From a virus (taxonomy: Duplodnaviria; Heunggongvirae; Uroviricota; Caudoviricetes), in the IMG/VR virus record IMGVR_UViG_2663763326_000006: a stretch of 36,849 bases of DNA, one strand, 5' to 3'. Shown piece after piece: positions 1 through 36,849 of the stretch. The notes under the pieces were generated by a model. That model was not told where the DNA came from, made no database searches, and saw only the letters and a list, made by a program, of their open reading frames with translations. A program made the translations under genes and the position numbers. Numbering within the stretch: the stretch's first letter is position 1; the number at the start of each line of letters is the position of its first letter.

Positions 1-390
1 TTACTCTTTTTTCTCCGTATCTGCATCGGGTTCATCAGCAAATAGCTTGCCCTGCATCCGATCCAGTTCTTCTTTTCTTACCCGCTTAACCACGCTGTAG
101 ACCCACTGAAGCGAAACACCAAATTTGCGGGCCAGTTCGTGGTGGTTGCGTCCGTTAAACTCCCTGAAGATTTCCCGGTCGCGCTGACTGACCTTCCATA
201 CCATGCCCATCGGGAAATAAACGTTTTGCCCGCCCCAGACCTGCATCATTCGGTTCGCGACGGCCTGACCAATCTGGTCGGCAACTTCGGGCTCAATATC
301 AATAATCTCGCGAACGGTCTCAGAGGTATGCTGTGCCAGTTCCACCAGGAGTTCCGGCCCCTTACTTCGAAACTGATTCAGGTCGCTCAT
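1..390 (-). CDS. mor: Mor/C-family transcription activator (129 aa)
   Basis: C-terminal HTH segment ELARKFGVSLQWVYSVVKR typical of Mor/C family; lies directly downstream of the GemA-like gene, as mor does in Mu; stop codon at window position 1-3. Confidence 0.7.
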   Translation of the reverse strand: MSDLNQFRSKGPELLVELAQHTSETVREIIDIEPEVADQIGQAVANRMMQVWGGQNVYFPMGMVWKVSQRDREIFREFNGRNHHELARKFGVSLQWVYSVVKRVRKEELDRMQGKLFADEPDADTEKKE

Positions 391-811
391 GTTTGACTCC
401 CGCAGCTCTGCGCTGCCACTTCTTCAGTTTCTCAATAACACTGCTTGCCTGTTCAGTACTGAGCCAGCGCAGGGCGCTGATGCCCGTTTCCCGCTTGATC
501 CACCTCGCTAATGCATTTTCTGAACGGTCACGAACAATGCCGGCAGCAGCCATTTCAAGCCATAGCGCACGAATTTTCCTGGACTGCGGATGGTTATCAA
601 GCGGTAAACCGGAGCTGGCTTTTCTGGCTGGTTTAACGCGAAAGCCTTTCTTTTTCATGGATTCCAGCACGCAGTTTAGTTGTGTGGTATCCATTCCTTT
701 GGTTGAGGCTTTACCGGTCAGCCCCTGTAACATCTGGCGGTAGGTGTCTTCATCCATACCCAGTTCATTACGGGCAATATGGATAAGCTGTATCAGGCGT
801 TTTTTCTGCAT
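362..811 (-). CDS. gemA: GemA-like early protein (Mu gp16 family, 149 aa)
   Basis: Size, basic C-terminus and position immediately upstream of the Mor-like gene; 29-nt overlap with the next gene suggests coupling. Confidence 0.55.
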   Translation of the reverse strand: MQKKRLIQLIHIARNELGMDEDTYRQMLQGLTGKASTKGMDTTQLNCVLESMKKKGFRVKPARKASSGLPLDNHPQSRKIRALWLEMAAAGIVRDRSENALARWIKRETGISALRWLSTEQASSVIEKLKKWQRRAAGVKHERPESVSK

Positions 812-812
812 A

Positions 813-1019
813 TCATCTCCTTTTTTTCAGTCTGTCGGCAACAATGTCGGTTGCAGCTGGCAGGGTGACTGGCCAGAACAACATGACGGCGGTCATGTAC
901 AGGATGTAATGCGCGGTGTCGTAGTGCCTGCCATAGCCCAGGGAACGATGAAGTCTTGCGCTGCATGATCCTGCGTACATATACCAGAAAAGAAAACAGA
1001 CAATGGTTTCAGTAGTCAT
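813..1019 (-). CDS. small membrane protein (68 aa)
   Basis: Start chosen at internal ATG (1017-1019) with GGAGG RBS 7 nt upstream; hydrophobic segments; the longer 120-aa ORF start has no RBS. Confidence 0.45.
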   Translation of the reverse strand: MTTETIVCFLFWYMYAGSCSARLHRSLGYGRHYDTAHYILYMTAVMLFWPVTLPAATDIVADRLKKRR

Positions 1020-1239
1020 TCTGAATACCTCCCCATTCGATATGAATATTACGGGCAGCAATGACAGGGTCGTTATTCCACCATGCACCTGACATGTATT
1101 TTTCAACCTGTTCGCGTCCGGCAATAACACCAATTGTGATCCCCGGCCTGACGTTCTTAAAAAAGGCGCGGGCAAAAAGGTATCTGGCAGATATTCGGCA
1201 GGCTTTTAATTTCCGGCTTTTACCTGATAGCGTAATCAT
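1009..1239 (-). CDS. hypothetical early-region protein (76 aa)
   Basis: ORF tightly packed in the minus-strand operon with short overlaps to both neighbours. Confidence 0.4.
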   Translation of the reverse strand: MITLSGKSRKLKACRISARYLFARAFFKNVRPGITIGVIAGREQVEKYMSGAWWNNDPVIAARNIHIEWGGIQNDY

Positions 1240-1919
1240 CTGGCCTCCAGTTTCTGTTGTTCCTGCCCACTGACCGGGCGGTGCAGTCTGACGTTCTGCC
1301 CTTCACGAAACCCCGCATAGCGCGAGGCGTCGCCATTGCGGCTTCTTCCCGGTTTACGCGCCCTGGTGGTTTGCGTCTGCGGGTATTTATGTTCCAGCCA
1401 CTGCTGCATCAGTTCACGCTCATCATCGGTCAGGGCAAAGGACTGTATTTCACTGATAACGGCCAGCACCCAGCCTTCGGCAAACTGGTCTCCACGGCTG
1501 GTGCGGGTGGCGGTTTTTATTCTTTTGTTCTGTGCACTGATATACTGCTGACGCGCCTTTTTCAGCTGACGGGCCAGCACTTCCCAGGTGTATGCAGCCA
1601 GTGCCGCACGTTCCCGGTTGCCGTAGAACCCCACAGACGGATGCGTGCCGGGGTGAATGATGGAGTTAACACCAAATACCTCGCGGATGATGTTCATCAG
1701 GCCCAGCATGTAGCGCGGTGGACGGAGACTGCCTGTCGGCCAGTAGTGACTGATGGTTTCATCAATATCACTCATAGCAATGTCGGAATGTGTGATGCCG
1801 TGAACATCCATCAGTTTACGGGCTCGGCGCAGTGCCAGAGCGGCCTCGTGCGGGTTGCCGGATGCGGCCAGCGCCAGCAACTTTTTCAGTTTCTCAATGT
1901 GTTTATTCTGGTCTGTCAT
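1236..1919 (-). CDS. DUF2786-like phage protein (about 227 aa)
   Basis: N-terminus after internal Met reads IEKLKKLLALAASGNPHEAALALRRARKLMDVHG, resembling the DUF2786 N-terminal motif; start overlaps upstream stop. Confidence 0.5.
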   Translation of the reverse strand: MTDQNKHIEKLKKLLALAASGNPHEAALALRRARKLMDVHGITHSDIAMSDIDETISHYWPTGSLRPPRYMLGLMNIIREVFGVNSIIHPGTHPSVGFYGNRERAALAAYTWEVLARQLKKARQQYISAQNKRIKTATRTSRGDQFAEGWVLAVISEIQSFALTDDERELMQQWLEHKYPQTQTTRARKPGRSRNGDASRYAGFREGQNVRLHRPVSGQEQQKLEAR

Positions 1920-2131
1920 TGTTCTGTATCTCCGGTATTTTTCTGCCGTTTCCATGCCCGGACAGCGTCGGACAGCTCTTTCAGGCTGTATGCTGCTTTA
2001 AGCTTTTCCCATAACCACTGTGTTGTTATGTGCATCAGCAGGGCAGCCAGGGCTGCCCCCGCACTGAGGCATGTCGCCAGGCCAGTAAGAATCAGTGTCC
2101 ATGCGGTGATTTCCCTGAGTATGTCAGCCAT
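1916..2131 (-). CDS. small membrane protein (71 aa)
   Basis: Single long hydrophobic stretch WTLILTGLATCLSAGAALAALLMHI; operon context. Confidence 0.45.
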   Translation of the reverse strand: MADILREITAWTLILTGLATCLSAGAALAALLMHITTQWLWEKLKAAYSLKELSDAVRAWKRQKNTGDTEQ

Positions 2132-2145
2132 TGAATGCCTCCCGG

Positions 2146-2442
2146 TTACTCGTTCGTGTAAATCACGCCCAGTCGTGCAGCCAGACGTTCCAGTTTTTTC
2201 TGTTTGTGGAAGTCAATCAGCCGGTCCATCCCCTGAAGGCGCAGTTGCTCTGTCATGATTTCCACGTCTGCCAGCTCTGCCGCGAGGTCACTTTCGCTGC
2301 CCTGTCCGTTCAGGTTGCGGGCGGCACTGGCCGCCAGTTCAGCGGCCTCTTCTGCCAGTTTCAGGGCCTGTGCGTCCGGCCCGAAACGCTGCAGGGCCAG
2401 ACGGTAGAGGGCGGTGCGGGTGAGTTCGGTGTTTCGTGTCAT
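2146..2442 (-). CDS. MazG-like nucleotide pyrophosphohydrolase domain protein (98 aa)
   Basis: EEAAEL (E-E-x-x-E) and ELADVEI motifs spaced as in MazG-like NTP-PPase domains. Confidence 0.45.
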   Translation of the reverse strand: MTRNTELTRTALYRLALQRFGPDAQALKLAEEAAELAASAARNLNGQGSESDLAAELADVEIMTEQLRLQGMDRLIDFHKQKKLERLAARLGVIYTNE

Positions 2443-2451
2443 GCCGCGCCC

Positions 2452-2724
2452 TCAGTGCTTCCGGCTGACGGTGATGTGCAGGCCGCCTTCTGCAGTGGTT
2501 TCCATCCGGTACGGCACCTCATGCTCTGCCGTGTGGGTGAGTGTGTTCATCAGTACCTGCAGGGCAGCCTCCTTTCCGTTGGTCGCCACAATGGCCTGTG
2601 TGGCCATGCTGATTAGCGCCGTCAGGACGTGCTTCACATCGGTGAGGTCGCGGCATTCACACTCGTTGACATAGTGTTCAACAAGGGTTCGGGTGCGCTG
2701 TCGTGCTTCCTGTGGGGTAATCAT
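2452..2724 (-). CDS. hypothetical early-region protein (90 aa)
   Basis: ORF with 4-nt start/stop overlap to the upstream zinc-ribbon gene. Confidence 0.4.
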   Translation of the reverse strand: MITPQEARQRTRTLVEHYVNECECRDLTDVKHVLTALISMATQAIVATNGKEAALQVLMNTLTHTAEHEVPYRMETTAEGGLHITVSRKH

Positions 2725-2915
2725 TGCGAGTCCTCCCTGTCAGGGCGGGAGAATTCCATGACGGGCACGTCTGCCGAAAAATGCTGGCTGCAGTACGGGC
2801 AGACCAGGGTGACGCGTACCGCAGGGATGTGGTATTTACCGGACATCACGGCGATGGCGCTGTGAAAACGCAGGGCTGTTATATCCCTCTCGCACTGAAT
2901 ACATTTAAATATCAT
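2721..2915 (-). CDS. zinc-ribbon protein, Com-like (64 aa)
   Basis: Two Cys pairs (CIQC ... CPYC); GAGGAG RBS upstream of the start. Confidence 0.5.
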   Translation of the reverse strand: MIFKCIQCERDITALRFHSAIAVMSGKYHIPAVRVTLVCPYCSQHFSADVPVMEFSRPDREDSQ

Positions 2916-3012
2916 GATTTAATTCTCCTCTGTTTCCGGCGTGCAGAAGCCCGCGGCGCTGACGTCGGAATAAAAAAGAAAATGTTTTTATTAAATAATT
3001 AACGTGGTGTGT

Positions 3013-3543
3013 TTACTGCACATCCTGCTCAAAAGGAATTATTGAAAAATCCTCAATGTCGCTTTTAATGGAAATACCGGGAATATTTTTCACGGCCTCT
3101 TTTTCATTCAGGATAGCGTCTTTATTTATTTCCTCTTTTACACGAATAAAGCGCTCAAGCCCCAGACGTCTCAGTAATTCAATAACATTATCCGCCCCAC
3201 GGATACTGACTGATGGCGGACGGTTTCGCCACTGCACCTCGCCGGTGGTGAGGTTAGCGAACTTCACCTTCCCGTTGCCGGTCAGTTCATCACGGTGTGC
3301 CTCACACCATGTCTGAATACCGGACTGCAGTTCGGCCATGCGTTTTTTCAGGCTCTCGGTGAGCGGGGCATAACGTGCGGTGATATCGCCAATGGCGTCA
3401 TTCATTTCTGTTTCAGCCCTGACCAGTTCACGTTGTGCGTCACCGAGTAGTCTGATTCCCTCAATGACCTCTTCACGTGTCCCCGGCACCCAGAGTGCTG
3501 CTGCGGCCTTGATACGTTTTGCACCTTTTGTACTTTTTGCCAT
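3013..3543 (-). CDS. gam: host-nuclease inhibitor Gam (Mu Gam family, 176 aa)
   Basis: N-terminus MAKSTKGAKRIKAAAALWVP, internal VSIRGADNVIELLRRLGLERFIRVKEEINKDAIL and C-terminal DFSIIPFEQ match Mu Gam pattern and length. Confidence 0.8.
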   Translation of the reverse strand: MAKSTKGAKRIKAAAALWVPGTREEVIEGIRLLGDAQRELVRAETEMNDAIGDITARYAPLTESLKKRMAELQSGIQTWCEAHRDELTGNGKVKFANLTTGEVQWRNRPPSVSIRGADNVIELLRRLGLERFIRVKEEINKDAILNEKEAVKNIPGISIKSDIEDFSIIPFEQDVQ

Positions 3544-3570
3544 TTTTTATGATTTCTCCAGTTGTGCTGA

Positions 3571-3840
3571 TTACCACAAAGATTCCGGCCACACGACGCG
3601 ACAGCCGTGCAGTTCGAAAACGCCCTGACGGAAATATCCCCTGTGGTCATGTCCGGTATACAGATAACAGGCCTTTCCCTGCTCAAGCATGCGCATGCAA
3701 TGCGCACTCCGGGAAACGCGGATGACAGGTTTGTTACCCCTGATGGTGATGCTTTGTACATCCGTGTTCGTCGCCTTAAGCGCCATAATGGCTGACTGCA
3801 CTTTGCTGATTTGCTGGTTGATACCTGTGGTGGATTTCAT
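3571..3840 (-). CDS. hypothetical protein between B and gam (89 aa)
   Basis: Fills the gap between the B-like stop and gam start; occupies the kil-like position. Confidence 0.4.
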   Translation of the reverse strand: MKSTTGINQQISKVQSAIMALKATNTDVQSITIRGNKPVIRVSRSAHCMRMLEQGKACYLYTGHDHRGYFRQGVFELHGCRVVWPESLW

Positions 3841-3842
3841 TA

Positions 3843-5009
3843 TTAAACCCCTTTGACAACGTCAGCGTTGACCTGTGGAACCCCGATTTCAGCGGCCAGA
3901 TTCATGGCGGCTATTACCAGGTTACTGACGGCCAGCGGATACAGCAGGCTGACCATATTTTTACGGTGACTTCCCGGATTGCTCAGGCGGGCACGTATGG
4001 CATCCACTGCACCGGCGTCCATAATGTCCGTCAGCTGTTTACCGGCCCGTTGCAGTTTGAACGTCAGAAATTCTTCAAGGTTATTGTCCAGAGGCAGAAG
4101 TTCGACCACCTCACAGCGCTGAACGACTTCACGGACTTCCATATTGCGTTCAGACAGTTTTGTCGCCAGTTCCGGCTGGCCAATCAGCACGATGGACAGC
4201 AGTTTTTTGAAACCGGACTCCAGCTCAAAAAAGCGTTTGAGGTGTTTCAGTGTCGGAATGGGCAGACTGTGGGCCTCCTCAATCACCAGAACGTGGCTGA
4301 ACCCCGCCTGGCTGCTGTCTTTCAGGACGCGATGCAACTGGCGAAAACGGGCGTCCTGACTGCGTCTGATGCTTTCCAGTGGTGCGATGGTACTGATAAT
4401 GGCTTCGGCAATAGCTGCTGCCTTCAGGGTTTTCCCTTTCACATCGTTGTCTTCCATAGCGATGATGTATGGCTCGATAACAATTACCGGCGCATTCTCG
4501 CGGTTGATACGTTCAGTCAGGTCGCGGCGCAGCGTGGATTTACCCGCACCGGACTCACCGATGACGGCCATAAACCCACCATGACGGGCTGTCTGGTACA
4601 GCGCCTCACGCACGTAGCGAATGTCCGGGGTGGTGAACACATCATCAGAACCCTGCATGGCTTCGTCGGCGAACGGGTCACGGAAAAGACCAAACGCTTT
4701 TTTGGTTGCTGGAAATAACACCTGTTTTTTGAGTAACATATTCTCTTCCTCACTGAGGCTCGTTTTATCTGTGGTACCCGCTGTACGGGGCGTGGCCGCG
4801 CCCTGTACAGCATCAAAACTCTTCGTTGTATCAATCCCCTGACTTTCCAGCCAGGACGCAAGACGCCGGCGCACTTCTCCGGGGCTGGTGCGGGGCCACG
4901 CGTTATGATTCACAATCTGGGCCAGCGTGGCCTCAGAAACATCGACAGCTCTCGCCACCACCGCCTGTGGAATACGGGCCTCTTTCAGTTGCTGCTTCAG
5001 TACCAGCAT
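3843..5009 (-). CDS. transposition ATPase, MuB-like AAA+ protein (about 388 aa)
   Basis: Walker A GESGAGKST, Walker-B-like HVLVIEEAH, N-terminal HTH; start at internal ATG preceded by GAGGAGG RBS overlapping the transposase stop. Confidence 0.75.
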   Translation of the reverse strand: MLVLKQQLKEARIPQAVVARAVDVSEATLAQIVNHNAWPRTSPGEVRRRLASWLESQGIDTTKSFDAVQGAATPRTAGTTDKTSLSEEENMLLKKQVLFPATKKAFGLFRDPFADEAMQGSDDVFTTPDIRYVREALYQTARHGGFMAVIGESGAGKSTLRRDLTERINRENAPVIVIEPYIIAMEDNDVKGKTLKAAAIAEAIISTIAPLESIRRSQDARFRQLHRVLKDSSQAGFSHVLVIEEAHSLPIPTLKHLKRFFELESGFKKLLSIVLIGQPELATKLSERNMEVREVVQRCEVVELLPLDNNLEEFLTFKLQRAGKQLTDIMDAGAVDAIRARLSNPGSHRKNMVSLLYPLAVSNLVIAAMNLAAEIGVPQVNADVVKGV

Positions 5010-5019
5010 GTTTCCCTCC

Positions 5020-6789
5020 TCAGTTGCCGTTAACAATGCTGATAACACTGCTGCGGGCCGGTGTGGTCAGCGTGGCCATGACTTCATCCAGTGCGGCTTC
5101 CGGTACGCCGTCCGGGTACTGTGCCGTTAACTGGCGGTAATGTTCCGGCGTCCAGGTAAGGCCGTCGGCGCTGAACTTATCGCGCAGGGCTTTCGCGGCC
5201 TCCACATGAGTCATGGGACGTTGTTCAGTGCGCGGCCCGCGTACGTCAGAGGCCTGACCACGCTTCGGCATATAGGCCGGAAGTGTGGTGTCGTCGATAT
5301 GTTTATACGGGTCAAGCCGCCCGCCGAACGGCAGCGCCTTCGCCTTGCGTGCGGCGGCTGCATCTGCGGCGTTGTCTGTACCGGTAACCAGCGCTTCGGT
5401 TTCTTTTGCCGCCATCTGTGCCGGGGTTTCCGGCAGGGCTTTGTAACTTTCGCCAAATACCGCCGCGCCTTCAGCAAAGCCAAACTCGTTCTTTCTGACC
5501 TCTTCGACCAGGAAGAACGTCTCGTGGCCGTCCTCACCGGTCAGAACCACCTGTGCCACATCGCTGCGCCATGGGTTACGGGTAATCATCAGTTTTTCAC
5601 CAACCAGTACGCCCGGTACCGTTGATACGTCAAATTCAGTGCCCCGGAACGAGACACGAAGTTTTGGCGTGACTTTGCGGAGTTCTGGTGCCGCCACAGC
5701 CAGTTCACGACATACCTCAACGGAAGGCGCTTTTTTCAGCTGCTCAGCAGTAATCTTCAGCCAGATATCCGTGCGGGTTTTACCGTGGCGGCTGTGAACA
5801 GCCGTGGCGTTAAAGTGGCTGCGCCATTTCGCGGCCAGCGCGTTGAGTTCTTCCAGACTGTGAACCGGCCGGAACTTCAGACCCGGCTCCAGCTTGCGTT
5901 CGATAATGTCACGCGCCTTTTCCACCTGTCCGGTGGCGCGGGCGTTATGCGGCTTGTGCGCTATCAGGTCGATGCCCAGTGAGCGGCACATGTTTTTCGT
6001 CATACCCGCGGTGTTTGCCGAGCCGGGGTCGAGATAGAGTATTTTCGGCACGCCGTGCAGCACGTCTGCGCCGCCACGCTCCTGCATGGCGTTGATAAGC
6101 ACAGAACACAGGTTCTCACCTGATTCCGCGCCCGTCACATACTCAACGTAAATCCAGCCGCTGGCATGGTCGGTAATCTCGTAACTCCACACGCGGTCAC
6201 TGGCGATACGGGCAAGGTTAGCGGGCTTGTTCTTGTAGAACTTCGCGCTGTCCATCACCTGCAGCCCTTTATGTCCATTGCTCAGGTAGTAAAGCGTGCA
6301 GAGTGAGGCGTCAATCTGCCAGACATGATTGGGATGCAGACTGGCCACTTCGGTATGTGGTGCAGGGGCATCCAGTTGTTCCGGGTGCAGGCCATAGTTA
6401 CGCAGAGCACGGCTGATGGCATCTTCAGACAACGGGAAAAACTCACTGGTGGTTTCATCTGTTCTGCCTGCGGTGATAAAGCCGTTAGCCCGCAGGGTTT
6501 CCACTGCATCTGCGATGGAATAGAGACGCTTACCGTTCTTGCGGGTGGCCTCACGCAGTGTGGCAGATATCAGCGCGGCTTCGTCGCGGGTCAGGGCGCT
6601 GCGCCCGGCATCGGCGCGTTTTTTGCGTTTATCAGTCACAGATACCTCCTTCAGCCTGCGCAGCAGAGTGGCGCGGGACATGCCAAGTTCAGCACAGGCA
6701 GCGTCGTATATTGCACCGCGTTTACCATGCCCCGCGTCACGTGCCGCGCGGGCTGTTTCAACCAGTTTTTCAGTCAGTGCCGGGGTCAT
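5020..6789 (-). CDS. DDE transposase, Mu A-like (rve integrase core; 589 aa)
   Basis: N-terminal HTH, HVWQIDAS catalytic-core motif; directly followed by MuB-like ATPase. Confidence 0.8.
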   Translation of the reverse strand: MTPALTEKLVETARAARDAGHGKRGAIYDAACAELGMSRATLLRRLKEVSVTDKRKKRADAGRSALTRDEAALISATLREATRKNGKRLYSIADAVETLRANGFITAGRTDETTSEFFPLSEDAISRALRNYGLHPEQLDAPAPHTEVASLHPNHVWQIDASLCTLYYLSNGHKGLQVMDSAKFYKNKPANLARIASDRVWSYEITDHASGWIYVEYVTGAESGENLCSVLINAMQERGGADVLHGVPKILYLDPGSANTAGMTKNMCRSLGIDLIAHKPHNARATGQVEKARDIIERKLEPGLKFRPVHSLEELNALAAKWRSHFNATAVHSRHGKTRTDIWLKITAEQLKKAPSVEVCRELAVAAPELRKVTPKLRVSFRGTEFDVSTVPGVLVGEKLMITRNPWRSDVAQVVLTGEDGHETFFLVEEVRKNEFGFAEGAAVFGESYKALPETPAQMAAKETEALVTGTDNAADAAAARKAKALPFGGRLDPYKHIDDTTLPAYMPKRGQASDVRGPRTEQRPMTHVEAAKALRDKFSADGLTWTPEHYRQLTAQYPDGVPEAALDEVMATLTTPARSSVISIVNGN

Positions 6790-6804
6790 AGCTTGTCTTC
6801 CCTG

Positions 6805-7122
6805 TTATCCGATTCTGGCGGCAATTTTTCTGGCGAGGTCGCACAGTGTTTCGCCATCGCAGGTTTTCACCACGGTATTTACCGGTTGCGGTGCAACTAC
6901 CGGGCGTAATGCTGACTGATTCTGCAGACGTCTTATCTGCTGCATCAGCATCACCTCCATCGTCAGTACAAACGGGTGCGTCTCCTGTGCGGGTACGCAG
7001 ATTTCACCGGAAGGGGTCACCACGCGGAAACCCTGCACCATCTCCGGCAGCAGATTACACAGTGCGTGCCCCAGTGCCTCCGGGCTGTCCATCAGGGTAT
7101 TTTGTGTGTTATTCGTATTCAT
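6805..7122 (-). CDS. hypothetical protein upstream of transposase (105 aa)
   Basis: ORF in early operon; no recognisable motif. Confidence 0.4.
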   Translation of the reverse strand: MNTNNTQNTLMDSPEALGHALCNLLPEMVQGFRVVTPSGEICVPAQETHPFVLTMEVMLMQQIRRLQNQSALRPVVAPQPVNTVVKTCDGETLCDLARKIAARIG

Positions 7123-8042
7123 TACTGCATATCCTCCGGTCGGTTGATTTCAGGTTCCGGTTCGGTCAGCCAGGCGGGGGCATCGTTACCCGATGGAGCG
7201 GCCTCAAGGTCAAACGTCTCACGTAATGCATGAACACTGCGTTCAATCTGGCAGACCAGACCGGCCATGAAATCTCTGGGGGTATCGATCATGTTTTTGG
7301 TGCAGTATTCACACAGGGTCTCAAAAACACTGGACAGCCGGACGGCGATAGCCGATTCGGCCTCAACCGCTAATGCCGTCACTTCCGCCCGCAATTTTTT
7401 CAGTTCTTCGTCTGGCGGCGGAGGTTGCAGGCGCGATTTCTTCTCCAGTTTTGTGGCCAGTTCGTTGATTTTTTCGTCCTTTCCGGCAAGCACCTGTTGC
7501 TGAGCTGCGTTGGTTTCGCGCGCTTCACGCAGGGCGGCCTTCAGTTCGCGGCTGGTCATGCGATCAATATCATCAAGCGTTGCACCGGCGACGGTTCCAC
7601 CATCAGCTAATGCGTCGAGTTCTTCGTCATCCAGAACCATCAGTTCATATAACTTGGTTTTTCCCAAAACGCTCAGCGCTGAGCGTTTTGGCTGTTCATC
7701 TCCATTGCCGAGAAATTTCACGCTGGCCTGCATCATGCGACGAGCTACCTGTGGTGCTAATCCGAGGTCGTTTTCCAGAATATTTGTGAAATCACCATGC
7801 GGTTCATTTTCTTTTAAGATGATCAGCCGCTTACCCGCTTCCAACATAGATTCAGCACTCTGCGCCATATAAAAACGTGCTTCGTGAACGATGCGTTCAC
7901 GTTCATAAGGCAGTCCATCACCAAACTGCTGCATGATCTCCATGCGATGCTGTGTCATGGCATTCAGGCTGACGTTGAGATCATCCGACAGCGGTACATC
8001 GGCGTTCAGTTCAGTGTTAATCGGTGATTTGGTACGTCCCAT
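7122..8042 (-). CDS. hypothetical early-region protein (306 aa)
   Basis: Long ORF with acidic coiled-coil central region; between regulator genes and transposase. Confidence 0.5.
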   Translation of the reverse strand: MGRTKSPINTELNADVPLSDDLNVSLNAMTQHRMEIMQQFGDGLPYERERIVHEARFYMAQSAESMLEAGKRLIILKENEPHGDFTNILENDLGLAPQVARRMMQASVKFLGNGDEQPKRSALSVLGKTKLYELMVLDDEELDALADGGTVAGATLDDIDRMTSRELKAALREARETNAAQQQVLAGKDEKINELATKLEKKSRLQPPPPDEELKKLRAEVTALAVEAESAIAVRLSSVFETLCEYCTKNMIDTPRDFMAGLVCQIERSVHALRETFDLEAAPSGNDAPAWLTEPEPEINRPEDMQ

Positions 8043-8052
8043 TGATTACTCC

Positions 8053-8367
8053 TTACAAACGACTACCTGAAATGACACGTTGGTTAATTTCGTTAATACG
8101 ATCCTGTGCACGTGCCATCTCGTTACTGTGGGCCATGGCGATCTGCAGTAACTGGATGCCCGGTGCAAAACGTCCGTTCTCCAGTTTCAGAGCCAGCCCT
8201 TCTTCAATGAGGGTGTTGAGTGCCCGGTTGATGTTTGCCGGTGACTCGTGCAGTGCTGTCGCCAGTTCACCGTTAGAAATACCGTTCAGGGCATGACCGC
8301 GCAGCGCTTTGAGTACCCGGAGGATGCGACTGCCGGAGCTTGAAACATTCGTCTTACTCATCTGCAT
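8053..8367 (-). CDS. winged-helix DNA-binding regulator, IclR-N-terminal-like (104 aa)
   Basis: Motif RILRVLKALRGHALNGISNGELATALHESPANINRALNTLIEEGL resembles an IclR-type HTH. Confidence 0.45.
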   Translation of the reverse strand: MQMSKTNVSSSGSRILRVLKALRGHALNGISNGELATALHESPANINRALNTLIEEGLALKLENGRFAPGIQLLQIAMAHSNEMARAQDRINEINQRVISGSRL

Positions 8368-8413
8368 ACCTCTTTTGCGATATGTGATAACCTTTTACAA
8401 AGACTCAAAATAT

Positions 8414-8602
8414 TTAGGCCGCCTGAGCTGTTGATTTCAGTCCCAACTTCACGGCGATTTCATGGGATTTACCGTAACGGGCTTTGGTCTGCCCGTTGAG
8501 AACGCGGTATACCTCATTGCGGTTGTAGCCGTTTTCTTCTGCCCAGCGGGTGAAAGTGATCCCGCGCTGGCGGAAGAGAGCTTTGACTTGTTCTGCAGTC
8601 AT
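8414..8602 (-). CDS. ner: Ner-like small DNA-binding protein (62 aa)
   Basis: Pattern ALFRQRGITFTRWAEENGYNRNEVYRVL...GKSHEIAVKLGLK parallels Mu Ner/Nlp; first gene of leftward operon, divergent from repressor. Confidence 0.55.
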   Translation of the reverse strand: MTAEQVKALFRQRGITFTRWAEENGYNRNEVYRVLNGQTKARYGKSHEIAVKLGLKSTAQAA

Positions 8603-8654
8603 CGTTGTCTCCTTTGTTGATGCAATGATGTTTGCCTTATATGTGTTAGATTAT

Positions 8655-8672
8655 TGCTCATAATTATGAGCA
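8655..8672. promoter_or_regulatory. perfect 18-bp palindrome TGCTCATAATTATGAGCA, putative operator
   Basis: Lies in the 93-bp AT-rich gap between the divergent Ner-like and repressor starts. Confidence 0.5.
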
Positions 8673-8695
8673 TATCAAGATAGAGATTCACTTTT

Positions 8696-9052
8696 ATGAG
8701 CAAATATATAGGAGAGCGCGTTATTTCTGTGAGGAAGAAAGCAGGGTTGAACCAGAGAGAATTTGCAGCTCGTTTAGGTATTTCTAATGGTGGTATCAGT
8801 CAGATTGAAAATGGAAAGGCGATGCCTGGAGGGGAGTTTCTGTTAAAGATGCATCAAGAGTTTAATGTTGATGTAAATTGGTTGCTCACTGGAATGAGCA
8901 CAGATGGTATGACTAGAAACCAGAATCAAATTTCCCCAGAAAAACAAAAACTAATAGATACTTTTGACGACATGACACCAGACCAACAACGCTCATTTCT
9001 TGAGATTGGGCGATTCTATACTCAGCCAAAACCAGGAAAAATCGCAGGCTGA
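8696..9052 (+). CDS. XRE-family HTH repressor (118 aa)
   Basis: N-terminal HTH LNQREFAARLGISNGGISQIENG; markedly AT-rich gene; divergent from early operon. Confidence 0.6.
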   Translation: MSKYIGERVISVRKKAGLNQREFAARLGISNGGISQIENGKAMPGGEFLLKMHQEFNVDVNWLLTGMSTDGMTRNQNQISPEKQKLIDTFDDMTPDQQRSFLEIGRFYTQPKPGKIAG

Positions 9053-9137
9053 TACTGACCCGGACACAAAGGACAGGTGGTTGATCTGGATGCTTTCAGA
9101 AAACATCGCCAGTGACATAGTGGAAGTTGTTTGGTTT

Positions 9138-9168
9138 ACCGGAAAGCATTGTGCTTTCCGGTTTTGTT
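9138..9168 (+). terminator. rho-independent terminator after repressor gene
   Basis: CCGGAAAGCA-TTGT-GCTTTCCGG stem-loop followed by TTTTGTTT. Confidence 0.6.
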
Positions 9169-9933
9169 TCAGAAGTTGCAGATTAGCAGTTCACGGCGCG
9201 GCGTGGGTTTACCCGCCAGACTGTAGTTGATATTCACTGTCTGTATGTTCAGTCCAGTGAACACCTCGCGCATCTGCGGGATGTCGTTCACCGAAATTAT
9301 CATTTTTCCTCTGATGCACCGGGCCAGCTCTGCCAGCCGCGAGTAGTTCCCTTCAGGAAAATCCACACCATAGCCTTCCGTACCCAGGTACGGTGGGTCG
9401 CAGTAGAACAGCGTGTGCGGACGATCATAACGCTCAATGCACTGTTGCCAGTCCATGTGTTCTATGACTGTTCTGGAAAGCCGCAGGTGTGCCGCTGACA
9501 GTTCTTCTTCAATACGTAGCAGGTTGAAGCGTGGCGGGGATGTGGTGGAGGTACCGAAGCTGTGCTCTGCCACCTTGCCGCCAAACGCCTGCTTCTGAAG
9601 GTAGTAGAACCGTGCCGCACGCTGGATATCCGTCAGTGTTTCTTCCGGGGTGATCTGCAGCCATTTGTAGATCTGACGGCTGACCAGCGCCCATTTGAAC
9701 TGGCGGACAAATTCTTCCAGGTGATGCTTTACCACCCGGTACAGATTCACCAGTTCACCGTTGATATCATTGATGACTTCGATCTTGCCGGGTGTCTTAA
9801 GAAAATAGAGCGCTGCTGCCCCACAAAACGGCTCCACATAACATTCATGCGCCGGAAACAGCGGCAGAATGTGTTTTGCAAGGCGGCGTTTGCCACCAAT
9901 CCACGGCACGATGGGTAATGTCTGCATTTTCAT
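9169..9933 (-). CDS. Dam-family N6-adenine DNA methyltransferase (about 254 aa)
   Basis: N-terminal PWIGGKRRL motif and catalytic DPPY (FYCDPPYLG); start chosen at MKMQTLP. Confidence 0.8.
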   Translation of the reverse strand: MKMQTLPIVPWIGGKRRLAKHILPLFPAHECYVEPFCGAAALYFLKTPGKIEVINDINGELVNLYRVVKHHLEEFVRQFKWALVSRQIYKWLQITPEETLTDIQRAARFYYLQKQAFGGKVAEHSFGTSTTSPPRFNLLRIEEELSAAHLRLSRTVIEHMDWQQCIERYDRPHTLFYCDPPYLGTEGYGVDFPEGNYSRLAELARCIRGKMIISVNDIPQMREVFTGLNIQTVNINYSLAGKPTPRRELLICNF

Positions 9934-10123
9934 AATCTGCAAGCCTTTTACAATTATTAAAAAATATGGCAGTCTGGTCAGGTCTCGCGAGACTGACTGA
10001 ACCTTGGTCGGCTCACAGCGCATTCCTGTGGGGCGATGACCAGCCCGGCTTTCGGGTGCCGGGCTGGTCGTTCTTTCATGATGCGGCAGGGATGGCGGGA
10101 TTTCTGTTAATGTGGTTTAGGGA

Positions 10124-10339
10124 TTATCCGGGGCGATTTTCTGACCTTATCCGGTCCAGGGCATAAGTAATACCTTCTGCAAAAACAGAAGTATCAAACT
10201 GCTTTTGTATTCCCTGAAAATGAAAAGCGGCACGACAGACACTCAGTTCTCCGCGGTATAACCGGATAATATCTTCCAGAACATTGTTCACTGCTTCAGC
10301 ACGGCGCTGATGTTCTGTTAACGTTAATCGGGGATTCAT
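10124..10339 (-). CDS. hypothetical small protein (71 aa)
   Basis: ORF upstream of the methyltransferase; start codon overlaps the divergent start of the 134-aa ORF. Confidence 0.35.
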   Translation of the reverse strand: MNPRLTLTEHQRRAEAVNNVLEDIIRLYRGELSVCRAAFHFQGIQKQFDTSVFAEGITYALDRIRSENRPG

Positions 10340-10742
10340 GATGCACTCCTTAAATGATGATTTTTATGTACTCACCGGCAAAATATTCTGCCGATTACTG
10401 AACACGCATCCGGCACCTCAGGTTTTGATTTATTCTGGTTTTTTCGATATCCCGGACCAGGTTGATCACGACCAGAAAAAGTGCCGGTGTTTTATTGATA
10501 CGCTGATATGGCTTCGGGATAACAGCTATATTCGTTACTCTCAGTTGCTGGCTGTGGGAGCGGCTGATGTCGTCCTCACGGAAAAAACGCTCTGTCTGCT
10601 CAATGCCATGCCGACCTTTCTGCAGCCCCGGCCCGTACCATTTAAAGAGTCACTTCTGGATGCAGTAAAAACCGGTGAAAATGCAGTCATCGCTGAATGC
10701 GTATCCCGGATTATGCGTTACGTGTTTAATGAACGTAAGTGA
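10338..10742 (+). CDS. hypothetical protein (134 aa)
   Basis: Lower-GC ORF filling the 378-bp gap in the minus-strand gene run; 25-bp convergent overlap with the NTPase gene. Confidence 0.4.
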   Translation: MMHSLNDDFYVLTGKIFCRLLNTHPAPQVLIYSGFFDIPDQVDHDQKKCRCFIDTLIWLRDNSYIRYSQLLAVGAADVVLTEKTLCLLNAMPTFLQPRPVPFKESLLDAVKTGENAVIAECVSRIMRYVFNERK

Positions 10743-11446
10743 GGTTTATCCGCTGTCTGCATAATCCCGATAGCCAGTGCGAGGGGAAGTAATTCCGGGG
10801 AAACTCTTTCAAACAGCGATGCCCATTCTCCTCTCGCCATCACTCTGTCCAGCCCGCCCTCCAGTTGCATTTCAGCAATCTTCCTGATTTCCCGGAACAA
10901 CGCCGCTTTGATCTCTTCATGCTCAGCTTTATTTTCCGGTGTCAGAAGGTATTCGTCGAAGAACCGGGGAGGCTGGTTAATCGGGATGTGTTCCTGTTTG
11001 CCGTACTTCGGGGACGAACAACATTCTGTTGACTGACCAGTGAGTTTACGTAACTCCTTCATGAGCAGCTCCTGATCGTAAACTGTCATCAGTGCCGCAA
11101 TGGTGGCATGCAGTGCATCGGGCAGTATCCAGGGTTGCCGGCCCGTGGGGCATATAACATCCAGCAGCTCATTCGTCCGACAGATACGCTCCTCGCCGTA
11201 TGACAACAGGCCCTGTCCCGTGTATTCCTCCAGCCTGATCACTGTGCCAGCCCGTGGTTTCTGCCATGTGCTCAGATCATCCCCACTCATACGGCGCTCA
11301 CCGTCCACGTCTGCGGCGTCGACAATGACGCTGTTTCCGAATTCCTGTTTCACCACTTCCTCTATTCGCGCCAGTACGTAACTTTTACCGCTGCCCACAG
11401 GACCGGACACGGTGACAGTGATGACCGGATTCAGTGTCTGCGTCAT
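10718..11446 (-). CDS. P-loop NTPase of unknown function (242 aa)
   Basis: N-terminal Walker A VSGPVGSGKSYV; the rest has no motif I can place. Confidence 0.55.
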   Translation of the reverse strand: MTQTLNPVITVTVSGPVGSGKSYVLARIEEVVKQEFGNSVIVDAADVDGERRMSGDDLSTWQKPRAGTVIRLEEYTGQGLLSYGEERICRTNELLDVICPTGRQPWILPDALHATIAALMTVYDQELLMKELRKLTGQSTECCSSPKYGKQEHIPINQPPRFFDEYLLTPENKAEHEEIKAALFREIRKIAEMQLEGGLDRVMARGEWASLFERVSPELLPLALAIGIMQTADKPHLRSLNT

Positions 11447-11516
11447 ATCGTATTCTCCTCTGTGAATAATTCATCGTTTATCCTGCACATCCCGTATCCC
11501 CGGCTCTCTTAACGCG

Positions 11517-11526
11517 CTTTAAAATC
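11517..11526 (+). promoter_or_regulatory. CTTTAAAATC motif, candidate late-promoter element upstream of lysis operon
   Basis: One of four near-identical 10-mers 31-56 bp upstream of late operon starts; flanked by GCGC. Confidence 0.35.
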
Positions 11527-11576
11527 CTTCGCGCCCTGTATTTGTGATGCTGTCTCCACCAGATAAGGAGACACAC

Positions 11577-11927
11577 ATGAAAAACCTGAAAAAATTCATT
11601 CCCCCTGTTAAAAAACCTCGCCTCAGCGGCTGGCTGCTGACCTCAGTGCTGTTGCTGGGCACCATCGCTCTGGTCTCACCACAGCAGCTGCCTGTTGTGA
11701 TCTACAAGCTGGCACTCATCACGCTGGCAGCAGTGCTGGGTTACTGGCTTGACCGTTCGCTCTTCCCCAAAGCCCGTCCCGGTCAGTACCTGAAACATGA
11801 CGACAGGCTGATGGCTGAAGGGCGTTTCCCGGTACAGACCGGCCTTCACCTGGTGTTTTCTGCTGCGTTAATCCGCCGTGCACTGATTGTTGCAGCGGTC
11901 TGCCTGGCTGTTGCGATGGGGCTTTAA
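11577..11927 (+). CDS. putative holin, three TM segments (about 116 aa)
   Basis: AAGGAG RBS 7 nt upstream of ATG at 11577; three hydrophobic helices; immediately precedes endolysin. Confidence 0.5.
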   Translation: MKNLKKFIPPVKKPRLSGWLLTSVLLLGTIALVSPQQLPVVIYKLALITLAAVLGYWLDRSLFPKARPGQYLKHDDRLMAEGRFPVQTGLHLVFSAALIRRALIVAAVCLAVAMGL

Positions 11928-11929
11928 TC

Positions 11930-12670
11930 ATGAACTGGCCGCAGATCACCTGGATTGTATGCATGTCCCTGAAACTGGCTTTCGAAGCCTTTCGGGTCTT
12001 CATCAGAACCGAACGCCTGTCAGTCCGCGCCGGGACCTTTCTGGTTCATATGGCATGGGTATTCTTTGTCGCAATGTTGCTCTGGTGTGGCGGCTTTTTC
12101 AGCCAGGCATGCGCAGCACAACCTCCGCAGGCTGCGCTGCAGTATCGCGATGATGTGATCCGTAATGCCCGGCTTGAATGGGGACTGTCTGCGCCGGTGG
12201 CCGATTTCGCCGCGCAACTGCATCAGGAAAGCGGCTGGCGACCTGATGCGATCTCGCCGGCTGGCGCTCAGGGACTGGCGCAGTTCATGCCTGCCACTGC
12301 CGACTGGATAAGCCAGTTGATACCGATGCTGAGCAGTCGTGAGCCGTTTAATCCGGCATGGGCTATCCGGGCGCTGGTCAGCTATGACCGCTGGCTGTGG
12401 CAGCGTGTCAGCGCCGCCAGTGACTGCGAGCGTATGGCCATGACACTGTCGGGCTATAACGGTGGTCTGGGCTGGGTACAACGGGACAGGCGGCTTGCAT
12501 CACAGAAAGGTCTGGACAGCACCCGCTGGTTCGGACATGTCGCCACGGTGAATGCCGGACGCAATGCGGCCAGCTGGCGGGAGAACCGCCATTATCCGCA
12601 GCGCATCCTGCGCGAACTGGCACCGCGATATCTCACATGGGGAGGCAGCAGTTGTGTGGCATCTGGTTAA
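11930..12670 (+). CDS. endolysin, SLT-domain lytic transglycosylase with N-terminal hydrophobic extension
   Basis: SLT catalytic region QLHQESGWRPDAISPAGAQGLAQFMP; N-terminal hydrophobic stretch MAWVFFVAMLLWCGGFF. Confidence 0.75.
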   Translation: MNWPQITWIVCMSLKLAFEAFRVFIRTERLSVRAGTFLVHMAWVFFVAMLLWCGGFFSQACAAQPPQAALQYRDDVIRNARLEWGLSAPVADFAAQLHQESGWRPDAISPAGAQGLAQFMPATADWISQLIPMLSSREPFNPAWAIRALVSYDRWLWQRVSAASDCERMAMTLSGYNGGLGWVQRDRRLASQKGLDSTRWFGHVATVNAGRNAASWRENRHYPQRILRELAPRYLTWGGSSCVASG

Positions 12671-13304
12671 AAAGCTGCCGTGGCGCGGCATTCTGCTGGC
12701 CATTCTTATCAATGCCTTTCTGGTCGGCCTGTATGCCATGGGATACAGAAGTGGTCATGACTCTGCAAAGCGTGACGGTGATACCGCGCTAAGTCAGTTG
12801 CAGTCAGCATTTGACGCGTACAAAACGGAGCAGGCAACGCTTGAGAATGCTGCGCTGCGGGCCTGGGCCAGACGGTATCAGGAGCAGGTGGCCGCCGGGC
12901 AGCGGGCTGAAGCCGGTTATCTTGAGCAGATTGCTCAACTGGAGAGCCGGAACAAACAACTACAGGGGCAAATTAACGATGTCACACAGCGCTGGATTGA
13001 TGAAAAAGGTAAGAGTCATCCCATTGAGTGCGTGTTTACTCGCGGTTTCGTGCGCCAGTACAACGCCGCACTCGGATATGACAACGCATCCGTCGACACC
13101 GGTCATTCAGACTCAGTTGCCGCCACTGGCACCCGCTCTGGCACAGCGACCGGGCAACCTGAAACCACTGACACCCGGTTACGCGATTCGGGTGTCTCCC
13201 AGCGTGACGTTCTCGCCAACATCATCGACAACGCATGGCAATGTCGTCGCTGGCGGAACCAGATAAACGCGCTGCTGGATGAACGGGAAGGATTACAGAA
13301 ATGA
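12654..13304 (+). CDS. Rz-like i-spanin (about 216 aa)
   Basis: GTG start with GGAGG RBS 8 nt upstream; N-terminal TM ILLAILINAFLVGLY then coiled-coil periplasmic domain. Confidence 0.55.
   Translation: MWHLVKKLPWRGILLAILINAFLVGLYAMGYRSGHDSAKRDGDTALSQLQSAFDAYKTEQATLENAALRAWARRYQEQVAAGQRAEAGYLEQIAQLESRNKQLQGQINDVTQRWIDEKGKSHPIECVFTRGFVRQYNAALGYDNASVDTGHSDSVAATGTRSGTATGQPETTDTRLRDSGVSQRDVLANIIDNAWQCRRWRNQINALLDEREGLQK
13000..13266 (+). CDS. Rz1-like o-spanin embedded in +1 frame of the i-spanin gene (88 aa)
   Basis: MKKVRVIPLSACLLAVSC lipoprotein-type signal then proline-rich mature part, wholly inside the Rz-like gene. Confidence 0.5.
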   Translation: MKKVRVIPLSACLLAVSCASTTPHSDMTTHPSTPVIQTQLPPLAPALAQRPGNLKPLTPGYAIRVSPSVTFSPTSSTTHGNVVAGGTR

Positions 13305-13627
13305 CACTGCAGGTTGAATTCTGGACGGTGGTGAGTTTTCTGCTCACCTTCATGAGGTTTGTGGGAGGGCTCGCCAAATGGTTGTTCAGTAAAACAGAAG
13401 AACGCCAGGCGGCACGATTCGCCTCCCTTGAACAGGCCCTGCAACAATCCGCCTCCAACTGGGGCGAGCTGGAAAAAGAATTTATGCGATTTAAAGCGGA
13501 TTTACCGCTGAATTATGTCCGTCGAGAGGATTATATCCGTGGCCAGACAGTCATTGAGGCCAAACTGGACGCGCTTTATAACAAACTGGAAGTGGTACAG
13601 CAGTACCGCAATACCGGAGGTCAATAA
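13301..13627 (+). CDS. membrane-anchored phage protein (108 aa)
   Basis: N-terminal TM followed by coiled-coil; start overlaps spanin stop. Confidence 0.45.
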   Translation: MTLQVEFWTVVSFLLTFMRFVGGLAKWLFSKTEERQAARFASLEQALQQSASNWGELEKEFMRFKADLPLNYVRREDYIRGQTVIEAKLDALYNKLEVVQQYRNTGGQ

Positions 13628-13938
13628 TGGTCGATATTACCCGGGTACGCCGCGAATCCCTGCGCTGGAGTCTGCTGGTTGCCCTGAACAAGACCCGCCC
13701 TTACACCGCCAGCGAGACGCTGCTGCTGGATGTGTCCCGTGCCATCTACCCGGACACCACACCGCTGGAACTGCGCCGCGAACTGGATTATCTGGCTGAC
13801 CGTAAAATGGTTGAGCTGGAGAAAAAACCTTCTGGCGACTGGTTTGCTGACCTGACCCGCCTCGGCGTAGACCTGGTGGAATACACCGTGGAATGTGGTC
13901 CGGGTATTGCCCGCCCGGAAAAGTACTGGAGTGAATAA
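13627..13938 (+). CDS. hypothetical phage protein preceding terminase genes (103 aa)
   Basis: ATGA overlap coupling with neighbours. Confidence 0.45.
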   Translation: MVDITRVRRESLRWSLLVALNKTRPYTASETLLLDVSRAIYPDTTPLELRRELDYLADRKMVELEKKPSGDWFADLTRLGVDLVEYTVECGPGIARPEKYWSE

Positions 13939-14483
13939 TGGCCAGACGCAGCACAATAGAAAAGCTGCCGGAAGACGTGCGCCGCTGGCTTGAACGGGCG
14001 CTGACTGAATCCGGCTTCAGCGGGTATAACGAGCTGGAGTCACTGTTGCGTGAGCGGGGGTACGTCATCAGCAAATCCGCTATCCATCGCTATGGACAGA
14101 AGATTGAGCGCCGCTATGGTGCTATCCGTGCGGCAACAGAAGCGGCCCGCATGCTGACCGAAGGCGCAGCAGACGATCAGGATGCGCGTTCGGAGGCTGT
14201 GATAGCCCTTATTCAGACCGAGCTGTTCGAGAGTATTGTCCAGTTGCAGGAGGCGGAAGAAGGCGAAGTCGATCCTAAAGAACGCGTGGCCCTGCTGTCG
14301 AAGGTGGCGAAGAATGTGGCTACGCTGTCCCGCGCGTCCGTCAACCTCAAAAAGTTCCAGTCTGAAGTACGGGCCAGAGCGCAGCAGGCAGCCAGCAACG
14401 CCGAGAAAATTGCCCGTAAGGGGGGACTGTCAAGCGACGCAGTACAGGCGCTTCGTCGCGAGATTCTGGGGATTGCCACATGA
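13938..14483 (+). CDS. terminase small subunit-like protein (Mu gp27 family, 181 aa)
   Basis: Immediately upstream of, and overlapping, the large terminase; N-terminal HTH-like RRSTIEKLPEDVRRWLERAL. Confidence 0.55.
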   Translation: MARRSTIEKLPEDVRRWLERALTESGFSGYNELESLLRERGYVISKSAIHRYGQKIERRYGAIRAATEAARMLTEGAADDQDARSEAVIALIQTELFESIVQLQEAEEGEVDPKERVALLSKVAKNVATLSRASVNLKKFQSEVRARAQQAASNAEKIARKGGLSSDAVQALRREILGIAT

Positions 14484-16075
14484 CAAAATCATCCGGAGTG
14501 ATTTTAAACGCCGCTGGCGGCGGCCCCGAAGGGATGAGTCCCATGGACGGGAGGAATAACCTTGCTCCCGTTTTGCCTGATACCTCGGCGCTGGATGCCC
14601 CTCCCGTTCTGTTGCCTTACCAGCAGCGCTGGGTGGCAGACACCTCTCCGCTTAAGGTGATAGAAAAGAGCCGTCGTACCGGTATTACATGGGCTGAGGC
14701 ATCCGATAACGTACTGACCGCCGCCTCTTCTGCGCCAGCAGGCGGGATGAATGTGTATTACATCGCTTATAACCAGGACATGACCGTCGAATACATTCAG
14801 GCGTGTGCGATGTGGGCACGGGCATTCAACTATGCGGCCAGTGAAATTGAAGAAGGATTCTGGGAAGAGGACGACGACGACAAACACATCAAGACTTACA
14901 CCATCAAATTTCCTGACTCCGGCTTTCGTATTGTTGCGCTCTCCAGCCGCCCGTCTAACCTGCGTGGCCGTCAGGGTATTATTGTTATCGACGAAGCGGC
15001 GTTCCATGAGCAACTGGACGAACTGCTGAAAGCGGCGCTGGCGATGCTTATCTGGGGGGGAAAGGTACGCGTTATCTCCACCCATGACGGTGACGACAAT
15101 CCGTTCAATACGCTTATCGGGGATATCCGTGCCGGACGTCAGGGAGGCAGCATACATCGCATCACTTTCCGGGAAGCCGTATCTGAGGGGCTGTTCCGGC
15201 GCGTCTGTCTGCGCACCGGGAAGGAATGGTCGGAGGCATCCGAGCAGGCCTGGATGGCATCGGTGTACAAATTCTACGGTGCCGGCGCATCCGAAGAGCT
15301 TGACTGTATTCCGGCCAACGGTGGCGGTGCCTGGCTGTCCCGTGCCCTGATAGAGTCCCGCATGTCCGCTGATACGCCGGTATTGCGTCTGACCTGCAAG
15401 GAAGGTTATGAACTGCTGTCTGATGAGGTTCGCTTCCGCGAGACGCAGGACTGGCTTGATGAGTATCTGAAACCATTGCTGGAGGCACTCCCCACTGATG
15501 CCCGCTCTTTCCTGGGGCGCGACTTTGGCCGTAGCGGTGATTTGTCGGTGGACTATCCCCTGCTGCAGGAGAAGAACCTGGTACGACGCGTGCCATTCGT
15601 ACTGGAGCTGCGTAACGTGCCGTTCAGACAGCAGGAGCAAATCACCTGGTATCTGATGGATGGCCTGCCCGGTCTGCTGGGTGCAGCGTTTGATGCCCGT
15701 GGTAATGGTGCCTATCTGGCTGAATACGCCATGCAGCGCTACGGCTCCGGCCGGGTTCAGCAGGTGATGCCAACCGAAGGCTGGTACCGGGAGCATATGC
15801 CTCCGGTCAAAGCTGCACTGGAAGACGGCAACCTGGTGGACTTACCAAAGGATGAAGACACACTGGATGACCTGCGGGCCGTTCAGGTGGTGAACGGTGT
15901 CCCCCGCGTACCGGAGCAACGCTCAAAAGCAAAGGCTGACGGTGGTAAACGCCACGGGGATTCAGCCATCGCACTGGCGCTGGCGTATTTCGCCAGCCGT
16001 GAAATTAACAAAGGGCCGGTGAAGGCAAGCTCACGCCGTCGTCGTCAGGCGGCCCGTATGCTGGAGGGATTCTGA
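14480..16075 (+). CDS. terminase large subunit (Mu gp28-like, 531 aa)
   Basis: Size, ATPase N-terminal region with acidic Walker-B-like IIVIDEAAF, synteny with portal. Confidence 0.85.
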   Translation: MTKSSGVILNAAGGGPEGMSPMDGRNNLAPVLPDTSALDAPPVLLPYQQRWVADTSPLKVIEKSRRTGITWAEASDNVLTAASSAPAGGMNVYYIAYNQDMTVEYIQACAMWARAFNYAASEIEEGFWEEDDDDKHIKTYTIKFPDSGFRIVALSSRPSNLRGRQGIIVIDEAAFHEQLDELLKAALAMLIWGGKVRVISTHDGDDNPFNTLIGDIRAGRQGGSIHRITFREAVSEGLFRRVCLRTGKEWSEASEQAWMASVYKFYGAGASEELDCIPANGGGAWLSRALIESRMSADTPVLRLTCKEGYELLSDEVRFRETQDWLDEYLKPLLEALPTDARSFLGRDFGRSGDLSVDYPLLQEKNLVRRVPFVLELRNVPFRQQEQITWYLMDGLPGLLGAAFDARGNGAYLAEYAMQRYGSGRVQQVMPTEGWYREHMPPVKAALEDGNLVDLPKDEDTLDDLRAVQVVNGVPRVPEQRSKAKADGGKRHGDSAIALALAYFASREINKGPVKASSRRRRQAARMLEGF

Positions 16076-17571
16076 TGGCGAGGGGTATCTGGGTTTCACC
16101 CGATGAATTTGTTGCTTTTTCTGAGCCTCAGAAATCACTGACCGCGCAGATTGCCTCCCGCAGCCGCGCGATCGACTTTTACGGACTGGGCATGTATCTG
16201 CCCAATCCTGATCCCATTCTCAAGGCTCAGGGACGGGATATCCGTATCTACCGCGAACTGCGCACCGACCCGCTGGTCGGGGGCTGTATCCGCAGACGTA
16301 AAGCAGCGCTCAAATCGCTGGAGCGTGGACTGGAGCGTGGTCACGCCTCTGCCCGGGTCTTCCGTTTCATCCGCGACATGCTCGACGATCTGGATCTGTC
16401 CCGCATCATCGGTGAAATGAGCGATGCCGTGCTCTACGGGTATCAGCCCTGTGAAATCATGTGGGGCCGTTCGGTCAGGTCGTGGGCGGTGACGGATATT
16501 GTCGGCAAACCGCCTGAGTGGTTTCAGTTTGATACGGACAACTGCCTGCGCTTTCGGGCGCGTGATGCGGGTGTGGAGGGTGAGCTGCTGTCACCGTCAA
16601 AATTCGTGGTGCCGGCACAGGATGCCTCGTATGACAATCCTTACGGTTTCCCGGACCTGTCCATGTGCTTCTGGCCGGTCGCCTTCAAGAAAGGCGGGAT
16701 GAAATTCTGGCTCCGCTTTGCCGAAAAGTTTGGCTCCCCGTGGGTGATCGGTAAGCACCCGAGGGGCGCAAATGATGCAGAGATTGAAAAACTGCTGGAC
16801 TCCATGGAGCAGATGGTGGAGGACGCGGTGGCCGCCATCCCCGATGACAGCAGTATTGAGCTCAGGGCAGCGGATGGCAAGGCAGACAGCAGCGAGGTAT
16901 TTCGCGAGCTGATCACACTGTCACGCAGTGAGATCTCCATTGCATTACTCGGTCAGAATCAGACCACGGAAGCGAACAGTAACAAGGCCTCTGCACAGGC
17001 CGGGCTGGAGGTAACGGCTGATATCCGCGATGCGGATGCGGACATCATTCAGGCGGCAGTGAATCAGGTCATCAGAACGGTGGTCACCCTGAACTTCGGC
17101 GATGTGCCGTGTCCGGTCTGGGCCATGTGGGAACAGGAGGCCATTGATGACACCCGTGCCACCCGCGACGAAAAACTCACCCGGGCGGGTCTGCGTCTGA
17201 CCCCGCAGTACTTCAAGCGTGAGTACCAACTGCAGGACGGCGATATTGACGAGACACCACCGTCGGAACGCCAGAATAACATGCTGCCGCTGTCATTTGC
17301 CGAGGCGATTGATGCTGATATTCAGGCTCAGCAGCAGCTTGACGACGCGCTGGACATTCTGATGAACGGAGGCGCGTTAAATGGCACGCTGGAACCCGTC
17401 CTGGCACCTCTGTTCAGGCGGGTCGAAAACGGGGTTAACCCGTCTGAGCTGCTGGGCGAACTGGCGGAGCTCTACCCTCAGATGAACACGGACGATCTGC
17501 AGGAGCGGCTGGCCCGCATTCTCTTTGTGGCAAATATCCGGGGACGTCTGCATGAGCGTGACAACGGCTGA
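16075..17571 (+). CDS. portal protein (Mu gp29-like, 498 aa)
   Basis: Size and position between terminase and F-like head morphogenesis gene. Confidence 0.8.
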   Translation: MARGIWVSPDEFVAFSEPQKSLTAQIASRSRAIDFYGLGMYLPNPDPILKAQGRDIRIYRELRTDPLVGGCIRRRKAALKSLERGLERGHASARVFRFIRDMLDDLDLSRIIGEMSDAVLYGYQPCEIMWGRSVRSWAVTDIVGKPPEWFQFDTDNCLRFRARDAGVEGELLSPSKFVVPAQDASYDNPYGFPDLSMCFWPVAFKKGGMKFWLRFAEKFGSPWVIGKHPRGANDAEIEKLLDSMEQMVEDAVAAIPDDSSIELRAADGKADSSEVFRELITLSRSEISIALLGQNQTTEANSNKASAQAGLEVTADIRDADADIIQAAVNQVIRTVVTLNFGDVPCPVWAMWEQEAIDDTRATRDEKLTRAGLRLTPQYFKREYQLQDGDIDETPPSERQNNMLPLSFAEAIDADIQAQQQLDDALDILMNGGALNGTLEPVLAPLFRRVENGVNPSELLGELAELYPQMNTDDLQERLARILFVANIRGRLHERDNG

Positions 17572-18373
17572 ACTGGCGTACTGCATGACGCTTCCCCCGA
17601 AGCGGGCAATCAACTACCTGAAGTCCAAAGGATATCAGATTACCTGGGACTGGGAAGAAATGTGGCAGGAGGCCCATGCCCGCGCCTTTACCGTTGCTAA
17701 AGTGACCCGCCTGGATATCCTGGAAGATATTCGCGGGGCACTGCAGCAGGCTGTCGATGAAGGAAAAACCGATCGCTGGTTCCGGCAGGAGCTGGAGCCG
17801 GTGCTGAAGCGTAAGGGATGGTGGGGACCACGTGACACGACTGACCCGGTAACGGGTGAGCCGGTCACCATTCAGCAGGGCAGTCCGTGGCGGCTCGATA
17901 CCATCTTTCGCACCAATATGTCCGTACTCTACAGCGCCGGTCGTTGGGCGGAACAGATGGAAAACGTCGACGACAGGCCGTACTGGATGTATACCGGCAT
18001 CAACGACAGCCATACCCGCAGGAGCCATCTGGCGCTGCATGGTCTGGTGCTGCGCTGGGATGACCCGTTCTGGCAGGCATTTTACCCGCCGAACGGCTGG
18101 CGCTGCCGCTGTAGTGTTATTGCCCTGAGTGCGGCGGATGTACGTGCCCGTGGCCTGAAGGTTATCAGCTCCGGCTCTGCCATGGGCCAGGAACTGAAAC
18201 TGGTCTCAGAGAAAACCGGCGAAATGCGGAACGTGGCCACCTTTAATACCGGCACCACGAAGGTGACCACCGACGTCGGCTGGTCTTATGCTCCGGGGGC
18301 AGCATACCGTCCCGACCTGGCCCGCTATCAGGGTACGCTTCAGCCACTGGCACAACAGGAACTGAGAGGATAA
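17552..18373 (+). CDS. head morphogenesis protein (Mu F / gp30-like)
   Basis: Follows portal; start set to ATG 17552 overlapping portal end (alternative 17525). Confidence 0.65.
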   Translation: MSVTTAELAYCMTLPPKRAINYLKSKGYQITWDWEEMWQEAHARAFTVAKVTRLDILEDIRGALQQAVDEGKTDRWFRQELEPVLKRKGWWGPRDTTDPVTGEPVTIQQGSPWRLDTIFRTNMSVLYSAGRWAEQMENVDDRPYWMYTGINDSHTRRSHLALHGLVLRWDDPFWQAFYPPNGWRCRCSVIALSAADVRARGLKVISSGSAMGQELKLVSEKTGEMRNVATFNTGTTKVTTDVGWSYAPGAAYRPDLARYQGTLQPLAQQELRG

Positions 18374-18375
18374 CA

Positions 18376-18834
18376 ATGGCTTCCGATAACCTGGTCAGTA
18401 TCACCATTAACGATAAGTCCCTGCGCCGGAGCCTCCGTGCGCTGGATCTTGCTGCCACAGACCTGGAGCCCGCGATGCGCAAAATCGCCGGAACCCTGCT
18501 GGCGGAAACACAGTTTAACTTTCTTGATGAGGGGCGTCCGGGGTGGATGCCCTCGCTGGCAGCGGAAGAACGTGACGGGCAGACACTGCAGGATACCGGG
18601 CGTCTGATGGGGTCAGTATCAACCGACCATGACGACCGGCAGGCTGTTGTGGGGACCAACGTTGTTTACGGTGCCATTCACCAGTTCGGGGGTAAAACGG
18701 GGCGTAATGAGTCTGTTGAACTTCCGGCCCGCCCGTTCCTGCCGGTGACGGGGGATGGAGAACTACAGCCTGAAGTGGTAATCCCCATCCTCGATACCAT
18801 TGTCCGCCATCTTGAATCAGCGGCCCGTCGCTGA
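18376..18834 (+). CDS. virion morphogenesis protein (Mu G-like, 152 aa)
   Basis: Size and position after F-like gene. Confidence 0.65.
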   Translation: MASDNLVSITINDKSLRRSLRALDLAATDLEPAMRKIAGTLLAETQFNFLDEGRPGWMPSLAAEERDGQTLQDTGRLMGSVSTDHDDRQAVVGTNVVYGAIHQFGGKTGRNESVELPARPFLPVTGDGELQPEVVIPILDTIVRHLESAARR

Positions 18835-18880
18835 GTTTTCTCTCTTCAGGCGGGTGATTTATCATTGCCAGCGAATGAGG

Positions 18881-18920
18881 GGCTGTATTACCTTTATAAA
18901 GGCTTTACAGCCTCTGTTTT
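18881..18920 (+). terminator. hairpin (GGCTGTA ... TACAGCC enclosing palindrome CCTTTATAAAGG) followed by TCTGTTTTAT
   Basis: Located in the 214-bp non-coding gap after the G-like gene. Confidence 0.45.
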
Positions 18921-18983
18921 ATAACCGCCTCCGGTTCACCGCATTGCTTTCCCTGTCCTTCTCCCCTGATGTTTTCTAAAGCA

Positions 18984-18993
18984 GATTAAAATC
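18984..18993 (+). promoter_or_regulatory. GATTAAAATC motif, candidate late-promoter element upstream of protease/scaffold gene
   Basis: 56 bp upstream of ATG 19049; followed by GC-rich CGCCGGGCC like the other three copies. Confidence 0.35.
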
Positions 18994-19048
18994 GCCGGGC
19001 CTGCATTTCTCACAAACTGTCTCCGACAACATAACGCGGGACAGCAAA

Positions 19049-20164
19049 ATGTCAGCCATTCACATTTTTAAAGCCGGTACTCATACCGATATGCACGGCA
19101 AAAAACTGCCGTTCACGCCAGACGATCTTGCCGCCTGCGTGAAAGCCTATGACCCGTCCGTCCATGAAGCACCACTCGTGATTGGTCATCCCAGAACGGA
19201 AGACCCGGCGTGGGGCTGGGTGAAAGCCCTGTCGCTCAGCGGCGTCGATCTGATGGCAGAGCCTGCCCAGCTGGACCCGCAGTTTGCTGAGATGGTCACC
19301 GACGGACGATTCAAAAAAGTGTCCGCCTCTTTCTACCTCCCGGATTCACCGTCCAATCCGAAGCCCGGCGTGCTCTACCTTCGCCATGTGGGCTTTCTCG
19401 GGGCACAGCCACCTTCCGTCAAGGGGCTGAAACAGGTGTCCTTCAGTGAGCAGGAAGAAGGTGTGGTGGAGTTCGCCGACTGGCAGGCCATCACGAATGC
19501 CTCCCTGTGGGGAAAGCTGCGCGATTTTCTGATCGCCCGCTTCAGTCTGGACGAGGCAGAAAAAGTCCTGCCGGAATGGCAGCTCAACAGTCTGCGCGAA
19601 GAGGCGTACCGCGACACACTGTCGCAGGATGCAGCAGGTGCACAATTCAGTGAGACAGGCCCGGGGCCGTCTTCCGCAAGTAACGAGGAATCATCGATGA
19701 CAAAAGAAGAGATTGAAGCCCTTCAGGAGGAGAACCGCCGCCTGAAGCAGCAGGCTGCTGATCGCGATGCGCGTGATGCACAGGTCAGACAGGAGCAACT
19801 GCATAAGGACAATGTGGCCTTTGCAGAAAAACTGGTCGCAGAGGGCCGTCTGGCTCCCCGCGCCTCCTCCGTGGTGGTTGCCCTGCTGGATGCCGTCGCC
19901 GGTGGCGACAAGCCGGTGGAGTTTGCTGAGGGGGAAAGCCGCACACCGCTGGCCACCGCCTTTCGTTCATTGCTCTCCGACGGGGAGCCGGTGATGAATT
20001 TCGCCGAACAGGCCACAAAAGAGCGTGTCGGCGACACGGTGAAGGTGGATGTGGCAGAGTTTGCGGAAGCCGATCCTGAGCGTCTGGCCCTGCATCAGAA
20101 AGCAGTGGCCCTGTCCAAAAAAGAAGGCATCAGCTATGAGGCTGCTGTCGCACGCTGCCTGTAA
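19049..20164 (+). CDS. head protease/scaffold protein (Mu I-like, 371 aa)
   Basis: Position immediately before major head subunit; acidic coiled-coil C-terminal half typical of scaffold domains. Confidence 0.7.
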   Translation: MSAIHIFKAGTHTDMHGKKLPFTPDDLAACVKAYDPSVHEAPLVIGHPRTEDPAWGWVKALSLSGVDLMAEPAQLDPQFAEMVTDGRFKKVSASFYLPDSPSNPKPGVLYLRHVGFLGAQPPSVKGLKQVSFSEQEEGVVEFADWQAITNASLWGKLRDFLIARFSLDEAEKVLPEWQLNSLREEAYRDTLSQDAAGAQFSETGPGPSSASNEESSMTKEEIEALQEENRRLKQQAADRDARDAQVRQEQLHKDNVAFAEKLVAEGRLAPRASSVVVALLDAVAGGDKPVEFAEGESRTPLATAFRSLLSDGEPVMNFAEQATKERVGDTVKVDVAEFAEADPERLALHQKAVALSKKEGISYEAAVARCL

Positions 20165-20178
20165 TTTAAGGAGAGAGC

Positions 20179-21132
20179 ATGTCTGATTACTTAAAAGGTA
20201 AACGTGTCGTTGATCCGGTACTGACCAGTATCGCCCGTGGCTATAAAAATGCCGCATTCATCGGCGAACGTATTTTCCCCGTCGTGCTGACGGACAAGGA
20301 AGGCGTGCGTGTACCGACCTTCGGGAAAACCGCCTTTGTGGAATATGACACCGAGCGTGCCGTCGGGGCGGACAGCAATGTTCTGGTCCGTGAAAAAACA
20401 GGCACGCTGGACCTGGTGCTGGGTGAACACGATCTGGCTGCGCCGGTGGACTATCGCGAGCAGGCGGAGTCCATGTTTAACGAAGAGAGCAAGGCCATCC
20501 GTCGCGCCACGAATGGCGTGAACCTGCGCCGTGAACTTATCGCTGCCCGTCTGGCTCAGGATGAAAAGGTCTACCGTACCGGGCACGTCAAAAAACTGAC
20601 AGCCAGTGATCGCTGGGCCGGTGGTAAGGGGGACCCCATCGGGGTGATTGAAGCCGGTATGGAAGCGGTCCGTACGGCCACGGGGCTGCGTCCTAACCTG
20701 ATGACCATGGGGGCCGGCGTGATGGCGCTGCTGAAGTTCCACCCGGCGATTCAGGCCGCCATCGGAGCCAACGAACGCAAGCGCATCACCACAGAAATCC
20801 TGCAGGACCTCTTTCAGATCGAAGAGATCGTCATCGGTGCCCCAGTCTCCCTGCCGTCCATGAAAGCGGCAATGGATAAGAACAGCGTGCCGGCGGATAT
20901 CTGGGGAGACAATCTGATGCTGCACTATGTCGGCAAACCGCAGCCGGGGGCGGACAGCGCGGACGAGAACGAGCCGTCCTTCGGCTACACCCTGCGTCGT
21001 AAGGGGATGCCTGTTGCCGACAAATACGACGGAGCCGGTGGCAAGGTGAAGTACTGCCGTTATACCGATATCTACAAAGTCGCCGTGGTTGGTGGCGATG
21101 CCGGGTATCTCATTACCGGTATCAGTAAATAA
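20179..21132 (+). CDS. major head subunit (Mu T-like, 317 aa)
   Basis: Size, strong RBS, position after protease/scaffold. Confidence 0.8.
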   Translation: MSDYLKGKRVVDPVLTSIARGYKNAAFIGERIFPVVLTDKEGVRVPTFGKTAFVEYDTERAVGADSNVLVREKTGTLDLVLGEHDLAAPVDYREQAESMFNEESKAIRRATNGVNLRRELIAARLAQDEKVYRTGHVKKLTASDRWAGGKGDPIGVIEAGMEAVRTATGLRPNLMTMGAGVMALLKFHPAIQAAIGANERKRITTEILQDLFQIEEIVIGAPVSLPSMKAAMDKNSVPADIWGDNLMLHYVGKPQPGADSADENEPSFGYTLRRKGMPVADKYDGAGGKVKYCRYTDIYKVAVVGGDAGYLITGISK

Positions 21133-21141
21133 GGAGGCGTT

Positions 21142-21927
21142 ATGGGAACCACTCAGCAGGTCATTCTGATCACAACCGTAACGGCAGGGGCAGCACTGGC
21201 ACAGCAGCGTTTTGTCGGGGCAGATAATACCCCCTGTAAAGCCGGTGCCGCAGCGCTCGGGGTTGCCGAAGTGGATGCTGTTACCGGCGACAGCACGCCG
21301 GTGAGCGTTCTGGGCATTATTGCTGTCGAGGCCGGGGCCGCTGTCAGCCGTGGTGTGGCTGTTCAGTCAGATGCTCAGGCCAGAGCCGTGCCGCAGTCCG
21401 GCGACGGTAAATCCTGTGGTATTGCACTTGATGAAGCCGGGGTGAAGGCGACGTCATTCGTATCCTGCGCGGGGTGTGACATGTACTGCACCCTGGAGGA
21501 TTTGCTTGCGCAGGTGCCGGAGCGGACGCTTATCGAGCTCACCAGTGAAGAGATGGACTTCGACTCACCTGCAACAGTGAATACCCGTGTGGTGGACAGC
21601 TGTATCCGCTATGCCGACGAGCTGATTGATGCCCATCTGCGCGGACGCTATATCCTGCCACTGGCAGAGATACCGACTGTTCTGCGGGACATTGCCATCA
21701 CGCTGGTCCGTTACCGGCTCTACGCCCGCCGCCCGGAAGGTGACCTCCCGGATACGGTGAAGGATGACCACAAAGAAGCGCTGCGGCAACTCAGGGAGTT
21801 ACGTGATAACAGGCTCACGCTGGGGCTGCCGTCCACTCAGAAAGATGTGCCTGAGCCTGGCGAGTTTCGTGTACGCAGTCGCCCGGCCACTTTCGGCGGT
21901 CGTGACGGTTTACTGGAGAAATACTGA
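21142..21927 (+). CDS. two-domain head-associated protein: DUF2190-like N-terminus fused in frame to Mu gp36-like C-terminus
   Basis: Gly/Ala/Val-rich N-terminal 112 aa; internal MYCTLEDLLAQVPERTLIELT resembles the usual start of gp36 (DUF1320) proteins. Confidence 0.5.
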   Translation: MGTTQQVILITTVTAGAALAQQRFVGADNTPCKAGAAALGVAEVDAVTGDSTPVSVLGIIAVEAGAAVSRGVAVQSDAQARAVPQSGDGKSCGIALDEAGVKATSFVSCAGCDMYCTLEDLLAQVPERTLIELTSEEMDFDSPATVNTRVVDSCIRYADELIDAHLRGRYILPLAEIPTVLRDIAITLVRYRLYARRPEGDLPDTVKDDHKEALRQLRELRDNRLTLGLPSTQKDVPEPGEFRVRSRPATFGGRDGLLEKY

Positions 21928-22391
21928 TGAACGTTCTGCCCGTCCTTGATGCGGTACTGGCCCGGTTACGCGAGAAGCTGCCGCAACTGCAGGTGGAGTA
22001 CTTCCCGGAGAAACCGGCTGAATATCGCCTGAACCATCCGGTTGGCGCGTTGCTGTTGAGCTATGCCGGTTCGCGCTTTGACAGGCCGGATGATACCGGT
22101 GCGGTGATCCAGTCTCAGACTATCCAGCTCTGCGTCACGGTGGTCTTCCGCCAGCTCAACGGTAAAAAAGGGGCGATTAATGTCCTGGATGCTGTCCGCC
22201 GCATTCTCGGTGGCCACACCCCGCCCGGCTGCCGCCGCCGTATCTGGCTGACCCGCGAGGTGTTTATCGGTGAAGTCAGGGGGCTGTGGCAGTACGCCCT
22301 CGACTTCGCGACTGAAAGCGTCTTTATCGAAGACAGCGATTTACCGTCCGGCCCGCTGTTAACCGAAGTGAACTATGAGGAAAGCGAGTGA
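21927..22391 (+). CDS. Mu gp37-like head-tail protein (154 aa)
   Basis: Synteny and overlap coupling. Confidence 0.5.
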   Translation: MNVLPVLDAVLARLREKLPQLQVEYFPEKPAEYRLNHPVGALLLSYAGSRFDRPDDTGAVIQSQTIQLCVTVVFRQLNGKKGAINVLDAVRRILGGHTPPGCRRRIWLTREVFIGEVRGLWQYALDFATESVFIEDSDLPSGPLLTEVNYEESE

Positions 22392-22642
22392 TGAAAGAAT
22401 ACCGCTATTCCGGCCCGGCCAGCGGCGTCACGCTGTCGGACGGAACCGAAATCCTGCTCTGGCCGGGGAAGACGGTTTCCCTGCCGGAGGAGCATGACTA
22501 CGTGAAGGTACTGGTGGCGCTGAAACATCTGACGCCGGTACCTGAAGAGACTAAACCCGCCGGCACACCGGCTGTGCAGTCACCAAAGCGCAGAAGCAGC
22601 AGTGACAGCGAAGTGAAAACGGAGGACACCCATGGCAGCTAA
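22388..22642 (+). CDS. Mu gp38-like small protein (84 aa)
   Basis: Synteny; overlaps neighbours. Confidence 0.45.
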   Translation: MMKEYRYSGPASGVTLSDGTEILLWPGKTVSLPEEHDYVKVLVALKHLTPVPEETKPAGTPAVQSPKRRSSSDSEVKTEDTHGS

Positions 22643-24059
22643 CTATCTGCATGGTCCCGAAACCATTGAGGTGGAAAACGGTGCCCGCCCGGTTAAAACG
22701 GTGAAATCTGCCGTTATTGGCCTGATTGGTACCGCCCCGATGGGGGATGTCAATACGCTGGTACAGTGCCTGTCTGAGAAAGACGCAGCGGCATTTGGCA
22801 GCCAGTTCACCGGCTTTACCATTCCGCAGGCGCTGGATGCGATTTATGACCATGGTGCAGGCACCGTTCTGGTCATTAACGTCCTCGACCCGGCGAAACA
22901 TAAAACGGCGATCGAGGATGAGGTGGTTACCTTTGACAAATCGACAGGGCAGGCCAGACTGGCGCATCCGGTTGTCGCTAATGTGGTGGTGAAAAACAGT
23001 GAAGGCAGCACCACCCACACGGCGAACACGGACTACCGTGTTGATGCGCAGGCGGGTGTGCTCACGAACCTGGGCAAGGCTATTGAGGCCGGTGGCAGCG
23101 TGAAGGTGAGCTATGAGTACGCGGACCCGTCGAAGGTGACTGCGGCGGACATCATCGGCGGGGTGAACAGCGCCGGAAACCGAACCGGCATGAAGCTGCT
23201 TAACGACAGCTTCAACCTGTACGGCTATTTCGCCAAAATTCTGATTGCGCCGGTGTTCTGCACCCAGAAGAGTGTCGCAGTTGAGCTTATCGCCATGGCA
23301 GAGAAGCTGGGCGCGGTAACCTACATTGATGCGCCTGTCGGTACCACCTTTGCACAGGCTCTGGCAGGTCGTGGCCCGGAAGGCACCATCAACTTCAATA
23401 CCAGCTCCGACCGCGTCCGTCTGTGCTATCCGCATGTGAAGGTATATGACCCGGTGACAAACACAGAGCGTCTGGAGCCGCTCAGCCAGCGTGCAGCAGG
23501 TCTGCGTGCCAGAGTCGATCTGGACAAGGGCTACTGGTGGTCATCCTCCAATCAGGAGATTCTGGGGATCACCGGCGTGGAGCGCCAGCTGTCCGCGATG
23601 ATTGATGACCCGCAGAGTGAGGTGAACCTGCTTAACGAACAGGGGATCACCACGGTATTCAGCAGTTACGGCAGCGGCCTTCGTCTGTGGGGTAACCGGA
23701 CGGCAGCATGGCCAACGGTCACCCATATGCGTAACTTTGAGAACGTTCGCCGCACCGGTGATGTGATCAACGAGTCCATTCGTTATTTCAGCCAGCAGTA
23801 CATCGACATGCCGATTACTCAGGCGCTGATTGATGCACTGACGGAGTCGGTCAACGCCTACGGTCGCAAAATGACTGGTGATGGTGCGGTACTGGGCTTC
23901 CGTTGCTGGTTTGATCCGGCCCGCAATCCGGAGACGGAGCTGGCCGCCGGGCACCTGTTGCTGAGCTACAAATATACGCCACCACCGCCGCTGGAGCGAC
24001 TGACGTTTGAGACTGAGATCACCTCGGAATACCTGTTAACCCTGAAAGGGGGCAACTGA
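22632..24059 (+). CDS. contractile tail sheath protein (475 aa)
   Basis: Size and position directly before the tube gene. Confidence 0.85.
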   Translation: MAANYLHGPETIEVENGARPVKTVKSAVIGLIGTAPMGDVNTLVQCLSEKDAAAFGSQFTGFTIPQALDAIYDHGAGTVLVINVLDPAKHKTAIEDEVVTFDKSTGQARLAHPVVANVVVKNSEGSTTHTANTDYRVDAQAGVLTNLGKAIEAGGSVKVSYEYADPSKVTAADIIGGVNSAGNRTGMKLLNDSFNLYGYFAKILIAPVFCTQKSVAVELIAMAEKLGAVTYIDAPVGTTFAQALAGRGPEGTINFNTSSDRVRLCYPHVKVYDPVTNTERLEPLSQRAAGLRARVDLDKGYWWSSSNQEILGITGVERQLSAMIDDPQSEVNLLNEQGITTVFSSYGSGLRLWGNRTAAWPTVTHMRNFENVRRTGDVINESIRYFSQQYIDMPITQALIDALTESVNAYGRKMTGDGAVLGFRCWFDPARNPETELAAGHLLLSYKYTPPPPLERLTFETEITSEYLLTLKGGN

Positions 24060-24580
24060 TGTCAAAGATTGAGATAAACCGCATCACGAATGCCAACATC
24101 TATCTGGATGGTACTAACCTGCTGGGACGGGCTGAGGAAGTTAAACTCCCCGATGTCTCCATGATTATGCAGGAACACAAGGCGCTGGGGATGGTGGGTA
24201 AGGTGGAACTCCCGGCTGGTTTTGACAAACTGGAAGGCGAAATCAAATGGAACAGCTTTTACCGCGATGCGATGCTGTCTGCCGCGAACCCGTACAGGTC
24301 GCTGGCACTGCAGTGTCGTTCCAGCGTCCAGCGCTACAGCTCGCAGGGGCTGATTGACGAAATCCCGCTGGTCACCTTCCTGACGATTATGTTCAAGAAG
24401 AACCCGCTGGGGACGTTCAAACAGCACGAGAACGCCGAGTTCTCCAGTAGCTTCACCTGCACGTATATCAGACAGGTACTGGATGGTGAAGAGCTGCTGC
24501 AACTGGACTATCTGGCCAACATCTTCCGGGTCGGCGGTGTTGATCAACTGACTGACTACCGTATCAATATCGGGGGCTGA
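24059..24580 (+). CDS. tail tube protein (173 aa)
   Basis: Size and ATGA overlap with sheath gene. Confidence 0.8.
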   Translation: MSKIEINRITNANIYLDGTNLLGRAEEVKLPDVSMIMQEHKALGMVGKVELPAGFDKLEGEIKWNSFYRDAMLSAANPYRSLALQCRSSVQRYSSQGLIDEIPLVTFLTIMFKKNPLGTFKQHENAEFSSSFTCTYIRQVLDGEELLQLDYLANIFRVGGVDQLTDYRINIGG

Positions 24581-24582
24581 CG

Positions 24583-24864
24583 GTGAGTGTTGAACTGACG
24601 GATAAAGGAGGACGATGTGCGGCACTGGGCATGTCAAATGGTACGTGGTTTACCCTCCTTGATATTCCGGGGGTGGAAACCCTTTTTAATACCCGTAAAA
24701 CCAATGACCCGATTGACTGCACACGTTCAAAGGCCCGCAAACTGGCGGATTTGATTGAAGCATGGGAGCCTCCCGACCACTGGTTCTCCGGCATCGGCAA
24801 ATCTGAGGGAAAGACGCTTCTCATCGCTTTCCTGCGTAACTGCAAGGGGTTTCGCACTTGCTGA
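24583..24864 (+). CDS. hypothetical protein after tail tube (93 aa, GTG start)
   Basis: ORF ends just before a terminator hairpin; no recognisable motif. Confidence 0.35.
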   Translation: MSVELTDKGGRCAALGMSNGTWFTLLDIPGVETLFNTRKTNDPIDCTRSKARKLADLIEAWEPPDHWFSGIGKSEGKTLLIAFLRNCKGFRTC

Positions 24865-24871
24865 CATCACA

Positions 24872-24895
24872 GGGGCTCCGGCCCCTTCTTCTTAA
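24872..24895 (+). terminator. rho-independent terminator GGGGC-TCCG-GCCCC followed by T-rich tract
   Basis: GC stem-loop followed by TTCTTCTT. Confidence 0.5.
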
Positions 24896-24899
24896 TCTC

Positions 24900-24909
24900 C
24901 TTTAATATC
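24900..24909 (+). promoter_or_regulatory. CTTTAATATC motif, candidate late-promoter element upstream of chaperone and tape-measure genes
   Basis: 53 bp upstream of ATG 24962, immediately after the terminator. Confidence 0.35.
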
Positions 24910-24961
24910 CGTCACGCGCTTCTCCCGACATACTGCCCTGAACTTACACAGGAGCACAATC

Positions 24962-25297
24962 ATGTCACAGACCCCATCCGATACTTTTAAATTGTCTTAT
25001 CCCTTCACCACTGCTGCAGGCACCAGAATTGAGCTGGTTGAACTGAAACGCCTGACGGTAAAAGACCTGAAGCAGGTGCGCAAAATCAGCAAAAACCCGG
25101 CAGACTGGGACGAACCGCTGATTGCCCGCAGTACTGGTCTTCTCCCGGAGGATCTCGACAATATGGATCTGGCTGATTACCTGCAGTTACAGAAACGATT
25201 TCAGCTCATCACGGGGATGGGTGAGAGCAACCAGGGCGCTGACGCAGGCGCAGGGGCTGCTGGCGAGATGGTTCCGGTTTCAGCCGGGGGAGATTGA
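24962..25297 (+). CDS. tail assembly chaperone (P2 gpE-like, 111 aa)
   Basis: Small acidic protein between tube and tape-measure genes; overlapping ORF in +1 frame encodes an acidic extension. Confidence 0.65.
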   Translation: MSQTPSDTFKLSYPFTTAAGTRIELVELKRLTVKDLKQVRKISKNPADWDEPLIARSTGLLPEDLDNMDLADYLQLQKRFQLITGMGESNQGADAGAGAAGEMVPVSAGGD

Positions 25298-25379
25298 TGC
25301 CCTCGATACTGACGATCTGGAGATGTGGCTGGAGCAGGCTGAAGAGCAAATCAAAAGCGAGTACGGCGACAAATCATAG
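25287..25379 (+). CDS. frameshift extension of the tail assembly chaperone (E-prime-like)
   Basis: +1 frame reads EIDALDTDDLEMWLEQAEEQIKSEYGDKS from a GGGGG run three codons before the chaperone stop. Confidence 0.4.
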   Translation, partial: GEIDALDTDDLEMWLEQAEEQIKSEYGDKS

Positions 25380-25454
25380 TACAGACAGCCGCCAGTAGCG
25401 GCTGTTCTGCGTTATCCCCTCACGTCTTTTCACCTTCCCCGGAGGTTAACCACT

Positions 25455-28405
25455 ATGTCGGGACAGTTTTCAGTCGGCGTTGTTATCGGCGGGATGATTG
25501 GCAGCACATTCCGTTCTGCAATGAGCGGTACCCGCCGTGCGCTTGATTCCCTGAGCGATACCTCACGCCGCCTGCAGGAACGTCAGAACGCTTTAACCCG
25601 TGCAACAGAACGTTATGGTCAACTGGGTTCTTCCCGGATGCAGCATCTCAACAGCGAGCTGCTGCGGGTAAGCCGCACCATGGAGCAAATTGAGCGCCAG
25701 CAGCGCCGTCTGTCAGCGGCATCCGCTACCAGTGATGCGCTGAAAGCTAACCGCATGGCGCTGTATGGTCAGGGGATTGAAGCGTATGGCATGGCACAGA
25801 CTGTTTATCATACGGTTTCCCCTGCCGTTCAGCAGTCCATGTCTTTTCAGGACAAAATGATTGATATGTCGATCACCGCAAAATATGACAATAAAACGCG
25901 GGATGCACTTGCCGGACAGATAAAAGGCTGGGCGCTTAAATACAATCAGTATCAGGATGAGCTGCAGGAGGCGATGGGTTCACTCATCAGCGACAATATT
26001 GATAATGTGTCAGATATCGGTTTTCTGATGCCGGATATTGCCCGCGCGGCAACGGCAACACGCACGTCTGCTCAGGACTGGGCAAAAGTGGCCGCAGTCT
26101 GGCAAAACTCCCTGAAAGGCGCGGCCAGAGATTTTGGTGCCGTTCAGAATATTATGGCTTATGCCGGTGACCAGGGGTCATTTGAAATCCCGGATCAGGT
26201 CAAGTGGATGCAGTCCCTGGCCCCAATGATGGCGGGTATTGCCAGTGGAAAAGAGGCTGTTGCTGAAATCGGGGCCAGTCTCCAGATAGCAAAAATCGGT
26301 GCAGGTTCCACCGACGAAGCAGCCAATAATTTTAAAAACTTTCTTACCAAAATTTTTGCCCGCGATACTCAGAAACAGTTTGCTGATCTGGGTATTGATT
26401 TGCAGGGATCTATTGCGAGTTATAAAGCTGCGGGGATCTCTCCGATTGAAGGGATGTTGAGTGTTATAGAACGTTACCTCAATGCCAAAAGCCCCGAAGC
26501 GCTGGCCGGCTTCAAATCAGCCATGAAAATAAAGAATGATACGGCAAGAGATGAGGCACTTCAGGCTCTGGCGAAAAACTTTGGTCTGGGCGATATGTTC
26601 GCGGATATGCAGGTCATGGCATTTATCCGCCCGATGCTGGCCAACATGGACAGATATCGAGAGATCCGTGCCGGTGCTCTCAGGGCTGCGGATAACGATT
26701 TGCTTGCCAGTGCTTATGATCAGCGGCTGAAATCTCCCCTTGAAGCCACTAAAACACTTATGGTCAGCAGTCGCGATCTGGCAATTACGCTGGGCGATCA
26801 ATTAGCTCCATCTTTTATTTCTCTGACTCAGGACTTGCTCCCACTCATTCAGGGGACAAAACACTGGGTGGCGACTCACCCGCAATTTGTCAGTGGGGCT
26901 TTTAAGCTCATCAGTGCGCTCCTTGCGATTAAGATAGCGACTGTTGGTCTCAAACTGGGGCTGAATCTCCTTATTTCCCCCTTTGTGAACGTCTGGAAAA
27001 CTGCTGTTTTACTCCGGACCAACTGGCATCGACTGACTACCGCACTCGGAGAAGGTGGCAAATTACGCTGGCTTGTCACTGGATTCAGCCGACTGACCAG
27101 CGGAGGACTGAAACTCAGCAAAGTTCTGGCGGGCAGCCTCGTTCGCGGTTTTATGAGCGCTGCACGTGCCGTTCTCTGGATTGGGCGAGCGCTGATGATG
27201 AATCCCATCGGTCTCGTTATCACCGCTGTCGCGGCAGCAGCTTACCTTATCTACCGCAACTGGGGGCAGTCAGTGGCTGGTTTAAACAGCGCTGGGCTGA
27301 CATTCAGGAAGCCTTTAACGGCGGTATCGCGGGAACTGGTAAGCTGCTGATTAACTGGTCGCCGGCAGGCCTGCTCTATAAAGCCTTTGCGGCTGCGCTG
27401 AAATATTTCGGCGTTACTCTGCCGGCAAAGTTCACCGACTTCGGTGGCCATCTTATCGACGGTTTGATTAACGGTATCAAAAACAAATGGGGGTCGCTCA
27501 AATCCAGTGTAACCGGAATGGGTGACAGCATCAGTAGCTGGTTTAAACAATGCTGGGCTGACATTCAGGAAGCCTTTAACGGCGGTATCGCGGGAACTGG
27601 TAAGCTGCTGATTAACTGGTCGCCGGCAGGTCTGCTCTATAAAGCCTTTGCAGCTGCGCTGAAATATCTTGGTGTTGATCTGCCGGCAAAGTTTACCGAC
27701 TTCGGTGGCCATCTTGTCGATGGTCTGATTAACGGTATCAAAAACAAATGGGAGTCGCTCAAATCCAGTGTAACCGGAATGGGCGACAGCATCAGTGGCT
27801 GGTTCAGCGAAAAGCTGGGCATTCATTCGCCGAGCCGCGTGTTTATGGGCTTTGGTGACAATATCGCGCAGGGGGCCGCCATTGGCCTGCAGCGGACCAC
27901 TCCGCTTGCAGCTCTGGCCGGGCAGCGAATGGCCAGTGAACTGCTCCCCAGAATGCCCGTGAGCATTCAGGGGCCAGAAATACGGGATAACACTTCAGGT
28001 GTTCGCTTCAGTATGCCGTTGCCCGATATCAATGGGTTTATGTCGTCTGCTAAAAATGCGATCGGAGCCGTAATCAATAGTTTGTCTTCCATGCCCGCTA
28101 TTCCGCTCTCCACCCGGGCATCGATTTTACCAGGGCAACGTCTGGCAAATGAGATGACACCGGATGTTCCCCGTATCCCCTCGCCTGAAATCCTGGCTGC
28201 CGGATATTCAGGCCGTGGTGCAGCTGCAACCGGCGGTGGAACGTCTGGTGGTATCCAGGTCAGCTTTAATCCTCAGTTTTTCCTCAATGGCAGGGAAACC
28301 ACAGCGCCTGCAGGACTGACTGGTGCCCTGAATATGAGTCTGCATGAGCTGGAAAAAATGCTGGAGCGTCTGCTGGCTCAGAAACAACGTAAGGAGTACC
28401 GCTGA
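25455..28405 (+). pseudogene. tail tape-measure gene split by a frame break (25455-27350 frame 0; continues in frame 2 to 28405)
   Basis: Frame 0 ends in a junk tail at 27350; frame 2 continues as a credible product from about 27267; break coincides with GGGGG at 27262-27266. Confidence 0.7.
27276..27797 (+). repeat. tandem direct duplication, 2 x 261 bp (87 codons), inside the tape-measure gene
   Basis: Two near-identical units (GCTGGTTTAAACA ... GACAGCATCAGT) differing at a handful of positions. Confidence 0.85.
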
Positions 28406-29289
28406 TGTTTGCCGTACTGGGTGATATTGAGTTTGAGCTGATTACCTACTGGGACGGCTTCGAGGCCACGTTCGGCGTCGATTATGCGGAGCATGCCCGC
28501 ATCGGGGGTAAGCCTGGTCTGCAGTTCGTCGGCGACAGGCTGGACGAAATCCAGATAACTCTGGTTTTCCATCAGCATTATTGTGTACCCGATGTGGAGC
28601 TGGCGAGACTGCGAACAGCCATGAAAGCCCATCAGGCACTGGCGCTGGTCTTCGGCAACGGTGACTATCGCGGCTGGTTCGTGATCACCGATGTGACTGC
28701 AACCAGCGAGCAGACTGACAGTACCGGCAACGTGCTGGCTGTCAGTGCCACCGTGTCTCTCCGGGAATACACCGGTGACCCGAAAAATCCTCTGCAACCA
28801 CCGGCAATACGCACGAAGCTCCCGGGTGTCGGGGCGGTCTCCGGTGCCATACCTTCACCTTCAGGGGTGGCGCAGTTCATCCGCAACGGCGTCAACTATG
28901 CGAAACAGGCGCAGTCTGTACTCCAGACCACTATCAGCGCCGTTCGGGTGACACAGAAAATGAAGGATAACCCCGTTGTCGCACTGACCCGTGTGCCGGG
29001 GCTGATGAGCGGACTGGGTAATATCTCCGGGGCTCTGGGGAAAAGTGTTCCGGCGTTTAACGCACTCTCTGAATCCATGCCCGATGCCATCAGTCTGGCC
29101 AGAACAGCCAGCGAAGCAGCCACGTATGTACAGCAGGCACAGTCTGCGCTGAGTGGTGTGGACAAAAGAAATATTGCAGGTGCTCTGGATACCGTTTCCG
29201 GGCAGCTTAACGCCGTCGGCACAGCATTCAACCGCATGTCTCCGGGATTAAGTGCAATGGCCGCCAGAATACTGACGAGGAGTGTGTGA
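28405..29289 (+). CDS. tail protein with P2 gpU-like N-terminal domain and C-terminal extension (294 aa)
   Basis: Position after tape measure in P2 gene order; start overlaps tape-measure stop. Confidence 0.45.
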   Translation: MFAVLGDIEFELITYWDGFEATFGVDYAEHARIGGKPGLQFVGDRLDEIQITLVFHQHYCVPDVELARLRTAMKAHQALALVFGNGDYRGWFVITDVTATSEQTDSTGNVLAVSATVSLREYTGDPKNPLQPPAIRTKLPGVGAVSGAIPSPSGVAQFIRNGVNYAKQAQSVLQTTISAVRVTQKMKDNPVVALTRVPGLMSGLGNISGALGKSVPAFNALSESMPDAISLARTASEAATYVQQAQSALSGVDKRNIAGALDTVSGQLNAVGTAFNRMSPGLSAMAARILTRSV

Positions 29290-29501
29290 TGTTTCTTGAA
29301 CATGTTACCCGTGACGGAGAGCGCTGGGATTCGCTGGCATGGCAGTACTACGGTGACCCGCTGGGCTATCCCCGGATTATTGCCGCCAATCCGCACGTGG
29401 CCATCACGCCGGTGCTGCCCTCCGGGCTGTTGTTACTGATCCCGGTGATTGAGGCTGAAGAAGCCCGTACAGAAGAGGATATTGCCCCATGGCTGAGATA
29501 A
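29286..29501 (+). CDS. tail protein X-like (71 aa)
   Basis: Pattern WDSLAWQYYGDPLGYPRIIAANPHVA resembles P2 gpX; precedes gpD-like gene. Confidence 0.6.
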   Translation: MMFLEHVTRDGERWDSLAWQYYGDPLGYPRIIAANPHVAITPVLPSGLLLLIPVIEAEEARTEEDIAPWLR

Positions 29502-30622
29502 ACAGCACTGCGCAAGTCACATCAGCGTTAACCGGCGTCAGCGATGTGCTGACACCGGTGTTCACTCTGTGGTATCTGCAGAAAAACATCACCTCTGATA
29601 TCGCGCCTTATGTCACCCGTGTGACCTGGAGCGATAACATCAAAAATGAGTCCGATACCATTGAGGTGGAGCTGGACGACACCGATGGCCGCTGGCTGGA
29701 TAAATGGTATCCGGGCAAGGGTGACACGCTGACGCTGAAAATGGGCTATCAGGGCGAGAAGCTGCTGTCCTGCGGTACGTTCTCTATAGACGAGATCGAA
29801 GTGAGTTCGCCCGCTTCCGTTGTTTCTATCCGTGGGGTGGCCACCTCGGTTAACAGTGCCCTGCGGACTAAAACCAGTCGTGGTTTTGAGAACACCACGC
29901 TGGCAGCTGTTGCGGGGCGGATTGCCAGAAAGCACCGGCTGAAACTGGTGGGCAGCATTGAGTCCATCAGAATCGACCGGGTGACCCAGTATGCTGAAAC
30001 CGACGTGGGTTTTCTGCGCCGGCTGGCCAGCGAGTATGGTTATGCAGTGAAAGTGGTCAGTGACCAGCTGATTTTTTCTCATCTGGCCACACTGCGCAGT
30101 CAGGAGCCGGTCAGGCAGTTAAAACCGCAGGATGTGGCCCGCTTTTCCCTGCGTGACACCATCAACCGGGTCTATAAATCTGCAAAGGTAAAACACCAGA
30201 AAAGCAGCAGTAAAAAACTGATCGTCTACGAAGCTGATGGTGGTACCCGTGAAAGCGACAAAAAGCTCAAAGGTGGTAAGGTTACCAGCGCTGACTCACT
30301 TAAAGTTAACAGCCGCGTCAGCGACCCGGACAGTGCCCGGATTAAAGCGGATTCAGCACTGGCCAGACATAACGAATACCAGCAGAACGGCTCCCTGACG
30401 CTGACGGGAACACCTCAACTGACAGCAGGCAACAAAATTGAACTGGTGAGTTTTGGGCAGTTATCCGGGCCATGGCTCATAACCACTGCCCGCCATGCGT
30501 TTGACCGTAACAGCGGCTACACCACAGAGCTGGAAGTGGCACGGGGCCAGTCACAAGAGGGAAAAAACAAAAAACTCAGAAACTCACGGTTTATCACCCG
30601 GATGGCAGTACATCGACGGTGA
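29489..30622 (+). CDS. tail protein D (P2 gpD / Mu P-like, 377 aa)
   Basis: Size and synteny between X-like and V-like genes. Confidence 0.75.
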   Translation: MAEINSTAQVTSALTGVSDVLTPVFTLWYLQKNITSDIAPYVTRVTWSDNIKNESDTIEVELDDTDGRWLDKWYPGKGDTLTLKMGYQGEKLLSCGTFSIDEIEVSSPASVVSIRGVATSVNSALRTKTSRGFENTTLAAVAGRIARKHRLKLVGSIESIRIDRVTQYAETDVGFLRRLASEYGYAVKVVSDQLIFSHLATLRSQEPVRQLKPQDVARFSLRDTINRVYKSAKVKHQKSSSKKLIVYEADGGTRESDKKLKGGKVTSADSLKVNSRVSDPDSARIKADSALARHNEYQQNGSLTLTGTPQLTAGNKIELVSFGQLSGPWLITTARHAFDRNSGYTTELEVARGQSQEGKNKKLRNSRFITRMAVHRR

Positions 30623-30638
30623 TTAAGGAGAAGAAAAA

Positions 30639-31235
30639 ATGACTGGTGTCACTCGTCAGGTCGGTACGGTCAGTGCCGTTGATGCCGACAGGGTTCAGGC
30701 CCGCGTTCGTCTGCCTGAATGCGATAACCTGCGCACAAACTGGCTTAACGTGCTGCAGCGCAATACCCAGGATAACAAAGATTACTGGCTCCCTGACGTG
30801 GGGGAGCAGGTTGAGGTGCTGCTCGATGCCAACGGCGAGGATGGTGTTATTCTGGGCGCGGTGTATTCAGACGTCGATAAACCACCGTTCAGTGACAAAA
30901 ATATCCGGGGAACCCGGTTTGCTGATGGTGCAGAGTACAGCTACAACCGGAAGACGCACACTCTGATCATCCGGGGCGGCATTGAGCATATTGTCATTGA
31001 GTGTGGTGCTGATGTGGTATTGAAAACACAGAAAGCCACGATTGACGCACCGGAAACCGAACTTACCGGAGATCTGCGTGTCAGGGGTAAGCTGATTTAC
31101 GAAGGAGGCATGGCGGGTTCTGGTGGTGAAGGTGTTACCGCGACCATCCATGGCAATATCGAGATTAAAGGGAATGTCCATGCCACGGGCAGTATGTTGT
31201 CTGATGGCGAAAACTCCAGCCACCACTCCCACTGA
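30639..31235 (+). CDS. baseplate spike/assembly protein V (198 aa)
   Basis: Size, Gly-rich C-terminus, histidine-rich end; precedes W and J. Confidence 0.75.
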   Translation: MTGVTRQVGTVSAVDADRVQARVRLPECDNLRTNWLNVLQRNTQDNKDYWLPDVGEQVEVLLDANGEDGVILGAVYSDVDKPPFSDKNIRGTRFADGAEYSYNRKTHTLIIRGGIEHIVIECGADVVLKTQKATIDAPETELTGDLRVRGKLIYEGGMAGSGGEGVTATIHGNIEIKGNVHATGSMLSDGENSSHHSH

Positions 31236-31248
31236 GCTTTTTAAACGC

Positions 31249-31258
31249 CTTTAATATC
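31249..31258 (+). promoter_or_regulatory. CTTTAATATC motif, candidate late-promoter element upstream of baseplate W
   Basis: 31 bp upstream of ATG 31289; followed by GGGGCA-ATAC-TGCCCC hairpin abutting the start codon. Confidence 0.3.
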
Positions 31259-31288
31259 AGCGTTCCCGCACGGGGGCAATACTGCCCC

Positions 31289-31635
31289 ATGAAAACAACC
31301 TCAGTATTCTGGCAACCAGCCCTGCAGGCTCCCGGCGAAATTGTCCGGGGGCTGGATGATATCCGGCAGGCGATTCAAATTATCCTGCGGACTCCCCGCG
31401 GCAGCGACCCGCATCGCCCGGAGTTCGGCAGCAATCTGCATCTTTATATCGACTGGCCTGTAGACCGGGCCATTCCGCATGTGGTGCGCGAATCCGTCGA
31501 TGCCATCCGGCGCTGGGAGCCCGCTGCCAGCTTATGTCAGTTAAACCCGCCGTCGACGGCGAACATCTTACGCTCCGGGTGAGCTGGAAAGGCTCAGACG
31601 GACAGACCCGGACTCAGGAGCTGCTATGGCGCTGA
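31289..31635 (+). pseudogene. baseplate protein W (GPW/gp25 family) with apparent single-base frame break
   Basis: Frame of ATG 31289 reads through RRWEP then junk; -1 frame continues RCQLMSVKPAVDGEHLTLRVSWKGSDGQTRTQELLWR to a stop overlapping J; break at CCC 31520-31522. Confidence 0.65.
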
Positions 31636-32729
31636 CAGAACCCGATTTTATTGAACGCGATGCCGACAAAATCACGGCAGAAATGATTGCGAAGTATGAA
31701 GCGGATACCGGCAAAACGCTGTACCCGGCACAGGCAGAACGTCTGCTGATTGATCTGTGGGCCTATCGCGAAATGCTGGTCAGGGTTGCGGTACAGGAGG
31801 CAGCAAAGCAGAATCTGGTCGCCTTTGCCCGTGAGCCGATGATTGATTACCTCGGTGAACTGGTCGGTGTATACCGTCTTGCCGCGCAGCCTGCCACCAC
31901 CACGCTCCAGTTCTCCGTAGATGAGGCACTGGCCATTGATGTGCTGATCCCGGCAGGCACCCGCGTCAGCGCTTCCGACAGCGTTATTTTTGCCACCGAT
32001 ACAGATGTGGTACTGAAGGCCGGATTGCTGCTGGTCAATGTCACGGCCACCTGTACCGAACCCGGTACCGCTGGTAACGGCTGGCAACCTGCGCAGGTCA
32101 GTCAGTTACTCGATGAGATTGATAACGTTAACCTGCTGGTGAGCAATCTGATGGCCAGTTCCGGCGGTTCAGAACAGGAAGACGATGACAGGCTCCGGGA
32201 GCGTATCAGGCTGGCCCCGGAGTCATTCACCAATGCCGGAAGCCGTGGCGCATACCGCTTTCATGCCATGCAGGCCCATCCCAACATTGTCGATGTTGCT
32301 GTGCTTTCCCCGGTTCCCGGGACCGTAGATCTGTATCCGCTGCTCAGTACCGGTCTGCCGGACGGCGGTGTTCTCACGCTGGTAGAGAGTTTCTGCTCTG
32401 ATGAGAAAGTCAGGCCACTCACTGATACAGTGCGGGCTAAAACACCAGTGAAGGTGGATTACACCATTGAAGCCAGGATTACGATCTATCGTGATCAGGA
32501 TGCCAGGTCTGTAAAAGATGCCGCTAACAGCGCCATACAGAACTGGGTGGCATCACGTGCCGCCACGCTGGGGCGCGATATTGTCCCCAGCCAGATTATC
32601 AGTGCATTGTCCGTTTCCGGGGTGTACCAGGTTGAACTGGTGACACCGGCACTGCGGGTGGTGGCAGAAAACGAATGGGCAAACTGTACGGCAATCACTC
32701 TTAACATGACTGGAGTGTCTGATGACTGA
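31626..32729 (+). CDS. baseplate protein J (367 aa)
   Basis: Size and synteny V-W-J-I-H. Confidence 0.8.
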   Translation: MALTEPDFIERDADKITAEMIAKYEADTGKTLYPAQAERLLIDLWAYREMLVRVAVQEAAKQNLVAFAREPMIDYLGELVGVYRLAAQPATTTLQFSVDEALAIDVLIPAGTRVSASDSVIFATDTDVVLKAGLLLVNVTATCTEPGTAGNGWQPAQVSQLLDEIDNVNLLVSNLMASSGGSEQEDDDRLRERIRLAPESFTNAGSRGAYRFHAMQAHPNIVDVAVLSPVPGTVDLYPLLSTGLPDGGVLTLVESFCSDEKVRPLTDTVRAKTPVKVDYTIEARITIYRDQDARSVKDAANSAIQNWVASRAATLGRDIVPSQIISALSVSGVYQVELVTPALRVVAENEWANCTAITLNMTGVSDD

Positions 32730-33300
32730 GCCATTACAACTCCCGCCACCGCTTGAGGGTGATATCAGTCTCAGGACGCTGGGAAGACTGGCAGGACGGC
32801 TGGATAACATCGACCTGAGCGTACTGATGGTCTTTCTCGTCGATATCGTCGACAGTTCCGCGCTGCCATGGCTGGGCGAGCAGTTCTCACTGTCTGGCGA
32901 TGGCTGGGAGCTGGCGGAATCGGACGATGTTCGCCGCATGCTTATAAAAGCAGCCATCGAACTGCACCGGTATAAAGGGACGCCGTGGTCAATCCGGGAA
33001 GTTATCCGCCGTTTTGGCTTTGGTGAAGTGGATCTGATTGAAGGCACAGGTCGTCTCAGTTACGACGGCAATCGCAGCTATAACGGACTGTTTGTTCATG
33101 GAGATGCAGCCGCCTGGGCAGTTTATCGCGTTATTCTGAAACAGCCCATTACTAACGATCAGGCCGCGATGCTGCGTCAGACGCTGGCTGCATTTGCACC
33201 GGCCCGCTGCCATCTGGCCAGCCTGGAGTATCAGTCTGTGGCCATTCGCTATAACAATACCGCCATCCATGATGGCAGTTATAACCACGGGAGCAGTTGA
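32722..33300 (+). CDS. tail protein I (192 aa)
   Basis: Synteny between J and tail fibre; overlapping starts. Confidence 0.65.
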   Translation: MTEPLQLPPPLEGDISLRTLGRLAGRLDNIDLSVLMVFLVDIVDSSALPWLGEQFSLSGDGWELAESDDVRRMLIKAAIELHRYKGTPWSIREVIRRFGFGEVDLIEGTGRLSYDGNRSYNGLFVHGDAAAWAVYRVILKQPITNDQAAMLRQTLAAFAPARCHLASLEYQSVAIRYNNTAIHDGSYNHGSS

Positions 33301-34550
33301 TTATGGGAAACCTGAATGAAACAGAAAAGTGGGAAGAAAATATCTATCAACTGGAGACATCAGATCCGGTTCTGGGTGGTGCAGACGGGATATCAAATCG
33401 AGCCCCCCGGCAACTGGCAAACAGGACGAAATGGCTGAAGAAGAAAACGGAGGAAGCCGCACAGTCACTGGCTGAACACGTACGTTCCCGTAACCACCCG
33501 GACGCGACACTGACAGCTAAGGGGTTCACCCAACTGAGCAGTGCCACCAACAGCACCTCTGAAACGCTGGCCGCCACACCAAAAGCGGTCAAGGCTGCAT
33601 ACGACCTGGCAGCCGGCAAGGCGCCTGCCAGCCACACTCACCCGTGGAGTCAGATAACGGGAGTGCCTGCGGCTTCACTGACGGCAAAAGGCACCGTACA
33701 ACTGAGCAGCGCCACGGACAGTCAATCAGAAACTGAGGCTGCCACGCCGAAGGCGGTCAAGGCTGCATACGACCTTGCAGCCGGCAAGGCGCCCGTCAGC
33801 CACACTCACCCGTGGAGTCAGATAACGGGAGTGCCTGCTGCCTCGCTGACGGCAAAAGGCACCGTACAATTGAGCAGTGCCATCAACAGCACGTCTGAAA
33901 TACTGGCCGCCACACCGAAAGCGGTCAAGGCTGCATACGATCTGGCAAACGGAAAACAACCGGCAGATGCCACGCTCACTGCTCTGGCAGGACTTGCCAC
34001 TGCAGCAGATCGGTTGCCTTATTTTACCGGAGCAGACCGCGCAGAGCTGGCAACCCTTACAGCTATTGGTCGCGCTATTATCGCTAAGGGCAGTATAAAA
34101 GATGTCCTCAATTACCTTGGTTTGGGGGAAGGCTCGGCGCTGCCCGTTGGTGTACCTGTTCCGTGGCCCACTGCCACACCGCCAGCAGGCTGGTTAAAGT
34201 GCGACGGGCGCGCCTTTACAAAAGAACAATATCCTGTTCTGGCCAGAGTCTACCCGACCCTCCGTCTTCCCGATTTACGCGGTGAGTTTATCCGTGGATG
34301 GGACGACGGGCGAAAAGTGGATACAGGGCGCGATCTGCTTTCACGGCAGGATGGTACAAGTTTTTCTCATTACGCAGGTAATTTTGACATTGGGTCTGGT
34401 CATTCAATCAATAACTATGACCAAATCGTTGACAACCAACCTGGATTCTCCCGTTTTTCATTTGCAGGTCCTTCGCGAGGCGATGGGGTTAATTATGTGA
34501 CCATTCGTCCCCGTAACATTGCGTTTAATTACATCGTAAGGGCGGCATAG
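33297..34550 (+). CDS. tail fibre protein with fibre repeats and C-terminal tail-collar-like domain (417 aa)
   Basis: Three tandem 56-aa repeats; C-terminal VPWPTATPPAGWLKCDGRAFTKEQYPVLARVY...LPDLRGEFIRGWDDG resembles the tail-collar domain. Confidence 0.8.
   Translation: MIMGNLNETEKWEENIYQLETSDPVLGGADGISNRAPRQLANRTKWLKKKTEEAAQSLAEHVRSRNHPDATLTAKGFTQLSSATNSTSETLAATPKAVKAAYDLAAGKAPASHTHPWSQITGVPAASLTAKGTVQLSSATDSQSETEAATPKAVKAAYDLAAGKAPVSHTHPWSQITGVPAASLTAKGTVQLSSAINSTSEILAATPKAVKAAYDLANGKQPADATLTALAGLATAADRLPYFTGADRAELATLTAIGRAIIAKGSIKDVLNYLGLGEGSALPVGVPVPWPTATPPAGWLKCDGRAFTKEQYPVLARVYPTLRLPDLRGEFIRGWDDGRKVDTGRDLLSRQDGTSFSHYAGNFDIGSGHSINNYDQIVDNQPGFSRFSFAGPSRGDGVNYVTIRPRNIAFNYIVRAA
33510..33950 (+). 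repeat. about 2.6 tandem copies of a 168-bp (56-codon) tail-fibre repeat
   Basis: Repeat units start at 33510, 33678 and 33846; encode LTAKGTVQLSSA...AATPKAVKAAYDLA. Confidence 0.85.
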
Positions 34551-34554
34551 AAAC

Positions 34555-34699
34555 GTTGGTTTAGGAGAAGGCTCGGCGCTACCCGTTGGTGTGCCTGTTC
34601 CGTGGCCCACCGCCACACCGCCAGCAGGCTGGTTAAAGTGCGACGGGCGCGCCTTTACAAAAGAACAATATCCTGTTCTGGCCAGAGTCTACCCGACCC
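34555..34699 (+). other. second tail-collar cassette fragment, direct repeat of 34115-34262, truncated by IS26
   Basis: About 145 bp roughly 95 percent identical to the start of the collar-domain region, ending at the IS26 boundary. Confidence 0.6.
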
Positions 34700-35519
34700 G
34701 GCACTGTTGCAAAGTTAGCGATGAGGCAGCCTTTTGTCTTATTCAAAGGCCTTACATTTCAAAAACTCTGCTTACCAGGCGCATTTCGCCCAGGGGATCA
34801 CCATAATAAAATGCTGAGGCCTGGCCTTTGCGTAGTGCACGCATCACCTCAATACCTTTGATGGTGGCGTAAGCCGTCTTCATGGATTTAAATCCCAGCG
34901 TGGCGCCGATTATCCGTTTCAGTTTGCCATGATCGCATTCAATCACGTTGTTCCGGTACTTAATCTGTCGGTGTTCAACGTCAGACGGGCACCGGCCTTC
35001 GCGTTTGAGCAGAGCAAGCGCGCGACCATAGGCGGGCGCTTTATCCGTGTTGATGAATCGCGGGATCTGCCACTTCTTCACGTTGTTGAGGATTTTACCC
35101 AGAAACCGGTATGCAGCTTTGCTGTTACGACGGGAGGAGAGATAAAAATCGACAGTGCGGCCCCGGCTGTCGACGGCCCGGTACAGATACGCCCAGCGGC
35201 CATTGACCTTCACGTAGGTTTCATCCATGTGCCACGGGCAAAGATCGGAAGGGTTACGCCAGTACCAGCGCAGCCGTTTTTCCATTTCAGGCGCATAACG
35301 CTGAACCCAGCGGTAAATCGTGGAGTGATCGACATTCACTCCGCGTTCAGCCAGCATCTCCTGCAGCTCACGGTAACTGATGCCGTATTTGCAGTACCAG
35401 CGTACGGCCCACAGAATGATGTCACGCTGAAAATGCCGGCCTTTGAATGGGTTCATGTGCAGCTCCATCAGCAAAAGGGGATGATAAGTTTATCACCACC
35501 GACTATTTGCAACAGTGCC
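34700..35519 (-). mobile_element. IS26 (820 bp, IS6 family), complete
   Basis: 14-bp terminal inverted repeats GGCACTGTTGCAAA at 34700-34713 and 35506-35519; flanking 8-mers CCCGACCC and GCCGCCGC differ. Confidence 0.95.
34752..35456 (-). CDS. tnpA: IS26 transposase Tnp26 (234 aa)
   Basis: Protein begins MNPFKGRHFQRDIILWAVRWYCKYGISYRELQEM, recognised as IS26 Tnp26. Confidence 0.95.
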   Translation of the reverse strand: MNPFKGRHFQRDIILWAVRWYCKYGISYRELQEMLAERGVNVDHSTIYRWVQRYAPEMEKRLRWYWRNPSDLCPWHMDETYVKVNGRWAYLYRAVDSRGRTVDFYLSSRRNSKAAYRFLGKILNNVKKWQIPRFINTDKAPAYGRALALLKREGRCPSDVEHRQIKYRNNVIECDHGKLKRIIGATLGFKSMKTAYATIKGIEVMRALRKGQASAFYYGDPLGEMRLVSRVFEM

Positions 35520-35633
35520 GGCCGCCGCCGGCATCGGCCTGGCGAACAGGAAACCCTGCACCGTGTCGCAACCCGCCTGCCGCAACCACGCAAGGCAGTC
35601 GGGTGTTTCCACACCCTCGGCTACCACCTCCAT
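35520..35633 (-). pseudogene. tnpM: Tn21-type urf2/tnpM remnant (EAL-domain C-terminal fragment), cut by IS26
   Basis: Minus strand encodes [37 protein letters not shown]; bounded by IRi on one side and IS26 on the other. Confidence 0.65.
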
Positions 35634-35658
35634 TGTCGTTTTCAGAAGACGGCTGCAC
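35634..35658. repeat. IRi, 25-bp terminal inverted repeat at the intI1 end of a class 1 integron
   Basis: Sequence TGTCGTTTTCAGAAGACGGCTGCAC. Confidence 0.85.
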
Positions 35659-35835
35659 TGAACGTCAGAAGCCGACTGCACTATAGCAGCGGAGGGGTTG
35701 GATCCATCAGGCAACGACGGGCTGCTGCCGGCCATCAGCGGACGCAGGGAGGACTTTCCGCAACCGGCCGTTCGATGCGGCACCGATGGCCTTCGCGCAG
35801 GGGTAGTGAATCCGCCAGGATTGACTTGCGCTGCC

Positions 35836-36849
35836 CTACCTCTCACTAGTGAGGGGCGGCAGCGCATCAAGCGGTGAGCGCACTCCGGCACCGCCAACTT
35901 TCAGCACATGCGTGTAAATCATCGTCGTAGAGACGTCGGAATGGCCGAGCAGATCCTGCACGGTTCGAATGTCGTAACCGCTGCGGAGCAAGGCCGTCGC
36001 GAACGAGTGGCGGAGGGTGTGCGGTGTGGCGGGCTTCGTGATGCCTGCTTGTTCTACGGCACGTTTGAAGGCGCGCTGAAAGGTCTGGTCATACATGTGA
36101 TGGCGACGCACGACACCGCTCCGTGGATCGGTCGAATGCGTGTGCTGCGCAAAAACCCAGAACCACGGCCAGGAATGCCCGGCGCGCGGATACTTCCGCT
36201 CAAGGGCGTCGGGAAGCGCAACGCCGCTGCGGCCCTCGGCCTGGTCCTTCAGCCACCATGCCCGTGCACGCGACAGCTGCTCGCGCAGGCTGGGTGCCAA
36301 GCTCTCGGGTAACATCAAGGCCCGATCCTTGGAGCCCTTGCCCTCCCGCACGATGATCGTGCCGTGATCGAAATCCAGATCCTTGACCCGCAGTTGCAAA
36401 CCCTCACTGATCCGCATGCCCGTTCCATACAGAAGCTGGGCGAACAAACGATGCTCGCCTTCCAGAAAACCGAGGATGCGAACCACTTCATCCGGGGTCA
36501 GCACCACCGGCAAGCGCCGCGACGGCCGAGGTCTTCCGATCTCCTGAAGCCAGGGCAGATCCGTGCACAGCACCTTGCCGTAGAAGAACAGCAAGGCCGC
36601 CAATGCCTGACGATGCGTGGAGACCGAAACCTTGCGCTCGTTCGCCAGCCAGGACAGAAATGCCTCGACTTCGCTGCTGCCCAAGGTTGCCGGGTGACGC
36701 ACACCGTGGAAACGGATGAAGGCACGAACCCAGTGGACATAAGCCTGTTCGGTTCGTAAACTGTAATGCAAGTAGCGTATGCGCTCACGCAACTGGTCCA
36801 GAACCTTGACCGAACGCAGCGGTGGTAACGGCGCAGTGGCGGTTTTCAT
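35836..36849 (-). CDS. intI1: class 1 integron integrase IntI1 (337 aa, complete; start codon at window end)
   Basis: Protein [40 protein letters not shown] ... [11 protein letters not shown] recognised as IntI1; R32 and H39 present. Confidence 0.97.
36734..36762 (+). promoter_or_regulatory. integron cassette promoter Pc, weak PcW variant (-35 TGGACA, 17-bp spacer, -10 TAAACT)
   Basis: Hexamers at 36734-36739 and 36757-36762 on the strand opposite intI1; no TGN directly upstream of the -10. Confidence 0.8.

Follow-up and report, generated by a model that had tools for sequence, protein, structure and literature searches.

An IS26 copy in a silent tail-fibre cassette of a BcepMu-like Escherichia coli prophage is probably the left boundary of a plasmid-derived multiresistance module

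The stretch of DNA analysed here (36,849 nt; IMG/VR virus record IMGVR_UViG_2663763326_000006; hereafter, the window) runs from a BcepMu-like prophage through one copy of IS26 into a class 1 integron. We consider this IS26 to be probably the left boundary copy of a multiresistance module of an IncF-type plasmid, incorporated at the 8-mer CCCGACCC of the phage DNA, with the prophage split by the module and not truncated. A preliminary description of the same sequence had concluded that IS26 truncates the right end of the prophage. We did not retain this conclusion: unlike flanks are expected at a boundary copy, the recorded protein WP_252146644.1 fits the far junction, and the contig from which the window derives follows the plasmid module for 10.1 kb. 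The accompanying statement that IS26 joins a resistance region to the prophage, and is not a simple insertion, agrees with our results, since a Tn21/class 1 integron flank and prophage DNA lie on the two sides of the element.

A sequence search of the window found one copy of IS26, which is complete, as had been described, and occupies positions 34700-35519 (820 bp; minus strand). The element is bounded by the 14-bp inverted repeat GGCACTGTTGCAAA on the left (34700-34713) and by the exact reverse complement of this repeat on the right (35506-35519). The transposase gene tnp26 (34752-35456, minus strand; annotated as WP_001067855.1 in matching records) is an intact ORF of 234 codons, whose product, Tnp26, has the wild-type residue G184 and matches the Pfam profile DDE_Tnp_IS240 with E=2.4e-48. 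The length of about 820 bp, the perfect 14-bp inverted repeats and the lone 234-aa DDE transposase are all those of IS26. Moreover, the element together with the whole right flank was 100% identical to annotated IS26-intI1 regions of E. coli plasmids; a match of 820 bp at 100% identity cannot be of chance origin. In E. coli genomes, the queries containing IS26 matched a median of 6-7 places per genome.

The 8-bp direct repeat of a simple insertion is absent. Precisely, the 8-mer on the left is CCCGACCC (34692-34699), which we consider the presumed target site and which in intact prophages is followed by TCCGTCTTCC, and the 8-mer on the right is GGCCGCCG (35520-35527); re-examination of the insertion boundaries still gave no identical 8-bp direct repeats around the element. 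The preliminary description had reported two different flanking 8-mers, which is correct, but its right one, GCCGCCGC, is one base off. Two unequal 8-mers are what chance would give, and they are meaningful only because IS26 makes 8-bp duplications; they do not bear on the identity of the element and tell no more than that a simple solo insertion does not account for this copy. A second occurrence of CCCGACCC, at 34253, belongs to the native cassette repeat and is unrelated to IS26.

On the left of IS26, positions 1-34249 of the window were 99.96-99.99% identical to Escherichia phage PhiKM, bar a sequencing gap in the PhiKM record (27368-27553). PhiKM, a Bcepmuvirus, belongs to the Mu-like transposable phages and has a contractile-tail module as well as genes for transposase, Mor, GemA and Gam. 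We assigned the prophage to the BcepMu-like group (Bcepmuvirus) on its near-identity to PhiKM, its genes of Mu type and its Mu/P2-type contractile tail module. Many complete E. coli genomes match the region 31600-34699 at 100% identity, with at least 80% coverage in 373 of them. The intact prophages of these 373 genomes are identical (100%) to the window up to 34699, where they go on, through CCCGACCC|TCCGTCTT, into a second tail-fibre cassette; beyond 34699 the order is cassette 2, tail-fibre assembly gene, inverted cassette 3 and serine invertase gene. By comparison with an intact relative, about 2.18 kb of prophage is missing from the window. The assembly gene and the right prophage end had been reported as absent from the window, and both lie 0.37-2.2 kb past the breakpoint in intact relatives.

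The prophage of the intact relative NZ_AP022032.1 measures about 37 kb; its neighbours are ycaL and aroA, and TTCTTC is present as a short duplication. The prophage ends were placed by comparison with K-12; when terminal inverted repeats were searched for, none was found above the score cut-off used. In this genome the insertion is exactly at the ycaL start codon, with TTCTTC at both ends (L006 4400-4440 and L002 14270-14290, where L006 and L002 are the loci extracted around the left and right ends), and for this reason RefSeq gives ycaL a new start within phage DNA. Position 1 of the window is about 163 bp inward from the left phage end. The PhiKM record (PQ738613.1; locus L001) is a permuted, partial assembly with its break at 20233, within the cassette repeat. 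Its stretch 20234-20739 covers about 506 bp to the left of the mor stop codon, against about 163 bp of prophage there, and probably reaches host ycaL DNA, judging from the coordinates alone; the CDS in this stretch is annotated as 'Fe2+ ABC transporter permease'.

Compared with the source contig version and the intact relative, the window has single-base deletions in G/C homopolymers at 27261, 30542, 31284 and 31519, and no substitutions. These deletions split the tape-measure gene (25455-27350 and 27464-28405) and shorten the gpD-like (29489-30622) and gpW-like (31289-31582) ORFs. All four are most likely sequencing errors in the assembly version of the window and not true pseudogenes.

The left side of IS26 had been described as phage tail-fibre sequence. 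It is indeed tail-fibre sequence with a Collar domain, but the interrupted part is a silent second cassette, and the expressed gene, which had been overlooked, is intact. This gene (33297-34550, plus strand) is an ORF of 417 codons composed of a constant part and the variable cassette 1, with three Phage_fiber_2 domains and one Collar domain in Pfam and with 100% identity to the 373 E. coli genomes. Two Gin/Cin-like 26-bp crossover sites were recognised on the plus strand: site A (34105-34130), within the gene, which has the pattern GGTTTNGGRGAA plus flank and begins a 229-nt repeat common to the cassettes, and site B (34544-34569), a pattern match in direct orientation before cassette 2. The start of silent cassette 2 (34591-34699, plus strand) amounts to 36 codons before IS26 interrupts it, and its reading frame runs on into IS26 as a chimeric ORF of 71 codons (34591-34806). 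The direct tail-fibre repeat at 34553-34699 was considered as a product of IS26 and rejected, as it is native to all intact relatives.

In an intact relative, the switch consists of the fibre gene with cassette 1, the direct cassette 2 with the only assembly gene, the inverted cassette 3 and the invertase gene. There are three 26-bp Gin/Cin-like crossover sites, one heading each of three repeats of 229-244 nt, and two of them are direct and one inverted (window 34105-34699; L002 11506-14200). The inverted site C (L002 13548-13573) and the invertase gene (L002 13628-14200) were seen in intact relatives only. The invertase of the intact relative is a serine invertase of 190 aa with Resolvase and HTH_7 domains. 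The parts of a putative Gin/Cin/Min-type inversion system are complete in intact relatives, and the window holds sites A and B and little over one cassette. In homology searches, the cluster representative of the assembly protein was 96% identical, and the exact cassette 3 was not among the cluster representatives.

Some further features of this region were observed. All three cassettes end in the common motif RPR(N/S)IA(F/L)NYIVRA(A/V). The fibre gene contains three tandem 168-nt repeats at 33508-34011 (L002 10909-11412), the second and third with 83% and 65% identity to the first, which correspond to the three Phage_fiber_2 matches. RefSeq represents the fibre gene of the intact relative as several partial pseudogene fragments, against one ORF of 417 codons in the window.

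The Mu G segment, the P1 C segment and Min of p15B are multiple-inversion tail-fibre switches. The prophage switch resembles them in its serine invertase, 26-bp crossover sites, alternative C-terminal cassettes and an assembly gene located within the switch. It differs from them in having three cassettes, two of them direct, and one assembly gene, and, in the window, in being broken by IS26 and the resistance module. For cassette 2 to be expressed, two inversions, one after the other, would be required, as in multi-inversion systems such as Min of p15B.

On the right side of IS26, attributed to Tn21 tnpM from the beginning, there are indeed 114 bp of the tnpM/urf2M frame (35520-35633, minus strand), a remnant of the C-terminal part of the EAL-domain gene urf2M that covers the last 35 positions of the EAL profile (202-236 of 236) and that RefSeq labels as partial EAL domain protein in matching records. 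The remnant ends with TCCAT, presumably the In2 5-bp repeat, beside the 25-bp IRi (35634-35658, minus strand), the inverted repeat that bounds a class 1 integron on its intI1 side, present here as an exact copy of the IRi sequence TGTCGTTTTCAGAAGACGGCTGCAC. The integrase gene intI1 (35836-36849, minus strand; 337 aa, identified by ORF and profile match) follows, its start codon coinciding with the window end. For the tnpM/IRi/intI1 arrangement we used the layout of Tn21 (PMC5052281), and the flank has the intI1, the 25-bp IRi and the adjoining tnpM (urf2M) sequence of a Tn21-type class 1 integron context. A minus-strand ORF of 134 codons (35493-35897) runs from within intI1 via IRi and the tnpM remnant and stops inside the IS26 inverted repeat; it is peculiar to the IS26-tnpM junction and could be a protein-level marker for the module in databases.

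This right flank is of plasmid origin. A 60-mer placed over the IS26-tnpM junction was found in 18 of 5,426 complete E. coli genomes, in every case (18/18) on plasmids of 128-188 kb from human isolates. In the two plasmid records that we examined, a module of 12,191 bp has this junction at its left end; two direct IS26 copies bound the module, and its order is IS26-ΔtnpM-intI1-dfrA17-aadA5-qacEΔ1-sul1-chrA-padR-IS6100-mphR-mrx-mph(A)-IS26; examples of such IncF plasmid modules are those of NZ_CP196244.1 and of the ST131 plasmid NZ_OY019089.1. Strain SCAID WND1-2021 has an intact prophage on its chromosome (NZ_CP082831.1) and an identical IS26-ΔtnpM junction on a 186-kb plasmid (NZ_CP082832.1), and is thus a plausible candidate for the state before insertion.

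The chimeric 71-aa ORF was on record once, in LORP02000008.1 of assembly GCA_001471815.2, a contig of 327,113 bp in which dfrA17-aadA5 come after intI1. We compared this contig with the plasmid module from the start of IS26 onwards: over 10,107 bp there were 0 substitutions and 16 one-base indels. The compared stretch ends at 314,889 inside mrx, about 2 kb before the point at which the second IS26 is expected, and the contig extends 12.2 kb more. The second direct copy of IS26 is present in the plasmid versions of the module. The contig therefore resembles the IncF plasmid modules in a base-identical IS26-tnpM junction, in gene order, in IS26 orientation and in the lack of substitutions over the 10.1 kb compared, and differs from them in that prophage DNA adjoins the left IS26 on its outer side and in that the contig is most likely chromosomal. 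In the corresponding locus of the source contig (L005 10110-20216), the stretches of qacEΔ1, chrA, IS6100 and mphR have no gene call bearing a product; these genes and the IS are probably intact in the real strain.

The reading that we prefer, and the simplest one, starts from the way in which IS26 moves. IS26 produces 8-bp duplications and cointegrates in which the donor segment lies between two direct IS copies, with the duplication outside the pair (PMC7986276, PMC4196232); the boundary copy of an IS26-bounded module hence normally has unlike flanks, and the 8-bp duplication is to be found beyond the far copy (PMC7986276). Unlike flanks are expected at a module-edge copy because IS26 moves only by cointegrate formation. 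A module of about 12.2 kb (IS26-ΔtnpM-IRi-intI1...mph(A)-IS26), originating from an IncF-type plasmid, would have reached the chromosome when IS26 formed a cointegrate there by the copy-in route. It would have come either as a translocatable unit or within a plasmid cointegrate, the latter being resolved or trimmed afterwards, and its target would have been CCCGACCC in the silent second tail-fibre cassette of the ~37-kb BcepMu-like prophage. Each IS26 of the product would keep one old flank and gain one new flank, and therefore the copy in the window would have no duplication of its own. We infer that a second IS26 would lie in direct orientation about 11.4 kb downstream, with CCCGACCC-TCCGTCTTCCCG as its outer flank. 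Beyond it, about 12 kb to the right of 34700, a second CCCGACCC would be followed by the remainder of cassette 2, the assembly gene, cassette 3, the invertase gene and the phage end; the expected sequence would be CCCGACCC-TCCGTCTTCCCGATTTACG, then the genes for the 204-aa assembly protein and the 190-aa invertase, then the phage end ...GCGCGGCGCA(TCA) and aroA. The sequence is compatible with copy-in and with targeted conservative entry alike.

We predicted the ORFs of this far junction from the IS26 end and the remainder of cassette 2, both with and without the duplicated 8-mer. With the duplication, the predicted ORF has 128 codons, beginning with a GTG in the IS26 inverted repeat and continuing through CCCGACCC into the cassette 2 remainder (MPPTLRLPDL...), and its product is exactly WP_252146644.1, recorded in NCBI nr / RefSeq as 'phage tail protein [Escherichia coli]'. 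The predicted ORFs without the duplication were not found among about 15 billion proteins. At least one E. coli genome in RefSeq therefore contains the complementary junction, and its strain is not necessarily the source strain. A different strain, such as one in which a solo IS26 occupies this site, could be the origin of the protein, and the product of an inversion is compatible with it as well. At the DNA level, the left junction between tail fibre and IS26 was not found in the 5,426 complete E. coli genomes, PLSDB or IMG/VR. The far junction was not found in the complete E. coli genomes, either with a chimeric 308-nt query or with an orientation-neutral 60-mer, nor by exact scans of IMG/VR, GTDB representatives and JGI metagenomes. 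Since neither junction occurs in the collections searched, no independent genome confirms the structure.

The same compatibility has to be weighed for rearrangements that would scatter the prophage. An inversion caused by intramolecular transposition of IS26 in trans, or homologous recombination between IS26 copies, through which for instance a whole plasmid integrates or part of the chromosome is inverted, would leave the right 2.2 kb of the prophage beside a distant IS26. Such events would also give unlike flanks, many IS26 copies are common in E. coli genomes, and an inversion likewise produces an IS26-CCCGACCC-cassette junction, hence the agreement with WP_252146644.1. However, they need a prior chromosomal copy of the module, whereas in complete genomes the IS26-tnpM junction occurs only on plasmids, and the contig is colinear with the compact plasmid module over 10.1 kb. 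We regard this explanation as rather unlikely.

True truncation, which is the reading of the preliminary description, appears to us a little harder still to sustain. In this case, an IS26 already beside the resistance region would have transposed into the cassette by an intramolecular replicative event in cis, with an adjacent deletion as the outcome, or recombination between direct IS26 copies would have removed the right 2.2 kb together with the DNA beyond. The unlike flanks and the absence of the right part of the prophage from the window are both consistent with it, and the loss of flanking repeats through intramolecular events is known (PMC7986276). Nevertheless, a deletion would not yield the complementary junction ORF with its duplicated 8-mer that is on record in RefSeq; furthermore, on the right side the module has kept its standard end intact and the contig follows the module, which the arrival of a module fits better than the erosion of a phage.

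An assembly artefact, i.e. two contigs falsely joined via the repeated IS26, is very improbable: although IS26 is a multicopy repeat and homopolymer indel errors are present in both window and source contig, errors that are only indels indicate long reads, which easily span 820 bp and argue against a short-read misjoin, the junction lies inside a 327-kb contig and is identical in two sequence versions (the window and L005), and the exactly complementary junction product is on record.

The preferred arrangement, a module inserted into the silent cassette, can be compared with two known situations. Like the IS26 pseudo-compound transposons and translocatable units (Harmer, Moran and Hall 2014, PMC4196232; Varani et al. 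2021, PMC7986276), it has a boundary IS26 with unlike flanks and a passenger resistance segment; unlike those, its second IS26 and outer duplication are predicted. As in the chromosomal integration mediated by IS26 or ISEcp1 in ST131 (PMC11047377), IS26-bounded plasmid resistance genes were moved to the chromosome of a human E. coli; blaCTX-M-15 regions are the subject of that work, which names no prophage as a target, whereas here a dfrA17-aadA5/mph(A) module lies in a tail-fibre cassette.

For the prophage, the preferred reading has several consequences. More probably the prophage is interrupted and not cut off. Cassette 2 would be destroyed. About 12 kb of IS26/integron DNA would stand between the fibre gene on one side and the assembly gene, cassette 3, the invertase gene and the right phage end on the other, and the whole element would measure about 49 kb instead of 37 kb. 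In a Mu-like phage that packages by the headful mechanism, the right end of such an oversized element is probably left unpackaged. The prophage is thus likely defective. The preliminary description had called it probably defective, a reasonable inference that we would base on other grounds, namely the parting of the chaperone gene from the fibre gene and the oversized element.

The position of the module inside a Mu-like prophage and a Gin-type invertible segment could also give a phage-borne spread of integron cassettes, which we consider quite doubtful. If true, on induction the integron and mph(A) could be replicated by phage transposition within a 'Mud-like' element of about 49 kb, the 12-kb block could be flipped by the invertase, and headful packaging starting at the left end could take up a part of it (IS26-intI1-dfrA17...).

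All the components are already known, i.e. IS26, the Tn21/In2-type context, the dfrA17-aadA5/mph(A) module, chromosomal capture by IS26 (PMC11047377) and invertible switches; only the target is specific to the strain, and no new mechanism is added. For the scanning of genomes, the case indicates that a lone IS26 at the edge of a window, with unlike flanks, should be taken for one end of an IS26-bounded structure and not for the proof of a deletion. The transfer of a plasmid resistance module to the chromosome by IS26 is a very common process, and this instance is a specific and probably undescribed one, in which resistance to trimethoprim, streptomycin, sulfonamide and macrolide would be fixed in the chromosome of one E. 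coli strain and a Mu-like prophage would probably be disabled too.

Follow-up and report, generated by a model that had tools for sequence, protein, structure and literature searches.

Class 1 integron edge with a Tn21 scar, joined by IS26 to a Mu-like prophage

An integrase gene at the end of a viral sequence raises the question of whether it belongs to the virus or to another mobile element that has come to lie beside it. The question is posed here by a stretch of 36,849 nucleotides (IMGVR_UViG_2663763326_000006; the whole of it is called the window below), which consists over positions 1-34699 of a Mu-like transposable prophage, as judged from Pfam matches, and stops at 36849 on the first base of the ATG of a complete intI1 gene. 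The segment 35520-36849 is almost certainly best explained as the left edge (IRi/5'-CS) of a class 1 integron of the clinical type that descends from a Tn21-family transposon, and no sequence evidence contradicting its reading as the 5'-CS of such an integron was found. The integron edge, the Tn21-derived IRi/tnpM junction, the IS26-bounded region, and the IncF dfrA17-aadA5/chrA/IS6100/mph(A) module are all well-described families. The edge is thus ordinary and already known, it leaves the knowledge of integrons unchanged, and the main value of its analysis is a correct annotation. On present evidence, the sole unusual aspect is a strain-specific joint to the Mu-like prophage, an accident of IS26 rather than a functional association between phage and integron. 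Sequence identities, junctions, and the downstream content of a contig with the identical junction were observed directly.

Class 1 integron edge and Tn21 scar

The right-hand part of the window is organized as follows.

34551-34699, + strand: first 149 bp of an invertible tail-fibre segment, the last phage DNA in the window; start of a Collar-domain ORF (from 34591), cut by IS26
34700-35519, - strand: complete IS26, 820 bp, with 14-bp terminal inverted repeats GGCACTGTTGCAAA and the tnp26 ATG at 35456
35520-35633, - strand: remnant of Tn21 tnpM, its first 38 codons (114 bp), cut by IS26
35634-35658, + strand: IRi, the 25-bp terminal inverted repeat at the integrase end of a class 1 integron/Tn402-family element, TGTCGTTTTCAGAAGACGGCTGCAC
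35659-35681, directly after IRi: second, imperfect copy of the IRi repeat, TGAACGTCAGAAGCCGACTGCAC
35836-36849, - strand: complete intI1, an uninterrupted ORF of 337 aa encoding IntI1 R32_H39
36734-36762, + strand: cassette promoter Pc, variant PcH1; -35 box TGGACA (36734-36739), 17-nt spacer, -10 box TAAACT (36757-36762)

The initial annotation had listed IRi, an EAL-domain fragment, intI1, and the Pc hexamers, and all of them lie exactly where it had placed them. The 1330-bp segment 35520-36849 is 100% identical to at least 4998 plasmid records. It also matches Tn21 of plasmid R100 (NC_002134; the reverse complement of 35400-36849 was aligned) at 1329/1330 positions, the sole mismatch falling at base 36760, where the Pc -10 box has its fourth position. 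The 25-bp IRi sequence has a single occurrence in the window (25/25, 0 mismatches), for 0 expected from 100 shuffles, and it stands beyond the 3' end of intI1, as in class 1 integrons.

The gene tnpM is the EAL-domain 3' part of an ancestral gene, urf2M, which In2 interrupted in Tn21. In the window, the fragment of 114 bp beside IRi is identical at 114/114 positions to tnpM of R100 Tn21 and matches the Pfam EAL profile (PF00563) at the C-terminal end of the domain, over profile positions 202-236 of 236 (E 6.5e-10), which bears out the proposed proximity of IRi and an EAL-domain fragment. Read on the minus strand, it begins with ATG GAG GTG GTA, and this ATG directly abuts IRi, as in Tn21, where the integron sits in urf2M against the tnpM start codon. 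PGAP labels the same segment of plasmid NZ_CP196244 (locus L001) an 'EAL domain-containing protein, incomplete'. Past tnpM codon 38, R100 continues into the rest of tnpM, res, and tnpR, whereas the window continues into IS26. No Tn21 res, tnpR, tnpA, or mer was found in the window, nor among the ORFs of at least 95 aa in the 8 kb downstream of intI1 in the matching contig described below; they are also absent from the annotated stretch of an IncF plasmid with which this contig is collinear. A Tn21 transposition module (res, tnpR, tnpA, and 38-bp inverted repeats) with a mer operon is thus missing from the region covered. Hence, of the claim of a class 1 integron edge in a Tn21 context, the edge and the urf2M/tnpM insertion point stand, and the Tn21 context reduces to a 114-bp scar, because IS26 replaces everything past tnpM codon 38.

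The integrase gene is intact, as the initial annotation had read it. Its 337-aa product matches Pfam Phage_integrase (1.7e-49) and Phage_int_SAM_4 (1e-27), it has Arg at codon 32 (CGA) and His at codon 39 (CAC), and the identical DNA is annotated in NZ_CP196244 as intI1, WP_000845048.1.

Downstream of the window

The promoter of intI1 and its LexA box lie beyond the end of the window. What may follow there can be read from a contig that carries the same structure. ORF 34591-34806 of the window is specific to the junction, because it reads from the phage Collar-domain gene into IS26 (Pfam Collar match over residues 1-33). Its exact 71-aa product led to LORP02000008.1, a 327-kb contig of GCA_001471815.2, the relevant locus of which is called L009 here. 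Compared with window positions 24595-36849, L009 shows 0 mismatches, and it differs by four single-base indels in homopolymers, every one of them within a phage gene. Because of these four indels, L009 represents the same structure and not provably the same record as the window.

After the intI1 ATG, L009 continues with attI1, dfrA17, aadA5, sul1, chrA fragments, padR, and IS6100. The 139 bp that follow intI1 are those of Tn21 attI1 up to the GTTA crossover, minus the 3-bp GGG of Tn21, so that a genuine attI1 is present in L009, outside the window, which ends at the ATG. The ORFs of dfrA17 and aadA5 come next, collinear with the annotated plasmid. Indeed, L009 is collinear over 10.1 kb with the IncF plasmid NZ_CP196244 (0 mismatches, 99.84%, 15 gap openings), and the match runs inside the mph(A) operon to the end of the stretch covered by L009, 12.2 kb short of the end of the contig. 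In this stretch the plasmid is annotated with intI1, dfrA17, aadA5, qacEΔ1, sul1, chrA, padR, IS6100, mphR(A), and mrx(A), and mph(A) lies just past the end of the match; against other plasmids the identity of L009 is 99.8-99.9%. The sul1 ORF, together with this collinearity, identifies the qacEΔ1-sul1 3'-CS in L009, likewise outside the window.

The initial annotation had expected attI1 and any cassettes beyond the end of the window, and had named a lack of attI1 or an isolated integrase gene as what would speak against its reading. The contig with the identical junction carries attI1, dfrA17-aadA5, and the 3'-CS, and because it continues in this way the objection falls. We infer from L009 that attI1, cassettes, and 3'-CS also adjoin the window's own intI1.

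An IRt copy, TGTCATTTTCAGAAGACGACTGCAC, is located at 17242-17266 of L009, between padR and IS6100, and is direct, not inverted, relative to IRi. In the 8 kb downstream of intI1 in L009, no inverted IRt was found at up to 3 mismatches, and no ORF attributable to tni genes was found among the ORFs of at least 95 aa. The inverted IRi/IRt pair enclosing tniABQR that characterizes the Tn402 family is therefore not seen there. Because IRt is direct and tni ORFs are lacking in this stretch, the integron is of the usual non-self-mobile clinical type. In the same contig, chrA (15681-16883) and the IS6100 transposase (17390-17969) are each broken up into ORFs that overlap, probably through long-read homopolymer errors in GC-rich DNA and not by real inactivation.

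Among known systems, In2 in Tn21 (R100/NR1, NC_002134) shares with the window IRi, the urf2M/tnpM insertion point, and intI1 over the near-identical 35520-36849, and it shares with L009 an identical attI1 up to the crossover point. It differs in its cassette, aadA1, compared with dfrA17-aadA5 in L009. Moreover, tnpM of the window is cut after 114 bp by IS26, and tnpR, tnpA, mer, and the tni/IS1326/IS1353 region of Tn21 are absent. The second close relative is a module that is standard on IncF plasmids of E. coli, IS26-ΔtnpM-intI1-dfrA17-aadA5-qacEΔ1-sul1-chrA-padR-IS6100-mphR-mrx-mph(A), as in NZ_CP196244 and NZ_OY019089 (ST131). Besides the collinearity of L009, the likeness extends to 100% identity between NZ_CP196244 and window positions 34697-36849, with the same 114-bp tnpM breakpoint. 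The two part company on the outer side of IS26, which adjoins plasmid or transposon genes in IncF plasmids (for example, a truncated DMT transporter) and the Mu-like tail-fibre segment in the window.

Cassette promoter and integrase activity

A σ70 consensus scan of 35400-36849 returned 1 site, Pc, for 0.4 expected. The scan alone is weak evidence, and the location of the site is that of the experimentally defined Pc, inside intI1 and facing the cassettes, as is the rule in class 1 integrons. Integrase and promoter share their bases: codon 39 (CAC) overlaps the -35 box, codon 32 (CGA) corresponds to the TCG that precedes the -10 box, and codons 31 and 30 (TTA, AGT) form the -10 box. With TCG at this place, there is no TGN extension.

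The initial annotation had called this promoter the weak PcW. The hexamers that it gave, TGGACA and TAAACT, and the absence of a TGN extension were right, and the name was not. Indeed, PcW is TGGACA/17/TAAGCT and PcH1 is TGGACA/17/TAAACT (Jové et al., 2010, Table 1; PMC2791841); the window carries the latter. At 36760 the window has A (TAAACT) and R100 Tn21 has G (TAAGCT), and it is therefore Tn21 that carries PcW. According to that reading, the window would hold an unmodified Tn21/In2-type platform with minimal cassette expression, PcW being the weakest among the common variants, and the shared -35 box, the lack of a TGN extension, and the integrase do agree with it, IntI1 R32_H39 being found with both PcW and PcH1 (Jové et al., 2010, Table 3; PMC2791841). 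Residues 32 and 39 cannot separate the two variants, because the A/G change at 36760 is silent in IntI1 (codon S30). What decides is the -10 box, since PcW needs TAAGCT (PMC2791841) and positions 36757-36762 read TAAACT. In addition, R100 Tn21 combines TAAGCT with the P2-activating GGG, whereas the window differs at 36760 and the matching contig is without GGG. PcW is thus already refuted by the sequence, provided that 36760 is not a sequencing error, and we see next to no chance that it is the promoter here.

Promoter strength, integrase activity, and SOS control are discussed from published work on the same families. By analogy with these, Pc, on the strand opposite to intI1, would drive rightward transcription of the promoterless cassettes, out of the window and toward attI1. 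IntI1 (R32_H39), a tyrosine recombinase, would insert and excise cassettes at attI1, which starts just past the window end. In L009, P2 has its hexamers, TTGTTA and TACAGT, separated by a spacer of only 14 nt; because of this spacing, and with GGG absent, P2 is inactive. PcH1 is accordingly the most likely candidate for sole promoter of dfrA17 (trimethoprim) and aadA5 (streptomycin/spectinomycin). In L009, the integrase promoter is overlain by an intact LexA box, CTGTACAAAAAAACAG, and intI1 should for this reason be SOS-controlled. In contrast, In2/Tn21 carries the GGG insertion and PcW.

The name matters for expression. PcH1 is about 4.5-fold stronger than PcW, and among the integrase variants IntI1 R32_H39 excises most actively, exceeding R32_N39 51-fold and P32_H39 336-fold (PMC2791841). 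If these values apply here, expression of dfrA17-aadA5 would be about 4.5-fold higher than under PcW, paired with the most excision-proficient integrase (PMC2791841). In a survey of E. coli isolates, PcH1 was present in 55/55 of those with dfrA17-aadA5 (PMC9058876).

IS26 joints and the Mu-like prophage

The element at 34700-35519 is IS26 by its length of 820 bp, its 14-bp repeats, and its single DDE transposase of 234 aa (Pfam DDE_Tnp_IS240, 2.5e-48), and in the identical stretch of NZ_CP196244 the transposase CDS is IS26 WP_001067855.1. The coordinates of the initial annotation left out this copy, which bounds the tnpM fragment on its left. The octamers that flank it, CCCGACCC and GGCCGCCG, differ, and an 8-bp target-site duplication is absent. 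Because its flanks differ, this IS26 copy is a joint between two unrelated DNAs and not a simple insertion. Cointegration by IS26 or an adjacent deletion leaves junctions without target duplication.

Junctions were counted with an asymmetric 60-bp probe (20 bp of IS26 and 40 bp of tnpM), for which 80% coverage is attained only if the joint is crossed. The exact IS26/ΔtnpM-114 junction is present in 18/5426 complete E. coli genomes, where it is in every case plasmid-borne (plasmids of 128-187 kb and of human origin, one of them ST131); a further 1268 of the complete genomes have the tnpM segment beside IRi with another truncation or none. The 114-bp tnpM scar and its IS26 breakpoint thus provide a lineage marker that links the region to few human E. 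coli IncF plasmids. The phage/IS26 junction, on the other hand, was found in 0/5426 complete E. coli genomes, the best coverage of 34300-36849 being 84% and starting at IS26; one public contig, LORP02000008.1, has it. The chromosome of E. coli EcPF7, the single chromosomal near match, was considered as a product of the same event and rejected, its IS26 being inverted, its array dfrA12-orfF-aadA2, and no prophage lying nearby. The EcPF7 locus (L011, 19258-24529) has the same 114-bp tnpM breakpoint, encodes a different IntI1 (WP_000845039.1), and lies between IS1 copies near pdhR. It suggests that the breakpoint predates today's arrays of cassettes, or else that recombination has exchanged arrays.

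A succession of events may be proposed, in which the mechanism of IS26 and the direction of transfer, from plasmid to the present site, are drawn from published work on the same families. The 114-bp tnpM fragment would be the scar of the original insertion of the integron into urf2M of Tn21, and IS26 would later have deleted the remaining Tn21. An IS26-mediated event would have joined the IncF resistance block to the Mu-like prophage, 149 bp inside the invertible tail-fibre segment. Altogether, the data suggest that IS26 mediated the move of a resistance module from a plasmid to a new site.

On the phage side, the following genes were assigned with Pfam.

1-390: Mor
3013-3543: Gam
3843-5048: MuB-like AAA ATPase
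5020-6789: rve-type transposase

The prophage is 99.96-100% identical to phage PhiKM, classified as a Bcepmuvirus. Its DDE transposase, MuB-like ATPase, Gam, and Mor, together with copies at different chromosomal sites, are those of a Mu-like (BcepMu-type) prophage, and the right-hand flanks of related prophages are not the same from one genome to another, which is what a transposing phage should show. Positions 34000-34699 of the window are identical (700/700) to 10698-11397 of a related intact prophage (L003). In the intact relatives, the 415-aa tail-fibre gene is followed by a segment of 1615 bp (L003 11249-12863) that occurs in both orientations and is 100% identical when reversed. This segment holds Collar-domain ORFs and a tail-fibre assembly gene, and a resolvase-type (Gin-like) invertase gene comes after it (L003 11249-13575 for the whole). 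The phage ends 2178 bp past the position that IS26 occupies in the window. The IS26 cut thus leaves the window without the alternative fibre ends, assembly protein, and invertase, and also without the right end of the phage. It had been proposed that the resistance region directly abuts the prophage; it does so through IS26, 149 bp into the invertible segment.

The extent of the window could be taken to mean that IntI1 is the prophage's own integrase, or that intI1 is orphaned beside the prophage without attI1 or cassettes: the window stops exactly at the intI1 start codon, and both its ends fall on the ends of ORFs, as might result from a prophage caller treating IntI1 as a phage integrase. 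We hold this to be extremely unlikely. In the one public contig that shares this phage/IS26 junction, intI1 is followed by canonical attI1, dfrA17, aadA5, and 3'-CS, and IS26 and the Tn21 fragment separate intI1 from the phage DNA. Moreover, the phage is of the Mu-like kind, having a DDE transposase and a MuB-like ATPase, and over the 13.6 kb that run from the tail-sheath gene up to the right end, its related intact copies lack a tyrosine integrase. IntI1 as a phage protein was rejected on the presence of that transposase and ATPase and of Gam and Mor. Doubt may also be directed at the joint itself, which would be an assembly chimera if IS26 copies had been collapsed and the integron really lay on a plasmid. 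IS26 is indeed multicopy (a median of 7 matching places per E. coli genome), homopolymer indels in both the window and L009 point to error-prone assemblies, and no complete E. coli genome carries the junction. Yet the 327-kb contig spans IS26 on both sides and runs through at least one further IS (IS6100), as is typical of long reads crossing an 820-bp IS, 2 samples are reported with the junction contig, and an IS26 junction without target duplication is the expected product of cointegration or deletion. A chimera is in our opinion improbable.

It is conceivable, and in our judgement quite unlikely, that IS26 implanted the IncF module inside a Mu-like prophage that still transposes, and that the other 2.2 kb of phage (rest of the invertible segment, tail-fibre assembly gene, invertase, and right end) follow on the far side of the resistance region. 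IS26, intI1, and the first cassettes could in that case be moved when the phage transposes, or be packaged by a headful mechanism starting at the left end, and this would be a transposable-phage route by which class 1 integrons spread, distinct from the P1-type phage-plasmids already described. Class 1 integrons in phage genomes (P1-like phage-plasmid MH445380; PMC9892861) do resemble the window in having the identical IRi-intI1 beside phage genes. However, P1-like phage-plasmids replicate autonomously and can transfer, whereas the integron of the window is joined to an integrated Mu-like prophage that has no right end in the window. Because this prophage is truncated and integrated and shows no right end there, nothing suggests phage-borne mobility of the integron, and the class 1 integron edge, joined by IS26 to a truncated prophage, is the reading that we retain.

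Position 1 of the window is the stop codon of the Mor-family ORF and 36849 the intI1 ATG; these limits look like those that a prophage caller would set if it mistook IntI1 for a phage integrase. An intI1 gene beside a prophage, if so mistaken, would inflate the counts of 'phage-borne' integrons, and a Mu-like phage needs no such integrase.

Compared with L009 and several other prophage copies, the window has four single-base deletions in G/C runs, at about 27262, 30543, 31285, and 31520. At least one of them splits the tape-measure ORF (25455-27350 and 27464-28405, for 983 aa elsewhere). These deletions look like homopolymer sequencing errors rather than real pseudogenes. The PhiKM record (PQ738613, L002) was set aside as a guide to the prophage ends, being a permuted partial assembly of the same prophage without the right end. 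Window positions 13936-27367 correspond to 1-13434 of this record, 27554-34249 to 13535-20233, and 1-13935 to 20740-34674, and the record breaks within the tail-fibre repeat and has its tape-measure gene interrupted by a gap; a literature search for phage PhiKM returned only unrelated papers, and one for the assembly accession LORP00000000 returned none. Several repeats mark the tail genes. The tape-measure gene has a tandem-like duplication of about 280 bp at 92-95% identity (27266-27804), and the tail-fibre gene one of about 250 bp at 85%, with Phage_fiber_2 repeats (33531-33947). A Collar-domain repeat has copies of about 150-215 bp within the main fibre gene and at either end of the invertible segment (window 34114-34699; L003).
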